Shown here: positions 1 to 64,000 of the stretch, piece after piece | Numbering within the stretch: position 1 is the stretch's first letter | Layout of the letters: each line of letters opens with the position of its first letter | Assembly: GCA_001567355.1 (NCBI GenBank) | Contig: JYNZ01000003.1 | Coordinates: 466,263-530,262 of the forward strand | Reading direction: 5' to 3' | Length of the DNA: 64,000 nucleotides | Origin: a candidate division WS6 bacterium OLB20 | GTDB lineage: Bacteria > Patescibacteriota > Dojkabacteria > B142 > OLB20 | Position numbers and translations under genes: made by a program | The notes under the pieces: model-generated | The model's database searches: none | The model's input: the letters and a program-made list of their open reading frames with translations, nothing else | Told to the model about the DNA's origin: nothing

Positions 1-271
1 AGTGACGCATCATGTCGCCAGACCCTCCTCCTCCGTCAATAAATGGTATCCGTTTATTGGGATTATTAAGTGACACAAATCCGAAGTACGGGATCAGCCT
101 CAGAGCTGAAGCACGGTTAAACTCCTCATCGGTAAAGTGCCATGACTCAAAATTACCGTCAAGCCCTGCAGCTTTTTCGGCGTTTGTGACAGCAACATCA
201 GGTCTGGGAGCGCCCTTGTGGTGCCTTGCATTCGGATCCTGATTGTACTGTTGCTGTGGCATTACACTCAT
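1..271 (-). CDS. Hypothetical protein, N-terminal part only; the gene runs off the window start
   Basis: Reverse-complementing 1-271 gives ATG (269-271 on the minus strand) and an open frame MSVMPQQQYNQDPNARHHKGAPRPDVAVTNAEKAAGLDGNFESWHF... reaching the window edge. The provided plus-strand ORF 12..242 is antisense to it. Confidence 0.35.
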   Translation of the reverse strand, partial: MSVMPQQQYNQDPNARHHKGAPRPDVAVTNAEKAAGLDGNFESWHFTDEEFNRASALRLIPYFGFVSLNNPNKRIPFIDGGGGSGDMMRH

Positions 272-458
272 CTTATATCATTATTATATACCTACTCTTA
301 TAGTAGCAAGTAACGTTCATATCGTCAAGTCGTATATAATTATACTATCAATTGGCAAAATAGCCAAAACCATTGCATTTACAGCTATTATATATTTGAC
401 TGCGTTCTATAACTTTGATAGAATTAGTATATAAAATTACTTGTTAGTTGTTTCTTAT

Positions 459-1052
459 ATGAAGGCAGGCATAATCGGCGTCAAATATGACGATGAATTA
501 TATCCTACCTATAAGCTAATTAAAGAGCTTATAGAAAAAAGCGGCAACAAAGTTGACTTCACCTACTTTGAGACCAGTGCCGAAGAGGACTACAAGGATC
601 TTGAAGGTACACACAAGCGCAACCAGAGTCTCCTTAAAACCAATGACTTTATCATTGCGGAGACGACAAACTACGGTAGCGGCATCGGATACCTTATAGC
701 ACAGGCTCTCAACGAAAAAAAACCCGTCCTTGCACTCTACAACCCCGAAAAGGGCGAGAAACCGTCAGCAATTATCAAAGAGTCAGCCAACAAATCAAGG
801 CTGCTGCATTTCTCCGAATATACCGATTCAACACTCGAAGGTGTCATCAAGACATTTCTGAGCGACCTGAAGAAGGTTATGGACACCAAATTTATCCTTA
901 TCATCTCTCCAGAGATCGAACGTTACCTTGAGTGGGTCTCCGATGAGCGCCGTATGCATAAAGCTCAGGTAGTCCGCCAGGCAGTTGAAGAGACGATCGA
1001 AAAAGATAAAGAGTACCAGGAGTACCTCAAAGGAGAATACGGGGAAGCTTAG
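459..1052 (+). CDS. Nucleoside 2-deoxyribosyltransferase-like (SLOG/Rossmann-like) protein with a helical C-terminal region
   Basis: ATG at 459 (the provided ORF starts at an upstream TTG). The N-terminus MKAGIIGVKYDD...FIIAETTNYGSGIGYLIAQALNEKKPVLALY resembles the deoxyribosyltransferase/DNPH1 fold. It sits in an AT-rich divergent promoter region spanning 272-458. Confidence 0.4.
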   Translation: MKAGIIGVKYDDELYPTYKLIKELIEKSGNKVDFTYFETSAEEDYKDLEGTHKRNQSLLKTNDFIIAETTNYGSGIGYLIAQALNEKKPVLALYNPEKGEKPSAIIKESANKSRLLHFSEYTDSTLEGVIKTFLSDLKKVMDTKFILIISPEIERYLEWVSDERRMHKAQVVRQAVEETIEKDKEYQEYLKGEYGEA

Positions 1053-1076
1053 ACAGCGTTACGGATCAGCTTTAAG

Positions 1077-1103
1077 AAACGGACCGCCTCGGGCGGTCCG
1101 TTT
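1077..1103. terminator. Bidirectional intrinsic terminator hairpin between convergent genes
   Basis: Perfect inverted repeat aaacggaccgcc-tcg-ggcggtccgttt between the stop of 459..1052 (+) and the stop of 1107..2408 (-). Confidence 0.6.
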
Positions 1104-1106
1104 GAT

Positions 1107-2408
1107 TTAAGACATAACGCCGATATCCTCCGGTATGTATTGCCGGAAGTTTTCCGGTGTGATGTGGAACTTTTCACCCTGCCCCATCACAACCTGCTTT
1201 GCCACTTTTCTGACAAGCCTTGTCAAGGTGCGCTCAAGCTCACGGATACCCGCATCAAAGCCGAGCGGGCGGATAACCAGCGGCCATACCTGATCATCAA
1301 ATGTGATCTGGTCGTCGTCCAGTCCGGACGTACTGAGCACTTTGGGCAGCAGATAGTCCCGTGCAATATGCATTTTTTCGTCATCGCTGTAACTGATCAT
1401 ACGCACGACCTCAAGACGGTCAAGAAGCGCGGCGCTGATCCCTCCCAGATTATTGGCTGTCGCTACAAAGATGACATTGGACAAGTCTACGGGGTAATCA
1501 ATAAAATTATCACGAAATGTTGAATTCTGCTCGGGGTCAAGGATCTCAAGCAGTGCTGCCATGACATCCGCACGCGATGACTCGGAGATCTTGTCGATCT
1601 CATCCATCAGGATCATCGGATTCATGACCTCGGTACGTATCAGCGCCTTGATTACCTGACCCGGTTCTGCATCAGGCTCGCCGCGGGATCGGCCGCGCAG
1701 CTCTGTGACACCGGCAAGACCGCCAAGCGAGATACGTACAAATTTACGCCCCAGAGCAGTTGCGATAGACTTTGCAATCGAGGTTTTACCGATACCCTGG
1801 ATACCTACAAGCGCAAGGATGGGCGCATGTGACGAGCTTCCCTGCAGTCTCGCCATCTCCTCAGGGGTACCTGCACCCTGCTGTGCCTCCTCGGCGTCTT
1901 TTTTCAGGCGCAGATTAAGCATAGCGACGTACTCAAGCATGCGCTCCTTGATGTTCTCAACACCGAAGTGCGTCTTATCAAGCTGCGCCTTGACGTGTGT
2001 CAGGTCAAGATTGTCCTCTGTGTATTTACCCCAGGGGATTGAAGTGATTGTGGAAACGTACTTTTCGACAGATTCATACTCCTTTGAAAACGATCCGTAG
2101 CGCGCCATTTTCTGCAGTCGCTTGACCATACCCATTCCTTTTTCACGCAGCTCCTCCGGCAGCAGTGAGTTCTGCAGCTTGCCGGCAAGCATATTGACCT
2201 CTTCAATCTCACTGACAAATTCCTGCTCCTGGGGTTCTGGTACCAGTACAGGTGCTGACGCCGGCTGCTGCTGCACCTGAGCCGGCTGGACGACCTGTGA
2301 CTGCTGCACTGGCGCTGCAGGTGGGACCGGTTGCGAGGCAGTACTGTCCGGCAGCTCGCGCGGCGTGTCATATCCTGATTGGGGTGTTACTGGTTGAGCA
2401 GACTGCAT
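1107..2408 (-). CDS. Lon-like AAA+ ATPase lacking the protease domain, with a Pro/Gln-rich N-terminus
   Basis: Walker A GIQGIGKTS and the Lon-specific stretch GRKFVRISLGG...RGRSRGEPDAEPG...MILMDEIDK...LLEILDPEQNSTFRDNFIDYPVDLSNVIFVATANN...LLDRLEVV match Lon's AAA+ module. The ORF ends right after the alpha-helical lid, with no Ser-Lys protease domain. The first ~60 aa are low-complexity P/Q-rich. Confidence 0.7.
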   Translation of the reverse strand: MQSAQPVTPQSGYDTPRELPDSTASQPVPPAAPVQQSQVVQPAQVQQQPASAPVLVPEPQEQEFVSEIEEVNMLAGKLQNSLLPEELREKGMGMVKRLQKMARYGSFSKEYESVEKYVSTITSIPWGKYTEDNLDLTHVKAQLDKTHFGVENIKERMLEYVAMLNLRLKKDAEEAQQGAGTPEEMARLQGSSSHAPILALVGIQGIGKTSIAKSIATALGRKFVRISLGGLAGVTELRGRSRGEPDAEPGQVIKALIRTEVMNPMILMDEIDKISESSRADVMAALLEILDPEQNSTFRDNFIDYPVDLSNVIFVATANNLGGISAALLDRLEVVRMISYSDDEKMHIARDYLLPKVLSTSGLDDDQITFDDQVWPLVIRPLGFDAGIRELERTLTRLVRKVAKQVVMGQGEKFHITPENFRQYIPEDIGVMS

Positions 2409-2416
2409 CAGTGCAA

Positions 2417-2450
2417 CAAAAAAGCCATATACATCAGTATATGGCTTTTC
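2417..2450 (-). terminator. Intrinsic terminator downstream of rplY
   Basis: Minus-strand hairpin gaaaagccatata-ctgatg-tatatggcttttt followed by a T-run, directly 3' of rplY. Confidence 0.55.
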
Positions 2451-2468
2451 GTGTTATCTAACAAACTC

Positions 2469-3131
2469 TTACTCCTCTTCTTGTTTCGGCTTATCCTCTC
2501 CTTCTTCTCCCTCGGGCTTCTCTTCACCCTCGGCTGACTCGCCCTCTTCACCTTCGACCGGTTCATCCTCAAGCGCCTTCTGCGGAGCAGAGATATAAAC
2601 AACAGGGATGCTCAGATTTTCGTCATCCCACAGTTCAACGCGCTCCGGCAGTTTAATATCTGCAAGAGTTACCGAGTCACCGATGTTTGCAAGCTGCTCA
2701 ACAGAGACAACAATCTCTGAAGGCAGATCAGCAGGCAGACAGTGAACAGTGATTTCGTCAATCTCATTTACAAGCAGACCGACATTGTTTTTAACTGCAG
2801 GTGATGTGCCTGTCAGAACAACAGGAATATCTGCAGTAATCGGCTTGGTCATGTCGACCTGATACAGTGACACATTAAGGATCTCGCCTGACAGCGGATC
2901 ATACTGCATCTCTTTGACAAGCACTCTGCCGGCACCTTTGTCGTCGATGGTAAGGTCGATAAGGTTTGAAAAGCCGACCTTATCGAAGAGCTTTGTAAAG
3001 GCTTTGCGCTCAATGCTCACATTTACAGGCTCAATCTTGGGGCCGTATACGGAAGCCGGGATGCCGCCCTGTGCGCGGACCTCTCTGGCCTTTCTTCCCG
3101 TCTGCTGACGGGTTGTTACATTCAGTTTCAT
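2469..3131 (-). CDS. rplY: 50S ribosomal protein L25 / general stress protein Ctc
   Basis: N-terminus MKLNVTTRQQTGRKAREVRAQGGIPASVYG is typical of L25/Ctc, and a Ctc-type acidic C-terminal tail (EGEEGESAEGEE...) is present. Confidence 0.85.
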   Translation of the reverse strand: MKLNVTTRQQTGRKAREVRAQGGIPASVYGPKIEPVNVSIERKAFTKLFDKVGFSNLIDLTIDDKGAGRVLVKEMQYDPLSGEILNVSLYQVDMTKPITADIPVVLTGTSPAVKNNVGLLVNEIDEITVHCLPADLPSEIVVSVEQLANIGDSVTLADIKLPERVELWDDENLSIPVVYISAPQKALEDEPVEGEEGESAEGEEKPEGEEGEDKPKQEEE

Positions 3132-3157
3132 ACGATCTGACTAATGAAGTATAAAAA

Positions 3158-3650
3158 TCAAACAGCGTCTGCCACTCTGATCACAATCCGGCGGTCTTCA
3201 CCCTCACCGGTGCTCTCACTGACAATACCCTGTTCTTGTTTCAACGCCATGTGAACCACACGGCGTTCTGATGGTTTCATAGGCTGCAGTTCCATCTCCT
3301 GACCGCTCTCGCGGACCTGATCTGCTGCACGCAGTGCATAGGAGCGCAGGTATTTTTTCGCGGCTCTCGCGGTAGTCGTTGATCTCAACCAGTACACGAA
3401 GATTCTCTTCGGTATCCAGTTTTTTGACAAGCATCATTCCCAGAATGATCTGCAGTGACTCAAGATTGCGACCATGATGGCCGATCAGCTCGTTAAGATT
3501 ATCGCCCTCAAGCTTTACGCCAACATACCTGATGCCGCGCTCTGTATCAGAATCACTGAAGTCAACAGCAATATCAGCATCCAGTCCGAGCTGTGTGAGC
3601 AGCTCTTCGGTCAATTGTCTGGCAGTACTTAAAATATCACCGTCACTCAT
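3158..3650 (-). CDS. jag: Jag/KhpB RNA-binding protein (Jag_N + KH + R3H), frameshifted at an A6 run
   Basis: ORF 3216..3695 carries the Jag N-terminus and KH region (MSDGDILSTARQLTEELLTQLGLDADIAVDF...). ORF 3158..3430 in another frame carries the R3H domain (RRVVHMALKQEQGIVSESTGEGEDRRIVI). The junction is at the homopolymer 3352-3357. The start MSDGDIL at 3650 sits 7 nt after the yidC stop. Confidence 0.65.
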
Positions 3651-4932
3651 TATCTTTGGGTGTTGAAGATGTAAAACGCGCAAAAACTTTATCACGATTG
3701 GTGATAAGCTGCTCGATTATAACAAAAGCGCTCTGCCCAGTCCAGAAGAGGCTTACTCCTGCAGGAAAGATACTCCCCCCGCCCAGAAACCCAAGCGACA
3801 TGAGGGTTGTCAGTACCGGAAAGATAAACATCATTGATTGTGTTGAGCTCTGCATCATCTCAGCAAAATCTGGTTCTTCAGGCTCTTCCTTTTTATCTTT
3901 TTTGTCCTTTTTCTTTTTAGATTTAGAGTCCTCCTCTTTATCCGGCTGCTTATTGAGAGACGAAAAGCCCATCTGAATGCGCGAGGCAAAGAACTGTGTA
4001 ACGCCCACGCCGACTGCAATTACTACGTAGGGAGCAACAGCAGCCGGATTGGAAAAACCGATATCGGTTGCGACCAGTGACAGGTCGGCTCCGATAAATT
4101 CGAAGTTGAGCGATGTTCCCTGCGTGTAGGATACACGGTCTGCAGGTACTTCTTCGCCATCAAGCAGAACCTGCAGCGAACTGTAATCAATCGTCTCCTG
4201 CGATGGAGGACGGACAAATGCTTTGATCTGGGTTACATCACCTCCGACAACAGGATCAGGTGTAAACTCAGGAATGTACACGGCAATATTTGCCTGCCGC
4301 CAGGACGCCGTGAGGCGGTCAAGATTGGCCCGCTCTTCCTCGTTCAGATTTGCCTCCCGGTCGCGCAGTTCATTCAGCAGTGTTGACCGGGTGCCATCGT
4401 CAGATGCGCGGACAAAATCAATCACATACTCCACCCGGGCTCCGTCACTTGCCTGCAAAACATAGGTCAGGCTGTGCTGACCGTCCTCAAATCCCTCGGG
4501 CAGCGTGACCGATACCGAATCCTCCGGCAGCTTGAGCGATTCGGCATATGCTACCTGATTAAACGCATGCACACCCTGGTTTACAAGGTTGATGACCACG
4601 TTCCTGACCTGGATAAGCAGCACGATCACAATAATCAGATTAAGACAGCCCATAAGCTGTCCGGGCAGGTACTCTGCCTGCAGCTTGGCCATCTCCTTAG
4701 CCAGTGTCTCCTGATCGTTTTTGTACTTTTTGCGGACATCCTTTGTACGTTCCTGAAATTCACGGTTTTTTTCTGCCGAGTTGATCTGCCTGCGTGTAAG
4801 CGGATACGTGACCAGCTTTGCAACAAGAGCTACAGCCAGAATGGCCAGTCCGAGATTTTCGGACAACAGCTGATACAGCACCATCAGGATGTTGAATATC
4901 GGGACGTAGAAGAAGTTGTGAAAAATATCCAT
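3643..4932 (-). CDS. yidC: Membrane protein insertase YidC/Oxa1 family with a long Lys/Asp/Glu-rich insertion
   Basis: Typical YidC start MDIFHNFFYVPIFNILMVLYQ, multiple TM segments, and a position immediately upstream of jag. Confidence 0.85.
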   Translation of the reverse strand: MDIFHNFFYVPIFNILMVLYQLLSENLGLAILAVALVAKLVTYPLTRRQINSAEKNREFQERTKDVRKKYKNDQETLAKEMAKLQAEYLPGQLMGCLNLIIVIVLLIQVRNVVINLVNQGVHAFNQVAYAESLKLPEDSVSVTLPEGFEDGQHSLTYVLQASDGARVEYVIDFVRASDDGTRSTLLNELRDREANLNEEERANLDRLTASWRQANIAVYIPEFTPDPVVGGDVTQIKAFVRPPSQETIDYSSLQVLLDGEEVPADRVSYTQGTSLNFEFIGADLSLVATDIGFSNPAAVAPYVVIAVGVGVTQFFASRIQMGFSSLNKQPDKEEDSKSKKKKDKKDKKEEPEEPDFAEMMQSSTQSMMFIFPVLTTLMSLGFLGGGSIFPAGVSLFWTGQSAFVIIEQLITNRDKVFARFTSSTPKDNE

Positions 4933-4979
4933 GTGATTTCAGGGAAAATAACGTTAGATTCTACCAGAACGGGCGCTGC

Positions 4980-5348
4980 TTACGACAACCGTTTCTGCAT
5001 TTCCAGTGCTTTATTGGTTACATCAAGTAATGCGTCAAGATTACCCTGACTGAGTAACTCTCCGATCTTTTTGTCTACTGCAGCCTGAAGCTTGCGTTCA
5101 TACTCGATCATTATCGGCATGACTGCTGTGCTCAGCTCTTCAAAGTGGTCATCCAGAGTCGGCAGAACCTCGATCAGCTGCTGATAGTTTATTCCCTCAG
5201 GCAGTTTTTCCAGTACCAGCTCTGCAATCTGACGGGCACGCGCCTCACTCATCGATCCATCTTTAACCCGTGCGGTAATAATGCTCACAATCGACTGCTG
5301 TACGCGTGAGCGCAGTTCTTCCGCCTTGTTCTGCTGTGCTTCATCCAT
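4980..5348 (-). CDS. Hypothetical small alpha-helical protein
   Basis: ORF only; no recognised motif. Confidence 0.35.
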   Translation of the reverse strand: MDEAQQNKAEELRSRVQQSIVSIITARVKDGSMSEARARQIAELVLEKLPEGINYQQLIEVLPTLDDHFEELSTAVMPIMIEYERKLQAAVDKKIGELLSQGNLDALLDVTNKALEMQKRLS

Positions 5349-5350
5349 GA

Positions 5351-5698
5351 TCAGACTGACTCTCTGCCCGGAACAAGTGACTCCTCGAGCTCATCAACAT
5401 TTCTGTAAATTAATGCAAGTGCTTTCATGATCTCCTTGACGTTGACCTCGTTGTACTCGATCAGCTTCTGTGTGTGATCGACTGCCCGCTGCACACGTTC
5501 AAGACGCTCGTCACGCTGCTCAAGCGAGCGCTGCAGATGGTCCACCTGCTCGGCAAGAAGTTTACCCTGGTTAATACCAAGCTCGCGGCGCAACTCTTCC
5601 ATTGTCCTGCGGATATCCCTCATTGTCGGCCAGATCTCATCCCACTGACGCTTCAGCTCCTGAAACTCACTGACCATACGTTCTAGTTTTGGATCCAT
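5351..5698 (-). CDS. Hypothetical coiled-coil protein
   Basis: ORF only; heptad-like charged pattern; separated from the preceding gene by 2 nt. Confidence 0.35.
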   Translation of the reverse strand: MDPKLERMVSEFQELKRQWDEIWPTMRDIRRTMEELRRELGINQGKLLAEQVDHLQRSLEQRDERLERVQRAVDHTQKLIEYNEVNVKEIMKALALIYRNVDELEESLVPGRESV

Positions 5699-5718
5699 AT
5701 CTGATTGTACAGCACCGG

Positions 5719-6630
5719 TTAATTATTCTCCACGCTGCTTTGCCAGCAGAGCGAGCGCCTGATCAACACAACGGTTTTTGTCTGTCCCGGTCGTGGCACA
5801 AAACCGCAGGCGCCACGATGTCCCCCGCTCGATGCAGGATTCATCTCCTCTGCAACAGCGAGAAGGTTGTAATCAAATGCATCATCGTTAAAACTGTTAC
5901 TGTAGAACGTCACCTTAAAGCCTTCACGCTCGGGTTTAAATACCATCAGTGCATCCAGATCCGGATACAGTGAGGTGAATTCAAAACTGCTGGTGCGAAC
6001 ATCCTCTGCAAAGTTCTGCATGTCGATGACACCGATGCCGTCATGAATTTTCAGGTTTGAGTGGATATAATCCGCAATGCGGTCTGCCGCCTCCTGCGCC
6101 CGTACCAGTTTCTGCTGCACCAGTTCGTGCTGCCAGACAAAATCCCAGCTGCGGACAGCCAGCAGTTCGATCAGCAGATGGTTGAATGCACGGTCGTCAC
6201 GGCTGATTACGAGTCCAAGCCGCATTACCTCTGAGGGCTGTCTGTATTCCGCAAGGGTAAACAGAGCCGAATCGAGCTTGCTCACCTCGGGGATAAGGGG
6301 TGAAAACGCGGACAGATCAAAATCGTTCCGGAAGAAATTATAGACGACTTCTGCCGCGCTTGGTGCAGGCTGCCACGACCCGGCAAAATCCGAATGCTCC
6401 GGCCTGTTGCTTTCGTGGTGGTCAAAGTACATGCCGCAGCCTTCAACATATGCAAGATCAGCAATAACTGTCCCCCCGTTTACCGCGTCGTCATATCTGC
6501 CAAGCTGCATGCCAGTCGGGTCACCAATGATGATCTGCGCATCCGGAAAAACAATCCGCAACATTGCGCCACTTACAATCCCGTCGAGATCGCTGTCAGT
6601 AAGGATTTTTGTAATCTGTGGAAGCTGCAT
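5719..6630 (-). CDS. DHH/DHHA1 phosphoesterase (NrnA-like oligoribonuclease/pAp phosphatase family)
   Basis: DHH motif in AYVEGCGMYFDHHESN, the N-terminal DxD of ILTDSDLDG, and the DHHA1 GGGH motif in SSGGHRGACGF. The start is chosen at MQLPQITK (ATG at 6630). Confidence 0.65.
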   Translation of the reverse strand: MQLPQITKILTDSDLDGIVSGAMLRIVFPDAQIIIGDPTGMQLGRYDDAVNGGTVIADLAYVEGCGMYFDHHESNRPEHSDFAGSWQPAPSAAEVVYNFFRNDFDLSAFSPLIPEVSKLDSALFTLAEYRQPSEVMRLGLVISRDDRAFNHLLIELLAVRSWDFVWQHELVQQKLVRAQEAADRIADYIHSNLKIHDGIGVIDMQNFAEDVRTSSFEFTSLYPDLDALMVFKPEREGFKVTFYSNSFNDDAFDYNLLAVAEEMNPASSGGHRGACGFVPRPGQTKTVVLIRRSLCWQSSVENN

Positions 6631-6652
6631 CAGTGACTGATTATACCACTGC

Positions 6653-7192
6653 TTACGACCGGCCTGCCTGGAGTACTCGCGCTTTTTGCACGAGAGCATC
6701 CCATGCCTTTGCAATCTCGGTCTCTACCTGCTCATCGGCGAGGCCGCCTTTGCTGTCAAAGAGTTCAGGGGCAACAGCGAAATGAACATCCCGGGCACTG
6801 ATGTACATATCAAGCGTCCGCAGCACAGGCAGGAGAGCTTCGATTACACGGGTACCTCCCCAGCGTCCGTCAGAGACACCTGCAATTGCCACAGGTTTCA
6901 TTGCGTAAAGCTCTCGCCCTTCGCTGTCCAGCATGCGCTTGATCGAAGGAGGAAAGCTGTGGTTATACTCCGGCGTGACAATAAACAGACCGTCAGCACG
7001 AGCCAGGATGTCAGAATAGACAGGATCACGGAATGTCTTGCCGTCATCAGGCAGGTTTAGCTCACGCGGATCTACAAGCTGCGTCTCCAGCCCGGGCATA
7101 GTCTGACCGTGAGCCAGAACTGCGGCCGCCGCCCGTTCGGACAGTCTGCCATCGCGCGTTGTGCCAAGAAGTACGGGGATAAACAGACTCAT
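6653..7192 (-). CDS. NADPH-dependent FMN reductase family flavoprotein
   Basis: GTTRDGRLSE...FIVTPEYNHSFPPSIK matches the NADPH-dependent FMN reductase signature (TPEYN). Confidence 0.7.
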   Translation of the reverse strand: MSLFIPVLLGTTRDGRLSERAAAAVLAHGQTMPGLETQLVDPRELNLPDDGKTFRDPVYSDILARADGLFIVTPEYNHSFPPSIKRMLDSEGRELYAMKPVAIAGVSDGRWGGTRVIEALLPVLRTLDMYISARDVHFAVAPELFDSKGGLADEQVETEIAKAWDALVQKARVLQAGRS

Positions 7193-7959
7193 CGTCCCTG
7201 AATTGGTTCAATAAACTGAATACTGGCCAGCATCAGATCGATTGTTTCCTGATTCTCAGCCAGGGTTGTGCCACCGCTCATTATCACAAACTCTCTGCCA
7301 AACAGACCGTAGAAGATATGCTCTGACGTACCGGTGGCGACTCTGCGGATAGTTGCACGCTTGGTGGGTTTATCTATCAGCAGCGACTCCCGTACATCAC
7401 CGATCAGCAGATCCTTGCTGTCGCCTGCTTTAACGGGATCAGTCTCTACCCTGTCCAGATATGCATTATAGTCCTCCTGCGGGAACGCAAGTACAGACTC
7501 TGATTCACTGTCATCAAGAAACGGGGCGAAGATTACCAGCGTTCCCTCATAGTCATCAAATGTGTCAAAGCCGGTATTTGGTATTGTACGGAAGCTCCCG
7601 CATGCACCGAGATCGCCCCGCTTACCGGGGTACCAGTCGGACGGAACCTTTATCCTGATATTGCAGTCAGAGAGCACGTACGTTGACCAGCCATCGTAGG
7701 CATCGGGATCGGTTGTGGCTGTGGGAGTAACCGTGCCCGTCACAGTAGTCGTTACAAGCGGAGTCGGTGTCGGACTGGGTGTGGGAGTCGGAGTGACAGT
7801 ACCCTGAAGACTTGAGCGCAGACTGAAGCCGACCATAAAACCGCATGCCAGAAAAGCACATCCGAACAGAACAACCCCTCCCAGCATCAGCTTGAATCTG
7901 TCAGCTTTTCGTGAAGTTGTCACAGTTTGTCCTTCGCCAGCCATACTCAACGATACCAC
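7189..7959 (-). CDS. Membrane-anchored secreted protein with a Pro-Thr linker
   Basis: N-terminal TM helix, then a TPTPSPTPTP linker and a globular C-terminus. Confidence 0.45.
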   Translation of the reverse strand: MVSLSMAGEGQTVTTSRKADRFKLMLGGVVLFGCAFLACGFMVGFSLRSSLQGTVTPTPTPSPTPTPLVTTTVTGTVTPTATTDPDAYDGWSTYVLSDCNIRIKVPSDWYPGKRGDLGACGSFRTIPNTGFDTFDDYEGTLVIFAPFLDDSESESVLAFPQEDYNAYLDRVETDPVKAGDSKDLLIGDVRESLLIDKPTKRATIRRVATGTSEHIFYGLFGREFVIMSGGTTLAENQETIDLMLASIQFIEPIQGR

Positions 7960-8045
7960 AGGTGTATCTGCGTGTCAGCAGATGCATTCTTTATTGCAAA
8001 ACATGCCGGTAGTTGGCACAATGTGATAATTCAACCGTCAACGTT

Positions 8046-10406
8046 ATGACTGCCCAACCAGACTATGTCACAGTAGAGATGCTTGTTGCGCTGAGCAAGT
8101 ATCTGCGTCTGACCAACTATATCGGCGCCTCACAGCTGTATCTCAAGGACAACTTTCTGCTCGAAGAGGAGCTGCGCAAAGAACATATCAAGGAGCGCAT
8201 CCTCGGCCACTGGGGGACTGTCCCCGGACTGAACTTTATTTATGCATGTCTTAACATTGTCCTGCAGCATCACAGGCAGGAGATGATGTTTATTGCCGGA
8301 CCGGGACACGGTTACCCTGCCCTGCTTGCCAACCTGTTTGTCGAAGGCAGCCTTGGCGAGTACTATCCCGAATACAGACACTCGCGCAGCGGCTTTGAAA
8401 AGGTCATCCGCAACTTCAGCTGGCCTTCGGGCTTTCCCAGTCACTCCAATCCCGAGACACCGGGTGCGATCCACGAAGGCGGCGAGCTGGGATATGCACT
8501 CTCAACAGCTTTTGGCGCGGCATTTGATAACCACGGACTCATTGTTGCCTGCGTTGTCGGTGACGGCGAGGCAGAGACAGGTCCGACCGCAACCGCCTGG
8601 CACAGCACCAAGTTTCTTAATCCGGCCCGCGACGGAGCAGTTCTGCCGATAGTACATATCAACCAGTACAAGATCTCGGGTCCCACGATCTATGGCACGA
8701 TGACTGAAGAAGAACTTACCCTTCTGTTCAGAGGGTACGGCTACGACCCCGTTATCGTCTCAGGCGACATGCTGTATGAACCGATGCTCAAGGCACTTGA
8801 TGATGCGGTGCAGAAGATACACGCAATCCAGGAACGTGCCCGGATCGGTAATCTTGAGGACCGGCCGCGTTTCCCGGTTATCCTCCTGGTCAGCAAAAAG
8901 GGCTGGACTGGACCAAAGGAGTACAAGGGAATGCCGATTGAAGACTCATTCCGCTCGCATGGAATCCCTCTGGAACATGTTCATGACGATGATGTGCAGT
9001 TCAACATTCTCAAGGAGTGGCTCGAAAGCTACAACATCCGCGAACTGCTTGATGACAGCTTTGAACCTATTGCAGAAATTAAAGACCTGATACCTGACAG
9101 TGATCTGAGGATGGGAATGACAAAGCATGGCAATGGTGGCAGGATCAGGCGTCCGCTTGAACTTCCCGATCTCAAAACGCTTGAACTGGCAATCGAACAG
9201 CCGGGTAAGACCAAGGCAAGCAACATGGGCAAACTGGGTGAATATCTTCGCGATACACTGCGCGGCAACCCGCATACCTTCCGCGTCATGTCACCTGATG
9301 AGACAGAGTCCAACAAGATGCATGCGCTGTTTGAGGTTACAAAGCGCGGTTACATGTGGCCCGTTCCGCACGGATCAGAGAACATCGGACCTGACGGAAG
9401 AGTTATGGAAATTCTCTCTGAACACACTTTGCAGGGCTGGCTTCAGGGTTACCTGCTGACCGGCAGACACGGTATCTTTATCAGCTACGAGGCATTCATG
9501 ATGATCGTGGCCAGCATGGTTGACCAGTATGTAAAGTTTCTCACCCAGATGGACAACATCAGCTGGCGCGAACCGGTGCCGTCGATGAATATCGTTCTTA
9601 CCAGCACTGCATGGAGACAGGACCATAACGGATTTTCACATCAGAACCCCGGTTTTATCAGCTCGGTACTCGACGACCAGAGCAACAAGATCAATGTCCA
9701 CTTCCCTGCTGATGCAAATATGCTGATCGCTACAATGGAGGAATGTTTCAACTCTACAAACGTGGTCAACGTGATAGTTACAGGTAAACGCGATCTGCCG
9801 CAGTACATGACTGTAGCCGAAGCCCGGGAGCACATCTCGCGAGGCATTAACCGCTGGCAGTGGGCAGGCAACAGCGACACCGATCCTGATGTCGTTTTTG
9901 CGGCCAGCGGAGATTATGCAACGTTTGAGGCACTTGCTGCCATAAAACTGCTTAAGGAGCATGCACCCGAGCTGCATACCCGTTTTGTAAATGTCAGCGA
10001 ACTGACATGCTTCGGCATCGGCGATAACAACAATATGAGCAGGATCACTCTTGACGGATTCCGCGAGCTGTTCACTGCAGACCGCGAAATCATCTACACC
10101 TACCATGGCTACCCGGAGGACATCAAACACCTCATCTTCAACCACCCTGATGCCAGACGTTTTCATATCCGCGGCTATAGCGAGCATGGCACCACAACAA
10201 CACCGTTTGACATGCAGGTCGTAAACAAAACAGACCGTTACCATCTTGCGCTGGAGGCAATTGATTATGCCTGTGCTCACAACAACGAGCTGCTGGCCAG
10301 GCGCGGTGAGGCTGAAGAATACTTCAAGAGCATGCTGAAGAAACATGAGGAATACATTGTCCAGCATGGTGTAGACATTCCCGAAGTCCGTGAATTTAAG
10401 CTCTGA
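8046..10406 (+). CDS. xfp: Xylulose-5-phosphate/fructose-6-phosphate phosphoketolase
   Basis: Signatures GHWGTVPGLNFIY and GPGHGYPALLANLFVEGS, with a TPP-enzyme length of about 790 aa. ATG at 8046 is preferred over the TTG at 8013. Confidence 0.9.
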   Translation: MTAQPDYVTVEMLVALSKYLRLTNYIGASQLYLKDNFLLEEELRKEHIKERILGHWGTVPGLNFIYACLNIVLQHHRQEMMFIAGPGHGYPALLANLFVEGSLGEYYPEYRHSRSGFEKVIRNFSWPSGFPSHSNPETPGAIHEGGELGYALSTAFGAAFDNHGLIVACVVGDGEAETGPTATAWHSTKFLNPARDGAVLPIVHINQYKISGPTIYGTMTEEELTLLFRGYGYDPVIVSGDMLYEPMLKALDDAVQKIHAIQERARIGNLEDRPRFPVILLVSKKGWTGPKEYKGMPIEDSFRSHGIPLEHVHDDDVQFNILKEWLESYNIRELLDDSFEPIAEIKDLIPDSDLRMGMTKHGNGGRIRRPLELPDLKTLELAIEQPGKTKASNMGKLGEYLRDTLRGNPHTFRVMSPDETESNKMHALFEVTKRGYMWPVPHGSENIGPDGRVMEILSEHTLQGWLQGYLLTGRHGIFISYEAFMMIVASMVDQYVKFLTQMDNISWREPVPSMNIVLTSTAWRQDHNGFSHQNPGFISSVLDDQSNKINVHFPADANMLIATMEECFNSTNVVNVIVTGKRDLPQYMTVAEAREHISRGINRWQWAGNSDTDPDVVFAASGDYATFEALAAIKLLKEHAPELHTRFVNVSELTCFGIGDNNNMSRITLDGFRELFTADREIIYTYHGYPEDIKHLIFNHPDARRFHIRGYSEHGTTTTPFDMQVVNKTDRYHLALEAIDYACAHNNELLARRGEAEEYFKSMLKKHEEYIVQHGVDIPEVREFKL

Positions 10407-11569
10407 TGGCAACGCTTGTTATCAATGCCGGCAGCACAACGATCAAGTACAAGCTGTTTGACAGCTCGCTGCTCGAAATCCTGTCCGGTGTAATCGACAA
10501 TACGTCTCACGGTGTGACAAGCGAGCTGAAGAAGCATGGAAAGACCTATGAATGGGAACTTAGCGCAGATGAGTTTCAGCATCCTGCACAGGTTCTCATG
10601 AAGGAGCTGACCGATTACCATGTCGATCTAATTGGTTTTCGGGTCGTTCACGGCGGCGAAGAGTTTATTCATCCGACACGGATCACTGATGACGTTCTTA
10701 AAAGCCTGGACGGGTTAAGCGACCTGGCTCCGCTGCATAACCCGCCCGCGGTTCGTGTCATCAGCGATTTCAGGCAGGTCATGCCTGATGTTCCCATGTA
10801 TGCGGTTTTTGATACAGCATTTCACGCCAGTATGCCACCTGAGTCATATATTTACTCAATCCCCTATCATTACTATCAGGAAGACAAGATCCGAAAGTAT
10901 GGCTTTCACGGTACTTCACATAAATATGTATACAACCGCATCCGCCAGCTTGAAGAACGTACAGGAAAAGTAATCACCTGCCATCTGGGCGGTGGTGCCA
11001 GTATAACCGCAATCCGCGACGGCTCTGTGCTTGATACCTCAATGGGCTTTACTCCCCTTGAAGGACTTACGATGGCGACCCGCAGCGGTGATATTGATGC
11101 GGGTGTGGTACTGCATATGGCACGCACACTAGGCATGTCACCTGACCGGATCAACTCGGTCCTCAACCGGGAAAGCGGGCTGCTTGGTCTATCCGGCACA
11201 ACGTCAGATATGCGCACACTGCTCGAGCAGGAACAGGATGGTGACCAGCGGGCCGGACTGGCAATAGAAACGTACATCTACGACATCAAGCGCTACATCG
11301 GCAGCTACACAGCCGTGCTTGAAGGCCTTGATGCACTAGTGTTTACGGCTGGTGTCGGTCAGGGATCCGACGTCATCCGCAAACGTATCTGCGCAGGACT
11401 TGATATCTTCGGCATCAGGATCGATGACGCTGCCAACGACGGCGCCCACAATGTCAAAACCGAGCTGAAGATAAGCTCTAAAGACTCTATCCCTGTCTGG
11501 GTCATACCCACTAATGAAGAATGGCAGATAGCCGAGGAGGTGACTGCCGCACACGCTGAGTATTCCTGA
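10406..11569 (+). CDS. ackA: Acetate kinase
   Basis: MATLVINAGSTTIKYKLF is the acetate/propionate kinase N-terminal motif. The start overlaps the xfp stop by 1 nt, forming a phosphoketolase-acetate kinase operon. Confidence 0.9.
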   Translation: MATLVINAGSTTIKYKLFDSSLLEILSGVIDNTSHGVTSELKKHGKTYEWELSADEFQHPAQVLMKELTDYHVDLIGFRVVHGGEEFIHPTRITDDVLKSLDGLSDLAPLHNPPAVRVISDFRQVMPDVPMYAVFDTAFHASMPPESYIYSIPYHYYQEDKIRKYGFHGTSHKYVYNRIRQLEERTGKVITCHLGGGASITAIRDGSVLDTSMGFTPLEGLTMATRSGDIDAGVVLHMARTLGMSPDRINSVLNRESGLLGLSGTTSDMRTLLEQEQDGDQRAGLAIETYIYDIKRYIGSYTAVLEGLDALVFTAGVGQGSDVIRKRICAGLDIFGIRIDDAANDGAHNVKTELKISSKDSIPVWVIPTNEEWQIAEEVTAAHAEYS

Positions 11570-11930
11570 CTGTCTTTACTGCTGAGGCTGCTGCGGAGTG
11601 GCAGGGCCTTGTCCCTGAGGATGCGGTGCCGGCGGAAGATGCTGCCAGCCCTGCGTATGTTCGGGCAGCAGGTGTGACGGGTCCCGGCTGAGATCCGGTG
11701 TCTGACCAGAATCGGTTGCCACCTGAGACGTCTGCTGTTCGCCGGGTTGCTGCTGCGGAGTGCCAGCAACAGGTACCTGCGGAGCAATCAGATGCGGCGC
11801 GCGTACCGGGCTGACCGGCTACCGGTGCCGGCATTGGCGCAGCTACCGCCGGCTGAGCAGGGGTCTTCTTTCTTTTCACCGCGATAAACAGCGCTATCCG
11901 CAGAATAAAGACCAGCATGACAAACACCAG
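11570..11930 (-). other. Pro/Gln/Ala-rich low-complexity coding tract with ambiguous reading frame, likely a C-terminal tail of the membrane protein 11894..12571
   Basis: Several overlapping minus-strand ORFs (11359..11787, 11511..11936) cover this GC-rich repetitive segment. A TM-like LLVFVMLVFILRIALFIAVKRKK appears in a frame different from the upstream membrane gene. Confidence 0.3.
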
Positions 11931-12571
11931 CAGCACAAGGCTTTGCGGCGGCAGCCCGTTAGGTTGCCAAGCCAGTTGCTCCAGCCAGCATAGCGCTTAA
12001 GTCCGAAGTGAATGACTATTACAGCATAGGCAAAGTAGCCGACATAACGCAATGTGTTGCGCCAGCGCACCCCGCCGAGTTCCACCATCGAATACCTGTT
12101 GGAGATCATTGCCATAAAGGCAAAGCTGCCAAGCGATACAACACCTGCCAGGAATGCAAGAGTATTAGGGACACGCACCCCGCCGATAACCCAGGCGAAA
12201 TCAAAATCAAAGCTGGGAAGCGGTGCTGTCGGAATGAAAAAGTAGTTGAGAAACGAGAACAGCGCGTGGCTGAGAATGTAGTAAAAACCGACAAGTCCCA
12301 GGTATTTACGGTACACGACGCGTGTATCAACAAAATCCCAGAAAAAGCTTAATCCCGAGAGAGCAAATGAGAGACCGATAAGATACATTCCGGTCAGTGC
12401 AAATACAATGTTGAGCTGGTACACGTCAAAGCGGACACCCTTTGCCACCTGATAAAGGGAGACGGCAAACACGACTGCGAATGAAAACAGCAATGTATTG
12501 ACCCAGTAATAGTTTGGATCTGTTTTAGTTACCTTTGCGGTGATCTTTTCGTGTCTGGTTTTAAACGGCAT
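11894..12571 (-). CDS. Polytopic membrane protein, possibly MsrQ/ferric-reductase-like
   Basis: About 6 predicted TM helices; weak resemblance only. Confidence 0.4.
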   Translation of the reverse strand: MPFKTRHEKITAKVTKTDPNYYWVNTLLFSFAVVFAVSLYQVAKGVRFDVYQLNIVFALTGMYLIGLSFALSGLSFFWDFVDTRVVYRKYLGLVGFYYILSHALFSFLNYFFIPTAPLPSFDFDFAWVIGGVRVPNTLAFLAGVVSLGSFAFMAMISNRYSMVELGGVRWRNTLRYVGYFAYAVIVIHFGLKRYAGWSNWLGNLTGCRRKALCCWCLSCWSLFCG

Positions 12572-12579
12572 ACCACATA

Positions 12580-13293
12580 CTAATACAGAAGTATTGCCGC
12601 GACAACAATTCCGGCAGTCTGCGTGCGCATCACCGGCAGGTTGAGATGAACAGGCTCGGCACCGTTTTCAAGAGCCAGCTGCTTTTCTGCAGGAGAAAAT
12701 CCACCTTCGGGACCGACACAGACGAGTACTTTATCACCACTGCCGAGAGACTCCTTGACCGATGAGATATCGACAGCTCCCTGCTCTTCACGTGCTGACA
12801 GAAACAGTTTTCTTGTGTACTCGCCAGAGACCGCAGCAGCAAAATCCTTTCTGACAGCCAGTTCCGGCAGCCAGGCCCGTTCGCTCTGACGTGCAGCTTC
12901 ACGCACAATACGTTCCAGCCGCTCTTCTTTGCCGTCGCGCAGCCTGCCCTGCCCGAATTCTGACTCAAACAGGATAAAGCCGTCGACGCCGACCTCGGTA
13001 TTCATGCGCAGGATATCGGTGATTTTGCCCGCCTGAGGTGCCGCCTGGGCAAGAATCACCAGGGGCCTTTCAGGCCGTTGCTCAAAGCGGTGTTCTGTTA
13101 CCTCTGCTGAGACAGATGTGCTGCTGACAAATGTCAGTTCGGCGGTGTAGATGTTCCCCTCCCCATCAAAAAATTCGACGGTGTCACCGGGTTTAAGCCG
13201 CAGGGTTTTGCGGATGTGTGCAACAGTATCGCGGTCGTCAATTGTAAGCCCGGCAGCATCAGCCTGCCCGGCAGGAACGAAAAACCGGTGCAT
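12580..13293 (-). CDS. rsmE: 16S rRNA (uracil1498-N3)-methyltransferase RsmE
   Basis: MHRFFVPAG start, the GDTVEFFDGEGNIYTAELT PUA-like N-domain, and a C-terminal SPOUT knot region (RTQTAGIVVAAIL). Confidence 0.75.
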   Translation of the reverse strand: MHRFFVPAGQADAAGLTIDDRDTVAHIRKTLRLKPGDTVEFFDGEGNIYTAELTFVSSTSVSAEVTEHRFEQRPERPLVILAQAAPQAGKITDILRMNTEVGVDGFILFESEFGQGRLRDGKEERLERIVREAARQSERAWLPELAVRKDFAAAVSGEYTRKLFLSAREEQGAVDISSVKESLGSGDKVLVCVGPEGGFSPAEKQLALENGAEPVHLNLPVMRTQTAGIVVAAILLY

Positions 13294-13296
13294 CTA

Positions 13297-13713
13297 TCAG
13301 TTGAACAGGAATGATCCGAACATACCGCCGATGAGCGTCAGGTAGACCACCTGGTACATCGAGTCAATGAGAAAGTGGCGCATCGTCCGCTTCTCAAATG
13401 CAAAGCTCATCATCATTCCGGTTAAGAACACAAGACCGAACATAAGACCGACAAGAGCGCCGTTGACGATGGTGTTTGCGTTTACCAGCAGGATAACGTT
13501 TGCAAGAATAAACGAGGTCAGCAGAGCACCAAGAAACGTAAACAGATAGATTACCGGATTCGGGTTAAGGTCAGACTTTTTAAAGCCAAGCTCCTTCATC
13601 CATGCTTTTCCGAAGACCGGCTCTGCATACCAGATAAAGCCCAGTATCATCGAAAATACCGCTGCTCCGATAACAGCTACCCAGTTCAACTGGAATGTAA
13701 TAAGACTCTCCAT
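13297..13713 (-). CDS. DUF1761-like small membrane protein
   Basis: Four TM helices; the pattern WYAEPVFGKAWMKELGF is typical of DUF1761. Confidence 0.45.
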   Translation of the reverse strand: MESLITFQLNWVAVIGAAVFSMILGFIWYAEPVFGKAWMKELGFKKSDLNPNPVIYLFTFLGALLTSFILANVILLVNANTIVNGALVGLMFGLVFLTGMMMSFAFEKRTMRHFLIDSMYQVVYLTLIGGMFGSFLFN

Positions 13714-13759
13714 ACCTGTTTACAGTAATATGTACAAAGTATTACATCTATAGTACAGT

Positions 13760-14899
13760 GTGCGCGGTATTTGTCAACGACAGACAATGAGCCATGAACC
13801 CCTGCGAGAAGATTACCCTGATGATGACTCGTACTATGAAGCGATGGATGCTTTTACCCAGCAGGATGATCCCTTTGACAGCATCTACCCGTACTACTTC
13901 ACAGATGTCAACTTCTCTCCCGACCCTGACCGGGTGAGTTCGCTGAACAGCAGCACGACGATCTGGAAAAAGAACAACCTCGGAAACATTATCAGTGCTC
14001 TGAGGCTGCTTGCCAGCAACGAGGACGGACAGCGTGCCGATTTTCTCAGACATCATATTGACCGTTCGGCCGCAGCAAAGCTTCTGCCGAAGGATTTGCA
14101 TGTCAATGACCTTGTTGAACGGATGGCAGAAGGCGTAAGTCACACACAAAGCACCGGACTCGGACGCTGGGAGGCGCCACCTCTGACACCCTGGCAGGAT
14201 GTTGCCCGATGCTGGCTGATTCTTAATGCAATAGATATACCCGAGAGAACAGAGCGCCCGCAGTTTGAAGTCAGCGAGGTTTACTACGACTTTAATGCAC
14301 AGGCTTCGCAGGATGCAATCCGCAGTGCGGTGATACAGGAGCACCTCCATATCCGCAGAAATGATGACATCGGCAATATCGCAGTGGCACGGATTGTCGG
14401 CAGCCCGGGCAGAAACAGGGGCGCTGTCTATACAGAGGCCTTACGCAAGAGCGGAGAACGTATTAAGCGGCTTAGAAAAGAGATCGAGGAGATGGACCCG
14501 GAAGACATCTATTTCCGGTCCCTGAAACAGAAGGATCTGGAAGTGGAGATCGCGATTGACGAAAGGATAGCGGAGATCGGTCAGCGCTTCTCCGAACTCG
14601 ATACACGTGCGGTTGATCACCAGGTCAAAGAAGCAACACTTGAGTTCAACCGGGCGCAGGATGCAGCGATTGCTGCAGCTGCAGAGTTTAAACAGTACGC
14701 TGACAGATTTATTCAGACCGGAACTGCCATTCCATCGCATGCCATTGAGCATATCTGGAATGAGGATCCAGACGATCCCCAGATATGGCAACGGGACCGG
14801 TTTGCGCGCAGGGTGTTTCGCCACCTCCCCAGACCGGGTCATTTCTACATGTTCGACAGCTCACACAACAGAGTACCGGTCGAAGAGGAGGCCGGTTAG
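13760..14899 (+). CDS. Hypothetical acidic protein
   Basis: Long ORF; no recognised motif; the start may instead be the ATG at 13787. Confidence 0.4.
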   Translation: MRGICQRQTMSHEPLREDYPDDDSYYEAMDAFTQQDDPFDSIYPYYFTDVNFSPDPDRVSSLNSSTTIWKKNNLGNIISALRLLASNEDGQRADFLRHHIDRSAAAKLLPKDLHVNDLVERMAEGVSHTQSTGLGRWEAPPLTPWQDVARCWLILNAIDIPERTERPQFEVSEVYYDFNAQASQDAIRSAVIQEHLHIRRNDDIGNIAVARIVGSPGRNRGAVYTEALRKSGERIKRLRKEIEEMDPEDIYFRSLKQKDLEVEIAIDERIAEIGQRFSELDTRAVDHQVKEATLEFNRAQDAAIAAAAEFKQYADRFIQTGTAIPSHAIEHIWNEDPDDPQIWQRDRFARRVFRHLPRPGHFYMFDSSHNRVPVEEEAG

Positions 14900-14906
14900 T
14901 GCTGTA

Positions 14907-15140
14907 TCAGGAACCGGCAGATGCCTTTCGCCCAAACGGAATTGCAATCCAGATACGTTCGTGGAGGTAGTACCAGAAGACCTTGATAATAAATTCCAGC
15001 GCTCCGATGCTAAGTGCGACAGTGATCTCACCTGTCAGTGCATACGAGATGACAGTAGTTATGAATGTGGCGTTAAAGCGCCAGCTGATGCCTTTGGCAA
15101 TACTTCGCAAATGGGTATCCTGCATGAGGTTTACATTCAA
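14907..15140 (-). CDS. DUF2061-like small membrane protein
   Basis: SWRFNATFITTVISYALTG matches the DUF2061 signature. Confidence 0.45.
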   Translation of the reverse strand: MNVNLMQDTHLRSIAKGISWRFNATFITTVISYALTGEITVALSIGALEFIIKVFWYYLHERIWIAIPFGRKASAGS

Positions 15141-15538
15141 ATGAAATCTGCAATCGTGCGTGACTCCATCCTGTCTGAGATGTAGTCACGAATTGTTCGA
15201 AACTCCTTGACGAGTTTCTTTTCACCCTCGATCGGGGTGTTGGCAAAGAAGAACTCGGAGACAGATTCGACGGGTGCAAGCGCACCGTCCATCAGTCGGA
15301 CAATCTCAGCCAGTGTTATCTTATCGGCTGGCATGGCAAGCTCATGACCGCCACTGTAACCGCGTCTTGATCTGATGTACCCTCCCCGCTTGAGCGCAAG
15401 CAGTATCTGCTCCAGATATTTTTTGGACAGATCGTACTGCGTGCAGATCTCCTGCGTCTGGACCGGTCCGTCCTTCTGTTCGCGTGCTATCATAACCAGT
15501 GCCAGCAAGGCGTATTCGCTGCGGGTGGTCAGTCGCAT
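15137..15538 (-). CDS. Rrf2 family transcriptional regulator (no Fe-S Cys triad)
   Basis: MRLTTRSEYALLALVMIA...YLEQILLALKRGGYIRSRRGYSGG is a classic Rrf2 wHTH. Confidence 0.75.
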   Translation of the reverse strand: MRLTTRSEYALLALVMIAREQKDGPVQTQEICTQYDLSKKYLEQILLALKRGGYIRSRRGYSGGHELAMPADKITLAEIVRLMDGALAPVESVSEFFFANTPIEGEKKLVKEFRTIRDYISDRMESRTIADFI

Positions 15539-15586
15539 AAGTCCAGTAAATCTATGTGGTGAATATACAAGAGCAGGATATGCCTG

Positions 15587-16879
15587 TCAATGATGATGGT
15601 GCGAATGTTCTCCGGCGGGATCCGGCTCAACACGCGAGAAGACCCAGGCGGCAATCAGGGTTGTAATCGGCACGGCAAAAATAAGCACACTGCTGCCGAT
15701 CAGAGACCTGATCACCTCTTCGATTACAAATTCGCTGTTAAACGTAAGCCACAGCGGCACACCGTTGTTGAGTGTAAACAGCAGCAGCAGCGGAAAGGAC
15801 GAACCGATATAGGCAAGAACAAGTGTGTTGACCAGTGATACGATGTGCTCGCGACCGATTGAAGAAGCCCTCGTATAGAGCTCGCGCATTGATAATTTGG
15901 GATTTGCACGCTTAAGCTCCTCGACCGCAGCCGCCTGCGCGGTAGTCACGTCATCCAGTACACCGAGCGTACCGAAGATAATCCCACCAAGCAGCAATCC
16001 CTTAAGGTTAATGGTGGCCTGGTTGCTGATCGTGAGCAAAACAGCCTCTTCAGATCCTGTCCCGAACAGCCGCGCCACGTCCACAAAGATCAGTGAAAGA
16101 AAAGCGGCGATAGCAATTGCGACCATCGTACCGGCGAGTGCCACGATAATCCGCTTACCAGCGCCATGCGCAAGGAAGTACGTCACCGAGGCTATCACAA
16201 CAGCACCGATAAGACTGACAACCATCGGATCGTCACCGATGACAATACTCGGTACGACATAGCTGGCAAGCACGTAGATGGTAAAACCAAGCCCTGCGAG
16301 TGAGGTCACACCTTTCCAGCCGGCAAACAGTACGGTGAGGCCGAAGAACACTACAAACAGCAGAAGTACAGACGGAAAACGGTATTTATCAGAGACAAAG
16401 AACATCTCCTGATCGCCGTCCCCCGTACTGGTGACTACAATCTCCTCACCAGCAAACACACGCTGTGCCTCCTCGGAGCCGAACTGGATCTCGTTTCTGA
16501 TCGGCACGATCTCACCCTTGCGTTCGCTGCTTGTCAGCTCAACGCTGAGTTCCTGATACGGATAGGCGATGCCCCCCAGGTCAACGGTACCTTCATCGGT
16601 AATCTCAAGCACCCGCGCTGTTGCGAATCTGCTCTCAGACCCTTCTGCAATCGGATCCAGAAGCCCCGACGCCTGTCGCTGCTCTGCAAGTCTCGTCTGA
16701 CCGAGCAGCAGCAGGACAAATGCGGCAACAATGGTAAGCGCGACAATGACCCTGGGTTTGCCCAGTTTGCGCCTGAGTACGTTCATAAGCATCTCCTGAT
16801 CGGTGTTGTGTGGTTTGCTGTCATCTGACATGGTATCTGTATAGTAGCAGATCGGCAGGCTGTTTGTTGCATCGGGCAT
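15587..16879 (-). CDS. YibE/F-like polytopic membrane protein with a His-rich C-terminus
   Basis: N-terminal TM, an extracytoplasmic domain, then about 8 TM helices. Ends in EHSHHHH. Confidence 0.45.
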   Translation of the reverse strand: MPDATNSLPICYYTDTMSDDSKPHNTDQEMLMNVLRRKLGKPRVIVALTIVAAFVLLLLGQTRLAEQRQASGLLDPIAEGSESRFATARVLEITDEGTVDLGGIAYPYQELSVELTSSERKGEIVPIRNEIQFGSEEAQRVFAGEEIVVTSTGDGDQEMFFVSDKYRFPSVLLLFVVFFGLTVLFAGWKGVTSLAGLGFTIYVLASYVVPSIVIGDDPMVVSLIGAVVIASVTYFLAHGAGKRIIVALAGTMVAIAIAAFLSLIFVDVARLFGTGSEEAVLLTISNQATINLKGLLLGGIIFGTLGVLDDVTTAQAAAVEELKRANPKLSMRELYTRASSIGREHIVSLVNTLVLAYIGSSFPLLLLFTLNNGVPLWLTFNSEFVIEEVIRSLIGSSVLIFAVPITTLIAAWVFSRVEPDPAGEHSHHHH

Positions 16880-16896
16880 TGCTGTATAATCAGACC

Positions 16897-17583
16897 ATGA
16901 ATGCAGCCGTACATGTAAAAGATATGTCTGTCAGCGCCTTCGGGCAGACTATCCTGCGCGATGTCAATCTGGACGTTGCAGCAGGATCTTTTACCTGGGT
17001 TGTCGGCGCAAACGGATCCGGCAAGACCACACTCATCCGTACTATTCTCGGTCTGATTGAACAGACAGCCGGTACAGTTATGATCGGGGGTAAACTGCGT
17101 ACCCAGCAGGTCATCGCTCAGCAGGTCGGGTACGTTCCCCAATACAACAGCATCGACAGGCGCTTTCCGATTACAGTCAAAGAGATGATCGAGCTTGCCT
17201 GCACACAGGGACCTGCCTGCCCTACAGATCCGGTGGGACATCTGAGAACATTTGACGCGGAACAACTGGTGGATCGTTCACTTGAGAAGCTTTCAGGCGG
17301 AGAGTTTCAGAAGGTACTGATTGCACGCGCCCTGGTTAACGATCCGGGCATTGTAATCCTCGATGAACCCGTCAACAACCTGGATCAGGAGTCACAGGAT
17401 ACTCTGCTGGCAAAGCTCAAGCAGCTTAACAGCATGTCCGGCAAAACCGTCATCATTATTTCGCATGATCATCATCTGATCGGAAAGCAGGATTCGGTGC
17501 TGCTGGTTGCAGAAAAGACTGTTACCGCTTCGAGCCCCGAAAAAGTCTTACATATGGAGGAGCTGCATCATCGAGATCACTGA
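16897..17583 (+). CDS. Metal (Zn/Mn-type) ABC transporter ATP-binding protein
   Basis: Walker A GANGSGKTT, ABC signature LSGGEFQKV, Walker B ILDEP. Confidence 0.8.
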   Translation: MNAAVHVKDMSVSAFGQTILRDVNLDVAAGSFTWVVGANGSGKTTLIRTILGLIEQTAGTVMIGGKLRTQQVIAQQVGYVPQYNSIDRRFPITVKEMIELACTQGPACPTDPVGHLRTFDAEQLVDRSLEKLSGGEFQKVLIARALVNDPGIVILDEPVNNLDQESQDTLLAKLKQLNSMSGKTVIIISHDHHLIGKQDSVLLVAEKTVTASSPEKVLHMEELHHRDH

Positions 17584-17602
17584 GATACTGACAACCCCGT
17601 TT

Positions 17603-18379
17603 ATGCAGCGTGCGATCACCGGCGGCCTGATCATTGCCGTCCTGTGCGCGTGCATGGGGGTCTTTGTCACATTGCGGCGCGAATCGTTTCTGGCTGATGC
17701 CGTTGCCCATGCATCACTGTCAGGTGTTGCGGTGGCATTTGTGCTTGGCTGGCAGCCAACCCTGCCGGCAATGGCTGTCGGAACGCTTATGTCAGTGGCG
17801 ATTGTCTACATCAAAAAGCGGACAACCATATCCAGTGACGCCCTTATCGGCATCTTCTACTCGGCACTGTTTGCACTTGGTGTAATCATTATCAACCTGT
17901 CACCGGTCTATCAGCCCGAACTCAGCACGTATCTGTTCGGTTCGCTGCTTGGCATCAGCCGCACGGACCTGCTGGTTTCGATCGTGGTTTTTGCTGTGAT
18001 CATGATACTGATACAGCGTCTCTACCAGAAGCTTGTCTTTGTCACCTTTGACTCCGAATCAGCATGGCTGCACGGGATCAAAACCGAGCTGCTTGAGTAC
18101 CTGCTTGCAATCATGGCCAGTGTTACGGTCATCATTGCTATCAAAATTGTCGGGATTATTCTGGTCACTGCACTGCTGCTTGTACCCGCATCCACGGCGC
18201 GTCTTATGGCAGGATCGTTTCGTGCCATGCTGCCGCTCGCAATAGCGCAAAGCATTATCGCAATGCTCGGCGGTATCATCTGTGCCTATCTGCTTGATCT
18301 TCCGATCGGTGCAACCATCGTCCTCATCTCAACGATTATTTTCATGGCGGTGTTCGTACTGCGATCGCTGCGCAGATAA
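17603..18379 (+). CDS. Metal ABC transporter permease (ABC-3 family)
   Basis: FMQRAITGGLIIAVLCACMGVFVTLRRESFLADAVAHASLSGVA is the ABC-3 (ZnuB/MntB-like) N-terminus. No substrate-binding protein gene is adjacent. Confidence 0.75.
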   Translation: MQRAITGGLIIAVLCACMGVFVTLRRESFLADAVAHASLSGVAVAFVLGWQPTLPAMAVGTLMSVAIVYIKKRTTISSDALIGIFYSALFALGVIIINLSPVYQPELSTYLFGSLLGISRTDLLVSIVVFAVIMILIQRLYQKLVFVTFDSESAWLHGIKTELLEYLLAIMASVTVIIAIKIVGIILVTALLLVPASTARLMAGSFRAMLPLAIAQSIIAMLGGIICAYLLDLPIGATIVLISTIIFMAVFVLRSLRR

Positions 18380-18397
18380 CTTATTAAACGAATCATT

Positions 18398-18817
18398 ATG
18401 CAAGAGAATTCAGATCAGGGACAAACAGAGACGATGGCCTCGCAGCAGCAGACACAACGGGCAAGAAAAGGGATTCCGGTTGTACGCTATAGCGTCATCG
18501 CTGTGCTGCTCATTTTTGTACTGGTGATCATTGCAGGTATTGTCAGCGGGCTCAGTAACACTGTCCGACTCGAAGACAGTGACGGAAGCTGTCGCACAGA
18601 TCAGTGCATCATATTTGATGCGTTTCAGGAAGACGACTTTGCTACCTGGGAGGTCCAGCCCGGTTGGCCGCTGTTTCTGAGTGTGAGCGGATCTGCTGGT
18701 AACAAGGGTGAAGGCGTGACAATCCGCTGCCCGGTAAGCCCTTCGGGACCGGAGCTTATGACAAAACTGCTGATGCTGCTCGATCGCGAAGCAGTGCAGG
18801 ACTGCCGCGTTGAGTGA
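18398..18817 (+). CDS. Hypothetical single-TM protein
   Basis: ORF with one TM helix (VIAVLLIFVLVIIAGIV). Confidence 0.35.
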   Translation: MQENSDQGQTETMASQQQTQRARKGIPVVRYSVIAVLLIFVLVIIAGIVSGLSNTVRLEDSDGSCRTDQCIIFDAFQEDDFATWEVQPGWPLFLSVSGSAGNKGEGVTIRCPVSPSGPELMTKLLMLLDREAVQDCRVE

Positions 18818-19033
18818 TCAGCCGTTCTCTCTGATAAATTCATCCAGCAGGGCACGCGCCTCTTCCAGTGACAGCGACCTGTCGTAGAGCCTGATACGCT
18901 GCTCCATTGTCAGTCCGGGTATCCCATCCACATACGCCCCGAACTCCCAGCGTTCCTGCTCCTCGAGAATCGCCCGTGCCCGCTCCTCGGGTATACCTTC
19001 TCCCTTGTTGTCGTGCGGCGCTAGATCATTCAT
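18818..19033 (-). CDS. Hypothetical small protein
   Basis: 71-aa ORF directly abutting 18398..18817; no recognised motif. Confidence 0.3.
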   Translation of the reverse strand: MNDLAPHDNKGEGIPEERARAILEEQERWEFGAYVDGIPGLTMEQRIRLYDRSLSLEEARALLDEFIRENG

Positions 19034-19077
19034 GCCATAATCCTACCACACCGCTCGTGTTTTTCTGTGCTATAGTG

Positions 19078-20378
19078 ATGCAGACTTATTTTGGAAATTT
19101 CAACATGCCTGTCAATTTTCCCCTACCCCGCAAAGATGAGCTGGCTCCTGAGGAGCAGCAGGCCTCTAACGGCAGACTGATCAAGCGTATTACGTTTTTC
19201 GGTGATTCTGCCATACCTGAGGACGATCCGATCTATAAATCAGTCTGGGAGGCAGCACGGATTCTGGCGGAACGCGGATTTGCGATCGTAAACGGTGGCG
19301 GTCCCGGCATTATGAAGGCAGCCACAGACGGAGCCGAGTCTGTCAACGGTGATACTGTCGCAGTGTACTGGCAGCCGAAGCTGGCGTCTTTTTTTGAAGG
19401 AAAAAACCTGGCAAATGTAACTGACGAGTCGGAAACGTTCTCAAACTATCTGATCAGAACCCTTGGTCTGATCGAACATGGTGATGCATATGTAGTCTGC
19501 AAAGGCGGTACCGGAACTGTGTCCGAGTTCGGGATGGTGTGGGCACTGGCCAAGCTGTACTACGGCTGCCACAAACCGGTTATCCTCTACGGCGAGTTCT
19601 GGGACGGACTGATCGAAGCGTTTCAGCGTGATATGTACATTGACGACATCGAACGTGGTGTACTGTATCAGGCAACTACTCCTGAGGAGATCGTAAACAT
19701 TATCGATAAGCATGAACTGCAGATCCAGCATTGCGGCAAGCGCAGATTTTCCGGTGATGAGGCAGGTTTTGTGCTGGGCGCCGAGGTCAAACTGACCCAG
19801 GAGACACATGATGCCATCGCATCAAGTTATCATGGAGAGTATGCCGGACGTCTTGTTGCTCAGGAGCAGATGGAGGAGTTTATGTCGCTTGTTCATCCGC
19901 CTGCAAAGGTGCTCGACGTTGGCACCGGCCCTGGTCATGATGCCAGGTTTCTGTCAGAAAAATACTCTGTGACCGGCATCGAGATTTCGCAAAAGTTTGC
20001 CGAGATCGCCAAATTTGAAACCCCGAGATGGAAATCATCAACGCCGATGTAGTCACCTACGATCTCGGCAGTAATATCTACAAGGGCATCTGGGCACGTA
20101 ATTCCATTCATCACATCCCCGAACGTGACCTGGACCCGGTATTTAAAAAGCTTGCTGACGCTCTGGTGGAAGGCGGGTATCTGTTTGTTATTGTCCGCGA
20201 AGGCGAAGGCGAATTTGTCGAGGAGGATGTTAAAAACTATCTGCGTATTCAGAAGTTCTACCACCTTTTTACGGAAGACGAGCTGCGCAGCAGAGGTGAG
20301 AAAGCCGGACTCACGCTCGAACGTATCGACCATAACAAACGCAGCCATAAATGGCTGGTTGGCATCTTCCGGAAGTAA
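19078..20378 (+). CDS. LOG-family (TIGR00730 Rossmann nucleotide-binding) domain fused to a class I SAM-dependent methyltransferase; frameshifted near 20030-20050
   Basis: LOG motifs GGGPGIMKAA and KGGTGTVSEFGMVWALAKL. The MTase motif I VLDVGTGPGHD lies in ORF 18907..20052. Motifs II and III (INADVVTYDL, LVEGGYLFVIVRE) continue in ORF 20028..20378 in another frame. Confidence 0.6.
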
Positions 20379-20636
20379 TCAGCGTTTGATATAGAGTACA
20401 AACAGAATAGCAAGACTCATGGTGATCTGCACCAGCGCTGATGTTTTGACCCACCAGTAAAAGCGTTTTGACGGTTTTCCGCCGGTTATGCCTTTAAACT
20501 TCAGCGAACGCTTCGTTATCTTCCAGTAGGCCTCCGGATTAAAGTACAGCCAGCCGCTTGTGATCCCGAGCAGCAGTGCAAACGCGATCAGGAAGTAACG
20601 GATAAACTGTACAAACAGAAATGTGCTGTAATCCAT
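20379..20636 (-). CDS. Hypothetical small membrane protein
   Basis: Two predicted TM helices. Confidence 0.3.
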   Translation of the reverse strand: MDYSTFLFVQFIRYFLIAFALLLGITSGWLYFNPEAYWKITKRSLKFKGITGGKPSKRFYWWVKTSALVQITMSLAILFVLYIKR

Positions 20637-20661
20637 ACCTAAGACTAGCAGAAAATATCTT

Positions 20662-21621
20662 TCAGGTCATCGCCAGCAGCTCGCGGGCAGTTTCATACAT
20701 CAGAGGGCGTTCGTTCTGCTTCTGCTGATACCACCACTCTGCTCCCCACAGCCATATCTCAGTTACAGGCAGGGTCCTGACCGCCTGTATGTTTTCACGC
20801 AGACGCATCGGTGACATGGATCTGATCTGCTCTTCGATGCTGTCAGGAGGCAGATGCGAACGTTCTGAGGGTCCCCAGGGTTCCGCCTGCAGTTCGGTGA
20901 CAAGCACCGGCTTTGCCGCAGCAGCAATCTTTTCTTTGAGGTTTGCCGGGTCGATACCCGGATACTGATAGCGCCGCAACTGCCGGGCATACGAAGCCGG
21001 GTAGATATTGATCCCGACTTCATCACCATACAGCGCAGCCTTGCGCCATCGACTGTGCTCTGCAGTATCTGTCATCAGCACCGGCCTGTCATCAAGTCTG
21101 CGCACCGCAGCAACTGCCTGGTTGACGTACTCCTCTGTCAGCGGAAATTCACTGTGGCCGAACTGCCAGAAAGGTTCGTTTTCGATCTGCCAGCGTACGA
21201 CAGCGGAATTGTCGCGGTAATGGTTGACCACATTTTCTATGAAATAGATTGAACGTTCTGCCAGGTAGTGTTCGCCCTTATCCAGCGCCCAGGCCGGCTC
21301 ATGATACTCGGGCCAGCGCGGAACCTTGCGTCCGGCTGCGACAGTTACAGCACACTCCGCCTCTGCTGCAGTTTTGATGATGCTGTCCAGCTCTGTAAAA
21401 TCGAACAGATGCGGTTCCTGTTCGATTTCGTCCCAGTAGGCACACACACGCAATGCGCTAAACGGAAAGTCGGCAAGCAGGTCATGCAAAACCCGACCGG
21501 GATCAAGCCCGAGCTCGCGGCAGTATTTCTGACTGAATGTTATACCCCATCTTGTTGCCATACTAAAGACTAGCACATCAGGTCTGTATGACTGCAACGC
21601 GGTGCGGGTGTAATAGCCCAA
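20662..21621 (-). CDS. Glycoside hydrolase, clan GH-A (GH5/cellulase-like)
   Basis: Acid/base motif VRWQIENEP and a nucleophile-like VLVTELQAEPWG. Confidence 0.5.
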   Translation of the reverse strand: MGYYTRTALQSYRPDVLVFSMATRWGITFSQKYCRELGLDPGRVLHDLLADFPFSALRVCAYWDEIEQEPHLFDFTELDSIIKTAAEAECAVTVAAGRKVPRWPEYHEPAWALDKGEHYLAERSIYFIENVVNHYRDNSAVVRWQIENEPFWQFGHSEFPLTEEYVNQAVAAVRRLDDRPVLMTDTAEHSRWRKAALYGDEVGINIYPASYARQLRRYQYPGIDPANLKEKIAAAAKPVLVTELQAEPWGPSERSHLPPDSIEEQIRSMSPMRLRENIQAVRTLPVTEIWLWGAEWWYQQKQNERPLMYETARELLAMT

Positions 21622-21661
21622 AGCAACCTCACCTACCCCCGGATACTGTTGTGAGACAGGT

Positions 21662-21693
21662 ACTTATTAAGCACCTGCCGGCTGCACTAAGTC
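21662..21693. repeat. 32-bp direct repeat copy 1 (acttattaagcacctgccggctgcactaagtc)
   Basis: Identical 32-mer also at 23859..23890. Each copy lies about 40-130 bp upstream (minus-strand sense) of a secreted-hydrolase transcription unit. Confidence 0.7.
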
Positions 21694-21720
21694 ATGGGGG
21701 GTCCCATGCCCCGGGGATTT

Positions 21721-22389
21721 TTAATAGATCTTTGCGCCATTCTTAATGGTCAGTGAATAACCGCTTTTGACAAGGATATGGTAATTCTGAAAGTCAAAGT
21801 CAATGTTCCCCTCAACTACACAGTTCTGTTCGATGATCCAATTGCTGCTTTGTACAGGAGTACATCTTGGAGCAAATTTGTACGCAGCGTAGCCAAGATA
21901 ACTTCCTGACTGTCTAACAAAATAGTGTATGTGCTTAAAGCCATTTGCGCATCCTTTATCACTTATCGTTCCAATGACTTGCCCCTCAATAACATATTCG
22001 CCATCTTCTGCAGCGTTTGGGGCATTAGCATCGATATGAACATAGTTGACATCAACACCATTTTCTCCAACTATTCTCAGGTATTGTGCGGAGCATCCAT
22101 CGTTTAAATAGTCTACAGTTCCGGAGATACTTGCTAATGCATCATAGCCATAGCAGGATTGATAATCATTACCATAATATGGATTCCCTTCATTACCAGC
22201 TATGTCTAGTTCATTATTCGATCCAGCATGTGCCCTGCCAATATTTACATTGTATTCCTCTCCCGTTTTCACAAACGCACCATCCACAAAATTGCAGGGC
22301 TGTCCCACATATACCAATGCATGAGAAGAAGACGATGTCTGACTAAAAATAATGACCGCAAGGATAAAAACTACGCTTCTAGATCTCAT
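21721..22389 (-). CDS. Secreted M23 family peptidase (LytM domain)
   Basis: Signal peptide MRSRSVVFILAVIIFSQTSSSSHA, then VNYVHIDANAP...GQVIGTISDKG...FKHIHYFV, matching M23 HxxxD ... HxH. Confidence 0.55.
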   Translation of the reverse strand: MRSRSVVFILAVIIFSQTSSSSHALVYVGQPCNFVDGAFVKTGEEYNVNIGRAHAGSNNELDIAGNEGNPYYGNDYQSCYGYDALASISGTVDYLNDGCSAQYLRIVGENGVDVNYVHIDANAPNAAEDGEYVIEGQVIGTISDKGCANGFKHIHYFVRQSGSYLGYAAYKFAPRCTPVQSSNWIIEQNCVVEGNIDFDFQNYHILVKSGYSLTIKNGAKIY

Positions 22390-23051
22390 GATTGACGAAT
22401 TGATGAAAGAATTGTTTCAACTTCTGACATAAGTTGTGGATCCTGTTTAAGTGAATCAATGCTATCTTCAAGCTCTAACGTAATATAACCGACAACAGTT
22501 AGCGTGCTGAGTGCTATTGCTTTGTTCTTAGATGGACCACATACCTGTAGTCCCCACCGCTCTGTCTCAACTATGTAATATTCACCGGTTCCATTTGTTA
22601 CTTTGATTGCATCTTCTGTAATGATGACCGCCAGATCGCTTTCACTAGAGAAATGGCATCCCTTTCCACCAATATTTCCGTTAAGTATTCTTAATACTGC
22701 GCGATCATTTCTAAGAGTAATCTCTTCACTTTCTTCATCCTTCGGTGTATTCACCTCAAGTTCCCAGTCTGAAGGAAAATCCAATGAGAAGGGTTTCGCG
22801 AAAGGATAAATTGAAGTATATGTTTGATTAGCATTTACCGTAGGATTCGGCGTCTCACTCACTACCAGATAAGAATCAGGCTGGTCTTCTGCAAGCGTGA
22901 CTGTCGGTGTAGGATAGTCCGCTGTCCGCATCTCATTCTGAACCATCGTCGTAACTGCATATCCTCCAGCAAGAGCGAAAAGACAGCCTGTGGCAAACGA
23001 TGCAGCCAGCAGTACAGAACGATGTCCAGGATTATTCATGTCTATCTTCAT
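22386..23051 (-). CDS. Secreted hypothetical protein
   Basis: N-terminal signal/TM; overlaps the next gene by 4 nt (operon). Confidence 0.4.
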   Translation of the reverse strand: MKIDMNNPGHRSVLLAASFATGCLFALAGGYAVTTMVQNEMRTADYPTPTVTLAEDQPDSYLVVSETPNPTVNANQTYTSIYPFAKPFSLDFPSDWELEVNTPKDEESEEITLRNDRAVLRILNGNIGGKGCHFSSESDLAVIITEDAIKVTNGTGEYYIVETERWGLQVCGPSKNKAIALSTLTVVGYITLELEDSIDSLKQDPQLMSEVETILSSIRQS

Positions 23052-23090
23052 GGTTTGCTTTTTCTAAGATATATTTTCCAGTGTAGCCGA

Positions 23091-23732
23091 TTAACAGTTA
23101 CCAATACATACATCCCCGTTGTAATACAATCGCATTGGCGTCTTCTGCCAGGCTCCACTATCGTAGAGTGAATGAAAATTCAGAGCACCGCTTGTAATTC
23201 CTATCCTGAAAAGCTTCTGATTGGTAAGCGCGTCCTCATCTTCAAAGGTGAGCGCAGGTGAACCACCCTCTTTGATGTGAACTCTACCAAGGGGTGTAGT
23301 GCTGCCTGAAGCTGTGCCGGTAAATCTGCCCAGACCCGTAAACCCTGTGGCTCCGTCAAACAGAAAGCCGTTAACCTCGGATCCATATGGACCCCCATAC
23401 ATCTCAAGATCGGCGTAGTCATTGGCACCACGGATCATAAGCCGTGTCGTCTGGTCTCCATTGACATCCTCTGTCAGGAACTCCAAGGTTGCATCACCGC
23501 CAAGGATGCCCTGGTCAATCGCAAAACCCCCACTTGTACCGTTGTTACCCTCAAGCAGGTACCCGGGATCAGTCAGTCCGATACCTACATTTCCACCGGT
23601 ATAGAAGATGTCGTTTCCGCTTGCAACCCAGTTACCGATTGCACGCACAACCGGCGCAAACACCGGCACCGTCAAAATAAGGATGAGACACGCTGCTGTT
23701 GCCAGCAGATATGATGAGATACGCTTCTTCAT
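23091..23732 (-). CDS. Secreted hypothetical protein (Gly/Thr-rich)
   Basis: Signal peptide MKKRISSYLLATAACLILILTVPVFA; first gene of a three-gene secreted operon. Confidence 0.4.
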   Translation of the reverse strand: MKKRISSYLLATAACLILILTVPVFAPVVRAIGNWVASGNDIFYTGGNVGIGLTDPGYLLEGNNGTSGGFAIDQGILGGDATLEFLTEDVNGDQTTRLMIRGANDYADLEMYGGPYGSEVNGFLFDGATGFTGLGRFTGTASGSTTPLGRVHIKEGGSPALTFEDEDALTNQKLFRIGITSGALNFHSLYDSGAWQKTPMRLYYNGDVCIGNC

Positions 23733-23769
23733 AGCGCGAATAAAAGAAGTAATTATTTCAGTGAATCAC

Positions 23770-23779
23770 GGGGGGGGGG
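23770..23779. promoter_or_regulatory. G10 homopolymer in the promoter region of 23091..23732; candidate slipped-strand phase-variation tract
   Basis: cacg-G10-taacacc lies about 40 bp upstream of the start codon at 23732. Confidence 0.4.
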
Positions 23780-23858
23780 TAACACCGCATTGTACCGCAA
23801 CGCAAATTTGCGGACTTTGTCAGGAAAAATTGCAGCGGGAACCAGTCGGGACGCAGAG

Positions 23859-23890
23859 ACTTATTAAGCACCTGCCGGCTGCACTAAGTC
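23859..23890. repeat. 32-bp direct repeat copy 2
   Basis: Identical to 21662..21693. Confidence 0.7.
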
Positions 23891-23942
23891 CTAGGGTCGG
23901 ACCGAATCAGACTGCAGATAGATTTTCAGCAAGAAATCATCA

Positions 23943-25322
23943 TCAGGCATGCGGCAGCGGCAGACGCCACACCTCTTCCGAAACGTGATCGTCAACACCT
24001 TCTCCAAACAGCAGTTTTGTCCGTGTCTGCAACGCTCTTGCAACGACCTTGACTGTAAACTTCATGTGGTGTTCACCTGATGCTCCGTTCTGCCTCTGTT
24101 TATCAGACCTGGCAGCAACATAATCCAGTCCGAGCGCATCCTCGTCCACCACTTCTCCGTCCGGGGTCTCGATCTGTTCGGACAAATACGGGTCGCCAGG
24201 CTCCTCAGCCTGTTCGCTGGTGTCTGCCTGCAGTTCGGCAGTCGATCCCTGCATCTCAGTCTGGTTATGATAGTAGAACGCTGTATCCCAGAATCTGTCC
24301 AGACAGGATATATCCCCTGTCCCTGCCTCAAACGCAATCCTGCTCGTCGGGAGATAATTATGTCCGTCACCGTCTGAAACCCGCATATAGTCAAGTGCTG
24401 CAGCATAGCGGTCCTTAAGGTTGAAGATCTCTGCCGTCCCGAATCCCAGATAGCCTGCCAGCCGGCTCAGCCTGAGCAATCCGATCTGCGCATAGCCACC
24501 CGTCACCCCGAAGATACGTGTATCAATGTAACTGCGCCGGTTCGTACGGTTAAAGTCGCGCAACGGCAACTCCAGTGCCAGAATTCTTTCCGTCAGCGCA
24601 TTGCGTTCCGTCTCATCTTCGCTCCACACAAGATGCCGCAACGTATCTGTCATAAACTCCCCGCTGCTGACCGGTTGCAATGCATCGAAATGCGCATGGT
24701 ATCCGCTGTTAATCCGCAGCGGGACAGACGTCAGCGGTACACCGCCTTCACTGATGTCAGCAAGCAGATACCTGGCACCTCCTGTCGTTCTTGCTTCGCT
24801 GGCAAGCCTGTGCATATCATGGTCAAGATGAAAACCAAGCACCGAGGCAAACTGTGAATCATAGCTGTTACGGCTCTGAACTGCTTCCATCAGTATCCCC
24901 TGCTTGCTTCTCGGTGAGCGGGGTATTGAATATATAAACCCGTGACCGTCCATTCTGACAAAGCCACCCTGACTGATCTCAAATGCGTTTTTCCGCATAC
25001 GGTACTCATCCTTGTGACGCTTATCCATAATCTGGTTGCCAGTACCCAGGATGAGGTCGGACAGCGTTCTGTCGCCGTTTTTTCCGAACCGCGGAAGATT
25101 GATTGTTATTCTGCCGAACGGATCATCCTCGTGAACAGTGATTGTGCTTGAGGGCAGAAAGTACTCTGCGATCTCTGTGTAGGAGGCGGAGCCGTTAGTG
25201 ACAATTGCACTCAGTACCCGCCGGTGCTGCTCGGGTGCGGTTGATGACTCAAAATATGCGAGTTGTGATGTATTGCGGATTTCTGTGTGCATAGTCAGAT
25301 TCTGATCTATATAACACACCAT
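23943..25322 (-). CDS. Hypothetical protein (459 aa)
   Basis: Long ORF; no recognised motif. Confidence 0.4.
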   Translation of the reverse strand: MVCYIDQNLTMHTEIRNTSQLAYFESSTAPEQHRRVLSAIVTNGSASYTEIAEYFLPSSTITVHEDDPFGRITINLPRFGKNGDRTLSDLILGTGNQIMDKRHKDEYRMRKNAFEISQGGFVRMDGHGFIYSIPRSPRSKQGILMEAVQSRNSYDSQFASVLGFHLDHDMHRLASEARTTGGARYLLADISEGGVPLTSVPLRINSGYHAHFDALQPVSSGEFMTDTLRHLVWSEDETERNALTERILALELPLRDFNRTNRRSYIDTRIFGVTGGYAQIGLLRLSRLAGYLGFGTAEIFNLKDRYAAALDYMRVSDGDGHNYLPTSRIAFEAGTGDISCLDRFWDTAFYYHNQTEMQGSTAELQADTSEQAEEPGDPYLSEQIETPDGEVVDEDALGLDYVAARSDKQRQNGASGEHHMKFTVKVVARALQTRTKLLFGEGVDDHVSEEVWRLPLPHA

Positions 25323-25419
25323 CCGGATACGGCAAAATCCTGCAAGCAGAACTTCTGATCACCCGCCGCGGTTGTTCTGTCTGTTGTCAGCCGGGCGCAT
25401 TGTATCTGCGATACAGCAG

Positions 25420-26133
25420 CTAATCAGTATCTGTCGGGAGAATGAGCCGGGGGATTGGCTTCCGGACCAATCCCTGCAGGAGGACTCTTTTTAGGGGGTA
25501 CCTTCTGTTGAAATCTGCCATCGAGTATCTGTTAGGGTCATGTTCCCGTATCAAAGGTACACAGATCCCTACTCTGCGTTTTCGTGATCCCATCAACGTA
25601 CCGGGGACGACAGCGCCAGACCCGAGCAGTCCCTCCTGTCCAAGCTGGTCAACAAGCAGATCAGTCATTGCGTCAATACCTGCGGCAACCGGGATATCAA
25701 GAGTCACCATATTCGCGTGCGGAATGCTGGAGATTGCCGGTAATATGTGTTCGGAGAGAATCGAAAGCAGGAGTCGCTTTTTCAGCGCAAAGACGTCGAT
25801 CGCGCCACCAGAGTCCAGGAGCTCAAGCGCAACATCAGGCCTGGGTATTGTGTCTTCAACAAGGATGGTTGTGTCATCAGTTATTTCTGCGGGGTTCGTT
25901 GAGACAGTAAGATGCTGGTGCAGACTGTCGTAGCTTACACGGGGCGCAATCGGGCTCCGGTATGGCTCCTGATCGATGATGATTCCGGTTGCAGCGCCAA
26001 GCGTCAGTCCCGAGACCTTCACGTTCCAGGTGCCAGCGTAGAGATATCTGCCTGCGTTCAAAGAGTCAATCACAATACCTTGATCATATTTGCTGTCAGG
26101 TGTACTGGACATACTACAGTGTATCAATACCAC
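25420..26133 (-). CDS. Hypothetical protein
   Basis: ORF only; start possibly at 26112. Confidence 0.35.
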   Translation of the reverse strand: MVLIHCSMSSTPDSKYDQGIVIDSLNAGRYLYAGTWNVKVSGLTLGAATGIIIDQEPYRSPIAPRVSYDSLHQHLTVSTNPAEITDDTTILVEDTIPRPDVALELLDSGGAIDVFALKKRLLLSILSEHILPAISSIPHANMVTLDIPVAAGIDAMTDLLVDQLGQEGLLGSGAVVPGTLMGSRKRRVGICVPLIREHDPNRYSMADFNRRYPLKRVLLQGLVRKPIPRLILPTDTD

Positions 26134-26187
26134 CCATTATATCATTGTGATATATTTATACAAAATCCTGTTGCCATAGATGATAAA

Positions 26188-26742
26188 ATGTCGGCAGATA
26201 ATTACACAGGCATGACAGTAAAGCGACAGCTCAGTGATCTGTTCGACAGTAAATTTGATGGCATCTACCGATACTTTCTGATTAAAACTCTTGATCAGTC
26301 TGTAGCCGAGGACCTTTCGTCAGAGACGTTTACAAGACTTGGAGAGCAGCTGCATATTAACCAGTCCATCGATAATGCAGAATCCTACCTCTACGGGATT
26401 GCACGCAACGTTCTTAATGAACATCTGCGTGAAAAGTACCTGCTGGCAGATATCTCACTTGATGAAAACAGAATAGAAGACGCTGTTGAAGAAGCGGGCA
26501 CAAGGACAATGACCATGCTTGAGGATGCTCTGCGGCGCTGTCTAGAACGCCTTCCGGAGAAGCAGGCTCTGGTGCTGCGTCTGCGCTTTGTGGAGCGGCT
26601 CAGCTTTCAGGAGATTATTACCGAACTCGGAAAAACCGCCGACTACGTAAAAACGACGCAGCGCAGAGCAATTGCCAGTATGCGCAAACTTGTGGCAGGA
26701 GGAGAATGTATACCCGCTCTAACATATAAGAAGCATGAGTAA
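26188..26742 (+). CDS. ECF (sigma-70 family, group 4) RNA polymerase sigma factor
   Basis: Region 2 (YRYFLIKTLDQSVAEDLSSETFTRL) and region 4.2 HTH (LPEKQALVLRLRFVERLSFQEIITELGKTADYVKTTQRRAI). Confidence 0.75.
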   Translation: MSADNYTGMTVKRQLSDLFDSKFDGIYRYFLIKTLDQSVAEDLSSETFTRLGEQLHINQSIDNAESYLYGIARNVLNEHLREKYLLADISLDENRIEDAVEEAGTRTMTMLEDALRRCLERLPEKQALVLRLRFVERLSFQEIITELGKTADYVKTTQRRAIASMRKLVAGGECIPALTYKKHE

Positions 26743-27442
26743 ACACCCGCTGCTGAGTGCATTCGGCATAACAACCCTGGCACCTGATCCCGCATTCCGT
26801 GCAAAACAGCGTAAGCGTTTTGTCCGGTCGGTCAGCACCAGCTATATTCTGCTAATAAGGTCAATGCTGCTCCGGCGCTCTGTAGCCGGTGCGCTGGCGC
26901 TTGTTCTGATCTTTATGCTGACATTCTCATTCGCGGCACCCCGAATTACGTATGCCCGGTCACTTTCGTATCTTGCCTTGTCCAATACATTCTTCCACCA
27001 GCACTCTGACTATGATCCGTTTGCGGTGCATGACGGAATTATTCTGATCTTTGACCCGAGAATCGTGCCCGCAGCCGGAGCACAGAATGTTGAGATAATG
27101 TACGAATACGGCGATCCGAAGTCGTGTCCCAACTATGTCCTGACTCCTGATGTCCAGCGGATTGAAGCAAGTGTCAGCGAAAACGGCACCTACCAGACAG
27201 CTGCGTTTTCAAGTTCAGGAGAACAGCAGTTCTCGCTCACACTCCCGTCATCTGCCGATGTACCTGTCCTGATTGATCCGGTATCCGTCAACGAAGAGTC
27301 ACAGTATACATTCAAATGCACTGATGACAGAGAGGATATCATCATCAACAGCCTGACACGGGATGGCCGTGCACTTGAGACGCTGGAGGTCAGTCTTCGC
27401 GATGGAACACTTCTCTACCGCGCTCACGTGCGGGTATTCTGA
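26735..27442 (+). CDS. Putative anti-sigma factor (single-TM, extracytoplasmic domain)
   Basis: Overlaps the sigma gene stop by 8 nt; short cytoplasmic N-terminus, one TM helix, exported C-terminal domain. Confidence 0.4.
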   Translation: MSKHPLLSAFGITTLAPDPAFRAKQRKRFVRSVSTSYILLIRSMLLRRSVAGALALVLIFMLTFSFAAPRITYARSLSYLALSNTFFHQHSDYDPFAVHDGIILIFDPRIVPAAGAQNVEIMYEYGDPKSCPNYVLTPDVQRIEASVSENGTYQTAAFSSSGEQQFSLTLPSSADVPVLIDPVSVNEESQYTFKCTDDREDIIINSLTRDGRALETLEVSLRDGTLLYRAHVRVF

Positions 27443-27557
27443 CCAGACTCTTTCTGCAGGCAACAGATACACGGGCAGATCCTCTATTTAGCGTGTTGAC
27501 TTTACCCGGGCATCGTAATTCTCTACACTGAATGTAACACGCCCCGACTTATAGTTA

Positions 27558-28382
27558 TTGGTTATATATCAGACAATGACTGCAGAAGGTAAAACACTTA
27601 CTCAGACAAGAGAAACAGCAAGCATCCTTGAACAGAGGGCGCGCGAATTCATAACAGAACGTGAGCGGATGTTTGAAGGCCTCGCTACAATCAGCTGGTC
27701 ATACGACGAGGATCCGCAGACACAGCTACCCCGAATTGACCGTTCTTCAAAGCGGGTTCTGCTGCCCGTACTTTCAGGAGTACTGAAGGAGGGTTTTGAC
27801 GCTGTTGAACGCGGCGAAGACAGGTACGACTATGAGGTGATGCATGCGTATCTGTCACACGTGCGTGACAACATTATGACTGCGGACAGAATGAGAAGAC
27901 GTCTTCCTGAGCAGGGTAAAATCAGTGACGAGGATTATGCTGAGTTTATGGACAGCAAGTATTCTAAATATGCGCTGAAGTATACTGCAGTCTCACTTGG
28001 CAATATAGTCGACACTCTTTTCAGGGACGATGATACAAGCTTAGTAATGACCCCTGGGGCGCTTGATGCCATCCTCGACTTCTCCCGTGAAGCCGGTATG
28101 GAGATTGATGATTTTGCAGATGACCTGAATACTATTCCCCTTCCCAATGCAGGAGACGGGCAAAACGTTACCAGACCTGATGTGTTTTCGACCCAGAATA
28201 TTCAGCAACTTGACCTGAAAACAATAGACCGGGCACTCGAAGAGCGGACTATCACTCCCGAGGAGCACGACAGGCTGACTAAACAGATTAAGGGCCACTA
28301 CGCCAGAAAGCTCATCGAGCATCTCAAGAAGGACGAGAAAGAAGAGGAGAACAAGCCTACTGCTGAACCAGCTGCTGTCTGA
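27558..28382 (+). CDS. Hypothetical protein
   Basis: ORF only. Confidence 0.35.
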   Translation: MVIYQTMTAEGKTLTQTRETASILEQRAREFITERERMFEGLATISWSYDEDPQTQLPRIDRSSKRVLLPVLSGVLKEGFDAVERGEDRYDYEVMHAYLSHVRDNIMTADRMRRRLPEQGKISDEDYAEFMDSKYSKYALKYTAVSLGNIVDTLFRDDDTSLVMTPGALDAILDFSREAGMEIDDFADDLNTIPLPNAGDGQNVTRPDVFSTQNIQQLDLKTIDRALEERTITPEEHDRLTKQIKGHYARKLIEHLKKDEKEEENKPTAEPAAV

Positions 28383-28617
28383 CGAGCTCAAGCTTCTGCT
28401 GACGCGACAGTTTTTTGATTGCAGCTTCACGGACCAGTGCCGATGAGCGGTCAGCACATTCCTCTGAATAGACGAGTTTTACCGGCAAACGGGATCTGAG
28501 ATATTTTGCTCCCCTGCCGTCAGAATGGACCTCGATTCGTTTCTGGAGGTCATTTGTGCAACCCGTGTAGAGCGTACCATCAGCACAGAGGAGAATGTAT
28601 ACATTCCATAAAGTCAT
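28357..28617 (-). CDS. GIY-YIG nuclease superfamily protein (UPF0213-like)
   Basis: WNVYILLCADGTLYTGCTNDLQKRIEVH is the GIY-YIG core. Confidence 0.7.
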   Translation of the reverse strand: MTLWNVYILLCADGTLYTGCTNDLQKRIEVHSDGRGAKYLRSRLPVKLVYSEECADRSSALVREAAIKKLSRQQKLELVRQQLVQQ

Positions 28618-28632
28618 AGTGTATTTTATGCC

Positions 28633-29001
28633 TTACGGCTCTTCAGGGAAACTCCCGGTGTTAGCGGCCAGCTGCGACAGATAACCGGGATACAGCTTAT
28701 CTGCTCTGCTGAATGCTCGAACAGCCCGGACAAACATACCCGGCGATAATTTGCAGTCCAGATGCTCTGTCCTCTCAACATGAAAAGAATCCATAATCAT
28801 CTGCGCTTCAGCAGCAAATTCAGGTCGGTGTAACGATTCACCATACCGCGAGATCAGATAGAGAATAGTATCAAGAAACGCCTTATCATGATGAGGCGTG
28901 CTGTCAGTTACATCAAACATTTCTGCAAGACCGTCGACTGTAGCGGGTCCGATTCCCCTGACCTCGCTTGTCAGTGTCTGAGTGAGATACCTGGTGACCA
29001 T
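28633..29001 (-). CDS. Hypothetical HhH-motif protein
   Basis: GIGPATVDGLAEMF helix-hairpin-helix-like segment. Confidence 0.3.
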   Translation of the reverse strand: MVTRYLTQTLTSEVRGIGPATVDGLAEMFDVTDSTPHHDKAFLDTILYLISRYGESLHRPEFAAEAQMIMDSFHVERTEHLDCKLSPGMFVRAVRAFSRADKLYPGYLSQLAANTGSFPEEP

Positions 29002-29070
29002 AGACCATGACTAAATATAGACCTATTATATCAAAATCACTCTTCGGTTCTGACATAGTATACTGTCTCT

Positions 29071-30606
29071 ATGAAAACACCACCCTCCGGTCGAGCCAGA
29101 TTTGTCGTCCGTCACAGGCTGTTTTTTGCCGCAGCCGCTGTTCTTGTCCTGCTGCGCATACCGTCGCTGTTTGAGCCGCACTGGTATCTTGACGAGGGCA
29201 TGTACGCAACGATCGGAGCACATATCAGGGACGGGCATGTTCTCTACCGTGACATCTACGACCACAAGCCGCAGCTGATCTTTTATCTGTACGCACTGCT
29301 CTCCTTGACCGGCAATACGCTCGTTGCGGCAAAGGTGCTGAACATTCTTGCCGGGATAGTCACGCTTGGGGGCATTTACGCACTCAGCCGCCGCAGATTT
29401 CTTTTCGGCAGACGTGCGACTGCTGTTGCACTCGTTGCCGCGACTATTCTGCTTGGCACGCCAGTGCTTGAAGGTAACATCGCCAATGCCGAAAACTTTT
29501 TTCTGCCGCTGACTGTCTGGGGGCTGTACCTCGGACTAACACGTTCATCCCGCGGACTCCTGCTGGCAGGATTACTGTTCGGGATTGCATTTCATATCAA
29601 GCTGCACCCGTTGTTTGATCTTGGCGCTCTTGCTGTTTATCTTCTGATTACCGCAGATTCAAATAAAGAGCGTATCCGTCAGACAGGTCTGCTTGCCCTG
29701 GGGTTTGTCGCTCCGGCAGTAGCATTTATTCTGTTTGAACTGTCACGCGGGACATTTGATCTGTACATTGCAGCAGCATACCTGGATGCATATGCATACT
29801 CCGGTGAATCTGCCGAGTCCTATATTCAGCAGACCCTGACCAAAATCGTTGTCCTTCTGACCGGACTTACGGCAGCTGTTACAGTCTGGCGCAAAACGCA
29901 TAACCGTACTGTCACATTTATCCTGATACTGCTTATGTTTGAGGTGTTTGCAGCTGTTCTGTCAGGGCGGGTGTTTTACCATTACCTGCTGCAACTTGTG
30001 CCAGGTGTAAGTCTTGGCGCCGCCTGGGTCTACCGGAATCTCTTCAGAGACCGTTCACCCGCTGACAAGGTTACTGCGGCAGCAGTTGCTGCCGGACTGA
30101 TGTTTGTGTTTGCGGCATACTTTAACAGCAGTTACGCTCTGCCCTATCAGAACCCAAACCGGCGCCTGCCGGACAGCTGGTTTGCTGCCGAGTATTACAA
30201 TAACTTCGCCAGGCATCTGCCATCCGGATTTGCAGATGACAGCTATCTGCTGTTTTTCAGTGACCGTCCGCTCAAGCTGCGCAGCATCAGAAACGTTCTC
30301 CCCGAGGACACTAGTTCGGTCTACATCTATTCTGACCTTGGGTGGGCGTATGACTATGTTGATCAGCATTCACCGACACGAATCTTTGTCGCATTTCAGC
30401 TTTACTACCGCAACGATGATCGTGACAGACTGGCGACAATGGACGAACTGTATCAGGATCCTCCTCAGTACCTGATGATTGACGAGACCAGGGACACCTT
30501 TGATCAGCTTGATACATTCCTTGCAGAAAACTACCGCCAGTCAGGGAGAGAAAATGAATTTGTGCTGTATACATACACAGCGCGTGCAACTGCTCGTGCG
30601 AGGTAG
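29071..30606 (+). CDS. ArnT/PMT-like membrane glycosyltransferase (GT39/GT83)
   Basis: HWYLDEGMYATIGAH...YRDIYDHKPQLIFYL matches the DE...DHKPPL loop-1 signature; more than 10 TM helices. Confidence 0.65.
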   Translation: MKTPPSGRARFVVRHRLFFAAAAVLVLLRIPSLFEPHWYLDEGMYATIGAHIRDGHVLYRDIYDHKPQLIFYLYALLSLTGNTLVAAKVLNILAGIVTLGGIYALSRRRFLFGRRATAVALVAATILLGTPVLEGNIANAENFFLPLTVWGLYLGLTRSSRGLLLAGLLFGIAFHIKLHPLFDLGALAVYLLITADSNKERIRQTGLLALGFVAPAVAFILFELSRGTFDLYIAAAYLDAYAYSGESAESYIQQTLTKIVVLLTGLTAAVTVWRKTHNRTVTFILILLMFEVFAAVLSGRVFYHYLLQLVPGVSLGAAWVYRNLFRDRSPADKVTAAAVAAGLMFVFAAYFNSSYALPYQNPNRRLPDSWFAAEYYNNFARHLPSGFADDSYLLFFSDRPLKLRSIRNVLPEDTSSVYIYSDLGWAYDYVDQHSPTRIFVAFQLYYRNDDRDRLATMDELYQDPPQYLMIDETRDTFDQLDTFLAENYRQSGRENEFVLYTYTARATARAR

Positions 30607-30624
30607 AGTGGAAAAACAACACAC

Positions 30625-30655
30625 AAAAAAAGCGTCCGGCAGGACGCTTTTTTCT
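30625..30655. terminator. Bidirectional intrinsic terminator
   Basis: aaaaaagcgtccggcaggacgcttttttc is a perfect hairpin flanked by A and T runs, between convergent genes. Confidence 0.7.
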
Positions 30656-30670
30656 TAAAGAGCCTGCGTG

Positions 30671-30868
30671 TTATTTCTTGCGGCTGCTCTTTTTTGCAGG
30701 TTTCTTGGCAGCCTTCTTGACTGTCTTTTTGACAGTCTTCTTCACGCTTTTCTTAGCAGCCGGCTTTTTCTTGGCTGTCTTTTTTACAGCTTTTTTGACA
30801 GTCTTCTTGACTGTCTTCTTAGCCTTGGCAGTGCTTTTTTTTGCGCTCGATTTTGCCTTAGTTGGCAT
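30671..30868 (-). CDS. Lys/Ala-rich histone H1-like (Hc1-like) DNA-binding protein
   Basis: MPTKAKSSAKKSTAKAKKTVKKTVKKAVKKTAKKKPAAKK..., with tandem codon repeats in the DNA. Confidence 0.6.
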   Translation of the reverse strand: MPTKAKSSAKKSTAKAKKTVKKTVKKAVKKTAKKKPAAKKSVKKTVKKTVKKAAKKPAKKSSRKK

Positions 30869-31039
30869 GGGCGGTAGCACATAAATTAATACTTTCAGTA
30901 TAGTCATGCCCACAGAAGAACACAACATATTAAGAATGCCGGAATCAACTGCAGTTCAGATCGATTCGCGCTCCACAAATATTTTTTGTTTTACCTGAGC
31001 GCTGTATGATGTTGTATACTGCCACAAACCGGACTACAT

Positions 31040-31465
31040 ATGAGCCAGAAAAACATTCCAGACATCATCAAAACAGGAGCAATCATTTTGCGGGACAAGC
31101 GTTTACTGATTGCAAAACCAGCAGACAAACCGTACTGGATTCATGTCGGAGGCAAAGTAGAACCGGGCGAAACACATGAGCAGTCACTGGAACGCGAGAT
31201 CAAAGAAGAACTTGGTGTGGCTACAACAGGTGTGTATACGCATGTCTTTACCAGTCCGGCGGAGCAGGCTGCAGGAAAACCTGACGGTATCACTGTGCAG
31301 ATTCATGCGTTTCTGGTGGAGCTTACCGGCGAACCACGACCCTCTTCTGAGATTGAACAGCTGCACTGGCTCAGCCGGCAGGAATATGAAGCGAACACAT
31401 TTGCGCTCGCAAGCATACTGGCAAAGTATACGATCCCCCATCTGATCGGATCCGGACTGATGTGA
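31040..31465 (+). CDS. Nudix hydrolase (MutT-like)
   Basis: Nudix box GGKVEPGETHEQSLEREIKEELG. Confidence 0.75.
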   Translation: MSQKNIPDIIKTGAIILRDKRLLIAKPADKPYWIHVGGKVEPGETHEQSLEREIKEELGVATTGVYTHVFTSPAEQAAGKPDGITVQIHAFLVELTGEPRPSSEIEQLHWLSRQEYEANTFALASILAKYTIPHLIGSGLM

Positions 31466-33297
31466 TCAGAGTGTATACGAACGTACACGCAGCGCATTCA
31501 GTATTACAATCACGTCAATCACTTCCTGTGCAAATGCTCCGAATACAGGGACAAACAGGCCTAACGCACCCGCAATCATCAGCACGAGACTCAAACCGAT
31601 ACCGATCAGAATACTCTGTGTCGCGATGTAGAGCACCCGCTGCGACAGGGCGACACTGTATGCCACCCTGCTGATATCAGGCACTGTGATCACAACAGAC
31701 CCGGCTTCTGTGCTGGCGGATGTACCCAGTATCCCCATGGCAATACCTACATCGGCAGCAGCAAGTGATGGCGCGTCGTTAATTCCGTCGCCGACCATCA
31801 CAACGGGCTGCTTCAGTTCATCTTTCAGAGAATGTACAACCGCCAGTTTATCCTCGGGAAGACAGTCGGCTTTATACTCCGTCAGACCAAATGCCTCAGC
31901 ATGCCGTGCTGCTACATCCTTTGTGTCTCCGGTCAGCATAAGCTGACGCGATACACCCAGCTCTCTAAGCCTGTCGAGTGTTGAACGTACTTCACTACGG
32001 GCGCTGTCCTCAAATACAAAGGCTGCAAGCAGTCTGTCATCCATACCGAGTAATGCCACACTTGCCCCGGGGCGTTTTAAGTCTGCTGTACTGATCCTGT
32101 GCACGATCGCTACTAAACAGAGACGGTTTTCCAAGAACATACATGCTTCCGTCGAGACTGAAGCGTACACCCTGTCCAAACTCCTCCGAAAAAGTCTTCC
32201 GGGTACGAAAGCTCCGCTCCATGTTTCTGCGCGTACCTGACAAGGGACCGGGCCACTACATGCTGAGAGAGCTGCTCGGCTGATGCAGCAATGCGCAGCA
32301 CCTCAGCTTTGTCTTTACTGTCAAGCAGGACAACCTCGGTTACGGCCGGTACGCCCATGGTCAGTGTCCCTGTTTTATCAAAGATGACAGCAGTCGCACG
32401 CGCGAGATGTTCCATCGCCTCACCGGATTTAAACACAACTCCTTTGCCTGCCGCCTTGCTGATACCGGATGCAAACGCAATCGGTGTAGCAAGTATCAGC
32501 GGACACGGTGTTGCAACGACCAGCACGCTCAGGGCACGGACGGGGTCGCCTGACAACACCCAGGCAGCCGCGGCCAGGGTAAACGCTACTGCAGTAAATC
32601 CAACACTGTAACGGTCTGCCAGACGGACAAATGGTGCTCTGTTTTCTTCAGCCTCTTTAACAAGTTCGACAATCAGCTGATACTTGCTTTCTGATGCGGT
32701 CCTGTCGGCACGGATTACAAGCGGACTGCCCGAGACTACCGATCCGCTCATCACCTGCATGCCTGCACGCTTCTGCACAGGCAGCGACTCACCCGTGATT
32801 GAAGACTGATCAACCTCACTCTGCCCCTCTGTAACTGTACCATCAACCGGGACGACCTCACCGGGTCTGATCACCAGTTCATCGCCTGCTTTGACCCTGT
32901 CCACTGGCACATCAGTGATGGTTTCACCGGAACGGATGTGCGCACGTGTCGGAACGAGAGACAAAAGCCTGTTCAGTTCGTTGCGGGACCGCTTTAAGGC
33001 AAATTCCTCCAGCAGTTCACCGCCGGAGAGCATCAGCACAATAATGGCACCGGCAAGGACTTCGCCGAGCAGCAGACTGCCAAGAATTCCTGCAAGAGCG
33101 ATATAGTCAACTCCAAACCTTTTCTGCAGCAGCATTTTTGCAGTATCAATCACCAGCGGGACAAGACCAAGGGTTACCGCAGCCTGCAGAATAATCAGCG
33201 CTGCATTTGCGTTACCGGTCAGATGCAGGAGCAGATGGATGATAATTGCAGCCAGTGTAGCTGCAGGCAGGAATGCTTTGAAAATGATTTTGTTCAT
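31466..33297 (-). pseudogene. P1B-type heavy-metal-translocating P-type ATPase without an N-terminal metal-binding domain, disrupted by at least two frameshifts
   Basis: TGES, CPC (VVATPCPLILATP) and DKTGTLT motifs in ORF 32113..33297. The middle segment SEEFGQGVRFSLDGSMYVLG is in ORF 32037..32243. The hinge MLTGD...VGDGINDAP and last TMs are in ORF 31466..32179. The three pieces are in three different frames. Confidence 0.65.
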
Positions 33298-33369
33298 ACT
33301 GATATGATACGCCTGCCTGCAGATCTGTACAAACCAAGTATGCCCTCACCTCGTGTATAATCACCATCG

Positions 33370-34743
33370 ATGGAAACCCGTCCGTATAACCCTGATGAAA
33401 ACGAACTGCAGCTCAGAGCACAGCTACTGGAAGCACTATCGCTGCCTCGGACCCTCCCTGTCCGCAGCGATGACCGAAACATGATCACACCGGGCATCCG
33501 CTCTCTGGTAACAGAGCTTGGTCTGCATCACGAGATCTGGGATAACATCTCGGATCTGTTGCGCAGAAAGTCCGTCCATGTTCAGGATTACTCCGTCGAA
33601 TACCGCGACAGGATCCGGCTCACTGCAGCTGCAGCGTTCTGCACAACGCGAAGTGTGGCCGAGACAATGGAGGTTGAACTGACAACTGCACACAAGATCA
33701 TGCAGGAGGTAGCTGCTGCAGCTGTGTTTGTAATGCCCGAATCCCCCCTCCGTTATGAACATCTTGGCTCAGAAGGACGGCACTCGCACGAGACATTCCG
33801 CTATGTGAAGGACCGCCAGGATGAGGCGCTCGCTATCCTGTGCGACCCGTCATTCGGAAGGGAACTCAGGCAGGTGCCTCCGTTCGGTCAACTGACACAG
33901 GCAGTGGCTGAAGAAGGCACGATACTGTTTATGCTGAACGATCTCGGAATCCGATACGGTAATATCGACAATCTGTCGAGAACGTTCAGTAAATTTCTGT
34001 CCGAGGGGTCTGTCGAAGGTGGCAACCTTATGTTGCTGCGGCGTGTGCTTTATGCAAAGTGGCTGAAGAACCCTCCGCTGCATAACTTCGCCGGCATAGA
34101 CGTCAGGAGGCTGACCGAAAACATGGCCGGCTGGGTGTTTAGCGTCGCACCCGAGAAAGACCGGCAGACCGGGACAGCAAAACGCAACATCCGCAATTTT
34201 CTACGCTATGCAGCCGCCTGCAGTCTGCAACGCAATATCAATAACCACGATATGCATGCGCTTGATCTGTCATCAGTTTTTCCGGTGATAAGCGTAGATG
34301 GAGACGCACCGTTTGGATACACCGACCTGTATTTTGACAGGGAGCAACTGACGGACGACTCATCCAGACAGCTGAGCAGTTTCAGACTTTCAAATGGTCG
34401 CTACGGCATCAGACTTGATACGCAACAGTTTTACCACGGTGCTGCGTACTATTATGCAAATATTCCGATAGAAGATTTCATGTATGAGTATCTGCATGAT
34501 TACAACCGCAGACGGATAGTCGGTGATATTGCTTCGACGCTGGTGATGTCGGAAGATTCAACCCGTAAAACATATGACGCCGGTCTGCAGTTCTGTGACT
34601 GGCTGGTAATGACCGACCGCGATGTGTTTCAGCCTGCAAGTCTGCTGCGTGATTTCAGACACTATTCGATCCCTGCCTCATACGAACGCATTAAGCGGCT
34701 GCTGCAGGATCGCGCTGCAGCAAACGGTCATCGGGAGCCATAG
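33370..34743 (+). CDS. Hypothetical protein (457 aa)
   Basis: ORF only. Confidence 0.4.
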   Translation: METRPYNPDENELQLRAQLLEALSLPRTLPVRSDDRNMITPGIRSLVTELGLHHEIWDNISDLLRRKSVHVQDYSVEYRDRIRLTAAAAFCTTRSVAETMEVELTTAHKIMQEVAAAAVFVMPESPLRYEHLGSEGRHSHETFRYVKDRQDEALAILCDPSFGRELRQVPPFGQLTQAVAEEGTILFMLNDLGIRYGNIDNLSRTFSKFLSEGSVEGGNLMLLRRVLYAKWLKNPPLHNFAGIDVRRLTENMAGWVFSVAPEKDRQTGTAKRNIRNFLRYAAACSLQRNINNHDMHALDLSSVFPVISVDGDAPFGYTDLYFDREQLTDDSSRQLSSFRLSNGRYGIRLDTQQFYHGAAYYYANIPIEDFMYEYLHDYNRRRIVGDIASTLVMSEDSTRKTYDAGLQFCDWLVMTDRDVFQPASLLRDFRHYSIPASYERIKRLLQDRAAANGHREP

Positions 34744-34750
34744 ACAGACG

Positions 34751-35488
34751 TCAGTTTCTGCTAAGCGAGAGAGTACGCAGCAGCTCGCGACCCATATCGC
34801 GGTCACGCTTTGTGGGCTGACTTACCGGATACCCCTCTCCCTCGATATTGCCCCATTCTGTCTTTTCGTTGATTGTTACATAGACATCGTCTGCCAGTTC
34901 AATAAACAGCAAATCCCACTGTGTCTTAAAGTCAGGTCCTCCCTCAGCTGACCGGTATTGTGTGGCAGTATAATCACGATCGCCGACACGCACTGTCTCT
35001 GTATCCTGCTGGGTGTACTGGCCAAGAATGCCTGTCCGGGCAGAATCAACATCACCGGCATGGAGCTGGACATTATATGCATCAGTGTAAAACGGATCTC
35101 CCTGGTTTTCACCGCGGATCGTGATGGTATTTGGCTGCGCGTCAAAGGACTGCAGTTTATTCATTTTGAAATTGAAGGAAATTCCTGCGCTTGTGCCGAA
35201 ACTTGCATCAACCGGCTCGGGTCTGTCCGGATCCATCGGCCGGTCAGAAACCGGTGACGGCGAAGCATCTTCACTGTCACCCTGGTCAGTGCCTGTATCG
35301 CTGTTGTCAGCACCGCGTGGTTTGTCGGGTGGTGTTGCTGTATCGCCCGGAGTACTTACAGGCTGTGTATCTACAGATGACCTGCCGCCTACATACCCTG
35401 CAGAGACTCCGCAGGCAAATCCGATCAGAAGTACAAGCACAAGTATTGCAGTCTTTGTATGCTTTGCAGCTGTATGTTCTGTTTCCAT
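34751..35488 (-). CDS. Membrane-anchored secreted hypothetical protein
   Basis: N-terminal TM, acidic Pro-rich linker, then a globular domain. Confidence 0.4.
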   Translation of the reverse strand: METEHTAAKHTKTAILVLVLLIGFACGVSAGYVGGRSSVDTQPVSTPGDTATPPDKPRGADNSDTGTDQGDSEDASPSPVSDRPMDPDRPEPVDASFGTSAGISFNFKMNKLQSFDAQPNTITIRGENQGDPFYTDAYNVQLHAGDVDSARTGILGQYTQQDTETVRVGDRDYTATQYRSAEGGPDFKTQWDLLFIELADDVYVTINEKTEWGNIEGEGYPVSQPTKRDRDMGRELLRTLSLSRN

Positions 35489-35826
35489 TATGTTTCCTTT
35501 CTGAACTCCATAAAATAATACAGTCCTGCACCGATGATGCCGGTAAAGACAATGATCAGAATCCAGAGCAGTTTACCGTTGCTGTCAGAAAACGTTGCCT
35601 CGTCGCGCTGGATAACAACGATCAGCATCCAGACCCAGAAAGTAAACATTACGAGAGCTGCAAACAGCGGGACTATGTATACACAACAGATCAGCACAAA
35701 GCTGAGACCGATAAGCCCGGTTCCGGCGACCGACTGGACGTGACTTAACTCGACGGAACTTTGAAACAGCGGCGTGAATGCTTCTAACAGTGAGAATAAC
35801 TGCATATTTGTGCTGAAACAATACAT
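35488..35826 (-). CDS. PLDc_N-like (cardiolipin synthase N-terminal-like) small membrane protein
   Basis: Three TM helices; NGKLLWILIIVFTGIIGAGLYYF pattern. Confidence 0.45.
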   Translation of the reverse strand: MYCFSTNMQLFSLLEAFTPLFQSSVELSHVQSVAGTGLIGLSFVLICCVYIVPLFAALVMFTFWVWMLIVVIQRDEATFSDSNGKLLWILIIVFTGIIGAGLYYFMEFRKET

Positions 35827-36144
35827 TTATTTTTGCAGACACGGGCAGGGATGGCAAATTTTACTCGGCGCTGCTGCAGCAGGTATGGTAACTTAAGGTA
35901 CCTGATGCTACCGGGCGCTATATCGCAGCGGAAACATACACCAAAGAGGATCTGCTGGACTTCTCATCTCAGAGGGACACAGGAATATCTACAAAACCTC
36001 TTCGCGGCTATATTGCTGTCTACGACTACAATATAGGCAATTTTGCTGATAATGATCTGCGCGGCCGAGATATCAGCTGGGACTGAAAAGTACTATATTC
36101 AGTGAAGTCTGATTTAACGAACCTGTTTCTGGTACAATTTGACT

Positions 36145-36315
36145 ATGGATTTACTGAAAAGATTGCTGCACAACAAGAAACCGCAAAGAACGAAGACAAA
36201 TACTCCTGCCAGAGGAGATGTTCCGGTATACCCCTCAAATGACGAGATGAAACACGTTATCTCAGAGTCAATCAGACAGATAGGCCCGGTATTAAAAAAG
36301 CTCTCCAATGGCTGA
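36145..36315 (+). CDS. 56-aa ORF overlapping the doc start by 8 nt; candidate cognate antitoxin (not Phd/YefM-like)
   Basis: ATG at 36145, stop TGA at 36313-36315 inside the doc codons (ATGGCTGA overlap). Below the ORF-track size cutoff. Basic N-terminus MDLLKRLLHNKKPQRTKT. Confidence 0.35.
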   Translation: MDLLKRLLHNKKPQRTKTNTPARGDVPVYPSNDEMKHVISESIRQIGPVLKKLSNG

Positions 36316-36826
36316 CCCTGTCCGCTATATCCCACCTGAAAGCCTGCCCCAGATTTTCACGGCAATAGAAGAGTACCTGCATCAGGAGAATGATCCTGTC
36401 GCCCATTACGCAAATGAACGCGATGGTTGCAGGCAGCTGGAGTCGGTATTAGAAAGAATTCAGGAAGATTATTATCCAGATTTCAATAGTAAAGCCACAT
36501 ATCTTTTTCTGTCCGTTAATCGCGGGCATTTCTTTTCCAATGGCAACAAGCGTCTTGCGGCAACACTTCTAAAGGTGTTTTATACATTGAACGATTATCA
36601 CGTTGATCCTGACTCCCTCCCTGAATTGATAATCAGAACAGATCACCACACGATTGATCTTACTAAAGGCGACTGGGATGCTACTTTCTTTAACGGCGAC
36701 GCTCAGATGATCTTCTTGTATGCAATCGCGGTTACTGTTGCAGACGAGCAGTTTCAAAACATCCAGTTTGATGACTGGAAGCTACTGGTGGAGAGGCTTT
36801 TGCAAGTGGTGCTCAAAAAGACATAG
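36308..36826 (+). CDS. doc: Doc (death-on-curing) family Fic-fold toxin
   Basis: HFFSNGNKRLA matches the Doc motif H-x-F-x-(D/N)-(A/G)-N-K-R. Confidence 0.7.
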   Translation: MADPVRYIPPESLPQIFTAIEEYLHQENDPVAHYANERDGCRQLESVLERIQEDYYPDFNSKATYLFLSVNRGHFFSNGNKRLAATLLKVFYTLNDYHVDPDSLPELIIRTDHHTIDLTKGDWDATFFNGDAQMIFLYAIAVTVADEQFQNIQFDDWKLLVERLLQVVLKKT

Positions 36827-37291
36827 CTACAACCTGTAGATGTATGCAACCGACGGTTCCGTTTCTGACGGACTGAGACCGGCATACAGTGCATTTGCAG
36901 CATCGTTGTCTGTTTCTGTGGCAACCCAGAGTTCTGAGCAAACATGTTCTCTCGCGATTTCCATTATATGTTGCATCATCGACCGGGCAACACCCTGTCT
37001 GCGGAAGGCTGCCTTCGTCTCTACCTCATCAACATACATTTCCTGCCCCCGTTCGTCAGTCTTTTTATGCAAGTAAGCTGTCAGCATGCCGGCGACCTCG
37101 CCATTGACATAGGCAAGCAGCAGAAAACAGTCGGGATCCTCGATGTACCTCTTCAGGTTTGCAGGGTCTTCTGTATGACCTTCGTCCTCCCAGCCATCTG
37201 CTGACAGATGCTTCATAACCTCATCGAGGGAATGTGTGTCAGGACGGATAAGCTGAATGCTGATTAGCGGTTTGCTTTGTAGATTGTCCAT
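36827..37291 (-). CDS. GNAT family N-acetyltransferase
   Basis: Acetyl-CoA binding motif RRQGVARSMMQHIMEIA (Q/RxxGxG/A). Confidence 0.7.
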   Translation of the reverse strand: MDNLQSKPLISIQLIRPDTHSLDEVMKHLSADGWEDEGHTEDPANLKRYIEDPDCFLLLAYVNGEVAGMLTAYLHKKTDERGQEMYVDEVETKAAFRRQGVARSMMQHIMEIAREHVCSELWVATETDNDAANALYAGLSPSETEPSVAYIYRL

Positions 37292-37797
37292 ATTGCCAGT
37301 GTATCTGAAGCAGTGATTTCCTCTTCTTTAATCATAGTATCGATCTCGTTCTCACTGAACCAGTGTGCTGTCATTCCTGATTCAGACTGCTCATGGCTGG
37401 TCTGAACTGGTTTGAGCTCTGTAGCTAAAAAGACATGAGAAATCTCTGCGATTCTGCGACGGTAAATGTGATGACCGCCAAGACGCCTGAGTGTGGCTGC
37501 CTCATAACCACCCTCTTCGATCAATTCCCTGCGTGCGGCTTGCTCTGGTGTCTCTCCAGCATCAATAAATCCACCGGGGAATTGCCACATCTCGACACCT
37601 ACAGGGTGATTATATTCCTTAACAAGCAGGATCTTTCCATCACTGTTTACCGCAACGGCATCTGCGCCGTCTGCTTTATTGAAAAACTTGAGATAGTGTG
37701 TGCGTTCGCCTGAAGGAAGCTCTACTTCATCCTCAAGCAGAGTGATCCTGGGGTGTTTGAACAGTTCTTTTGTGCTCAGTATCTTCCACATAATCAA
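37264..37797 (-). CDS. Nudix hydrolase (ADP-ribose pyrophosphatase-like)
   Basis: Nudix box FPGGFIDAGETPEQAARRELIEEGG. Confidence 0.75.
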   Translation of the reverse strand: MIMWKILSTKELFKHPRITLLEDEVELPSGERTHYLKFFNKADGADAVAVNSDGKILLVKEYNHPVGVEMWQFPGGFIDAGETPEQAARRELIEEGGYEAATLRRLGGHHIYRRRIAEISHVFLATELKPVQTSHEQSESGMTAHWFSENEIDTMIKEEEITASDTLAIWTIYKANR

Positions 37798-37830
37798 ATA
37801 CTTACAAGCTGAAATAGTATCACAACAATG

Positions 37831-38106
37831 TCATGGTTTTGCGCAGATTCCATCTGCACAGGTAAACCCCTCTTTGCAGTCACCTATATCCGGTCTGCAT
37901 GTTCCGCCCACTTCCACAGTATGGAACGCGGGGTTCTGCTCGCGCAGCTCCGAGCGCTGATTTTGTCCCTGGGCACTAAGAAATGCTAAAAGAATGACGG
38001 CACAGGCGACAAGCACAACTATCAAGGCAAGAGCGGGTAGCAGGAATTTTTGCATGGCATGTGAAAACTGATACCTGACTGTAGCAGATAGCAGCGACGA
38101 CCGCAC
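37831..38106 (-). CDS. Small secreted Cys-containing protein
   Basis: Signal/TM segment then a C-x6-C-x5-C tail. Confidence 0.3.
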   Translation of the reverse strand: MRSSLLSATVRYQFSHAMQKFLLPALALIVVLVACAVILLAFLSAQGQNQRSELREQNPAFHTVEVGGTCRPDIGDCKEGFTCADGICAKP

Positions 38107-38172
38107 CAGTCAATACTGGACAGGTATCACGGTCGGGTTTACTATGCAGATATAAGCTGTTGCTGAATTACC

Positions 38173-38445
38173 ATGGAGGAGAAGTTTGAAAACCAATGCC
38201 AGTCTTGCGGTATGCCGCTTCGTGGCGGCGCGGTTTCTGGTACTGAAGCAGACGGCAGCAAGAGCAGGATGTACTGCGAGATGTGTTACAAGGACGGTGC
38301 ATTCATTGATCCCGATATGACACTTGATGAGATGCGCCGTATGCTTGATGAGACTGTAGGCAGGGAAGGTCTTAAGGGTAAGTTTCTGGCATTTATGGGC
38401 AAGATGCAGCTGCCAGGTCTGAAACGCTGGAAAAGCTCAAAGTAA
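38173..38445 (+). CDS. Zinc-ribbon small protein
   Basis: CQSCGMPL...CEMC pairs of Cys. Confidence 0.4.
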   Translation: MEEKFENQCQSCGMPLRGGAVSGTEADGSKSRMYCEMCYKDGAFIDPDMTLDEMRRMLDETVGREGLKGKFLAFMGKMQLPGLKRWKSSK

Positions 38446-38453
38446 CGCGGGGA

Positions 38454-39113
38454 TCATCCGCTGCTGCCGTCACCCACTAGCGCTGTACAGGCTGTATACG
38501 GGATCAGGTCAAGATCCAGTGAGATACCATAGTCCGCCAGACATGATGGCAGCACTTCAAGATCAGTTGTTGCACCTGCAAAGCATGACTCGATCTGCTG
38601 CATCGTCTCGTCCATCATCAGCGTATAGTTGTACATGGCTTCAGGGTTGAACTTGCGGGCGTTAACGACCCGGTCAATTATCAGTTCGTTGTCATCACCC
38701 GAACGCACGACAAACAGTGCTGGTATCTCAGAGCTCATAGCCAGACCGGTATTGTTTGTGCCGATCCCCTCCTTAATGACAGTAAAGGCTACACCTTTAA
38801 GAAACGGCAGTCTGCGCTGCTGCATGATATCGTGTACATCGGGGATGGTGAGTACAATATCAGGATTGCTTCCTGATACAGAGCAGTTAAACAGTGAGGC
38901 ATAGTCATCTCCGGCATACCTGCGTGTCAGCATAGCAATCTCAGTCAGCTGCAGCGTATTGGCGCAGAGCATGTTCTGCGGTTTGAAAAAGATACTGTCA
39001 AGCCGGTGAAGGTAATCAAGCGCATCCTGATCGTAGCCCTGCGGAACATACAGACCCCTCGTATGGTCTTTAAATGGCGCCACATCAATCAGAGTTCTGT
39101 ATTCACAAGACAT
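38454..39113 (-). CDS. Hypothetical protein
   Basis: ORF only. Confidence 0.35.
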   Translation of the reverse strand: MSCEYRTLIDVAPFKDHTRGLYVPQGYDQDALDYLHRLDSIFFKPQNMLCANTLQLTEIAMLTRRYAGDDYASLFNCSVSGSNPDIVLTIPDVHDIMQQRRLPFLKGVAFTVIKEGIGTNNTGLAMSSEIPALFVVRSGDDNELIIDRVVNARKFNPEAMYNYTLMMDETMQQIESCFAGATTDLEVLPSCLADYGISLDLDLIPYTACTALVGDGSSG

Positions 39114-39341
39114 CGCTGATTATTTCAGTAGCACATATACGACAGTGACCGGGATGCAACCGAGCAGCAGCAGTATGCGACCGTATTGAAATTGCGTATG
39201 AAAATTGAACTATTATAGCTGGAGGTAACAGGGAGACAAGAGCCTGCGGATCCGAAGATCGTGCTTAGGATCCAGACATTCCATCAGACATGTCTCTCAC
39301 GAAGTGACGAAACCGCATGGAGCCGGTGCCCCACACTGACA

Positions 39342-40238
39342 CTAGGTATCTTCGGCCTCGTTGCTTGAACGCCCCTTAAGAAACTCCATCAATGCAAGAC
39401 GCGCAAAATCTTCAGCCTCCTCCTTCTTTCCATACTTGATCTTGCGCAGGTACGTCATGATGTCATTCATCTGTGATACCAGGATGTACTCCTCGTAATC
39501 ATCATCGGAGTCGCTGTAGCTGCTGCAGGCAACCATCAGCATGTCAAAGAATGTTTCCGAAAATGCCTTCTGCAGCTTGTCTCTAAACGCATTAAAACCC
39601 TCATTTGTCTGCCGCGCCGCAAGAAACACCTGCATAAACTCCCCTTCTTCATGTAACTGATCATACACTTCTGTCAGATACGCGAACGACCTGGCAAACT
39701 GTGTAAACGATGCTCCCCCGATAGCTGACTCTGAATGTACGCGGCGCAGGAGATACTCATACTGGAGAAACTTAACATACCCCTCCTCCAGAAACACTCC
39801 TGTCGTGTTTTCAAACGGCAGTGTATGCCTGACCATGATCCCTGTTGACTCCTCGCTGACTGTGTATCTGGGATTTGCATCTTTCTCGTCAGTGAGTCTT
39901 TTTACCCAGATATCCTGCCTGCCGGATTTATGACCTGCTTCATGCACGACATTCCCCTCATCATTCAGGGGTGAATCCGATGGTACCAGAAAGATCATTC
40001 CCGTCAGAGGATGAAAAAACGCAGGCGCTTTGACTCCGTACAGTCTGTCCCGGTCCTCTTCTGATATCACGATAAGCATATCCTGCGAATACTCTATGTC
40101 ACGCTCATGCAGAAAGTCAGCGACAGCAGCATGATCAAAATCCTTGTGCAGCAGTTCAGGTCTATGAAACTTGCGCAACTCCGCGATCTGGTCACTGGCA
40201 TCCACTCTGGCTAATATGTCTGGTGAGTCTGTGGTCAT
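39342..40238 (-). CDS. Hypothetical protein with an HExxH motif (possible minimal zincin)
   Basis: VVHEAGH is the only recognisable motif. Confidence 0.3.
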   Translation of the reverse strand: MTTDSPDILARVDASDQIAELRKFHRPELLHKDFDHAAVADFLHERDIEYSQDMLIVISEEDRDRLYGVKAPAFFHPLTGMIFLVPSDSPLNDEGNVVHEAGHKSGRQDIWVKRLTDEKDANPRYTVSEESTGIMVRHTLPFENTTGVFLEEGYVKFLQYEYLLRRVHSESAIGGASFTQFARSFAYLTEVYDQLHEEGEFMQVFLAARQTNEGFNAFRDKLQKAFSETFFDMLMVACSSYSDSDDDYEEYILVSQMNDIMTYLRKIKYGKKEEAEDFARLALMEFLKGRSSNEAEDT

Positions 40239-40361
40239 GATTAAAGCTAACAGATGGGTCCATTATACGGGATTCCTGAGATCGGGGTTTGCTGCTCATG
40301 CCGGTCAGAACGACCGGGCAGCTGCCGTGCACTGATACACCTGATCTGTGGCAGACGCCGG

Positions 40362-40994
40362 TTACACCCCGAGCACAACATGCCTGACACGCCCCATACC
40401 TGAGAGCTGTGACCTGGTAAGATGCGCGGAGCCTGCATAGACAAATGCCGTGCCGCCGTCTTTAAGGCGGTTACCCAGCACACTCATGACAGAACGTTTC
40501 ATTGCCCTGGAGCGCTCATTCAGCACAACCGAGTCAAAGTCCCGCTCATGCTGCTCTATTCTCCGTTTCAGTCCTGCAATAAACGGAGCGGCAATGCTGC
40601 CCAGTCCAAGTGAGACTGCTGCGTTGTACATCCCGATATCCTGCGACATTCTGTCAACCAGCCCTGCTGCCTGTCTGTACAAACCGGCATTCTCCCAGCC
40701 TGACAGTGTGACTGTACTTGTATCAACTTCGGCCATCTCGGGTACCCATGACCCCGACATACCGCCGCCAAACGGTTCGCCTTCTGTCAGGACAACGTCT
40801 CCCGCCTGCGGCAGAATGCCTAACGTGTTTGCGATTGCGCGCTGGTAGCCTTTGTCGTAGTGGTTGTCTGTACCCACAAACACCACATCCGCATCTTCAA
40901 GCGAACTGTTACCTCCTACGACATGCATCGGGACAGACTGTCTGGGGCGCTTAGCCTCGGGGACCTGATTGTGTGGACTGCTGTGAGCTTCCAT
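40362..40994 (-). CDS. Hypothetical protein, weak TraB/GumN(Tiki)-like pattern
   Basis: FVGTDNH near the N-terminus and FVYAGSAHL near the C-terminus resemble the GTxH / GxGHL motifs of that family. Tentative. Confidence 0.25.
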   Translation of the reverse strand: MEAHSSPHNQVPEAKRPRQSVPMHVVGGNSSLEDADVVFVGTDNHYDKGYQRAIANTLGILPQAGDVVLTEGEPFGGGMSGSWVPEMAEVDTSTVTLSGWENAGLYRQAAGLVDRMSQDIGMYNAAVSLGLGSIAAPFIAGLKRRIEQHERDFDSVVLNERSRAMKRSVMSVLGNRLKDGGTAFVYAGSAHLTRSQLSGMGRVRHVVLGV

Positions 40995-41234
40995 ACAGGT
41001 AACAGGTTTATATGTATCCGGGCAGGTGTTAGGGGTTAAAACGTTTGATGGGCGTCTGTATTACAAGGGAGAACATAGACTGGTGAGACTCTTGCGAAGG
41101 TGGTGGACAGTCTGATGTCGAATGCGAACCGGATCGTTAAAAGACTAAATCTGGTCATCCCCTTACTTAAAGCAGTACAATTGTAGTATAATCCAAAAGT
41201 TTACCCATCAGGTTAATTTTTTGTTACTATATAG

Positions 41235-41531
41235 ATGCAGGTTGAGTACGCAAGCAGAAAAGCCGAGAAGACGTTCAATAAGTACCTCAACGGTACTGAG
41301 TTTTCCAGCAAGATCGAACGGCGTATCCTTGAGTTAGAGGCAGCTCAAGACCTTTCACAAATAGATGCAATCAAGTCTCTACAATTGCATAAGCTTTCCG
41401 GCAAGAGGAAGGGACAAATGTCCATCGCCTGCAAAGGGAGTTGGAAAATAGTTTTTATTGCAAAAGTGGATTTTACTCAATATTCAGAAGTTACAGAGAT
41501 AGAGCTACTGGACTTCGTAGACTACCATTAA
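41235..41531 (+). CDS. higB: HigB-like (RelE/ParE superfamily) toxin
   Basis: LHKLSGKRKGQMSIACKGSWKIVFIAKV...ELLDFVDYH parallels HigB LHPLKGDREGYWSI..NWRITF...YEDYH. Confidence 0.65.
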   Translation: MQVEYASRKAEKTFNKYLNGTEFSSKIERRILELEAAQDLSQIDAIKSLQLHKLSGKRKGQMSIACKGSWKIVFIAKVDFTQYSEVTEIELLDFVDYH

Positions 41532-41534
41532 AAA

Positions 41535-42638
41535 ATGGGCATTAAGTTAGATACAACACAATTTATCATTCCCCCGGGCGAGACCATCAAAGAACAACTC
41601 GCTTATCTTGGCATGTCTCAAAAAGAACTAGCCACAAGAATGAACTACTCAGAGAAGGCTATTAGCAAGCTGATAAACGGAAAAGTTTCATTAACGACTG
41701 ACACGGCACTTGAACTAGAGAATATTTTTGGAATACCTGCAGTTTTTTGGATTAACCTTGATGCGAACTATCAACTACGTAAGAAAAGACAAGAGGATAT
41801 CACTGTATCTAAGAGCGAGATAGACATTGCGAGAAGATATAAGTGTTACGCGGAGATTTCCAATCGCGGGTATGTAAAGAAAACTAGCGACTGGCATCTT
41901 CGTGTTAAAGAACTCTGTCGCTTCTTTGGGGTTTCGAACTTAGGTCAAATTATGAAGCTCGATTATGGAGTAGCATTTAAACAAGCAAGTTCACGCTCAA
42001 TTGACTCATATTCAGTGCAATGTCTTCTAAGAATTGGAGAATTGGAAGCACAAGACATAAGTGTTCCCGATTTTAACAAAGAGGGATTAAAGGAACTTAT
42101 CCCCCAAATTAGGAGTCTAATCACCTTACCTATAGAAGAAGCAATTCAGAATTTACGAGTATTACTAAATTCTGTTGGTGTTAGACTCGTTTTGACTCCA
42201 TCGATCAGCAAAACGATGATTAATGGAGCAGTGAAGTGGTCAGATGACAGGCCAACAATACAAGTGACAGATTACAAGAAAGCTGTTGATATCTTTTGGT
42301 TTACAATTTTCCATGAGCTAGGACATGTTTTGCTTCATGGTAGAGGAAAAGGGAAAAGGTTCGTAGATACATACTCAAATTTATCAAGTAAAGAGAATAT
42401 TGAACTGGAAGCGAACCAATTCGCGCAGAATACGCTTATACCAGAAGATGCATTTAATGATTTCATTGAGAATGGTAGCTTCTATGAAGCTGATATTATA
42501 GGATTCTCAGCTGTTGTAGGTATTCCTGCATCCATCATCGCTGGGAGACTGGCTCACGACAAGAGTATTACTCAGTACGGATACAACTTTGCTCAAAAAT
42601 TCCGAACGAGTATCGATCTAACAGAGATAAATATCTAG
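41535..42638 (+). CDS. HigA-like HTH-XRE antitoxin fused to an ImmA/IrrE family zinc metallopeptidase domain
   Basis: N-terminal HTH (LGMSQKELATRMNYSEKAISKLINGK) and a C-terminal HEXXH motif FTIFHELGHVLLHG. Begins 4 nt after higB. Confidence 0.7.
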   Translation: MGIKLDTTQFIIPPGETIKEQLAYLGMSQKELATRMNYSEKAISKLINGKVSLTTDTALELENIFGIPAVFWINLDANYQLRKKRQEDITVSKSEIDIARRYKCYAEISNRGYVKKTSDWHLRVKELCRFFGVSNLGQIMKLDYGVAFKQASSRSIDSYSVQCLLRIGELEAQDISVPDFNKEGLKELIPQIRSLITLPIEEAIQNLRVLLNSVGVRLVLTPSISKTMINGAVKWSDDRPTIQVTDYKKAVDIFWFTIFHELGHVLLHGRGKGKRFVDTYSNLSSKENIELEANQFAQNTLIPEDAFNDFIENGSFYEADIIGFSAVVGIPASIIAGRLAHDKSITQYGYNFAQKFRTSIDLTEINI

Positions 42639-43372
42639 CAGATCGGATCATATCCCTCACAAGCGTCATACACATAGACATCATCGTATCTTTTCATTCC
42701 TACATACCCCTGAACCAACACTAAATATAGAACATCCTTATTTATCAACGGATTATTCCGAAATTGTCCAGATACATAATCATAAACATCTTCGTCCTCA
42801 GTAAACGGTCTCCAATGACTAATATAGATGATTCCTTTATCACCTTTCTTTCTCTTGCGATATTTCAATATTTGATTTTGAGCATCCTCAATACGGTCTT
42901 TCAGCCAACGTATACTTACAGCAGTCTCCTCTACTGAGGATTTTACCTCAGTGTAGAAAGTTACCCCGTTACACTCACTCTTTAGATCGGGTGTTTTTCC
43001 ATTTTCTTCAGGGATAAACTCAATAAATTCATGCCCCATCTCCAGCAGCCTATGCAAGGCTTCGAATTCAGAGGTGGCCAACCTAAAATCCTTTTGTGAC
43101 ATCCTCCTAGCTTTATCAAGCCACGGCGAGATATCAATATCATTATCGAGAATGTTTCTCACCCTTTCTTCATTTACCTCCACTTCATGACGTCCTGTTA
43201 GAGCTATTAGGTCTTGCAACTTCAGCCAATTATCAGCCTTGCGTCTTATTAACTGCACTTCGTCATAATATGGGATAAGAGATGTTTCTTTCCCAATATG
43301 AGTGAATATGAAAGTATTAGGATCAAAGTTTGAGAGTGTAAACACTTGACCCTTTATTGAATTCTTCGGCAT
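42635..43372 (-). CDS. Hypothetical protein with a PD-(D/E)xK-like motif (possible nuclease)
   Basis: TPDLKSECNGVTFYTEVKS matches PD-x(n)-E-V-K; no other support. Confidence 0.3.
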   Translation of the reverse strand: MPKNSIKGQVFTLSNFDPNTFIFTHIGKETSLIPYYDEVQLIRRKADNWLKLQDLIALTGRHEVEVNEERVRNILDNDIDISPWLDKARRMSQKDFRLATSEFEALHRLLEMGHEFIEFIPEENGKTPDLKSECNGVTFYTEVKSSVEETAVSIRWLKDRIEDAQNQILKYRKRKKGDKGIIYISHWRPFTEDEDVYDYVSGQFRNNPLINKDVLYLVLVQGYVGMKRYDDVYVYDACEGYDPIC

Positions 43373-43410
43373 AACATTATACGAAGCTATAACTCCTCCC
43401 TTGTAACTAC

Positions 43411-43737
43411 CTACCCATTCTGAACATGCTCGTCATAATGCTCAAGCCTATTTCGAGCTGAACGCTTGTGAATCGAACTAGACTCTTTGACCCCAATAAG
43501 TGAGGCCACTGTTTCTTCATATGGTGCACTCTTGCTATTCTGGGGATTTGCTTTTAGCAACTTCGAGACCATAGCGCAATGCGTCAAAAAAGAATGAATC
43601 GACGAAAAAACTAAATCTGTATTTCTAGCCACCTTAGGCTCGAGGCTCTCAAAAGAACGTATTGCAAATGTACATTGTGTGGAAATCTCCCTAACTAGGA
43701 ATTCTTTCCATAAGGCTTCTTTCTGTTTGTTACTCAT
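43411..43737 (-). CDS. Hypothetical small protein, upstream partner of 42635..43372
   Basis: ORF only. Confidence 0.3.
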   Translation of the reverse strand: MSNKQKEALWKEFLVREISTQCTFAIRSFESLEPKVARNTDLVFSSIHSFLTHCAMVSKLLKANPQNSKSAPYEETVASLIGVKESSSIHKRSARNRLEHYDEHVQNG

Positions 43738-43957
43738 ATGTTAAGATTAATAATTCCAAGGGGTTAATATCCCAAGAAGTCCCTCAGTACTCTTTTATGA
43801 GGTTGTAACAAAAATCGCACCAACTCTTCGAGGTCACAACAGGAACAGCTCAATCTCTGTATTTACAGTTTTACCATACCCTTGCACGTGACCCAATGCT
43901 CACAGGGTTACCCTAGATCGTGCTATTGTGTAAGATGTACACATATTATAACCCACC

Positions 43958-44793
43958 ATGAACATACTTAACGCACTAATCAACCTTAGCAAGAGAGACA
44001 CATACAAGATAGACGAGCTATACGAAGGTAATAACCGGATTAATAATGTTGGAGATGCACTGGAGTATTTCATCAAGGATGGGTTCATTAACGAGGAAGT
44101 TTCAAGTAATGAACAAAGAGACAAGAAGTATAGTGAGGCATTCTCTTACCTTGGAAATAGTTCTAATCCACCCGATTTTATGCTTAGAGGTGGTGATGCA
44201 TTTGAAGTAAAAAAAGGTAAAACTCATTACCTCTAACCTAGCTCTAAATAGTTCGCATCCAAAGGACGTACTTTACAAAGATGACCCAAAGATTTCATCA
44301 AGCTGTCGAGAGGCCGAAGGTGGGCAATGGGATAAAAAAAGACTTGGTATATGCTGTTGGAATAGTTAACGAAACAGTTGAAAAAGTATTGTTTGTATAT
44401 GGCGATTGCTATTCTGCGAACAAGGATACCTATGTAAGAGTTAGTAATATGATAAGAAGTGGAATTATATCAATAGAGGGGGTTGAGTTCGCAGAAACTT
44501 CAGAGTTAGGAAGGGTAAATAAGGTTGATCCCCTAGGAATTACTTACTTAAGAATGAGGGGGATGTGGCACATAGAGACTCCATATAAACTGTTCAAAGA
44601 TCAACTAATAGAGCTAGATGCACTCGATAAAAGAATAATCTCGATAATGAAAAAGACTAAGTTTGATGAACTTATAACTGATGAATTAAGGCAGAGTTTA
44701 GAGAAGAATAATACAATCAAAACATGCAGGTTAAGAGACCCCAATAACCCTGCTATACTATTTGACTCAATTATCATTCACTCAAACACATGA
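43958..44793 (+). pseudogene. Type II restriction endonuclease (partner of the HaeIII-like methyltransferase), split into two ORFs
   Basis: PD-(D/E)xK motif PDFMLRGGDAFEVKK in ORF 43958..44236. The C-terminal part is in ORF 44281..44793 in another frame, with stops in both frames between them. Its stop overlaps the MTase start (ATGA). Confidence 0.45.
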
Positions 44794-45782
44794 AAATAGC
44801 ATCATTATTTGCAGGCGCAGGGGGTTTAGACAAAGGTTTTGAAAACGCAGGGTTCACTGTTGAGTGGGCGAATGAATACGACAAAACTATTTGGGAAACA
44901 TTTCGTAAGAATTTTCCTAAAACTCGTCTAGATGAAAGATCAATTCGTGATGTAGATAGTCAGGAAATAAAATCCTTTGGACACTTCGATGGTTTAGTAG
45001 GTGGTCCACCATGCCAAAGCTGGAGTCTTGCCGGGTCAATGAAAGGTATTGAAGATCAACGAGGGTCTCTTTTCTACGAATACCTCAGAGTACTTAGTGA
45101 TATTGAACCCAAGTTTTTTTTAGCTGAGAACGTCCCGGGGTTGATAAGTAAAAGACACATTGGTGAATATAAAAAAATTGTTGCAGAGTTTGAAAAACGA
45201 GGATACCAAGTTACAGAAGGTAAGGTAAATGCTTCAGATTATGGAGTTCCCGAAGATAGAGAGAGGGTAATTATTGTTGGTTTTCATAAAGACTTAAATA
45301 GAAAATTCATTTTTCCGGAGAGGACTCACAATAAGTTAAAGAAAGTCACATTAAAACAGGCAATAGGTGATCTTCCTGAGCCTGTTGCAGCTCTCCCAGG
45401 TAACAATGCGAACTCTAACCTCAAGATACCAAACCATGAATACTTCACTGGAGCATTCTCATCTAGATTCATGTCACGAAATAGAATTAGAGGTTGGGAT
45501 GAGCAGGCATATACAATCGAAGCAAGTGGAAGACATGCAAAACTACACCCTTCTGCACCGCCAATGAAGAAGATCAATAAAGATGAATGGATATTTGAGA
45601 AAGGAAGCGAACATAAATATCGAAGGTTAAGCATCAGGGAGAGTGCTAGGATTCAGACCTTTCCAGACAATTTTATATTTCACTACAGCAAAGTAAATGA
45701 TGGTTATAAAATGGTCGGGAATGCAGTGCCTGTAAAATTAGCAGAAGCGTTCGCAAATGAGATTTTAAAGCAGATTGCTTAA
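44790..45782 (+). CDS. DNA (cytosine-5)-methyltransferase, M.HaeIII-like (probable GGCC specificity)
   Basis: Motif I FAGAGGLDKGF, motif IV GGPPCQSWSLAG, motif VI FLAENVPGL. Length 330 aa with extended similarity to M.HaeIII as recalled (ANEYDKTIW..., PNHEYF..FMSRNR.., FIFHY...DGYKM.GNAVPV). Confidence 0.85.
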   Translation: MKIASLFAGAGGLDKGFENAGFTVEWANEYDKTIWETFRKNFPKTRLDERSIRDVDSQEIKSFGHFDGLVGGPPCQSWSLAGSMKGIEDQRGSLFYEYLRVLSDIEPKFFLAENVPGLISKRHIGEYKKIVAEFEKRGYQVTEGKVNASDYGVPEDRERVIIVGFHKDLNRKFIFPERTHNKLKKVTLKQAIGDLPEPVAALPGNNANSNLKIPNHEYFTGAFSSRFMSRNRIRGWDEQAYTIEASGRHAKLHPSAPPMKKINKDEWIFEKGSEHKYRRLSIRESARIQTFPDNFIFHYSKVNDGYKMVGNAVPVKLAEAFANEILKQIA

Positions 45783-45846
45783 GATTATTGGGTAACTTGT
45801 TGTCCCAAGTAGCTACCACGTTCTACAGCAGACTTTTGTTCAACGA

Positions 45847-45945
45847 TCAATTTGCCTGCCCCTCCCCCTTTTCGTAGGTTTCATCTTCATACTCCTTAGA
45901 AAACTCTATTGCTCTTTTTCTTATTTCATTCCAACTAAGGGCCAT
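45847..45945 (-). pseudogene. 32-aa N-terminal remnant of an MmeI-family (type IIL) restriction-modification enzyme
   Basis: Minus-strand translation MALSWNEIRKRAIEFSKEYEDETYEKGEGQAN then stop. MmeI-family proteins begin MALSWNEIRRKAIEFSKRWEDA.... Confidence 0.55.
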
Positions 45946-46305
45946 TGTACTTTTTTTGCTTTAATTAATTCTTAAGTCAACGGAAAGGCGAATGCCTTAT
46001 TCTACAGCATTTTACCCGAAAGAACATGCCACAAAACTATGAAGATCGACACGTTGCAACAACATACAAGATTTCCGCTGGTATTTCATACCACCTAATA
46101 GACGGCCCTAGTTAGTACATAAAAAAAACAAACTCTCAGACAACAGCGCCTCGTATTCAGAAGCACACCAAGCCCTACCAAAAATAAAGACGTCCGCCTA
46201 TCAAGAAATAAATGTCAACCAACTAGACCATTTTAGTCTACCTGGTAGACACATACATTCTATCCCCACTATAAGTTATACTCATACATATCAGCCATCA
46301 AATAC

Positions 46306-47178
46306 ATGCCAGACCTCCATACGAAATCAATTTCTTTAGACAACCTTTTGGACTCAATCAAGGAATTGATGAACCTACGAGAATCAGAGTATGCTGATTC
46401 GATTGATTCCTTCTTGGGTCTACCCCTTGAGACGAAAGAGGTAATCATTATCAGCCCCCAAAAACACTTTGTCGATAAACTTTATAGATACTACGGATCA
46501 CTTCAAGAGTACCCTACACGCGTCCAAGACAAGTTGGCTCTAAGAGGTGCTCAAGCACAAATTGAAGAGCCACTATTTGTTCACCACTCACCAGTGCTAG
46601 TTACTGACTCAGTATTCACACAACGAGTAATTAATAAATTGAAGGATTTAGAGTTTGTGATAAATGCAGGCCAACGAATACTTGACTACATCGACATTGC
46701 GGGTAAACAAGTCCTGAAAGATAACCTAGCAGAATTCGCTATCCCCGGTTCAACAATTGACTCCGTTGCGGTGACACAGATCACATTTAATTACGAAAGG
46801 TTTCTTATACAGCGATCCACAACCTCACTGCTCTACCCTATGATCAAGAGTCATCAGTTTAAGCTGCTAGCTAATGGCACATTTTATCTTCGAGTACGTG
46901 ACGATTGGAGACTAGGTATAAATACTTCAATCACAGATAAATATGGAAACCAATCCAATAGCAGTAAACTCTTGATTCATCTTCTTCAAGAAAAGAACAG
47001 AATGCCTCAGGTCAATAGATTCCCCATCAAACTACTGCAACGTGAGCTAGGAATTGCTCCAAAACAGATACTCTCGGCGATGGCATCAATAAACAGGAGT
47101 GTCAGTGAATACAAAGCCAAAGAGTTGATAGTCCTGAAGCGTGACAAAGAAGATATAGTGTTTATTTTGCGAAATTGA
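46306..47178 (+). CDS. Hypothetical protein (island cargo)
   Basis: ORF only; AT-rich. Confidence 0.35.
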   Translation: MPDLHTKSISLDNLLDSIKELMNLRESEYADSIDSFLGLPLETKEVIIISPQKHFVDKLYRYYGSLQEYPTRVQDKLALRGAQAQIEEPLFVHHSPVLVTDSVFTQRVINKLKDLEFVINAGQRILDYIDIAGKQVLKDNLAEFAIPGSTIDSVAVTQITFNYERFLIQRSTTSLLYPMIKSHQFKLLANGTFYLRVRDDWRLGINTSITDKYGNQSNSSKLLIHLLQEKNRMPQVNRFPIKLLQRELGIAPKQILSAMASINRSVSEYKAKELIVLKRDKEDIVFILRN

Positions 47179-47222
47179 ATCAGCTGCCTAGCTGATCAGA
47201 GCTGAAGTAATAGTCTCTGGGT

Positions 47223-47387
47223 ATGAAAGTACCCAAAGAAGAGAAACAAATAATTACAGTAAAGGAAGCTAGGAAACTTCTCGGTATTGACGCTAAGCAC
47301 CTAGACGATGAAACAATTGAAGCAATTGTCGACTCTTTAACTCAACTTGCTCATATACAAGTTAATATCAGACAGGAGGGACAGTAA
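47223..47387 (+). CDS. 54-aa putative HTH DNA-binding protein upstream of the recombinase (possible Xis/RDF or regulator)
   Basis: MKVPKEEKQIITVKEARKLLGIDAKHLDDETIEAIVDSLTQLAHIQVNIRQEGQ. Below the ORF-track cutoff. Confidence 0.3.
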   Translation: MKVPKEEKQIITVKEARKLLGIDAKHLDDETIEAIVDSLTQLAHIQVNIRQEGQ

Positions 47388-47437
47388 TTTTTCGATGGCT
47401 GAAGATACTGTTCTTCCTGTTTGTTATTGCAGCCATC

Positions 47438-49040
47438 ATGAATAAGAAAGTAATCGGTGTTGGATACATAAGAGTATCAACGACCAAGCAGGCCGACGAA
47501 GGCGTCAGCCTTGATGTCCAACGCCAAAAAGTAATATCCCTCCTTAAAGAGCAAGGGTGTCAAACGATCAAAATTTATGCAGACGAAGGCAAGAGTGCTC
47601 GTGACGAAAAGGTCGAGACCAATTTCTTGAGGCAATTGATTACTCAACGACTAATAGTGTCCCTTATTTCGCCTGCTACGACCCAACAAGGTTTGCCCGC
47701 AACTCCGTCCAATCACTTGAGTATTTTCAAACACTTCGTGAAGCTGGCACAAAATTGATCTTTGTTGAACAAAAATTTGATGATAGTCCATTAGGTAGGT
47801 TTCTCTTTAACCTTTACTCTGGCCTTGCACAACTACAGAGTGAGGAGCAGGGGCAGAAAATACAGAACTCCATAATTGAGAAGCATAGAAGAGGGGAATT
47901 TCCGCATATGTCACCACCGGGTTATCGGAACATCCGCAGACCTGATGGTCGTGCTGATATTATCATCGAGAAAAAGAATGCCGATCTCTAAAACATGCGT
48001 TTAGAGGATATCTGTCTGACGAGTTCTATCATTTGAGTGACGTTGTGGATTTTTTGAGACGCAATAAATTCAAACCTTATTATTCACGAAAGAGAAAATT
48101 TGAGAGCATAACCGACTCTTCGATAAGTAGAATCTTCAGACAACCGTTCTATGCTGGGTACTTTTACAGCAAAGCGTTAAAGAAAGAGATACCACATGTA
48201 TATCCAACCATAATTACAAGAGAAGAGTTTAAGTTGATTCAGGATAAAATGAGAGGCAAACGCAAACAAACCAATCACTATAAAAAACGTAATCCTGATT
48301 TCCCACTAAGAGCTTCAGCAAGATGCTCAGTATGCGGCAACAAAGTTAGGGGACATAACTCAAAAGGTAGAACTGAGACCTATCCATACTATGCATGCCA
48401 CAAAACACCAGACTGTATAAAGTCTATTCCTACCGAAGATGTACATACCCAGTTTATCGAAAGTCTATCAGCAATCTCGCAGAGTACTGGTAAGCTTCGA
48501 CTATTCACAGAGATACTAAGACGCGTAATTGAACAGGAAAAACAAAATGACAATCGACGGGAGATACTTAGTGTGAGGCAAAGAAGCCTCGAAAAGAAGC
48601 TAAATAACATTACTGACAAAATACTAAACCTAACAAATCAGTCCGTGCTAAAGCGATTAGAGGAAGATTTTGAAGCAAGAACAAATGAGCTTAGCGAAGT
48701 AAAGAGGCAACTTGAGACAATCTCAAAGGAGAATTGCGAACCACCCAGACTTGAAGACGTCACCCTTCTTTCTAATCCAAGTGCGATATGGAAATCGGCA
48801 GGTATTAAAGAAAAAATCGATTTCACAAAGTGGTTATTCCCTGATGGTTTTGAAATAACCCCGAAAAAACAATTGCGAACCGGTGAGATCAATATAGTTT
48901 ACAAGGCTTTAGGGGCTGTTGAGTCTAATGATTCTCAACTGGTGGAGATGGCGGGAGTTGAACCCGCGTCCAGAGAAGCCAAACACATGCAGTATACAGA
49001 TATAGCCATCCTGTTTCAGACGGATCGCGATAAAGGATAG
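47438..49040 (+). pseudogene. Large serine recombinase (resolvase/invertase N-domain + recombinase domain + zinc ribbon + coiled coil), broken into three ORFs
   Basis: The catalytic Ser context GVGYIRVSTTKQADEG is in 47438..47758. The end of the resolvase domain and PPGYRN are in 47755..47991. The recombinase domain, C-x2-C...C-x5-C zinc ribbon and coiled coil are in 48033..49040. Frame changes fall near 47750 and 47985 (A5 run). The last ~100 nt are antisense to the tmRNA 3' end. Confidence 0.7.
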
Positions 49041-49392
49041 CGTAAACCGCGAAACGACTGTACGCTTTTACTTTGCTCTAACAGGCGTACAAGCCACTAG
49101 AGTCTGCACTTTAGCTTGTTTTTCTCCCACGGGACCCCGCTAAAGGAGAGTTTCCATGAAAGGCTTAAATCGCGAGCCGAAGCTCAAGCGAATTTAGGCA
49201 GCGATGTTGAGGGCAAAGTTGCCGCTAAGGGCGAGCTTTACGTTCTCAACAAAGCTTGATACTTTGTTTTTGACGCTTATTTAGTCATTCCGGTTTGATC
49301 CGGAAGGAATCTGCTTACTTACGGCGAAACAGACTAAACAACACCGATCTGCCACACGTATCTGGTATTTCCTGTCGAATCCGGTCATCCCC
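48940..49392 (-). ncRNA. ssrA: tmRNA (SsrA)
   Basis: Minus-strand 5' end GGGGATGACCGGATTCGACAGG matches the canonical tmRNA 5' end (GGGGcuGAuucuGGAUUCGACgGG). The 3' end GGACGCGGGTTCAACTCCCGCCATCTCCACCA has a T-arm near-identical to E. coli tmRNA. The acceptor stem has a G3:U70 wobble. An internal tag-like frame ends ...GNFALNIAA then TAA. Confidence 0.8.
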
Positions 49393-49638
49393 GAAAACAC
49401 CTCCTCCACCTGGCTCGTCGGGCTTGCCTCCAGAATGAGGCACTAGACCCTGCCGTAAGAGAAGATGTTTGCGGGAATATCGACAGATTGTAAATGAGCT
49501 GGACATACAGTATAGCATATTTCTGCAGGATTTTAAGGGAATGTATATGCAGGGCAAGGCGATGACCTCAAACACAGACCGGTTGTATGGACGTTACGCG
49601 TAAATACCGCTAAAATTCTGACATATCTCACACCAACC

Positions 49639-50286
49639 ATGGAAAATCAGTCAAAGCCCGAATCGGGTAATTCCCGTAAAGTTTTAATTATTGCCGGCAT
49701 CGGCTGTATTCTGCTTGCTGTCTGCTGTGCAGCTGTCGTGCTTGGTGCAGCAGCTATCTCTACGCAGATTGCGCGCGACCTGAGCGACACTGATGTTGAG
49801 GTGACAGGCCCTGACGGGACAGACGGCTCACCGACACCATCCCCCACCCCCGAAGCAGGATCGGTTAAAAACCCTTACAAAAGTACACAGCAGGTGAAGA
49901 TAGACAACGTCACCTGGAAGATTGAGTCGGCAGCTGACCTTGGCGGCCGGATCAAGGCTGATGCGCAGTATCTTGATGACTGCGTTTCGGAAGGGTCAAA
50001 GTTTATCAAGGTGGTGTTTTCTGTGACAAATGGTACTGACAGCAGTGTCAATCTTTTCAACATCGAGCTCGCAGACCTTGAGGATAGACGATTTTCGGAA
50101 TACAACCGCATTTACAGCTGCGTCCAGGAGTACACCATCTTTGACGAGCTTAATCCTCAGCTGTCAAAGACATATACAGCGTATTTTGAAGTGCCCGGTG
50201 ACAAGCCGGTGCAAAACCTGATGCTGGTTGTGTCTGACCTCAGCTTCTTTTCGCCTGAAGAACGCTACATCAACCTGGGGCTCTGA
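49639..50286 (+). CDS. Membrane-anchored DUF4352-like protein
   Basis: N-terminal TM, a PT linker, then KIDNVTWKIE...KFIKVVFSVTNGTDSSVNLF, typical of DUF4352. Confidence 0.5.
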   Translation: MENQSKPESGNSRKVLIIAGIGCILLAVCCAAVVLGAAAISTQIARDLSDTDVEVTGPDGTDGSPTPSPTPEAGSVKNPYKSTQQVKIDNVTWKIESAADLGGRIKADAQYLDDCVSEGSKFIKVVFSVTNGTDSSVNLFNIELADLEDRRFSEYNRIYSCVQEYTIFDELNPQLSKTYTAYFEVPGDKPVQNLMLVVSDLSFFSPEERYINLGL

Positions 50287-50342
50287 CCAGACAAACAGCA
50301 ACTCAACCTTTCTTTCTTTATTCGGTTTGAGTAGACTGAACT

Positions 50343-52154
50343 ATGCAACGCAGAATTCTGATCGGCATATTGTTTGCACTGACCGTCGTAGTCGGTGCGG
50401 GTGCCGTTTACATTGGGATAACCCTACAGCAGCAGCCAGATACAACCCCGGAGGATACATCAGCCGCGCCGGGAGACCTGCGCTGGGAGGATGGTGTCTG
50501 TAATATCGGCATTGTCACAACCCATACTGATGTAATTGCAAACAATTATGCAGGCTACGGTGTCTCGCGCGAGGCACTGCAGCCCTATCTTGATGCAGGG
50601 TATGTCGACAACGTCCGCACCATCGACGGCCGTTCTGCTGCCGCAACAGACTTCTCGGACCTTGACATCCTGTTTGCAGTTGACGGTAATCTGACCAATC
50701 TGCCTGCAAACCTTTCGCCATCTGACCCGGGTCAGTTTGCTGACCAGTACACATATCCCCCCAACCATTACATCCGTTCTACTGCGCCATCACAGGAACT
50801 CTCAACAAACATTATCAATAACTGGGCTGACGGAATGAGCCTTGTCATTACTGGTGACAACGGCGTCTTTACATCACCGGGCACACGCGGTCGCGGTCCG
50901 GGAGATTTTGCCAACGGTTTTTCGGGTCCGCTTGCCAACACCGTATCATCGCTGATCGGCAACCCCTATGAGTATATTGTTGAAAGCCAGACACAGGCAT
51001 GGCTGCACGTATACAGCGGCACGTTCGGTCTGGCGGACAATAATGCGATCAACAACTCAAACATCCGCTTTGCAGCAAACGTAACCGGCAATCCTGTACT
51101 TGAGGGTGCACAGCACTGGTTTGACGACCCCTGGATCCTGCGGTCAGAACTTGGTCCAGCAGAGCCTGTCGGTCCCGAACCGTTCCGCGGGCTTGGCACA
51201 CCGGGTAACATCCAGTTTAACGGCGCGGGGACAATCGGCGCATCATGCGTGACATCAAGGCCTTTGTATGATTTCTGCCAGGTGCCCAATCCAGACGGGA
51301 GCGGCGAGATGTGTCAGGTGATCAATCACTGTCTCCTGGTGTTTGCACCAGGCAGCGAGACTGTAGGCATCCCCAATGTCGGCGGAACGTCACGCGGCTT
51401 TCTTGTTGTAGACCCCAACGGAGGCATCCCGACACAGACCTCACTGCCGAACATGATCACGGCCCTGCCCGACTGCAATCCGTCTGACACACCGACCCCG
51501 ACACCAACCAGTACACCTAGCAGTACTCCGGTAAACACGCCGTCACCCACAACCACACCTAGCCCGACGCCGACATTCACACTGGCGCAATGCGGTGCAG
51601 AATGTTCAACATCAGATGACTGCGAGGGAGCACTCGCCTGCAACGACCATGACGGTGACGGCACAAGCACCTGCGTAAATGCGAGCTGTACTGCAGGATC
51701 AACAGCCATCTGCAGTGCGGACGGATGCGTTGTCGGTGATCCGCCGCCGAGTACGACACCTACAGCAACGCCCACTCCGACACCCACTCCATCAGTGACT
51801 GTTGTCATCACCGATACACTTGAGTGCTACGAGACCGGATGCGATACACCTGGCAACACCTGCGTTACAGGACTCACCTGTATCAGCAACCGCTGCGTCA
51901 GTGCCGCCTACCCTGACAGCCCCGACTGCAAACCGGGTACTGTCACCACACTGCCCCCGACAGCACTGATCAGCGACGAGGCCGACCGCGTACTGATCGC
52001 AATGATACTGATCTCCGGAGGATTTGCAGTGTATGTGTCAGGCATCGGACGCTATGCAGGCCAGTACCTGTGGAAAACAGCCCGCGGCTCAGTTCTGCGC
52101 ACTCAGCGCGACTATGAACAGGATGCTGCAGAAAGCATCCACCAGGAGGAATAA
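50343..52154 (+). CDS. Large modular surface protein: signal/TM, globular domain, Pro-Thr linkers, Cys-rich modules, C-terminal TM anchor
   Basis: TPTPTPTSTPSSTP and TPTATPTPTPTPS linkers flank CGAECSTSDDCEGALACNDHDGDGTSTCVNASC... and CYETGCDTPGNTCVTGLTCISNRC modules. Final TM VLIAMILISGGFAVYVSGIG. Confidence 0.5.
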   Translation: MQRRILIGILFALTVVVGAGAVYIGITLQQQPDTTPEDTSAAPGDLRWEDGVCNIGIVTTHTDVIANNYAGYGVSREALQPYLDAGYVDNVRTIDGRSAAATDFSDLDILFAVDGNLTNLPANLSPSDPGQFADQYTYPPNHYIRSTAPSQELSTNIINNWADGMSLVITGDNGVFTSPGTRGRGPGDFANGFSGPLANTVSSLIGNPYEYIVESQTQAWLHVYSGTFGLADNNAINNSNIRFAANVTGNPVLEGAQHWFDDPWILRSELGPAEPVGPEPFRGLGTPGNIQFNGAGTIGASCVTSRPLYDFCQVPNPDGSGEMCQVINHCLLVFAPGSETVGIPNVGGTSRGFLVVDPNGGIPTQTSLPNMITALPDCNPSDTPTPTPTSTPSSTPVNTPSPTTTPSPTPTFTLAQCGAECSTSDDCEGALACNDHDGDGTSTCVNASCTAGSTAICSADGCVVGDPPPSTTPTATPTPTPTPSVTVVITDTLECYETGCDTPGNTCVTGLTCISNRCVSAAYPDSPDCKPGTVTTLPPTALISDEADRVLIAMILISGGFAVYVSGIGRYAGQYLWKTARGSVLRTQRDYEQDAAESIHQEE

Positions 52155-52175
52155 CTTACCCGGAGTAACAGTACA

Positions 52176-53165
52176 TCAGACGCGGACGATCTTCATGGCG
52201 TCCTTGACTCTGCCTATGACATCAGCTGCGGTGTTCCTGCCCTTTTCGGTGCCGGCGCGCAGGATCTGCATCAGTGTGTCTTCGTTATCATATTTTGAGC
52301 GGCGCTCTCTGATCGGTGCAAGGAATGTCTCAAGCGCAGCAAGCAGCTTCTGCTTCACTTCAACATCTCCGACTGTTCCCTTGCGATAGCGTTCCTTCAG
52401 ATCATTGACCTCGTCAGTATCGGGATTGAACGCGTCATGGTAGATAAAAACAGGGTTGCCCTCGACGGTTCCGGGATCTGTAGCCCGGATCCGGGACGGA
52501 TCCGTGTACATGCTCATGATCTTCTGCTTCAGATCTTCAGATGACTCACTCAGGTAGATTGCATTATTGAGCGATTTGCTCATCTTGGCGTTATTGTCTG
52601 TTCCGACAAGCCTGCCAAACTGACTGACCTTGGCCTCGGGCTCTACAAGCGTGTCTCCGTAGATACCGTTAAATTTCCTGACAAGCTGACGTGTCACTTC
52701 GATATGCGGCACCTGGTCTTCTCCGACCGGAACAAGGTTGGCGTCATATACAGAAATGTCAGCAGCCTGAGATACCGGATACATGAAAAACCCGAGCGGA
52801 ACGCTTTCGTCCATGCCCTTCTGCTGCATCTCTGTTTTGACAGTAGGATTGTGTCCGAGTTTATTGACCGAGATCAGATTTGCCAGGAACACCGTCAGTT
52901 CAGCCGTCTGCGGTACAGCAGACTGCAGAATAAACGTTACTTTTTCGGGGTCGAGTCCTGCAGCAATATTGTCCAGCAGCACCTGCAAAACGTTTGTCCG
53001 CACCTTGTCGGGATTATCAAAGTTATCAGTCAGCGCCTGCACATCCGCGATCAGAATGTATGTATCGTAATCGTTTTGAAGCTCAACACGTTGTGACAGC
53101 GAGCCAACCCAGTGCCCGAGATGTAGCGGTCCGGTTGGTCTGTCTCCTGTGAGAATGCGTTGCAT
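52176..53165 (-). CDS. trpS: Tryptophan--tRNA ligase
   Basis: HIGH-class motif TGPLHLGH and KMSKS; about 330 aa from ATG at 53165. Confidence 0.8.
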   Translation of the reverse strand: MQRILTGDRPTGPLHLGHWVGSLSQRVELQNDYDTYILIADVQALTDNFDNPDKVRTNVLQVLLDNIAAGLDPEKVTFILQSAVPQTAELTVFLANLISVNKLGHNPTVKTEMQQKGMDESVPLGFFMYPVSQAADISVYDANLVPVGEDQVPHIEVTRQLVRKFNGIYGDTLVEPEAKVSQFGRLVGTDNNAKMSKSLNNAIYLSESSEDLKQKIMSMYTDPSRIRATDPGTVEGNPVFIYHDAFNPDTDEVNDLKERYRKGTVGDVEVKQKLLAALETFLAPIRERRSKYDNEDTLMQILRAGTEKGRNTAADVIGRVKDAMKIVRV

Positions 53166-53229
53166 AGTCTGTTTGTAACTGCCAGCATTGTACCACTTTT
53201 CTTGAGGACTAATTCGGGTACAATGGGTC

Positions 53230-55191
53230 ATGTACCAGTGGCAGAAACAACTGACAGCCAAAGCTGTTAAACCGATCGGTAAGTTTACACCGTCGACCGG
53301 TCCGCGTATCGACAGACGAACAAAGGACGGTCGTGTCGACCAGATCACGTTTACCATATATGCTGCTCAGAAATACGCACGTATCAAATTGATCGGTCCG
53401 TTTAATGACTGGGGACGTGCGCAGGGAGACTGGCTGCTTGCACAGGATGAGGACAGCGGATTCTACTCCATCACAGTAAAAAAAGGAGTTATTCAGCATA
53501 AGACACCGTATCTCTATCTTGTCAACGGACAGCATCTGCGCGATCCGGCGGCCAGATATTTTGACCGGGACGGCAATGCGGTCTTCTGGGACTTTGGCGA
53601 CCCCAGGGCCTATCAGATGAAATACGACAAGCCGCTTGCGCCTGGCTCGTCCGTCAGGATCATGCAGACCGACCTGCCGGGGATGATCATGCACTACCGT
53701 GGCAAGGACGGCAGACTGGGATGGCAGGTCGAGCCTGACCAGTATTACAGCTTTATCCGCACAAGCGGGGTAATCCGAAAGATCCGTGACCTCGGCTTCA
53801 ATGCTGTGCAGTTTCTGCCGGTGGCGCAGTCGATTGATGGCTCCAAGTGGAGTCTGCGCTATCTTGTGCCATTTTTATACTCAGTCAACAGCTACTGGGG
53901 ATCGCCTGACGAGTTTGCCCGCATGGTTGATGCGTTCCACAAAGAAGGCATTGCAGTCATCCTAGACCTGGTGATCTCACATGCTCCGTTTAAAAAGTTC
54001 AACCTGTTCGGCAAGCCGTCCGAGGATGTCGGCATTCATCTCTGGAAGCGTGCAGGCAATGACGATGTGTTTCTGGGAGAAGAGACATCCTGGGGTACAA
54101 AGCGCTACCGGATAGAAGATGAACATGTGCGCAGATTTGTGGTTGAGTCAGCGCTCAGTTTTATCCAGCAGTATCGGGTCGACGGATTCAGGATTGATAA
54201 CGTCGACGGGATTGTGCGATACGGTGACAATGGAGATGGCGCCGAACGGCCCCACGGCCGCGAGTATATCCGCGAACTTACCGGTACGGTCTACGACTAC
54301 GCACCCGACACCCTGTTTCACTTTGAAGCTCATTACTTTTACAGAAACAATGCCAAATGGCTGGTGCAGGCGCTTGATGAGCACAAAAAAGCACTCGGCG
54401 CGACCGCATACACAAGCTCTCGCCTCACCTACCATTTTCATGCCGAGTACATGCCCTACAGCGGTGACAAGATTTCACCATGGACGTACAAACACATTAT
54501 TGATGAAAAGGAATGGGGCGAATCAAACAGCACTGTTGCCGACTTTCACAATCATGATGCCGCAGCAGGTCTGATGCCGATGCGCGCGACAGGATCATAT
54601 GCCTATGACGCACTGATCCTGAAAAACCCGGAACTGCACACCCATGCCATCGGAAAAATCAAAGCCATGGAGGCCCTGATCAGCTTTGTCTGTGAAGGAC
54701 GTACACTTGACCTGCTGCAGACGTTTCTGTTGCAGACAGAGAGCTTTGAGCACGATTCAAGCATACACTGGTACCGTGACGCGACAGATGCGGTGCAGGG
54801 AATGCTTGCCTTCAAATCTGCTGTGAACTCGCTGCTTGACGACCCCGCATTCTGGCCGGTCAGTATTGGCGAACGTCGGGTCATTAATGTGGACGAGGTC
54901 ACAAAGACACTGACCGTTGTACGTTCGACGCAAAAAGACAGCGGCAGACACGGATATCTTGTCATCATCCACCTGACAAGCAGCATGCTGACTGACCTGA
55001 TCGTTCCCGCACCCGTCAGCGGTGAATACGAAGTGGTGTTTGACTCGGACCGTTTTACCTATAGCGGTACAGGCAGAACAGCACTACCCGCAGCAATCAG
55101 TTCAGAGAAGACATCACTGTTCGAACTGTTTCCCGAAGGCGTCCGTCTGCCCTCAGTGGGCCCCTACCACGTGCTTGTGCTGAAGTTCTGA
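53230..55191 (+). CDS. GH13 alpha-amylase family enzyme, 1,4-alpha-glucan branching-enzyme-like
   Basis: CBM48-like N-terminus (FTIYAAQKYARIKLIGPFNDWG) and catalytic regions GIAVILDLVISHA, VDGFRIDNVDGI, FLGEETSWG. Confidence 0.7.
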   Translation: MYQWQKQLTAKAVKPIGKFTPSTGPRIDRRTKDGRVDQITFTIYAAQKYARIKLIGPFNDWGRAQGDWLLAQDEDSGFYSITVKKGVIQHKTPYLYLVNGQHLRDPAARYFDRDGNAVFWDFGDPRAYQMKYDKPLAPGSSVRIMQTDLPGMIMHYRGKDGRLGWQVEPDQYYSFIRTSGVIRKIRDLGFNAVQFLPVAQSIDGSKWSLRYLVPFLYSVNSYWGSPDEFARMVDAFHKEGIAVILDLVISHAPFKKFNLFGKPSEDVGIHLWKRAGNDDVFLGEETSWGTKRYRIEDEHVRRFVVESALSFIQQYRVDGFRIDNVDGIVRYGDNGDGAERPHGREYIRELTGTVYDYAPDTLFHFEAHYFYRNNAKWLVQALDEHKKALGATAYTSSRLTYHFHAEYMPYSGDKISPWTYKHIIDEKEWGESNSTVADFHNHDAAAGLMPMRATGSYAYDALILKNPELHTHAIGKIKAMEALISFVCEGRTLDLLQTFLLQTESFEHDSSIHWYRDATDAVQGMLAFKSAVNSLLDDPAFWPVSIGERRVINVDEVTKTLTVVRSTQKDSGRHGYLVIIHLTSSMLTDLIVPAPVSGEYEVVFDSDRFTYSGTGRTALPAAISSEKTSLFELFPEGVRLPSVGPYHVLVLKF

Positions 55192-55251
55192 GACGCTTGT
55201 GCCGAGGTCCCCTGTGCAGCTGCAGGAAGGCCATCCACCATTTAGGTATTA

Positions 55252-55440
55252 TTAAGGACTGCGTTGCAGGCTCTATGCTACAGTAAGCTCACGGGGCGGG
55301 GCTGGTAAGCCCCCCGAGATTGCAAAGCCACGCAACAGCTCCAATATTCAGATGATTCTCGTATTAATCATCCGTTAAGGACTTCTGTCCTGCGTGCACG
55401 CTACAATAAAGTAAGGGGAACGGGGTGGCAACCCCTGGCA
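55252..55440. other. Two tandem related ~67-nt units (TTAAGGACT-N16-GCTACA-RTAA-...-GGGGn-hairpin) in a convergent intergenic region; candidate structured small RNA(s)
   Basis: Unit A 55252-55318 and unit B 55375-55440 share TTAAGGACT and GCTACA, and each ends in a GC hairpin: ggggc-tggtaa-gcccc and gggg-tggcaa-cccc. No U-tract follows either hairpin. Confidence 0.3.
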
Positions 55441-55459
55441 GCAGTAGCACGTATCGATA

Positions 55460-55906
55460 TCAGACCTCAAGCTCAAATGTCTGCTCCTCACCCAGCAGCT
55501 CGTCATCCCAGTACTTGATGTACGAAGGAGTGATCCGGTAGAGACTGACCTCTGCAGATCCGTCAAGAAGTGCATCCGCACTTACGTGTTCCCAGCCAAG
55601 CTGGTTCTTCAGTGCGGCAAGGCCTGCCTCAATATCAGAACGCTCCGTCAGCATGGTACATTCTCCTCTGCCCTGCACGGATTTACGGTCCTTCATATTG
55701 TCAGGGTCAAACCACGCGGTGGAAAAAGCCACATTGCCCGAATTTTTTATATGAACGCTGTGGCGTGCTTCAGGCATGGAGAGAAAATACAGTGTCAGAT
55801 CATCAGATGCAAAGTAGACATTGCAGATCCAGGGACCGTCTTCATCAGCTGTAGCTATAGTGAGCAGCTGCTGCGAAGCCAGAAAGGTGACAATCTGTTC
55901 ACTCAT
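55460..55906 (-). CDS. Pyridoxamine 5'-phosphate oxidase-like FMN-binding split-barrel protein
   Basis: LTIATADEDGPWICNVYFA pattern of PNPOx-like/general stress protein 26. Confidence 0.65.
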   Translation of the reverse strand: MSEQIVTFLASQQLLTIATADEDGPWICNVYFASDDLTLYFLSMPEARHSVHIKNSGNVAFSTAWFDPDNMKDRKSVQGRGECTMLTERSDIEAGLAALKNQLGWEHVSADALLDGSAEVSLYRITPSYIKYWDDELLGEEQTFELEV

Positions 55907-56196
55907 GCTGTCTCAACACTCTTTGGCTGTCCGGGCTTTGCAGTTACCGGCGGCATCTCTTTGCCGTAGGCAGCTTTTACAACATCACGCAGTGACACTG
56001 CAGCCCAGACAAGATTAAGCAGGACAAACGCCCAGCCCTGGATCAGAAAAGCTGACAATGCCAGCAGCACGCTTCCGATCACATTGGCGCTGTCATAGCG
56101 GATGTGCTTATCGCTCCATGTACCGTTCTGGTTCAATACAAATGCAAGCAGGATGATGGCGGCACCTGCGATTCCGAGGATGTTGGCAATGTCCAT
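55903..56196 (-). CDS. Small membrane protein
   Basis: Two or three TM helices; start overlaps the next gene by 4 nt. Confidence 0.35.
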   Translation of the reverse strand: MDIANILGIAGAAIILLAFVLNQNGTWSDKHIRYDSANVIGSVLLALSAFLIQGWAFVLLNLVWAAVSLRDVVKAAYGKEMPPVTAKPGQPKSVETA

Positions 56197-56879
56197 CAGG
56201 GGTTAGGTTCAACAGTTAAAGATTCGCCGGCGGCGAGAGTAATAAATTCGATGCCGTTTTTCTGAAGCATCATCTGTGGAATGCGATGAAACGGTCCCGG
56301 GTCGGCAAGCATACCGTCGTGCACAGGAAAGGCACGCTCGGGTTTTACCTTGAGGGCAAAATCTATCACCTGGTGCATATGCAGCCAGGGGGCACAAACC
56401 GGCAATGCCAGTACCCGGACAGACGCATCCGGCACAAAAAAGTTATCACCGGGCAGGTAGAGAGTATCGTTGATCAGAAACGATGTATTATCAACCGGCT
56501 GAATATCCTTGATGATCTCTGCATGTTTGCGCTGCCATGTTTCGATCCTGACACCACCCAGCTCGGATACACTGTCCTCAACAGCATCGTACTTCCAGCC
56601 GTAATCACCGCTGAACTTTGCAGCCGTGGTTGCGTTGGTGATGATCACCGCCTCAGGTGAATGCTGCAGGACACGGTCAAGTGTCGCGATATCAAGATGG
56701 TCCCCGTGTTCGTGGGTGATAAGAATGCAGTCAATCTTCGGGAGGTCAGCCGGAACCTGCGACCACTCGCCGGGATCCGTCAAAATATTAGTCCCGTCAA
56801 CCGAGACCAGAAGGCAACAGTGTCCGTACTTTGTTATCTTCATGCAATCATCATACCATGCCTGTTTGACCGCGGTCAT
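56196..56879 (-). CDS. MBL-fold metallo-hydrolase
   Basis: HxHxDH in ILITHEHGDHLD. Confidence 0.75.
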   Translation of the reverse strand: MTAVKQAWYDDCMKITKYGHCCLLVSVDGTNILTDPGEWSQVPADLPKIDCILITHEHGDHLDIATLDRVLQHSPEAVIITNATTAAKFSGDYGWKYDAVEDSVSELGGVRIETWQRKHAEIIKDIQPVDNTSFLINDTLYLPGDNFFVPDASVRVLALPVCAPWLHMHQVIDFALKVKPERAFPVHDGMLADPGPFHRIPQMMLQKNGIEFITLAAGESLTVEPNP

Positions 56880-57289
56880 TTTCCGGCGGGCAGCACACCG
56901 CCAAGCTGTGTGATCATCGTGGCATGATCAAATGCCAGTTTTTCAGGCAGCTTATCAAGAGGAAAGAACATGGTTTCGAGGGCATCGTCTGCCGGGGACA
57001 GCCTACCTGTAGCCGTTCCGTAGTAAGCAACAGACACGCGCTGCTGCGGATGCCGGGCTGGATCATCAAACACACCAAGCAGGGTTAACCGATCAGCACT
57101 CAAACCCGTCTCTTCCTGCAGCTCCCGCCTGGCAGCCTGCTCTGAAGTCTCATCATATTCCATATAGCCTCCGGGCAGTGCCCAGTGATCCTTATACGGA
57201 TCAGCACCACGCCTGATCAGCAGAATGTGTCTGTCTGAATTGAGTATGAGAACATCGACAGTAAGTACTCTGTTTTTGTATTCCGGCAT
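56876..57289 (-). CDS. Nudix hydrolase
   Basis: Nudix box LPGGYMEYDETSEQAARRELQEETG. Confidence 0.75.
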   Translation of the reverse strand: MPEYKNRVLTVDVLILNSDRHILLIRRGADPYKDHWALPGGYMEYDETSEQAARRELQEETGLSADRLTLLGVFDDPARHPQQRVSVAYYGTATGRLSPADDALETMFFPLDKLPEKLAFDHATMITQLGGVLPAGK

Positions 57290-57321
57290 ATCAGCTGATG
57301 ATGTTGTTTGAGTCCAGTATA

Positions 57322-57879
57322 TCAGTCTTCTTCACCGTTGCTGCGTAATTTGTCGGCAAGTCTGCGTGCCAGAAACGTCAGCATACTCCGCCGTGTCTCA
57401 TCAAGCCGGAATCCGGCATACATTTCGCGGAACCGGGCGACACCCTCCCGCGTTGAGGTCAGGTAGTGGTAGTTCTGCAACGCTTCATCCCAGAGCCTGA
57501 TTACGCGGCGCATATTCTCAATCTGCTCCGCTGTGACGATAATCCGCCCCGAGGTGTCCGGTTCGAGAACAGTGCACAGATCCTTGGAGATAAGGTCATG
57601 CAGATGCCGTTCTGATCCTGTAAGTCCGAGTGCAAGATAACGTCCTGTGAGATCGTCCACGTCTGCTGCCGTCATCTCGCTGTATCCTGCAAGATCCATT
57701 ACAAAGCGGGAGTTGAGGCTGAGCGTTCCATCATCATTGACAACATCAGCGCGACAGAAGTCCGTGCCCAGCTGTCCGGTCATTATGCGTTTATGAAAGC
57801 TGCGGACACCGCGCGATGTTGTCTCGATCCCGACATCGTTGCGGATCACGTTGTCCATGGTGTAGACCAGCGTGTACAT
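57322..57879 (-). CDS. Hypothetical protein, possibly the C-terminal part of 57846..58985
   Basis: Overlaps the upstream ORF by 34 nt on the same strand. Confidence 0.3.
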   Translation of the reverse strand: MYTLVYTMDNVIRNDVGIETTSRGVRSFHKRIMTGQLGTDFCRADVVNDDGTLSLNSRFVMDLAGYSEMTAADVDDLTGRYLALGLTGSERHLHDLISKDLCTVLEPDTSGRIIVTAEQIENMRRVIRLWDEALQNYHYLTSTREGVARFREMYAGFRLDETRRSMLTFLARRLADKLRSNGEED

Positions 57880-58985
57880 ATCAAAATACTCACGCTGCTC
57901 CTCCGGCAGCCTGTCTCTGACGAGCTGTAGCAGAGCTCCATACTGATCTCCTCATCCAGATGTTCTGCTGTCCAGTCCGCAAGCACACGGTACAGCGTTA
58001 CCGTTTCGGGTTTATAGTCCCTGCCTGCTACAAGCACAGCTACATGTTCAGTGCCTCCCTGCTCCTCACATACCTGTTCATAATTCCTGCAGAACGCTGC
58101 GTGGTTTCGCACAGTCTGGTCGGGAATGTAGCGCTGCTCCAGGTCAGTGCTGTATGTGATCAGATCGTTTTCGTGCCATCTTTGCAGGATCGGATACGCA
58201 ATTCTGTTCAGGTACAGCTCGCGTTCGGGGGCAAGGTACGGTCCGTTCTGCGTGATGTGCTTCAACAGTATGGAGTTGGTGATGACGTGATTGCCGCTGC
58301 TGTCCTTCTCTGACTGCCCTGCTGCAATACTGGCATCGATTGCCTGCATCATACTGACGATCATTCCTGCAGAATTCTTTGCGCCCCGCCGCACTCCAAA
58401 CCATGAGTTAACATCTGCAGACTCCTGTTCAGCTGACTGCAGAAATCCGGTGACGACATGACCGAGCACGACAGAGTTTGCCTCAATCCCGTTCTCCGGC
58501 ACAATCAGCGTGCGCTCACGCTGCAACCTGATGCCGCTGCCGTTAACAGCAGGCATGTTTTCTATTCTGATGGTATTAAGAAAGCCGTTGTTGCGCGCAA
58601 CAGGCTTGTAAAAGTGCCGCGAATGAAAATCACCTGCATGACGGGGCTTCAGTTTGTTGAGTGTTTCCGCGACTGCTCCTGAAGCAACCGGGATTCCGGC
58701 CGCACGCAGGAGTACAATGCACAACTGCTCGCGTGAACCGGTTGCCAGCATACCTTCGATATCACGGACGGCATCATACTGACGGTCAGGTCCCCACTGC
58801 AGCGAGCTGACAGCTCCGCTTTTGTTGTAGTGCATCAGCGCAGGGTACGGGAGATTGGAGGGCAGCGGCAGAGGCGCAACCTGATCAGGATCAAAACCGC
58901 CGGAAAAACCGGCATCATATTCGAGCCATTCCGCAATATCTGCTGGACTCATTGTGTGGCGCACAGGCCGATCAGACATTTCCAT
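57846..58985 (-). CDS. Hypothetical protein
   Basis: Long ORF; no recognised motif. Confidence 0.35.
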   Translation of the reverse strand: MEMSDRPVRHTMSPADIAEWLEYDAGFSGGFDPDQVAPLPLPSNLPYPALMHYNKSGAVSSLQWGPDRQYDAVRDIEGMLATGSREQLCIVLLRAAGIPVASGAVAETLNKLKPRHAGDFHSRHFYKPVARNNGFLNTIRIENMPAVNGSGIRLQRERTLIVPENGIEANSVVLGHVVTGFLQSAEQESADVNSWFGVRRGAKNSAGMIVSMMQAIDASIAAGQSEKDSSGNHVITNSILLKHITQNGPYLAPERELYLNRIAYPILQRWHENDLITYSTDLEQRYIPDQTVRNHAAFCRNYEQVCEEQGGTEHVAVLVAGRDYKPETVTLYRVLADWTAEHLDEEISMELCYSSSETGCRRSSVSILICTRWSTPWTT

Positions 58986-59053
58986 GGCGAATTATATCAA
59001 AGTGATATCACAGCTCCTAATTGCCGTCGTGCGCACGGCAGGTATAATGAGGC

Positions 59054-59794
59054 ATGGATTTTGAAATCAAACTGCACAATCAGAGACTGCGCGGGATAGT
59101 CGGGAATGAACATGCAACTGATGCTGTCATTCTTGCACATGGCTTTTCGGGAAACATGCACGGTCCCGACGGTATTTTTGATCTGCTCTCGGAGTCACTT
59201 CAGAAAGAAGACTTTGCAGTCATCCGGTTTGCATTCAGAGGAACCGAGCCCAGCGACGGTGAGCAGAAGGATACTAGCCTGCACACAGAGACCGAAGACC
59301 TTAAAGCAGTTATCGACTGGGCCGAAAACAAACGGGGTTACAGCAGAATCGCTGTCCTCGGTGAAAGCTTTGCAGGAGGCGTTGTTGCAAATGCATACCG
59401 CGACATCGTTGATGCAGTAGTCTTCTGGTATCCCCTGTTTGACTTTAAGGATTGCAGCTTTCGCGAGTTTCTCAACGACTTCAATCTCGACCAGATTGAA
59501 AAGAACGGTGCAATCACGATCGACGGCTTTGCCGTGGGCAGACAGATGTATGAGGATATCAGTACAACCGTTCTGTACGACAGGCTGACGGACATCAAGG
59601 CACCGGCACTGTTTCTGCACGGCGATGCCGATACGGATGTACCTGTACAGCAATCAGAAAAAGGATACGACCGGGCCGGCGGTATCAAGGAGCTGGGCAT
59701 ACTTGAAGGGGCTGATCACTGCTTCCGGTTTGAACAGGATGCGGCAGTTGAGCTGACAACAGAGTTCCTCATCACCACACTCAAGGAAGCCTGA
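59054..59794 (+). CDS. Alpha/beta hydrolase fold protein
   Basis: VILAHGFSG, nucleophile elbow GESFAG, and a downstream D/H. Confidence 0.65.
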   Translation: MDFEIKLHNQRLRGIVGNEHATDAVILAHGFSGNMHGPDGIFDLLSESLQKEDFAVIRFAFRGTEPSDGEQKDTSLHTETEDLKAVIDWAENKRGYSRIAVLGESFAGGVVANAYRDIVDAVVFWYPLFDFKDCSFREFLNDFNLDQIEKNGAITIDGFAVGRQMYEDISTTVLYDRLTDIKAPALFLHGDADTDVPVQQSEKGYDRAGGIKELGILEGADHCFRFEQDAAVELTTEFLITTLKEA

Positions 59795-59833
59795 ACGTTG
59801 GTTGCAGACCCATAGTAATGATATAATGGTTAT

Positions 59834-60067
59834 ATGGAACCAGCAAATCATACGCTACCAAAGCTGATAACACAGCTGCTTAATACCTCAACAGGACCTG
59901 CGGAGGACAGGCAGCGGGAGATTCATTCGAGAGTGACAGAACTGATCGGACAGGGGTACTCTATCCGTCCACAGGGAGATCGCACTGCCAGCATACTGAT
60001 TGATCCCGTTACTGCCTCAGGGCCGATCCCCGAGGTCGAAGCACTGATTACAAAAACTGCGGGATGA
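59834..60067 (+). CDS. Hypothetical small protein
   Basis: ORF only. Confidence 0.25.
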   Translation: MEPANHTLPKLITQLLNTSTGPAEDRQREIHSRVTELIGQGYSIRPQGDRTASILIDPVTASGPIPEVEALITKTAG

Positions 60068-60068
60068 A

Positions 60069-60449
60069 TTGCGGATACCCCTTGGTATTCTCATGGGTGC
60101 CCTGTTACAAAGCGGTAATATTGTTTCAGTAGAAATCCCTGCAAGCAATGTCACTGCAGAGCAGATGCCTGAACAAAGCCATACCCGGGATAGTATTGAG
60201 GCACTGTTAATGAGATATGTGAGTGGAATAATTATTGATGACTACAGTCATTTTGCCAGACCATCCTGTAACAATGACTGGACAGAAGGTAATAAGCCAG
60301 TGCTTCTGGAAGACGAGGAGGCCGATTCGACACAGGAATTTGATCGTTATGCAACACAACCCTCAGAGACATCGTCACTGCTGAGAATCATCGCACAGGA
60401 CGACACGCTTCCGTTAGACAGTAGTCCCCACTACCCCGACAGCGATTAG
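60069..60449 (+). CDS. Hypothetical acidic protein
   Basis: ORF only. Confidence 0.25.
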   Translation: MRIPLGILMGALLQSGNIVSVEIPASNVTAEQMPEQSHTRDSIEALLMRYVSGIIIDDYSHFARPSCNNDWTEGNKPVLLEDEEADSTQEFDRYATQPSETSSLLRIIAQDDTLPLDSSPHYPDSD

Positions 60450-60820
60450 GCTTTCGCAAGACCTGCCAGATATACTCCAAGCTTTTCAGCGAGGTTGCTG
60501 CCGTCTGTATAGACAAGCACCGTCTTTGTAATTGCTGCAATCACCCCGCTTGGTTTAGCATCCTCGCGCACAACAGCAACGACCGGAATACCGATACTGT
60601 CGGCCCAGCCAAGCTCGATACCCATGCCGGTAGAAGGGTAACTGACTTCAGCAATCACCAGATCAAAGCTGCGCATCTCGCTGCGTGAGTCATACTGTTC
60701 TGAGGAATGTTCATGCGGAAACACCACTTCATGCTCTTTGCTCCATGCTGCATCATGCAGAGGACGGTAAAGCTCGTTCTTAAAATCAAATCCTGAGGAA
60801 TGTGCAACATATATTTTCAT
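60446..60820 (-). CDS. Nucleoside 2-deoxyribosyltransferase-like / DNPH1-like protein (paralog 2)
   Basis: MKIYVAHSS...FDLVIAEVSYPSTGMGIELGWADSIGIPVVAV parallels the DNPH1 core AEVTxPSLGVGYELG. Confidence 0.5.
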   Translation of the reverse strand: MKIYVAHSSGFDFKNELYRPLHDAAWSKEHEVVFPHEHSSEQYDSRSEMRSFDLVIAEVSYPSTGMGIELGWADSIGIPVVAVVREDAKPSGVIAAITKTVLVYTDGSNLAEKLGVYLAGLAKA

Positions 60821-61227
60821 GGGGCAAGGCGTGATGGAATAAACTGTTCAAGATCTTCTATTGTTGAGTACTCAAATACCTCAAAGTAATCATTCCCCCG
60901 GATAATCGCAGACAGCAGTTTTTCTCCGGGACGGAACAGACACAGCACCGGGATGTTGCGTGCCTCCGCATAGCAGAGTTCGTAACCTACACCAAGACTG
61001 GGTCTGGTTACTTCGGCTACGACAAGATCTGAGCTTTCCAGCCATTCAAGGTCACGTCTGCGGATAAACGAGTCCTTTTTCTCAACTTCACCCTGTTCTG
61101 ACAAAGAAGCCGAACCGATATGCTCGGTGACAACCTCGGCATGATTCTGCAGAAGAGTGATTATCTTTGCATACAGCTCAGCATCTTCGCGCCCTGCCCT
61201 GATTGAACCCGCAAAGTAGATCTTCAT
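60817..61227 (-). CDS. 2'-deoxynucleoside 5'-phosphate N-hydrolase (DNPH1/Rcl)-like protein (paralog 1)
   Basis: MKIYFAGSIRAGRED...DLEWLESSDLVVAEVTRPSLGVGYELCYAEARNIPVLCLFRPGEKLLSAIIRGN closely follows the DNPH1 pattern. 4-nt overlap with paralog 2 and 2 nt from pgi. Confidence 0.65.
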   Translation of the reverse strand: MKIYFAGSIRAGREDAELYAKIITLLQNHAEVVTEHIGSASLSEQGEVEKKDSFIRRRDLEWLESSDLVVAEVTRPSLGVGYELCYAEARNIPVLCLFRPGEKLLSAIIRGNDYFEVFEYSTIEDLEQFIPSRLAP

Positions 61228-61228
61228 A

Positions 61229-62554
61229 TTATTGTTCTAATAGTTTCTTAGTTTCCACCTTGTAGTCCTCAACGTTCGGCTGATCGAATGCATTCACATT
61301 CATAAGTTTTGCCAGATACATCATCTCCAGCATTTTAAACTGCAGATACTCACCGACATGGTACGGGCTGACCCGTGGAAGATGAACCTCAGCAAACGGA
61401 AGACTTCCTGCCTTGTATGATGCGGCAACGCCACCGTAAATAGCATCCATCACGTCGGCAAAGGACTTGCCAGCTATCCCGTCCACCAGCGGAAACATGG
61501 GTTCTGCAGGTATCCTCACAAGGTCCTTTGATTCAGGCGCGTACACAAGCGTGGTAAATTTATCGTCAGGTCCACCGTAAAACAGCTGCGCCATCGAGTG
61601 CAGGTCAGTTGAACCAATCGCCACTATCGGTGTGATTCCGGTACGGACCTCGTTGCCATCCAGATCAAACTGCTTGCCGACACTTTCGCCCATCAGCTGC
61701 CGGTACCACTTGCCTACCGCTTCAAACTCGGGATTAAAGAAAAAGCTGTTTGAGATAGATCTGCCGGCTTTCAGATGCAGATACGTCAGCGCAGCCGAAG
61801 CAAGCGCCGGATTTTGTGCAATGTCTGATCCCAGTGCGCGATTGCGCATTGCCAGCGCTCCGTCGCGCAGATCCTCGGTAAAGATTCCTGCCAGCATTAG
61901 CGGAAACAGCCCTACGGCAGACAGGACCGAGTAGCGTCCGCCCACCTTGTCAGGTATCGGCAGCAGTTGCATGCCCAGCTTCTTCCCATGGTTCCAGAAC
62001 TTTGAGTCCTTGCCGGTTGTAAGCACAACCCGGTCCTTCACCTCTTTACCAAACTTTGCAGTCAGCTCAGCCATCACGGCCTCAAGCGCGGCGATTGTTT
62101 CTGTTGTTCCCCCTGATTTACTGATAGCATTTACAACTATCTGTTCGGGAGCCTCGATCTCTTCCGCGATAATGCTGCGCAGCAGCTCAAATCTTTTTGA
62201 CGACGTTGTATCCAGAAAAAACATCTTTGGTGCGGCTTCGGCACGCATGTTGTATTCCTTACCGCGCAACGCTTCGTATACTGCCATCGTTCCCAGGTTT
62301 GACCCGCCGATTCCTATCACAACGATCCAGCGCAGATCCTCACTGACAAGGGCATCAACAGCCACTCCGATTGTGCTCATCAGGTCATCATCCGCAGGGA
62401 GCACAACGGATGCCTCATCAGCACCGTAGTCACCTGTCTTTGCAACGTCGGCAATATGATCAATGTAGGGTCTGATCCGGTCGGCCTCGGACTGCATGTC
62501 ACTCTGGCCGAATCCGGCAGCATCATAACTGAATGTTAGTTTGTCACTGCTCAT
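61229..62554 (-). CDS. pgi: Glucose-6-phosphate isomerase
   Basis: GIGGSNLG and SKSGGTTET motifs. Confidence 0.85.
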   Translation of the reverse strand: MSSDKLTFSYDAAGFGQSDMQSEADRIRPYIDHIADVAKTGDYGADEASVVLPADDDLMSTIGVAVDALVSEDLRWIVVIGIGGSNLGTMAVYEALRGKEYNMRAEAAPKMFFLDTTSSKRFELLRSIIAEEIEAPEQIVVNAISKSGGTTETIAALEAVMAELTAKFGKEVKDRVVLTTGKDSKFWNHGKKLGMQLLPIPDKVGGRYSVLSAVGLFPLMLAGIFTEDLRDGALAMRNRALGSDIAQNPALASAALTYLHLKAGRSISNSFFFNPEFEAVGKWYRQLMGESVGKQFDLDGNEVRTGITPIVAIGSTDLHSMAQLFYGGPDDKFTTLVYAPESKDLVRIPAEPMFPLVDGIAGKSFADVMDAIYGGVAASYKAGSLPFAEVHLPRVSPYHVGEYLQFKMLEMMYLAKLMNVNAFDQPNVEDYKVETKKLLEQ

Positions 62555-62612
62555 TTAGTGCGGGTAAGAGATACCCTACTGTATATGATAGAGCGGCTGT
62601 TTGCCAAGATGC

Positions 62613-63218
62613 TCATGCCGCAGCAGTGTATGCCCACACCAGCACCCTGCACGAGCGACACCCTGCGGCAATCAGTGTATCGCAGCACTCACGGGCGGTT
62701 GCACCGGTCGTATAGACATCGTCAACCACAATGATATCCATGCCCCGGACATCGCGGTTTACAGCAAACGCACCCGTCAGATTGACTGACCTGGCGGCGG
62801 CATCAAGCTCTGCCTGCGGTGGTGTGTGCCTGTTGCGCACAAGCGCTTCGCGATACCTGGCGGCATCTATCTGACGTGCTATAACACCGGCCTGATTAAA
62901 ACCGCGCCACTTCAGCCGCTTCGCTGACAGCGGCACCGGTACCAGCAGATCATACTGCCAGCCCCTGTCGTCAAGCGCCAGATGCATCATCTGAGCCATC
63001 TCTGCGCACAGTGTATGATACAGTCCAAACTTGATCTGATGCACATAACGCTGCACGCCAGGTCCATATCCTACTGCAGCGCAGACCGTATCGTACAGAT
63101 CTTCGGGCAGTTCCGCGCGCGGCAACTTGCGTCTGCAGGCCTGACAAAGGTTGCTCCCCTGTGAGGAGCACAGTGCGCACGCCTGAGGAAAAAGTATGTC
63201 CAGCAGATACGCCAGCAT
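62613..63218 (-). CDS. comFC: ComF family protein (ComFC-like phosphoribosyltransferase)
   Basis: N-terminal 4-Cys zinc finger (CALCSS...CQAC) plus the PRTase motif IIVVDDVYTTGATAREC. Confidence 0.7.
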   Translation of the reverse strand: MLAYLLDILFPQACALCSSQGSNLCQACRRKLPRAELPEDLYDTVCAAVGYGPGVQRYVHQIKFGLYHTLCAEMAQMMHLALDDRGWQYDLLVPVPLSAKRLKWRGFNQAGVIARQIDAARYREALVRNRHTPPQAELDAAARSVNLTGAFAVNRDVRGMDIIVVDDVYTTGATARECCDTLIAAGCRSCRVLVWAYTAAA

Positions 63219-63345
63219 GGATTTTGTTGTTCATTTTGTATACATACCTTATACAAAACACCCGGTAAAATTATCCTTAATTCTCCACAATCTGATACCC
63301 TGCCTGATACTTTCCGTAACATTGCCGGTGCGCTAGAATGACTGC

Positions 63346-64000
63346 ATGCATTCCACCTACAGAGCAGATATACCGGCCATCACCGTCCACCAGATGCGAG
63401 AGCTTGACCGCCTGACCACGAAGACGGGAATCGATCCGATGCTGATGCTCGAAAACGCCGGGGCACTGACCGCATCTGTCGCAAAAGAACTTGCCGGCGG
63501 AGCAGCAGGTAAAAAAAATTACTGTACTGGCAGGCAAGGGAGGCAACGGCGGCAGCGCACTCGCTGCTGCACGGCACCTGCACAACAGCGGTGCTGATAT
63601 CAGTCTTGTTCTGAGCGCACCGGCACAGGAGTTAACCATAGCTTCTGCACGGCAGCTTGATATCCTGCAGCGTATCGGACTGACAGCGGATGTAACAGAC
63701 AGTGTGACCGATTCGGACATCATTATTGACGGTCTGATCGGATACTCGCTGCAGGGGGATGTCAGAGGCCGCAGCCTGGCGCTCATCGAAAGCGCCAACT
63801 CTTCCGATGCACTTATGATCAGCTGTGATATCCCTTCTGGTCTTGACCCGGACACCGGCACGGTAAAAGGGACAGCAATTGAATCCGATGCTACAGTCAC
63901 TGTCGCCCTCCCTTACCATGGGCTGTTTACCGCAAAAGCACGCGAGTACACAGGCAGGATATTTGTGGCAGACGTAAGCGTACCACAATCCGTCTGGCGG
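63346..64000 (+). CDS. nnrE: NAD(P)H-hydrate epimerase (YjeF N-terminal domain), frameshifted at an A8 run; 3' end runs off the window
   Basis: ITVHQMRELDRLTTKTGIDPMLMLENAG is the YjeF-N start. After aaaaaaaa (63511-63518) the motif continues in another frame as KKITVLAGKGGNGGSALAAARHL...DIIIDGLIGYSL. Confidence 0.65.

Follow-up and report, generated by a model that had tools for sequence, protein, structure and literature searches.

LonX, a Lon-type AAA+ ATPase lacking a protease domain and carrying a remodelled pore loop, in Dojkabacteria and related CPR bacteria

The LonX locus and its neighbours

We analysed a 64-kb stretch of DNA from the candidate division WS6 bacterium OLB20 (Dojkabacteria), referred to here as the window. 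At positions 1107..2408 it contains a complete open reading frame for a protease-less Lon-type AAA+ ATPase, which we call LonX. The frame runs from an ATG start to a TAA stop, encodes 433 aa and lies on the minus strand; the original prediction had given the interval without a strand. The protein is 100% identical to the deposited entry 'Lon protease 1 [candidate division WS6 bacterium OLB20]', encoded on a 745-kb contig, and the choice of start codon is backed by homologues that begin with MQSAQ or MQSSA.

The reading frame had been described as stopping cleanly after the lid subdomain, with a terminator and a convergent gene beyond it, and this is the arrangement found. The TAA codon at 1107-1109 is followed by a G+C-rich 12-bp hairpin at 1077..1103 that is common to the two convergent genes (RNAfold ΔG of -21.4 kcal/mol for the minus-strand transcript), and then by the convergent gene at 459..1052 on the plus strand. 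The hairpin is probably a bidirectional terminator, which went uncalled in a consensus scan because its T-run is short. At the other end, a 13-bp perfect inverted repeat with a T-run (2420..2449) lies between the gene for L25 (rplY) and the start of LonX and is probably the terminator of rplY. It is overlapped by a weak promoter-like site on the minus strand (2436-2464), and in the orthologous locus L005 the same hairpin is found immediately ahead of the ATG.

The convergent gene encodes a protein of 197 aa that is nucleoside 2-deoxyribosyltransferase-like; many of its homologues carry PF05014, and the copy in the window gave no Pfam match. It is arranged tail-to-tail with LonX in all six Dojkabacteria loci. 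Considered as a peptidase partner, it was rejected on the basis of its nucleoside 2-deoxyribosyltransferase-like identity. In Dojkabacteria, LonX forms a monocistronic unit between rplY and the convergent gene, just downstream of yidC and 4-5 kb from groES-groEL(-clpB), and in another clade a LonX-family gene is divergent from groES. The proximity of groESL, clpB and yidC is loose synteny only. No CIRCE/HrcA heat-shock operator was found upstream of LonX, and a CIRCE-like site, with 3 mismatches, occurs before groES in L002 only. Membership in an anti-phage defence system was likewise rejected, as PADLOC returned generic AAA-core matches only (DolB, 29 bits) and the synteny is conserved and of the housekeeping type.

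In 8 of 12 loci, drawn from three clades, LonX has an FtsA/PilM-like gene nearby, together with the two genes downstream of that gene. This group lies about 0.8-2 kb downstream of LonX in each of the six Dojkabacteria loci and 7 kb away in L009, while in L011 it is immediately downstream on the same strand, with ftsK and a rodZ-like gene next in line. This recurrence, together with yidC upstream of LonX in Dojkabacteria, is what a dedicated envelope or division factor might leave behind, one that assembles or disassembles an FtsA/PilM-type actin-like ATPase system or acts on YidC-inserted clients. We consider such a role quite unlikely. In Dojkabacteria the convergent gene and the terminator separate LonX from the FtsA/PilM-like gene, and the two are therefore not co-transcribed; the association is missing from L007, L008, L012 and L013; and the gene order could be inherited without any functional link.

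Domain architecture and absence of the protease domain

A Pfam scan of LonX matches AAA at aa 199-339 (E of 4.5e-20) and Lon_lid (PF22667) at aa 361-412 (E of 1.4e-10), and neither Lon_C nor LON_substr_bdg (PF02190) is matched. The original prediction of a Lon-like AAA+ ATPase without a protease domain is therefore borne out. The TIGR00763 model for 'endopeptidase La' aligns to LonX over model positions 255-570 of 795 (E of 6e-104), with a score of 349.1 bits that is below the curated equivalog cutoff of 608.05, and the score against NF008053 is likewise below its cutoff (246.6 versus 891). The best relatives of solved structure are Bacillus subtilis LonA (3m6a, E of 3.9e-74) and human LONP1, with which residues 192-427 align without a gap. 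An AlphaFold (AF2) model of LonX has a pLDDT of 83.9, with the N- and C-terminal tails disordered, and Foldseek returns LONP1 and LonA as its top matches (E of 6e-31, TM of 0.65-0.70).

The features of the protein described below are all on the minus strand. The N-terminal tail, aa 1-59 (2232..2408), is predicted to be disordered, with a pLDDT of 45-52, and is Pro/Gln-rich as had been proposed; over the first 65 residues the counts are 14 Gln, 13 Pro, 9 Val and 7 Ala. Among the 60 closest homologues listed, this tail ranges from 0 to 141 aa in length, and it reaches about 317 aa in one distant homologue. Both length and sequence vary and only the composition is kept, rich in Q, P, N, T and S; the extensions of the longer members consist of low-complexity Q/P/S-rich sequence only, with no fused domain that might serve as a functional clue. 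The suggestion that the LAN domain was replaced by P/Q sequence consequently holds in that LAN is absent, but the tail, variable in length and kept in composition only, is not a defined replacement. The tail is followed by a LonA-type helical (three-helix-bundle) region at aa 60-176 (1881..2231), which aligns to LonA just past its coiled-coil helix and in which the helices 60-80, 85-104, 108-123, 136-146 and 151-176 have pLDDT values above 85. A Dojkabacteria-specific linker or insertion at aa 167-196 (1821..1910) ends in the conserved motif EMxRLQGSSSHAP. In the alignment, this linker is without counterpart in LonA or in the other protease-less clades; its pLDDT is low (55-71), and M185, L188, G190, S192, A195 and P196 are conserved at 90% or more.

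The AAA+ α/β domain spans aa 197-340 (1389..1820) and contains the Walker A motif GIQGIGKT (1782-1805) and the Walker B motif MILMDE (1599-1616), each invariant in 120 homologues. The sensor-1 residues N319/N320, the Arg finger R331 and the sensor-2 residue R389 are invariant as well (120 of 120). R389 lies in the Lon-type lid (α) subdomain, aa 342-416 (1161..1385, PF22667), and the reading frame ends 17 aa past the lid. The last ten of these residues, YIPEDIGVMS (aa 424-433, 1110..1139), form a conserved C-terminal tail that is predicted to be flexible, with a pLDDT of about 52.

Database names such as 'Lon protease 1' and 'ATP-dependent Lon protease' might be taken to mean that LonX is a canonical lon gene cut short or frameshifted, or the product of a faulty assembly or annotation, and the neighbouring jag/khpB gene in the window does look frameshifted. 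Profile HMMs for Lon_C and LAN were run over all six frames of the window and of 12 related loci (±10 kb) and gave no match; the profile search, its Lon_C model built from 90 sequences, did match the canonical LonA locus L010, which served as the positive control. A single Lon_C query by tblastn also matched L010 and nothing in the window or the 12 loci. The original prediction that no frameshifted protease domain is present is upheld by these results. The same architecture and C-terminus, moreover, come from hundreds of independent assemblies, with all 120 of the closest homologues ending at the same residue. LonX is a true derivative of LonA without the protease domain. The artefact reading is vanishingly improbable, and we regard it as refuted by the recurrent C-terminus, the lack of a protease-domain remnant in any frame, the conserved convergent gene that takes up the DNA downstream of LonX, and the strict conservation of the catalytic residues.

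The 120 closest homologues are 366-499 aa long, are all without Lon_C, and are 54-78% identical to LonX (100% for its deposited copy). A second protease-less clade of the same architecture comprises at least 120 sequences of 351-375 aa in Collierbacteria/Microgenomates, and about 18 further Lon_C-less clusters at 50% identity also have the LonX architecture. In a neighbour-joining tree, the protease-less sequences form one clade beside LonA in 42 of 60 bootstraps. Judged from these sequences, the LonX family is large and monophyletic and, as far as names show, limited to CPR/Patescibacteria. A literature search on Lon protease in Dojkabacteria, Patescibacteria or CPR, and on natural protease-less Lon, found nothing.

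Since the ring-forming AAA+ core of LonA and its Arg finger are kept, LonX might instead be a regulatory subunit, a dominant modulator that enters mixed rings with, or otherwise modulates, a full-length LonA, ClpB or FtsH whose gene lies elsewhere in the genome. Indeed, clpB lies a few kb from LonX in several Dojkabacteria loci. This alternative is decidedly improbable in our view. The LonX clades have diverged by about 45-60% while each strictly keeps its own signature motifs, which fits an autonomous function. Furthermore, none of the LonX neighbourhoods examined contained a canonical Lon, and Lon_C occurs in none of the best 120 matches to either query (OLB20 LonX or the Collierbacteria/Microgenomates clade). 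A search for a canonical Lon from CPR yielded none; the nearest canonical representatives included sequences from Babeliales, Gemella and a plant.

The pore loop, the C-terminal tail and the proposed role

The ATPase module had been predicted to include the Lon-specific insert between the Walker motifs. It does so to the extent that it aligns with LonA without gaps, but the hallmark RRTY[VI]G of that stretch is replaced by RSRGEPDAE. In the gapless alignment to B. subtilis LonA, pore-loop 1 of LonX is GRSRGEPDAEPG (aa 239-250, 1659..1694), where LonA has GHRRTY[VI]G[AS]MPG and LonX reads R-S-R-G-E-P-D-A-E-P-G, such that E244-P245 occupy the position of the LonA Tyr-[Val/Ile]. Pore-loop 2 has S277 where LonA has Phe or Trp. 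Pore-loop 1 carries the family signature [DE]-[AS]-E-P-G, and most members no longer have the translocating Tyr. The aromatic residue is kept in 107 of 107 scorable Lon_C-bearing relatives, only 4 of which are acidic two positions further on; among 245 Lon_C-less proteins without the aromatic, the acidic residue is present in 237. Eleven true members of the family retain Tyr or Phe at this position, in the form [YF]-[LP]-D-A-E.

In Meiothermus LonA, Tyr397 and Trp431 touch the substrate and are needed for its degradation (PMC8503904). The idea that LonX is an unfoldase, offered by the original prediction along with that of a chaperone, is weakened because the pore-loop-1 Tyr and the pore-loop-2 aromatic are replaced, with an acidic motif present instead; a chaperone or remodeller is the reading that we favour. 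Because Tyr or Phe is kept in 11 members, threading may survive in some lineages, perhaps in a modified form in LonX.

The C-terminal tail of the family follows the consensus ...[YF][IL]P[EM]D[IF]G[VI]YS-COOH. Of the 120 homologues, 70 end in GVYS and 84 have Tyr as the next-to-last residue. The strict conservation of this tail hints at docking, which a free-standing chaperone would not obviously need. One could envision, then, a split two-component protease in which the LonX ATPase feeds a separately encoded peptidase ring (a stand-alone Lon_C, an HslV/20S/Anbu-like protein or another), with the tail as the docking element, in the manner of HslU and the proteasomal ATPases. The conserved ...P[EM]D[IF]G[VI]YS-COOH ending of 120/120 Dojkabacteria homologues, in which V-Y-S resembles the hydrophobic-Tyr-X pattern, and the predicted flexibility of the LonX tail are consistent with this arrangement, as are the C-termini of other protease-less clades, which finish in an aromatic residue (FLPKW, PNYY, IQMY, VQAW), the pore-loop aromatic kept in a minority of members, and the precedents of ClpX and HslU as stand-alone ATPases. 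We nevertheless judge it unlikely. A peptidase gene did not turn up within ±10 kb in any of 12 loci, which represent at least 5 clades, or in the window, and 20S/HslV-like genes were not seen there either. ClpP and HslV queries based on the E. coli proteins gave no match in the window or the 12 loci, with ClpP matching the control locus, and the only peptidase- or hydrolase-type Pfam matches among 30 larger open reading frames of the window are M23, M78/IrrE and an α/β-hydrolase. In addition, OLB20 LonX itself ends in V-M-S rather than the consensus V-Y-S, the tails are unlike between clades and thus provide no common docking motif, the pore-loop aromatics needed for translocation are gone in most members, and the LonX tail could be a mere remnant of the LonA linker between lid and protease.

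The role that we favour, at about even chances and from sequence and predicted structure, is that LonX is a stand-alone, non-proteolytic AAA+ ring remodeller or chaperone derived from LonA, with a remodelled pore and not acting as a classical threading unfoldase. A LonA ancestor would have shed its LAN domain and coiled-coil helix along with the entire S16 peptidase domain, with the three-helix bundle staying in place, and the product would have been inherited vertically. The intact motifs predict a catalytically competent ATPase. With its trans-acting arginine finger and sensor residues intact, LonX most likely forms a Lon-like hexamer and would be expected to hydrolyse ATP. The axial pore of this ring would carry the acidic [DE]-[AS]-E-P-G loop in place of the LonA Tyr-[Val/Ile]-Gly-x-Met paddle and, with the pore so remodelled, unfolded chains would no longer be fed into a degradation chamber. 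Clients might instead be held by the acidic pore together with the flexible Gln/Pro-rich tails of the six subunits, which would surround the entry portal. With the peptidase domain gone and the gripping loop rebuilt, LonX probably no longer works as a protease.

A more far-reaching version of events is possible, and we offer it tentatively: in an ancestor of Dojkabacteria and Microgenomates, LonA may have been re-purposed as a new AAA+ machine whose acidic loop and tails engage distinct clients, for instance basic or disordered segments. Such a machine could be a pure chaperone, or its C-terminal tail could dock onto an as yet unrecognisable partner. If this version is true, the LonX lineage would be the first Lon lineage in nature to lack a protease, and LonX might be the sole Lon-type factor that these minimal genomes encode.

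Significance and comparison with known systems

By definition, Lon couples its ATPase and its protease within one polypeptide. The LonX lineage, which is large, ancient, well conserved and composed of the motor only, with the substrate-gripping loop rewritten, stands outside the Lon subfamilies A, B, BA and C. The lineage is a natural experiment on how a Lon motor behaves in the absence of proteolysis, touching on the long-discussed chaperone-like role of Lon, and informs protein quality control in ultra-small CPR bacteria. In practical terms, hundreds of CPR entries named 'Lon protease' or 'ATP-dependent Lon protease' are probably not proteases, and metabolic or proteostasis reconstructions that count LonX-family proteins as Lon would be wrong.

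The closest known system is LonA (MEROPS S16 subfamily A), to which LonX is about 35-39% identical over about 360 residues and with which it shares the three-helix bundle, the AAA+ α/β domain, the Lon-type lid, and the Walker A/B, sensor-1, Arg finger and sensor-2 elements. Unlike LonA, LonX is without the LAN (PUA-like) domain, the coiled-coil helix and the S16 Ser-Lys peptidase domain; its pore-loop 1 has E-P-D-A-E for Tyr-[VI]-G-x-M and its pore-loop 2 has Ser for the aromatic; and it adds the Q/P-rich N-terminal tail, the EMxRLQGSSSHAP linker motif and a conserved, free C-terminal tail.

LonC (e.g., from Meiothermus taiwanensis), for which chaperone-like activity is reported (PMC13069640, PMC3391209), is similarly a Lon derivative that has given up one of two coupled activities. 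The two are, however, mirror images, in that LonC keeps the protease and lost the ATPase, whereas LonX keeps the ATPase motifs and lost the protease. LonB is marked by a membrane-anchoring insert in its AAA+ module, and LonB and LonBA carry a B- or A-type peptidase domain (PMC9569914); LonX differs from both in having no peptidase domain and, as the gapless alignment with LonA indicates, no membrane insert.

As with ClpX and HslU, which belong to the same clade, LonX is a single AAA+ ring protein with no peptidase fused to it. ClpX and HslU are stand-alone HCLR-clade ATPases with the aromatic pore loop GYVG, their genes typically stand next to clpP or hslV, and the C-terminal tail of HslU activates HslV. 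In contrast, LonX is without the pore aromatic, an adjacent peptidase, a zinc-binding or I-domain and the IGF loop. The Val-Tyr-Ser-COOH consensus on a flexible tail recalls the HbYX proteasomal ATPases (PAN, Mpa/ARC, Cdc48), but these belong to another AAA+ clade, OLB20 LonX has Val-Met-Ser, and no 20S-type gene turned up in the window or the neighbourhoods; the likeness extends over three residues and may be due to chance. Finally, in common with AAA+ ring ATPases in general, LonX has the full motif set of GxxGxGK[TS], hhhhDE, sensor-1, a trans Arg finger and sensor-2.

A Lon-type ATPase that ends at the lid

LonX, the protease-less Lon-type AAA+ ATPase, is encoded on the minus strand at 1107–2408 as a 433-aa ORF that begins at ATG and ends at TAA; the original prediction placed it correctly and left out the strand. 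The description of a Lon-type AAA+ ATPase without a protease domain is borne out by Pfam, which matches AAA at aa 199–339 and the Lon-type lid at aa 361–412 and confirms that both the S16 peptidase domain (Lon_C) and the N-terminal substrate-binding domain (LAN) are absent from the ORF, the latter loss also having been predicted. The NCBIfam equivalog for endopeptidase La, TIGR00763, gives a strong match confined to model positions 255–570 of 795, with a score of 349 bits that is well under the 608-bit cutoff, and no NCBIfam model claims LonX. The closest solved structures are B. subtilis LonA (3m6a) and human LONP1. An AlphaFold2 model, computed from an alignment of 67 family sequences, is confident (mean pLDDT 83.9). 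In this model, residues 1–59 are disordered, the helices at aa 60–176 correspond to the helical bundle preceding the AAA+ module in LonA, the α/β domain and lid occupy residues 197–340 and 342–416, and the final ten residues are flexible. In a Foldseek search of the PDB, the top matches are all LonA or LONP1 structures (E 6e-31, TM 0.65–0.70). The disordered start is the expected Pro/Gln-rich extension, with 14 Gln and 13 Pro in the first 65 residues.

The truncation is genuine. LonX is identical to a deposited "Lon protease 1" of candidate division WS6 (Dojkabacteria) bacterium OLB20, located on a 745-kb contig. Its best 120 homologues (54–78% identity, the deposited copy excepted; 366–499 aa) carry the annotation "AAA family ATPase" or "Lon protease", belong to Dojkabacteria wherever named, share its Pfam architecture without Lon_C, and end at exactly the same C-terminal position in 120/120 cases. 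A canonical LonA (locus L010) supplied the peptidase domain for a tblastn search in every frame, and 90 Lon_C and 42 LAN domains went into profile HMMs; neither approach found a match in the 64-kb window or the 12 related loci, while all of these queries matched L010, the positive control. The empty tblastn and Lon_C searches in all frames of the window exclude a protease domain hidden by a missed frameshift, of which the original prediction had seen no sign in the 50 nt after the stop, and recoding of UGA would not lengthen an ORF that stops at TAA. LonX is a real, conserved gene, and the probability that it is an artefact rather than a gene product is negligible. The database name "Lon protease" is a misnomer for an uncharacterised protein.

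A genome-collection scan revealed two further Dojkabacteria loci and three loci with LonX proteins of 362–373 aa, which are 45–46% identical and likewise stop after the lid. The best 120 relatives of these shorter proteins are 351–375 aa long (a few up to 455), carry Lon_C in no case and, where named, are assigned to Collierbacteria, the Microgenomates group or Patescibacteria. LonX is deeply conserved in CPR bacteria. Within the best 150 matches of an exhaustive profile search over 1.84 billion representatives, 18 clusters (50% level) lack Lon_C, the remainder being ordinary LonA of ~800 aa. In a neighbour-joining tree (332 columns, ClpB D2 outgroup), which covers the LonA part of the phylogeny that had been suggested, the 22 protease-less sequences group into a single clade next to 40 of LonA in 42/60 bootstrap replicates. 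The simplest reading is that a CPR ancestor lost its LAN, coiled-coil and peptidase regions once, for which this neighbour-joining support is moderate and not proof.

Two observations concern the database records themselves. Among the best profile matches, in the range P0121–P0141 and from outside the window, are proteins of 900–1,400 aa that contain Lon_C and in which 4–6 stretches fit the Lon AAA+ profile; in P0123, for example, the canonical pore loop occurs twice in identical form, at residues 238 and 606. Such proteins may represent tandem duplication of the Lon ATPase module or the fusion of gene calls. Three MAGs (L007–L009) are labelled "uncultured Pseudomonadales bacterium", and the close relatives of their LonX are named Collierbacteria, Microgenomates or Patescibacteria; the labels are probably wrong.

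Intact ATPase motifs and altered pore loops

Walker A (G-x-Q-G-[IV]-G-K-T), Walker B (D269-E270), sensor-1 (N319/N320), the Arg finger (R331) and sensor-2 (R389) are invariant across the 120 homologues, a pattern that fits an oligomeric, ATP-hydrolysing ring. The AAA+ module of LonX derives from LonA and keeps its catalytic and inter-subunit residues intact; that LonX acts as a modulator of another AAA+ machine seems very unlikely. Residues 192–427 align without gaps to solved LonA relatives, in keeping with the predicted Lon module, although the "Lon-specific insert between Walker motifs" was imprecise and pore-loop 1 differs. Where LonA has R-R-T-Y-[VI]-G-[AS]-[ML]-P-G, the window LonX has R-S-R-G-E-P-D-A-E-P-G, the Dojkabacteria family R-[SPA]-R-[GST]-[ENS]-[IVL]-D-[AS]-E-P-G, and the Collierbacteria clade S-R-L-H-[LIV]-E-[SA]-E-P-G, so that [DE]-[AS]-E-P-G is common to all LonX clades. 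Across all 392 fetched proteins, the Tyr position is aromatic in 107/107 of those bearing Lon_C and a scorable loop, of which only 4 have an acidic residue two positions later, whereas among the Lon_C-less proteins the aromatic is absent in 245 and the acidic residue present in 237. The 24 exceptions in the latter group comprise 13 fragments of canonical LonA and 11 genuine family members with [YF]-[LP]-[DE]-A-E. These counts indicate that the acidic motif defines the family and that the aromatic is relaxed and mostly lost, also in the window LonX, where the aromatic position of pore-loop 2 is Ser. The substrate translocating through Meiothermus LonA is touched by Tyr397 in pore-loop 1 and by Trp431 in pore-loop 2, and degradation needs both residues (PMC8503904).

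The regions flanking the motor are also distinctive. The N-terminal tail measures 0–141 aa in the 60 closest homologues listed and ~317 aa (94 Gln, 44 Pro) in one distant member; it is always low-complexity and Q/P/N/S/T-rich, and longer members show no extra Pfam domains. In Dojkabacteria, a variable linker ending in a conserved EMxRLQGSSSHAP joins the helical bundle to the AAA+ domain, and the C-terminus is conserved as NFR[QE][YF][IL]P[EM]D[IF]G[VI]YS. Its penultimate residue is Tyr in 84/120 homologues, and the window LonX ends in GVMS. In other clades the protein stops a few residues sooner, mostly with an aromatic residue last (FLPKW and similar). A conserved C-tail could dock LonX on a distant peptidase to form a split protease, which we consider unlikely: a ClpP-, HslV/20S- or Lon_C-type peptidase is encoded neither in the LonX neighbourhoods nor by any of the 30 larger ORFs scanned in the window.

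Gene neighbourhood and surrounding window

The predicted clean stop after the lid, followed by a terminator and a convergent gene, holds, with a 12-bp G+C-rich hairpin, the probable terminator, four bases past the stop (1077–1103, ΔG −21.4 kcal/mol) and a nucleoside 2-deoxyribosyltransferase-like gene at 459–1052 (plus). A terminator-like hairpin also lies after rplY, directly before the LonX start, and recurs in orthologous L005; other loci have a terminator and then a ~100 nt A+T-rich spacer ahead of LonX. With these elements on both sides, LonX looks like its own transcription unit. No CIRCE operator is found upstream of it, and PADLOC gives only generic AAA-core matches.

The gene order yidC, (jag/khpB), rplY (L25), LonX is seen in 6/6 Dojkabacteria loci, followed in all six by a convergent ~195-aa gene, an FtsA/PilM-like actin-fold ATPase and one or two unknown genes; then comes groES-groEL, with clpB next wherever the fetched flank extends so far. 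In the distant clade of L011, the FtsA/PilM-like gene begins 91 nt after LonX on the same strand, with two companions, ftsK and a rodZ-like gene downstream. LonX might accordingly be read as a dedicated factor for this neighbouring system, which strikes us as quite unlikely; LonX is divergent from groES in L013, lies between pnp and rnj in L007, and has no neighbourhood pattern in L012.

Several further features were observed. The FtsA/PilM-like gene and, downstream of it, one or two conserved unknown genes occur near LonX in 8/12 loci from three clades (L001 13326–16557; L011 11147–14446; also L002–L006 and L009), and in L011 a weak Baseplate_J-like match falls on one of these downstream genes. 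One Dojkabacteria locus (L002 15244–15270) has a CIRCE-like inverted repeat, GTAGCAGTC-N9-GATTGCTAA, with 3 mismatches, ~30 nt upstream of groES. The 459–1052 protein represents a Dojkabacteria-restricted subfamily with, by eye, a C-terminal ribbon-helix-helix-like extension; similar small proteins, identified by eye only, lie at 60446–60820 and 60817–61227 (both minus), possibly making three within the window. The jag/khpB-like gene between yidC and rplY (3161–3695, minus) is split by a frameshift into overlapping frames, a KH-type part (3216–3695) and an R3H domain (3161–3430; E 3e-18); in related loci it is a single gene of 144–162 aa, and the split reflects a pseudogene or a sequencing error. 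A P-type ATPase ORF at 32113–33297 (minus) has just 394 aa, covering E1-E2 ATPase and the start of the HAD domain, and is followed by a separate 237-aa ORF (31466–32179, minus); the pair may be another interrupted gene. Finally, a low-GC stretch at 41500–49400 (GC 0.38–0.44 versus ~0.51 elsewhere) adjoins the tmRNA gene ssrA (48940–49392, minus) and encodes an HTH and Peptidase_M78/IrrE-like regulator (41535–42638), a C-5 cytosine DNA methylase (44790–45782) and a serine recombinase split over adjacent ORFs (47438–47991, 48033–49040). The stretch resembles a mobile element or R-M island integrated at ssrA.

Possible function and relation to known systems

We are highly confident in the structural and evolutionary part of this reading. 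Functionally, LonX would assemble as a Lon-like hexamer and hydrolyse ATP, would feed no degradation chamber, and may bind its client through the acidic pore and the Q/P-rich tails. The original suggestion of an unfoldase or chaperone survives in part: a classical processive unfoldase is unlikely because most members, the window LonX included, lack the aromatic paddles, and from its sequence we tentatively propose a stand-alone, non-proteolytic, ATP-driven remodeller or chaperone. For structure, evolution and function together, we regard the case as evenly balanced.

The family closest to LonX is LonA, from which it departs in the peptidase domain, the LAN/coiled-coil region, the pore-loop aromatics and the curated score cutoff. 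LonC, in which the protease is active and the ATPase dead, is its mirror image, while ClpX and HslU resemble it only as free-standing HCLR-clade ATPases. The HbYX motif of proteasomal ATPases and the family V-Y-S tail share a three-residue likeness that is not kept in the window LonX. A recent classification describes both ATPase and protease domains in all Lons (PMC9569914), and the literature searched contains no description of a LonA lineage that naturally lacks the protease, nor any of Lon in CPR bacteria. Domain loss is common, so truncation alone is not new; the novelty lies in an entire CPR lineage that retained the Lon motor and remodelled it, with a rewritten pore loop that argues for a changed mechanism.

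What the first reader, a model, noticed from the sequence alone, without database searches (positions are those of the whole stretch)
19078..20378. LOG-family domain fused to a SAM-dependent methyltransferase (apparent frameshift in the MTase half)
LOG (cytokinin riboside 5'-monophosphate phosphoribohydrolase-like, PGGxGTxxE) domains act on nucleotides. Fusion to a class I MTase suggests a two-step nucleotide or nucleobase modification enzyme that I do not recognise as a described architecture.

The fusion is interrupted by a 1-nt frame change between MTase motifs I and II near aaatttgaaacccc, possibly a sequencing error.
Basis: partly seen in the sequence, partly recalled or inferred. Interest (0 to 1): 0.55.

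Follow-up and report, generated by a model that had tools for sequence, protein, structure and literature searches.

The report
Broken LOG–methyltransferase fusion gene of Dojkabacteria
This is a real two-domain gene, a nucleotide-cleaving LOG-type enzyme joined to a methyltransferase, that is conserved across the uncultivated Dojkabacteria, appears tied to feeding nucleotide ribose into sugar metabolism, and in this genome is split by the loss of one A.

Summary
Window 19105-20378 (+) encodes a type-II-LOG-like SLOG domain followed by a class I SAM methyltransferase (MTase). The MTase is split between two frames.

- **Source:** candidate division WS6 bacterium OLB20 (Dojkabacteria, CPR).
- **Distribution:** more than 250 intact ~425-aa homologues with the same architecture, all Dojkabacteria and only generically annotated. 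47 are GTDB species representatives.
- **Frameshift:** homologues read ..KFENPE..; the window lacks one A of an A4 run at 20018-20020. The same 315-aa plus 116-aa split occurs in a separately deposited run (SRR29904083). OLB20 was IonTorrent-sequenced, so an artefact is not excluded. No recoding signals were found.
- **New context:** the SLOG half is orthologous (43-49% identity) to stand-alone SLOGs of Microgenomates. These sit between rpe and tktN/tktC in rpiB–TIM–PGK–GAPDH operons and are sometimes fused to Rpe. rpe directly precedes the fusion in 27 of 47 Dojkabacteria loci.
- **SLOG function (inferred):** the LOG catalytic Arg and Glu are invariant. I infer a nucleotide phosphoribohydrolase that supplies ribose-5-phosphate to the pentose-phosphate/phosphoketolase route.
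- **MTase function:** it looks catalytically competent and is closest to phosphoethanolamine N-MTases, but is not one. Its substrate is unknown.

Verdict: an uncharacterised, lineage-specific variant of known enzyme kinds, of moderate interest.

The parts
19105..20052 (+). ORF1 as it stands: 315 aa. It holds the SLOG/LOG domain, a linker, the first third of the MTase, and 10 out-of-frame residues (TPRWKSSTPM) before TAG.
   Evidence: Identical to P0003, 'putative lysine decarboxylase [candidate division WS6 bacterium OLB20]'.
19183..19725 (+). SLOG domain, type-II-LOG-like.
   Evidence: PF18306 and PF03641 above gathering score. phmmer to PDB type-II LOGs: 5zi9 1.3e-17, 5wq3 3.6e-16, 1wek 1e-14. 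Mean pairwise identity in the family is 73%.
19294..19314 (+). GGGPGIM loop. It aligns with the conserved GGGPGxM loop of type-II LOGs.
   Evidence: Aligned to GGGPGAM/GGGPGLM of 5zi9 and 5wq3. Invariant in the family.
19456..19458 (+). AGA codon for the conserved Arg that corresponds to the LOG catalytic Arg.
   Evidence: Invariant (R127 in the numbering). It lies 23 residues before the motif Glu, the same spacing as R99/E122 of CgLOG.
19501..19527 (+). KGGTGTVSE, the family's version of PGGxGTxxE. The catalytic Glu codon is at 19525-19527.
   Evidence: The K variant is shared with the stand-alone SLOGs of pentose-phosphate operons.
19726..19860 (+). Inter-domain linker / probable N-terminal lid of the MTase. 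It contains the conserved GDExGF.
   Evidence: Low model confidence for residues 223-247. Mean identity 41%. E228 and F231 are invariant.
19861..20019 (+). MTase part 1 in frame 1: motif I VLDVGTGPG (19909-19935) and the beta-2 acidic residue (TGIEIS).
   Evidence: Methyltransf_25 positions 1-38. Alignment.
20018..20020 (+). AAA run. Relatives have AAAA here (GAA AAC = E N), so one A is missing.
   Evidence: DNA comparison with L001 and L002. Protein consensus FENP. tblastn HSPs switch from frame 1 to frame 3 here.
20050..20052 (+). Premature TAG stop of ORF1, caused by the shift.
20019..20378 (+). MTase part 2 in the -1 frame: motif III NADVV, WARNSIHH (His-His codons at 20109-20114), VREGEGE, FYHLF, RSHKW, and stop TAA at 20376-78. 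The ORF as called starts at ATG 20028 (116 aa).
   Evidence: Methyltransf_23 and Methyltransf_25 C-terminal halves. All family-invariant residues are intact. Identity to L001 is 83% after the shift and 80% before it.

Best explanation
The locus is the WS6 OLB20 copy of a Dojkabacteria-wide bifunctional gene.

N-terminal half: a type-II-LOG-like SLOG enzyme. I infer that it hydrolyses the N-glycosidic bond of nucleoside 5'-monophosphates, releasing the base and ribose-5-phosphate. The ribose-5-phosphate would then be passed through RpiB, Rpe and transketolase, or in this clade through phosphoketolase and acetate kinase, to yield energy and carbon from scavenged nucleotides.

C-terminal half: a catalytically competent class I SAM-dependent small-molecule methyltransferase, probably an N-methyltransferase. 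My weakly held guess is that it acts on the base moiety handled by the first half, at low flux. One SAM per pentose would cost about as much ATP as the pentose yields.

In this genome the gene is interrupted by loss of one A in an A4 run. That leaves a 315-aa protein with an intact SLOG domain and an MTase stump, plus a separate 116-aa ORF. I judge this more likely a recent real mutation than an artefact.

Shown: the architecture, its conservation, the indel, the gene context, and the conserved catalytic residues. Inferred: both enzymatic activities, the metabolic role, and whether the indel is real.
For: Architecture and distribution:
- 223 hits to the repaired protein and 251 hits to a deep-branch member all carry PF18306/PF03641 plus Methyltransf domains on polypeptides of ~405-440 aa.
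- 47 GTDB species representatives carry it.
- At 50% clustering the family is a single cluster. No LOG–MTase fusion was seen elsewhere among the best 150 of 1.84 billion representatives.
- Both halves are under strong constraint: 73% and 60% mean pairwise identity.

LOG chemistry:
- The best PDB relatives are type-II LOGs.
- GGGPGxM, the Arg, and the Glu 23 residues later are invariant. These two residues are the ones held critical for LOG catalysis (PMC8234997).

Link to the pentose-phosphate pathway:
- Stand-alone orthologues (43-49% identity, same KGGTGTxSE/FEG/HKP signature) lie on one strand with rpiB, TIM, PGK, GAPDH, rpe, tktN/tktC, pfkB and FBA.
- rpe is immediately upstream in 26 of 32 stand-alone loci and 27 of 47 fusion loci. 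tkt is immediately downstream in 23 of 34 stand-alone loci and in 5 deep-branch fusion loci.
- Rpe–SLOG fusions exist: P0139 and L080.
- The window itself has phosphoketolase and acetate kinase 9 kb upstream.
- Dojkabacteria are reported to lack nucleotide synthesis and are proposed to ferment the ribose of nucleotides (PMC5113843).

MTase:
- Motif I, the beta-2 acidic residue, the motif III Asp and a His aligned with the catalytic His of Plasmodium PMT are conserved.
- Foldseek places the domain among small-molecule MTases.

Indel:
- locate it.
- The identical split ORFs occur in SRR29904083.
Against: - No biochemical data exist for any member.
- NCBIfam LOG models score far below their cut-offs: TIGR00730 55 vs 96 bits, CtkRMPhLog 31 vs 300. 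The best Pfam hit is 'SLOG cluster 4', a group that also contains sensor domains.
- In the window's own clade the rpe adjacency is lost. No rpe, rpiB or tkt lies within the 64 kb.
- No MTase homologue accompanies the stand-alone SLOGs, so the MTase is not part of the ancestral module and its substrate cannot be read from context.
- The AlphaFold model gives no confident domain packing (pTM 0.49).
- Reality of the indel: OLB genomes come from IonTorrent data with 'persistent frameshifts'. The downstream part shows no decay. I could not obtain the DNA, platform or origin of SRR29904083.
Confidence: 0.55

Rival explanations
1. The frameshift is an IonTorrent homopolymer undercall. In the organism the gene is intact and encodes a normal ~424-aa fusion.
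For: - The OLB genomes were assembled from IonTorrent reads. The authors ran a script against 'persistent frameshifts, common in IonTorrent data' (PMC4821891).
- The missing base lies in an A run next to a C4 run.
- All family-invariant residues downstream are intact, and identity to the nearest relative is as high after the shift as before it (83% vs 80%).
- Every one of more than 250 homologues is in frame.
Against: - The same 315-aa and 116-aa ORFs, overlapping by 25 nt and with the same neighbours, are called on a 3.5-kb Logan contig of a different SRA run, SRR29904083.
- The run is only 3-4 bases long.
- None of about 14 other syntenic genes between 5.7 and 34.7 kb shows a frame change.
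- No intact allele of this species is in the 5.8-billion-protein collection. The next hit is 81% identical.
Confidence: 0.3
2. The SLOG half is a non-catalytic ligand sensor, as in Thoeris ThsA or TRPM channels. It would switch the methyltransferase on or off in response to a nucleotide, and the MTase would be the only enzyme.
For: - The best Pfam model is PF18306 'SLOG cluster 4'.
- SLOG domains are documented nucleotide-signal sensors (abstracts listed).
- NCBIfam LOG equivalogs are not reached.
Against: - The catalytic Arg and Glu and the phosphate loop of LOG enzymes are invariant.
- The closest solved relatives are enzymes.
- Orthologues occur without any MTase, inside operons of pentose-phosphate and glycolytic enzymes, and are fused to Rpe. 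That fits a metabolic enzyme, not a regulator of an MTase.
Confidence: 0.12
3. The MTase half is a SAM-sensing regulatory module for the nucleosidase, analogous to the ppGpp-binding accessory domains of PpnN. It would not be a working methyltransferase.
For: - Stoichiometric methylation would be energetically wasteful for a catabolic route (my inference).
- The ancestral module works without the MTase.
- According to the abstract of a bioRxiv preprint (10.1101/2025.04.13.648610, listed), the LOG-family nucleosidase PpnN is a target of the alarmones (p)ppGpp. That its accessory domains bind the alarmone is from my own knowledge.
Against: Conservation extends well beyond the SAM pocket to the substrate side. 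W339, R341, H345, H346, R374, E375, E379, Y388, H396 and H424/W426 are invariant, and the catalytic-His position of PMTs is kept.
Confidence: 0.12
4. The MTase half is a phosphoethanolamine N-methyltransferase that makes phosphocholine.
For: The best PDB sequence matches are Plasmodium PMTs (2.3e-17), with RDSxLH aligned.
Against: - The region that carries the PMT phosphate ligands is not conserved. The Arg-179 position is variable, and the C-terminal segment with Lys-247 is absent (alignment; residue roles from my own knowledge of PfPMT).
- Foldseek ranks generic small-molecule MTases first.
- No choline-pathway genes were seen in any context.
Confidence: 0.04
5. The frame change is bypassed by programmed -1 ribosomal frameshifting or by transcriptional slippage.
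For: A -1 shift after GAA would restore exactly FENPEMEI.
Against: - There is no X XXY YYZ heptamer in the zero frame.
- The A run has only 3 bases.
- No downstream RNA structure was found (z = -0.74).
- No relative shares the shift.
Confidence: 0.02

Closest known systems
Type-II LOG phosphoribohydrolases (PDB 5wq3, 5zi9, 1wek/TT1465; B. pertussis BP1253)
   Same: - Rossmannoid SLOG fold.
- FG(D/S)-type start, GGGPGxM loop, and catalytic Arg and Glu 23 residues apart in GGxGTxxE.
- BP1253 accepts AMP, GMP and CMP and is linked to a methylated purine product, 6-O-methylguanine.
   Different: - K replaces P in the motif, and the Arg of type-II 'FGSAR' is absent.
- Scores are below the NCBIfam LOG cut-offs.
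- It is fused to an MTase.
- Its gene context is the pentose-phosphate pathway, not cytokinin synthesis.
PpnN (YgdH), the E. coli pyrimidine/purine nucleotide 5'-monophosphate nucleosidase
   Same: It is a LOG-family nucleosidase tied to ribose-5-phosphate (titles and abstracts listed). That it converts ordinary NMPs to base plus ribose-5-phosphate, and that its catalytic domain is flanked by accessory domains, is from my own knowledge. This is the functional analogue of what I propose.
   Different: By my own knowledge, PpnN's accessory domains are ppGpp-binding DUFs, not an MTase. No sequence comparison with PpnN was run here, so the resemblance is functional and is an inference.
Stand-alone SLOGs and Rpe–SLOG fusions of Microgenomates (Woese-, Ames-, Collier-, Beckwithbacteria)
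   Same: - 43-49% identity and the same KGGTGTxSE / FEG / HKPxILyGxFW signature.
- The same rpe-upstream and tkt-downstream position.
   Different: They have no MTase domain, and none lies within 10 kb. They are embedded in a longer glycolysis/pentose-phosphate operon.
Phosphoethanolamine N-methyltransferases (Plasmodium PMT, 4mwz/3uj6)
   Same: This is the closest solved MTase by sequence (2e-17). It shares the SAM motifs, and the His of RDSxLH is aligned.
   Different: The phosphobase-binding residues and the C-terminal segment are not conserved. The N-terminal lid differs. The window protein is not a member.
Small-molecule N-methyltransferases such as the toxoflavin N-MTase (5ufm) and RPA2492 (3e23)
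   Same: These are the top structural matches (Foldseek E about 1e-12 to 1e-13). 5ufm methylates ring nitrogens of a purine-like heterocycle.
   Different: Identity is only 19-23%. The match is no better than to many other class I MTases, so it has no diagnostic value.

Membership tests
LOG / Lysine_decarbox family (PF03641; SLOG superfamily) | Pfam model hit above gathering score | tested here: met
   PF03641 scores 43.6 bits against a cut-off of 27. PF18306 scores 46.7 against 26.3.
LOG / Lysine_decarbox family (PF03641; SLOG superfamily) | PGGxGTxxE motif | tested here: inconclusive
   GGTGTxSE is invariant, but the first residue is K, not P.
LOG / Lysine_decarbox family (PF03641; SLOG superfamily) | Fully conserved catalytic Arg and Glu (R99/E122 in CgLOG) | tested here: met
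   The Arg (codon 19456-58) and Glu (19525-27) are invariant. They are 23 residues apart, as in CgLOG and 5zi9.
LOG / Lysine_decarbox family (PF03641; SLOG superfamily) | Phosphoribohydrolase activity on nucleoside 5'-monophosphates | not testable with these tools
   This needs an enzyme assay.
Cytokinin riboside 5'-monophosphate phosphoribohydrolase (NCBIfam NF058542 equivalog) / TIGR00730 | Score above the curated cut-off | tested here: not met
   NF058542 scores 31-32 bits against 300. TIGR00730 scores 54-58 against 96.
Class I SAM-dependent methyltransferase (Methyltransf_11/23/25) | Pfam domain hit | tested here: met
   In the window the domain is split. Methyltransf_25 covers positions 1-38 (24.9 bits) and 46-97 (20.7 bits), and Methyltransf_23 scores 27.8 against 27. 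Intact homologues carry PF13649, PF08241 and PF13489.
Class I SAM-dependent methyltransferase (Methyltransf_11/23/25) | SAM-binding motifs: motif I GxGxG, acidic residue at the end of beta-2, Asp of motif III | tested here: met
   VLDxGxGxG is present. The E/D in TG(I/V/L)(E/D) is conserved in all 18 aligned sequences, and D324 is nearly invariant.
Phosphoethanolamine N-methyltransferase | Catalytic His of the RDxxLH segment | tested here: met
   The invariant H346 aligns with that His.
Phosphoethanolamine N-methyltransferase | Phosphate-binding Arg/Lys and the C-terminal segment | tested here: not met
   The aligned Arg position is variable, and the protein ends about 50 residues before the PMT C-terminus (alignment). 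The residue roles are from my own knowledge.
Programmed -1 ribosomal frameshift site | Slippery heptamer in the zero frame, a downstream stimulatory structure, and conservation in relatives | tested here: not met
   There is no heptamer. The fold z-score is -0.74. All relatives are in frame.
Pseudogene by frameshift | A frame change relative to intact orthologues that is real in the organism | tested here: inconclusive
   The frame change is shown. It is seen in two assemblies.

The most novel reading that the evidence does not exclude
The fusion is a SAM-gated switch on nucleotide catabolism or a small biosynthetic line. The MTase methylates the base of a purine nucleotide, and the LOG half accepts only the modified nucleotide, as cytokinin LOGs accept only N6-substituted AMP. 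The LOG half then releases ribose-5-phosphate plus a methylated purine that is excreted or used as a signal towards the host. This would be a new bifunctional enzyme chemistry. It would also be the first function assigned to a protein that is among the most conserved in Dojkabacteria.
Probability: 0.15. Interest if true: 0.7.

Novelty: new variant of a known kind. Interest (0 to 1): 0.45.

Why it matters
CPR bacteria such as Dojkabacteria cannot make nucleotides and are thought to live on the ribose of scavenged nucleotides. The only route discussed so far is AMP phosphorylase / R15P isomerase / RuBisCO (PMC5113843).

A LOG-type nucleosidase wedged between rpe and tkt in dozens of Microgenomates and Dojkabacteria genomes is a simple, testable alternative entry point (NMP to ribose-5-phosphate). 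As far as my searches went, it has not been described.

The added methyltransferase is fixed across a whole candidate phylum and is about as conserved as phosphoketolase. Some methylation step is therefore tightly coupled to that reaction. Finding its substrate would assign a function to a widespread 'hypothetical' protein and could reveal a new modified-base metabolite.

The frameshift itself matters mainly as an annotation issue: the deposited 'putative lysine decarboxylase' is a truncated misnomer.

Tried and rejected
- **Both alleles in JGI metagenomes.** I scanned for the junction with A3 or A4 and found 0 matches.
- **DNA of the SRR29904083 contig.** It could not be fetched because the file is too large. 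The base at the junction in that sample is therefore inferred only from the called ORFs.
- **LOG–MTase fusions outside Dojkabacteria.** The five 'two-stretch' hits of the representative search are LOG–LOG or MTase–MTase tandems. P0278 looked like a distant fusion but belongs to a deep Dojkabacteria branch.
- **Stand-alone MTase relative P0159.** It lies in an unrelated, uninformative context. The names of cluster members were empty or generic.
- **An MTase gene near stand-alone SLOGs.** None was found within 10 kb.
- **NCBIfam.** No family reached its cut-off.
- **AlphaFold model.** The domains are confident, but their relative position is not (pTM 0.49). No active-site juxtaposition can be claimed.
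- **Foldseek.** The PDB search gave only generic MTase and LOG hits. afdb50 was unavailable.
- **Shine-Dalgarno test for ORF2.** It is uninformative because the organism hardly uses SD motifs.
- **Programmed frameshift.** Rejected.
- **Burroughs et al. 2015 (SLOG classification).** The paper could not be read.
- **Literature search on a LOG/PpnN role in CPR.** Nothing relevant was found.
Full report
**1. What is in the sequence**

On the + strand, ORF 18907..20052 (frame 1) and ORF 20028..20378 (one frame back) overlap by 25 nt.

Pfam results:
- The first ORF has a SLOG/LOG domain: PF18306 at 3.4e-12 and PF03641 at 4.1e-11, both above gathering score.
- It ends with the first 38 positions of Methyltransf_25.
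- The second ORF has positions 46-97 of the same model and the C-terminal half of Methyltransf_23.

NCBIfam gives only sub-threshold hits to TIGR00730, TIGR00725 and a cytokinin-LOG equivalog.

**2. Origin and true gene limits**

I searched a conceptually repaired 433-aa protein against 5.8 billion proteins. It returned:
- P0003, 315 aa and 100% identical, named 'putative lysine decarboxylase [candidate division WS6 bacterium OLB20]', on a 744,746-nt contig.
- More than 200 intact proteins of ~425 aa with the same LOG plus MTase architecture, 58-81% identical. The named ones are nearly all Candidatus Dojkabacteria.

OLB20 is placed in Candidatus Dojkabacteria by NCBI taxonomy. Homologue N-termini (MPxxxxLP) and P0003 set the start at ATG 19105, not 19078.

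**3. The frameshift**

- Homologues read ..IAKFENPE(M/V)EIINAD.. across the junction.
- The 81% relative has TTTGAAAACCCGGAA where the window has TTTGAAA-CCCCGAG. One A of an A4 run is missing at 20018-20020.
- tblastn with four relatives switches from frame 1 to frame 3 exactly there. None of about 14 other syntenic genes between 5.7 and 34.7 kb changes frame.
- Identity to the closest relative is 80% before and 83% after the shift. Every family-invariant residue downstream is intact. The lesion is therefore very recent, an artefact, or bypassed.
- Bypass is unlikely. There is no slippery heptamer, no downstream structure (z = -0.74), and no relative with the shift.

For an artefact: the OLB genomes come from IonTorrent data, and the authors had to correct 'persistent frameshifts' (PMC4821891).

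Against an artefact: the identical pair of ORFs (315 aa, then 116 aa overlapping by 25 nt) with the same neighbours (139 aa, 71 aa, 85 aa, 299 aa) is called on a 3.5-kb Logan contig from another SRA run, SRR29904083. No intact allele of this species exists in the protein collection. I could not get that contig's DNA or its platform.

My estimate is about 65% real, 30% artefact, and the rest other explanations. The 'own RBS' criterion cannot be applied, because genes in this window almost never have a Shine-Dalgarno motif.

**4. How widespread the fusion is**

- A genome scan found the full fusion in 47 GTDB species representatives. These are Dojkabacteria or MAGs with placeholder names.
- A deep-branch member (P0278, 45-57% identical to the rest) again retrieves only fusions.
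- In a profile-free scan of 1.84 billion 50%-cluster representatives, the whole family collapses into one cluster (P0042). The next hits are stand-alone SLOGs (40-47% identity) and stand-alone MTases (30-37%).
- The few two-domain hits in that scan are LOG–LOG or MTase–MTase tandems.

The architecture is thus lineage-specific but universal within the lineage. Both halves are strongly constrained: mean pairwise identity is 73% for SLOG, 60% for the MTase and 41% for the linker. In the window-to-L010 comparison the fusion is as conserved (~73%) as phosphoketolase, and more conserved than AckA or the ABC permease.

**5. The SLOG half**

- The closest solved proteins are type-II LOGs: 5zi9 at 1.3e-17, 5wq3 at 3.6e-16, 1wek at 1e-14 (profile search).
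- The GGGPGxM loop, an Arg in NYxxRT, and the Glu of (K)GGTGTxSE 23 residues later are invariant.
- An Arg and a Glu with this spacing (R99/E122 in CgLOG) are the two residues held critical for LOG catalysis (PMC8234997).
- Differences from type-II LOGs are K for P in the motif and loss of the Arg of 'FGSAR'.

**6. Gene context, the most informative result**

Stand-alone SLOGs with the same signature (KGGTGTxSE, FEG, HKPxILyGxFW) occur in Microgenomates: Woese-, Ames-, Collier- and Beckwithbacteria.

Clustering all ORFs of 89 loci, with Pfam confirmation, shows them on one strand with these genes:
- rpiB, TIM, PGK and GAPDH
- rpe
- tktN/tktC
- a PfkB kinase, class I FBA and a 2-hydroxyacid dehydrogenase

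Adjacency counts:

| Feature | Stand-alone SLOG loci | Fusion loci |
|---|---|---|
| rpe immediately upstream | 26 of 32 | 27 of 47 |
| tkt immediately downstream | 23 of 34 | 5 (deep branches L007, L045, L046, L048, L049) |

The five deep-branch fusion loci read rpiB–rpe–fusion–tktN–tktC. Rpe–SLOG gene fusions also exist: P0139 and L080. One ENA contig has rpiB–rpe–SLOG–pfkB–...–cytidylate kinase.

This is classic evidence, from gene neighbourhood and a Rosetta-stone fusion, that the SLOG works with the non-oxidative pentose-phosphate pathway. The one reaction a LOG-type enzyme can contribute there is NMP + H2O → base + ribose-5-phosphate. By my own knowledge this is the reaction of E. coli PpnN; one search shows only that PpnN is a nucleosidase linked to ribose-5-phosphate and (p)ppGpp.

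This fits published reconstructions in which Dojkabacteria lack nucleotide synthesis and may ferment the ribose of nucleotides (PMC5113843).

In the window's own clade (L001, L002, L009, L010) the rpe adjacency is lost. The flanks there are a Zn/Mn-type ABC transporter, small ORFs without Pfam hits, and a GH-like gene. No rpe, rpiB or tkt lies in the 64 kb. Xu5P/F6P phosphoketolase and acetate kinase do lie 9 kb upstream.

**7. The MTase half**

- The SAM motifs are intact.
- The best sequence matches in the PDB are Plasmodium phosphoethanolamine N-MTases (2e-17), with the family's invariant His aligned to the catalytic His of RDSxLH.
- The phosphate-binding Arg position is variable, and the PMT C-terminal segment is missing. 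It is therefore not a PMT.
- The AlphaFold model (pLDDT 78, pTM 0.49, linker disordered) matches generic small-molecule MTases. The top hits are toxoflavin N-MTase 5ufm and RPA2492 3e23, and 1wek for the SLOG half.
- Many invariant residues lie on the substrate side (W339, R341, H345, H346, R374, E375, E379, Y388, H396, H424, W426). This argues for a real enzyme with a defined small substrate.
- No MTase accompanies the stand-alone SLOGs, so context says nothing about the substrate.

By Rosetta-stone logic the likeliest substrate is the base or nucleotide handled by the SLOG half. A precedent of sorts is that the type-II LOG BP1253 of B. pertussis yields 6-O-methylguanine in vivo (PMC6864091).

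My own energetic argument is that one SAM per pentose would cancel the ATP gain. The methylation is therefore probably low-flux or regulatory rather than stoichiometric with bulk catabolism.

**8. Verdict**

The fusion is real and uncharacterised, but it is common in its lineage and generically annotated. Whether the indel is a sequencing error is open, leaning towards real.
- The functional proposal is inferred, not shown: a nucleotide phosphoribohydrolase feeding ribose-5-phosphate to the pentose-phosphate/phosphoketolase route, plus an attached small-molecule N-MTase of unknown substrate.
- It is a new variant of known enzyme kinds. The more interesting by-product is the conserved rpe–SLOG–tkt module of CPR bacteria.

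Noticed in passing
loci L056-L088, L005 (Microgenomates); L007, L045-L049 (deep Dojkabacteria): There is a conserved same-strand module rpiB – (TIM – PGK – GAPDH) – rpe – SLOG – tktN – tktC – pfkB – FBA. The LOG-like gene always sits between rpe and tkt, and Rpe–SLOG fused proteins occur (L080:9296-10582; P0139). This looks like an undescribed nucleotide-to-ribose-5-phosphate entry into the CPR pentose-phosphate pathway.
   Followed up: yes
window 8046-10406 and 10406-11569 (+): Xu5P/F6P phosphoketolase (XFP_N/XFP/XFP_C) is directly followed by acetate kinase. This is a pentose-phosphate-to-acetate, ATP-yielding pair, syntenic in L002, L009 and L010.
   Followed up: partly
window-wide, start regions of 22 genes between 8 and 31 kb: Almost no gene has a Shine-Dalgarno-like motif upstream of its start codon. 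Translation initiation in this organism seems largely SD-independent.
   Followed up: partly
L027:3303-4991 and 17 other Dojkabacteria loci; L007:11989-13218: A RecJ-like DHH/DHHA1/RecJ_OB exonuclease lies about 1.5 kb upstream of the fusion on the same strand in 18 of 51 loci. In deep-branch loci a beta-CASP/RMMBL protein, which I take to be RNase J-like, follows tkt. By my own knowledge both enzyme types release 5'-mononucleotides, the presumed LOG substrates. The association may be coincidental.
   Followed up: no
window 18398-18817 (+), 18818-19033 (-), 20379-20636 (-), 22386-23051 (-): These small or medium ORFs flank the gene and have no Pfam hit. The 139-aa, 71-aa and 85-aa ORFs are also called in the SRR29904083 contig. 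The 139-aa ORF and a ~72-aa minus-strand ORF in the same position are seen in L001.
   Followed up: no
window 21721-22389 (-) and 20662-21621 (-): A Peptidase_M23 protein and a weakly GH10/GH42-like glycoside hydrolase lie downstream on the opposite strand. These are possible cell-wall or glycan-degrading functions, typical of an episymbiont.
   Followed up: no
record titles of L011, L014, L016, L056-L059 and others: Many MAGs that carry the Dojkabacteria fusion or the Microgenomates-type operon are labelled 'uncultured Candidatus Saccharibacteria' or 'Gammaproteobacteria/Pseudomonadales' in their records. These are probably placeholder or wrong taxonomy.
   Followed up: no

What the first reader, a model, noticed from the sequence alone, without database searches (positions are those of the whole stretch)
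21622..23942. Perfect 32-bp direct repeat marking the upstream regions of two secreted-hydrolase transcription units
acttattaagcacctgccggctgcactaagtc occurs at 21662 and 23859 in the same orientation. Each copy is followed by a short GC palindrome.

Copy 1 is upstream of the clan-A glycoside hydrolase. Copy 2 is upstream of the secreted operon 23091..23732 / 22386..23051 / M23 peptidase. A perfectly conserved 32-mer in two promoters suggests a shared operator (co-regulated cell-wall/glycan attack regulon) or a recombination site flanking a 2.2-kb cassette.
Basis: seen in the sequence. Interest (0 to 1): 0.55.

Follow-up and report, generated by a model that had tools for sequence, protein, structure and literature searches.

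The report
Direct repeats bracketing an inserted gene cassette
Two identical 32-base sequences sit near the ends of a 2.4-kb, three-gene block that was inserted between two normally adjacent genes of a tiny uncultured bacterium (WS6/Dojkabacteria OLB20), so they mark an acquired cassette and are probably not a shared on/off switch; this is a fairly ordinary finding.

Summary
ACTTATTAAGCACCTGCCGGCTGCACTAAGTC occurs exactly twice, at 21662 and 23859 on the same strand (0 expected by chance). No other copy, even a diverged one, was found in about 81.5 kb of this genome.

All genes here are on the minus strand, in this order: a 459-aa gene, repeat copy 2, three genes for exported proteins (213 aa, 221 aa, M23 peptidase), repeat copy 1, then the glycoside hydrolase (GH).

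In three relatives the 459-aa-type gene abuts or overlaps the GH gene (gaps of -17 to about 25 nt). They have no cassette and no repeat. The roughly 2.36-kb block is therefore an OLB20-lineage insertion. It is partly low in GC and is flanked by a 7-bp duplication (CATCAGG). Removing the block restores a junction like that of the relatives.

The GH keeps its own conserved TGnTAGTCT box 5 nt upstream of its ATG, a box also present in relatives that lack the repeat.

Best reading, at moderate confidence: the 32-mers are boundary repeats of an acquired, recombinase-less cassette, and recombination between them would excise a 2,197-bp circle. The shared-operator idea is not supported. I could not determine the mechanism, because the rest of the genome and the raw reads were out of reach.

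The parts
21662..21693 (-). 32-nt repeat R, copy 1. On the minus (gene-sense) strand it reads GACTTAGTGCAGCCGGCAGGTGCTTAATAAGT. It lies 27 nt after the M23 stop codon and 100 nt before the GH ATG.
23859..23890 (-). 32-nt repeat R, copy 2, identical to copy 1. It lies 52 nt after the stop of the 459-aa gene and 126 nt before the start of the 213-aa gene.
21641..21699 (-). Extended 59-nt repeat around copy 1 (81% identical to 23838-23896). The extension continues the hairpin GGCAGGUGCUU-AAU-AAGUACCUGUC on the minus strand.
23838..23896 (-). Extended 59-nt repeat around copy 2.
21583..23940 (-). Inferred inserted block, 2,358 bp. It holds both repeats, three genes and all the new intergenic DNA, and it is absent from three relatives.
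21576..21582 (.). 7-bp CATCAGG (+ strand; CCTGATG on minus), the GH-proximal copy of the junction duplication.
   Evidence: a 7-mer alone is not significant, p about 0.12; it gains weight from the restored junction
23941..23947 (.). 7-bp CATCAGG, the copy that overlaps the TGA stop codon of the 459-aa gene.
23091..23732 (-). Cassette gene 1, 213 aa. It has an N-terminal signal-like segment and a Gly-rich domain shared with large surface or tail-fibre-like proteins. Its GC3 is 0.50.
22386..23051 (-). Cassette gene 2, 221 aa. It has an N-terminal membrane-anchor-like segment and no family match. Its GC3 is 0.32.
21721..22389 (-). Cassette gene 3, 222 aa, an M23 metallopeptidase with a signal-like N-terminus. 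It is full length relative to its homologues. Its GC3 is 0.345.
23943..25322 (-). Upstream host gene 'A', 459 aa, no known family. Its homologue, or the gene in the same position, directly precedes the GH in relatives.
20662..21561 (-). Downstream host gene: a 299-aa clan GH-A-like glycoside hydrolase (start at the ATG at 21561; P0001, candidate division WS6 bacterium OLB20).
21567..21575 (-). TGcTAGTCT, an extended -10-like box 5 nt upstream of the GH ATG. It is conserved as TGnTAGTCT in relatives L005 and L006 and before the next gene (20636).
23831..23917 (-). Imperfect long hairpin with copy 2 at its apex (the CUGCAG...CUGCA feet), followed by AUUUUU at 23824-23830.
21635..21718 (-). Branched structure enclosing copy 1, closed by AUCCCCGG/CCGGGGGU.
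23789..23794 (-). TACAAT -10-like box, 65 nt downstream of copy 2 and about 57 nt upstream of the 213-aa start. It is a candidate promoter for the cassette itself.
   Evidence: by analogy with TACAAT/TATAAT boxes before other genes of the window

Best explanation
The two 32-mers are sub-terminal direct repeats of an acquired three-gene cassette. They are not a promoter element shared by two native transcription units.

Shown:
- The genome is candidate division WS6 (Dojkabacteria) bacterium OLB20.
- In three relatives the 459-aa-type gene and the GH gene are adjacent or overlapping.
- In OLB20 about 2.36 kb has been inserted exactly between the stop codon of the first gene and the conserved TGnTAGTCT box of the second. 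The insert carries three genes for exported proteins and two new intergenic regions, each with one copy of the 32-mer.
- The insert is bounded by a 7-bp duplication.
- No recombinase gene lies in the insert or within 10 kb of it.

Inferred:
- The repeats are the cassette's boundary or recombination sites (att-like). Identity over 32 nt is enough for a site-specific recombinase acting in trans or for RecA-type recombination.
- A crossover between the two copies would release a 2,197-bp circle carrying the three genes and one repeat, and leave one repeat behind. The reverse reaction would integrate such a circle at a resident copy.
- A perfect core with an abrupt loss of similarity on one side and a decaying similarity on the other is what attL/attR pairs usually look like.
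- Each copy also sits in a hairpin-forming context on the gene-sense strand. The elements may therefore also end or insulate the upstream transcripts.
For: Repeat and copy number:
- Exact repeat, only two copies, none expected by chance.
- No further copy in the window with up to 3 mismatches per half, in 17.5 kb beyond both window ends with up to 8 substitutions, or by profile search of all 244 kb held.

Insertion relative to relatives:
- L005: 18-nt gap between the homologue of A and the GH.
- L006: about 8-25 nt gap.
- L014-L017: 17-nt overlap.
- None of these loci contains anything like the repeat.

Composition:
- GC falls from about 0.53 to about 0.40, starting right at copy 1 and running to about 23150.
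- GC3 is 0.32-0.35 for two cassette genes, against 0.55-0.60 for host genes.

Cassette as a unit:
- The same gene order (213-like, 221-like, M23) occurs in another genome, L007, next to sortase and FtsZ genes, at 27, 28 and 56% identity.

Junctions:
- A 7-bp duplication lies at both outer junctions. Deleting one copy plus the insert gives ...gccTGATGtgcTAGTCTttagtATG, which closely resembles L005 ...gagTGATTGtgaTAGTCTcagtttATG.

Other:
- Three k=31 assemblies of an identical strain break exactly at the repeat, as expected for a true 32-nt two-copy repeat.
- One-sided flank similarity, p about 0.006.
- No recombinase within 10 kb (Pfam tables).
Against: - There is no direct evidence of recombination at the repeat. 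No empty-site or circle junction was seen, and the k=31 contigs cannot distinguish these states.
- The probable insertion junctions (the 7-mers) are 50 and 79 nt outside the repeats. A simple one-step attP x attB event at the repeat therefore does not explain the whole insert; a two-step history, or import of both copies from the donor, is needed.
- The flanks of each copy pair with each other better than the swapped (attB/attP-like) combinations do: duplex -21.6 and -20.7 kcal/mol against -9.6 and -15.8, which is the top 2-3% of genomic windows. This fits two self-contained hairpin elements better than hybrid att sites.
- The low-GC part covers only about two thirds of the cassette.
- The repeat lacks the arm-spacer-arm symmetry of typical tyrosine-recombinase core sites.
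- Only about 11% of the genome could be searched.
Confidence: 0.45

Rival explanations
1. The repeat is a cis-acting expression element that came with the cassette. It could be the conserved apex of two intergenic RNA hairpins that terminate, insulate or stabilise the upstream transcripts (the A mRNA and the cassette mRNA). Alternatively it could be a binding site for a regulator protein or RNA. On this view the perfect identity reflects constraint or a very recent duplication, not strand exchange.
For: - Both copies lie in intergenic DNA shortly after stop codons (27 and 52 nt).
- The gene-sense strand folds better than the opposite strand: z = -1.67 and -1.96 against -0.07 and -0.88.
- The stem GGCAGGUGCUU/AAGUNNCUGNC is kept in both copies, with C/U changes opposite G.
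- The flanks of each copy are mutually complementary.
- With the repeat removed, copy 2's context folds as a long hairpin followed by AAUUUUU, which resembles a terminator.
- Many genes in the window appear leaderless, with a -10 box 5-8 nt before the start codon. On that reading the repeats lie in 3' regions rather than 5' UTRs.
Against: - The predicted structures of the two copies differ: a simple long hairpin against a branched fold, and different internal hairpins of the repeat are used.
- Copy 1 has no U-tract.
- The simple terminator scan finds nothing on the minus strand at either copy.
- There is no Rfam match even at E = 10.
- Neither a terminator nor an operator needs 32 of 32 identical bases while the neighbouring bases differ by about 40%.
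- The element is absent from relatives.
- Its distance to the nearest -10-like boxes is not conserved (64 versus 89 nt).
Confidence: 0.25
2. The 32-mer is the core of a short repeat family that is dispersed elsewhere in this genome or in the donor genome. It could be REP/MITE-like, or the sub-terminal hairpins of a non-autonomous single-strand (IS200/IS605-type, 'PATE') or other transposable cassette. Two copies happen to bracket, or serve to mobilise, the three genes.
For: - Same-orientation sub-terminal repeats in hairpin contexts.
- No terminal inverted repeats at the ends of the insert.
- No recombinase inside the cassette.
- A precise insertion with a short junction repeat.
Against: - No other copy in about 81.5 kb.
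- Zero hits in the viral collection with the full 32-mer, and in the JGI metagenome collection with a 24-nt core of it.
- The conserved part is the apex and the variable part is the stem, the reverse of MITEs, whose ends are the conserved part.
- No HUH/Y1 transposase, TnpB or RAYT gene was seen among the window ORFs I scanned against Pfam or in the precomputed Pfam tables of the overlapping contigs; some short ORFs were not scanned.
- The distances of the repeats from the ends of the insert (50 and 79 nt) are larger than I recall for IS608 (19 and 10 nt; from my own knowledge, not tested).
Confidence: 0.15
3. Assembly mis-join. The chromosome really reads A-R-GH, and the 2.2-kb block is a separate circular molecule that shares the 32-mer and was threaded into the contig.
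For: The k=31 Logan assemblies break at the repeat and yield the block as its own 2,225-bp contig that begins and ends within the repeat. That pattern is compatible with either topology.
Against: - The deposited 744,746-bp contig joins the pieces in the integrated order.
- The block has no replication gene.
- It co-occurs at 100% identity with the host contigs in samples years apart.
- A 32-nt repeat is easily spanned by single reads.
- Even if this were true, a 32-mer shared by a circle and the chromosome would still indicate an att-type relationship.
Confidence: 0.05

Closest known systems
attL/attR direct repeats of small integrated islands (integrase-mediated or Campbell-type insertion)
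   Same: A perfect short core repeated in the same orientation on both sides of compositionally foreign genes that relatives lack. Similarity decays outside the core. Recombination between the copies would excise a circle.
   Different: There is no integrase in the cassette or nearby. The target is not a tRNA or tmRNA gene. The relatives' empty site has no copy of the core. The apparent insertion junctions lie 50 and 79 nt outside the repeats.
Integron gene cassettes and CALINs (clusters of attC sites lacking an integrase)
   Same: A recombinase-less gene cassette inserted into an existing transcription unit, bounded by hairpin-forming repeats that follow the coding region.
   Different: No RYYYAAC/GTTRRRY core sites. 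The conserved part is the hairpin apex, not its base. The cassette holds three genes rather than the usual one. There is no intI and no array of cassettes.
Phage 'morons' and other insulated expression cassettes
   Same: A self-contained unit dropped between two adjacent genes. It may have its own promoter (TACAAT box), and hairpin elements lie at both edges.
   Different: The host is a cellular chromosome. The identical 32-nt apex at both edges is not a feature of morons.
IS200/IS605-type ends and palindrome-associated transposable elements (PATEs)
   Same: No terminal inverted repeats. Similar sub-terminal hairpins lie in the same orientation at both ends. The cargo has no transposase.
   Different: No Y1 transposase was found in the sequence available. 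The distances from hairpin to element end are larger. A 7-bp junction duplication is not typical of this family.

Membership tests
Transcription-factor operator / regulon motif | Several copies in front of co-regulated genes across the genome | tested here: not met
   Only the two copies in about 81.5 kb (about 11% of the 745-kb contig), and both sit at the edges of one insert. The rest of the genome could not be searched.
Transcription-factor operator / regulon motif | Fixed position relative to the promoter or start codon | tested here: not met
   The repeat lies 100 versus 126 nt from the start codons, and 89 versus 64 nt from the nearest -10-like boxes, TAGTCT and TACAAT.
Transcription-factor operator / regulon motif | Conservation upstream of orthologous genes in relatives | tested here: not met
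   The GH orthologues in L005, L006 and L014-L017 have gaps of -17 to 25 nt before the GH and no such motif.
Integrated element with attL/attR | Identical core in direct orientation on both sides of the element | tested here: met
   32 of 32 nt identical, spacing 2,197 bp.
Integrated element with attL/attR | Element absent from the same site in relatives | tested here: met
   Three relatives have the two flanking genes adjacent.
Integrated element with attL/attR | Unoccupied attB (a single core copy) at the empty site | tested here: not met
   The relatives' junctions have no room for the core and no copy of it. However, the relatives are distant (GH identity 43-58%), so the immediate ancestor is unknown.
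Integrated element with attL/attR | A cognate integrase encoded by the element | tested here: not met
   The cassette encodes only three exported proteins. The only recombinase found in the window is a split large serine recombinase at 47438-49040, in another island.
Integron cassette / attC | R''/R' core sites RYYYAAC ... GTTRRRY at the base of an imperfect palindrome | tested here: not met
   Reading both intergenic regions on both strands finds no such pair. The nearest candidates, GTTGCTT and GTTCCC, violate the consensus.
Integron cassette / attC | intI gene, or at least an array of two or more cassettes | tested here: not met
   No tyrosine recombinase was found in the scanned ORFs of the window. 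There is a single cassette.
Xer/dif-dependent element (IMEX) | A 28-bp dif-like site: 11-nt arms in inverted orientation around a 6-nt centre | tested here: not met
   With GCCGGC taken as the centre, the arms match at only 1 of 11 positions (by eye). The only dyad is ACTTA/TAAGT, 21 nt apart. The GC skew shows no terminus-type switch in the window.
REP / MITE-type dispersed repeat | Many copies per genome; conserved ends or inverted termini | tested here: inconclusive
   Two copies in 81.5 kb. The conserved part is central and the flanks differ. The whole genome was not available.
IS200/IS605-type non-autonomous element | A Y1 (HUH) transposase somewhere in the genome that recognises the sub-terminal hairpins | not testable with these tools
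   The OLB20 genome is not in the searchable genome collection. None was found in the roughly 81.5 kb inspected.
CRISPR array | Repeats of 23-47 nt separated by spacers of about 26-72 nt | tested here: not met
   The repeat length fits (32 nt), but the 'spacer' is 2,165 bp and contains three genes.
Diversity-generating retroelement TR/VR pair | Mismatches confined to adenines of one copy; a reverse transcriptase nearby | tested here: not met
   Of 9 mismatches in the 59-nt repeat, only 5 fall at A positions of one copy. No reverse transcriptase lies in the neighbourhood.

The most novel reading that the evidence does not exclude
The 32-mer hairpins are the recognition sites of a cassette-mobilising system in candidate-phyla-radiation bacteria. 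On this reading, recombinase-less modules of exported 'attack' or cell-wall proteins are cut out as circles and pasted between genes by an enzyme acting in trans. That would be functionally integron-like or IS200/IS605-like, but without the attC/IntI or Y1-end signatures.
Probability: 0.1. Interest if true: 0.6.

Novelty: new member of a known kind. Interest (0 to 1): 0.3.

Why it matters
Candidate-phyla-radiation bacteria such as Dojkabacteria have very small genomes, and how they gain and lose genes is poorly documented. This locus gives a clean, base-resolved example.

A three-gene module for exported proteins (a tail-fibre-like protein, a membrane protein and an M23 peptidase) was dropped between two genes that are adjacent in relatives, and the promoter of the downstream gene was preserved. 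The insert carries identical boundary repeats that could make the module excisable.

If the repeats prove to be active recombination sites, they would point to a cassette-exchange mechanism in these organisms. If not, this is an ordinary islet with duplicated flanking hairpins.

Tried and rejected
Searches that found nothing useful:
- Rfam at gathering thresholds over the whole window, and at E = 10 over 21400-24100: nothing at the repeats.
- tRNA/tmRNA scan: the only gene is a tmRNA at 48940-49392, unrelated in sequence to the repeat.
- Public DNA searches. The 32-mer and two halves against viral contigs gave one 18-mer hit, inside the N-terminus of a Dam-type methylase gene (ELIKHLP). The match ends at the 18-mer, so I judge it chance.
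- A 20-mer against one genome per species gave one Rhizobium plasmid hit, also chance. The OLB20 genome is evidently not in that collection.
- A 24-mer against JGI metagenomes gave no hit.
- A protein-pattern search for M23 relatives in viral and metagenome contigs gave no confirmed locus.
- The literature search ('OLB20'; 'Patescibacteria integron attC') returned nothing relevant.

Ideas tested and dropped:
- Coding remnant. Six-frame translation shows an open + frame (LIKHLPAALS) through both copies, but with no protein-level similarity outside the repeat and no recognisable gene.
- Homology of the two intergenic regions beyond about 60 nt: local alignments are not better than shuffles.
- Sigma-70-type promoter inside the repeat: none found by the scan on the minus strand, and none by eye.
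- An ECF-type reading of GGA(A/T)(A/C)C-N16-CTTATT on the + strand would drive antisense transcription only. I did not pursue it.
- A RAT/antiterminator-like switch: two mutually exclusive hairpins exist within the repeat, but neither is followed by a U-tract.
- A two-step 'small element first, cassette second' model. The reconstructed 161-nt element has poor self-complementarity (-9.6 kcal/mol) and no inverted termini, so this model gains no support, though it is not excluded.
- attC, dif, CRISPR and DGR readings: rejected, as detailed in the membership table.
Full report
**1. The observation**

The 32-mer ACTTATTAAGCACCTGCCGGCTGCACTAAGTC occurs at 21662-21693 and 23859-23890 on the + strand. 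There is no third copy with up to 3 mismatches, and no match is expected by chance. Ungapped extension gives 59 nt at 81% identity.

The extension is one-sided. Toward lower + coordinates, 12 of the next 21 bases match (anchored test p about 0.006). Toward higher coordinates there is no similarity (p = 0.23). Gapped local alignment of the wider flanks is no better than shuffled controls.

**2. Organism and gene layout**

The GH protein is 100% identical to a protein of 'candidate division WS6 bacterium OLB20', a Dojkabacteria/CPR genome with a 744,746-bp contig.

All genes around the finding are on the minus strand, in this order:
- a 237-aa gene
- a 459-aa gene with no known family, called 'A' here
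- repeat copy 2
- a 213-aa gene
- a 221-aa gene
- a 222-aa M23 peptidase gene
- repeat copy 1
- the 299-aa GH-A-like hydrolase
- an 85-aa gene

The three middle proteins have signal- or anchor-like N-termini. The GH does not (read from the translations).

**3. The three genes are an insertion**

Three relatives have an A-type gene immediately before the GH:
- L005 (GH 56% identical, A 28% identical over its full length): 18-nt gap.
- L006 (GH 58% identical, with the C-terminal part of an A homologue): 8-25 nt gap, depending on the start codon.
- L014-L017, including GCA_001567305.1 (GH 43% identical): a 463-aa gene overlaps the GH by 17 nt, in an otherwise strongly syntenic neighbourhood. Its similarity to A is only marginal, so I count it as equivalent by position only.

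None of these loci has anything resembling the repeat by BLAST or by profile search.

In OLB20, GC drops from about 0.53 to about 0.40, beginning right at copy 1 (about 21700) and lasting to about 23150. GC3 is 0.345 (M23) and 0.32 (221 aa), against 0.55-0.60 for neighbouring host genes. The 213-aa gene is intermediate at 0.50, so the block is compositionally mosaic.

The same three-gene order occurs in another low-GC genome (L007) between sortase and FtsZ genes, at 27, 28 and 56% identity. The trio is therefore a transferable module. The M23 protein is full length. The 221-aa protein has no hit in the word-indexed search other than itself.

**4. Junctions**

The heptamer CATCAGG (CCTGATG on the gene strand) occurs at 23941-23947, overlapping A's TGA stop codon. 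It occurs again at 21576-21582, directly upstream of TGcTAGTCT-N5-ATG of the GH.

Deleting one copy and everything between the two gives ...gccTGATGtgcTAGTCTttagtATG. This closely resembles L005 (...gagTGATTGtgaTAGTCTcagtttATG) and L006 (...TAGgcagttttgtggTAGTCTctgctATG).

A 7-mer in zones of this size is not significant on its own (p about 0.12). The restored junction is what makes it credible. It could be a target-site duplication or a junctional microhomology.

On this reading the insert is 2,358 bp. The two 32-mers lie 50 and 79 nt inside its ends, and the ends are not inverted repeats.

**5. Promoters**

Many genes in the window have a TATAAT-like box 5-8 nt before the start codon, which suggests leaderless transcripts.

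The GH has TGcTAGTCT 5 nt before its ATG. The same TGnTAGTCT box is present in L005 and L006, which lack the repeat, and before the next gene at 20636. The GH therefore has a conserved promoter-like element that does not depend on the repeat.

The cassette has a TACAAT box 65 nt downstream of copy 2. The repeat lies 64 and 89 nt from these two boxes, so its geometry relative to them is not fixed.

The consensus scan finds no sigma-70-type promoter or minus-strand terminator at either copy.

**6. Structure**

- On the gene-sense strand both intergenic regions fold better than the opposite strand: z = -1.67 and -1.96, against -0.07 and -0.88.
- The flanks of each copy are mutually complementary. 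Duplex energies are -21.6 and -20.7 kcal/mol, against -9.6 and -15.8 for the swapped combinations. This places them in the top 2-3% of windows with the same geometry across the 64 kb.
- Without the repeat, copy 2's context is a long imperfect hairpin followed by AAUUUUU.
- The detailed folds of the two copies differ, and the repeat can form two mutually exclusive internal hairpins.
- There is no Rfam match.

Overall there is weak to moderate evidence for hairpin contexts, and none for a defined RNA family.

**7. How widespread the repeat is**

There are two copies in the window. There are none in the 8.9 kb and 8.6 kb beyond its two ends, even allowing 8 substitutions.

The full 32-mer had no hit in IMG/VR, and a 24-nt core of it had none in the JGI metagenomes. 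Sub-words gave one chance hit each in IMG/VR and in the species-representative genome set. The OLB20 genome itself is not in the searchable genome collection, so the decisive genome-wide count could not be made.

**8. Independent assemblies**

Logan (k=31) contigs from SRR29904086 and SRR29904083 are 100% identical to the window over 24.7 kb. They break exactly at the repeat, and the cassette forms its own 2,225-bp contig that begins and ends within the repeat.

This confirms a true two-context 32-mer. It cannot tell the integrated state from an excised one.

A third sample (SRR1797700) differs only in two homopolymer lengths.

**9. Recombinases**

No recombinase lies in the cassette or within 10 kb of it. 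The only one found in the window is a large serine recombinase split into three ORFs (47438-49040). It lies in a separate low-GC island next to the tmRNA gene. Enzymes of that type do not generate 32-bp direct repeats (established knowledge).

**10. Interpretation**

Shown: a lineage-specific, partly foreign, three-gene block has been inserted between two genes that are adjacent in relatives, and it carries identical 32-nt direct repeats near both ends.

Inferred, with confidence about 0.45: the repeats are the cassette's boundary or recombination sites. A crossover between them would release a 2,197-bp circle.

Competing readings:
- conserved apexes of flanking terminator or insulator hairpins, or another cis-regulatory site (0.25)
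- members of a dispersed repeat or transposon-end family (0.15)
- an assembly mis-join of a circle (0.05)

The operator/regulon idea fails every test that could be applied.

**11. Verdict**

The finding is a real and tidy example of a direct-repeat-bracketed cassette insertion in a CPR genome. It is a new member of a known kind, of modest interest (0.3). Its mechanism can be settled by read mapping and a whole-genome motif count.

Noticed in passing
window 41000-49040 (tmRNA gene at 48940-49392, minus strand): An 8-kb low-GC island (0.36-0.44 against about 0.52) abuts the 3' end of the tmRNA gene. It encodes a HigB-like toxin, an HTH plus M78 (ImmA/IrrE-like) protein, an NgoPII-type restriction enzyme split into two ORFs, a C5 cytosine methylase, and a large serine recombinase split into three ORFs. 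No flanking direct repeat of 15 nt or more was found.
   Followed up: partly
window 18907-20052 and 20028-20378 (+); compare L014/L015 6904-8181: The LOG/SLOG-methyltransferase fusion gene is one intact 425-aa ORF in a relative but is split into two overlapping ORFs in OLB20. The split is identical in the independent Logan assembly of SRR29904086, so it is probably not a sequencing error.
   Followed up: partly
window, many gene starts (e.g. 33370, 53230, 59054, 58985, 29071, 13760, 21561, 20636): TATAAT-like boxes lie only 5-8 nt upstream of start codons, which suggests widespread leaderless transcription. TGnTAGTCT-N5/6-ATG before the GH is conserved in two relatives.
   Followed up: partly
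window 23770-23779: A G10 tract (C10 on the gene strand) lies in the 5' region of the cassette's first gene, between the TACAAT box and the start codon. A contig from SRR1797700 has C9 here, and G6 instead of G5 at 23391-23395. This is either real phase-variable slippage or homopolymer sequencing error.
   Followed up: partly
L007 9217-9270 and 12652-12705: In the other genome that carries the gene trio, the last 54 nt of the 191-aa (213-like) gene are repeated at 93% identity 3.4 kb downstream. The two copies bracket the 221-like, M23 and two further small genes. The M23 module is therefore flanked by direct repeats there too, but of unrelated sequence.
   Followed up: partly
window 25420-26133 (-): A 237-aa gene with no family match lies between the ECF-type sigma gene and gene A. 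It has no counterpart in relative L005, where the sigma gene and the A homologue are directly divergent. This may be a second lineage-specific insertion.
   Followed up: no
window about 48969: The Logan contig that starts at repeat copy 2 ends at about window position 48969, inside the 3' part of the tmRNA gene at the island junction. This hints at another repeated 31-mer or a population variant there.
   Followed up: no
window 30671-30928 (-): An 85-aa Lys/Ala-rich, histone-H1-like ORF is built from tandem 12-nt repeat units (family D1).
   Followed up: no
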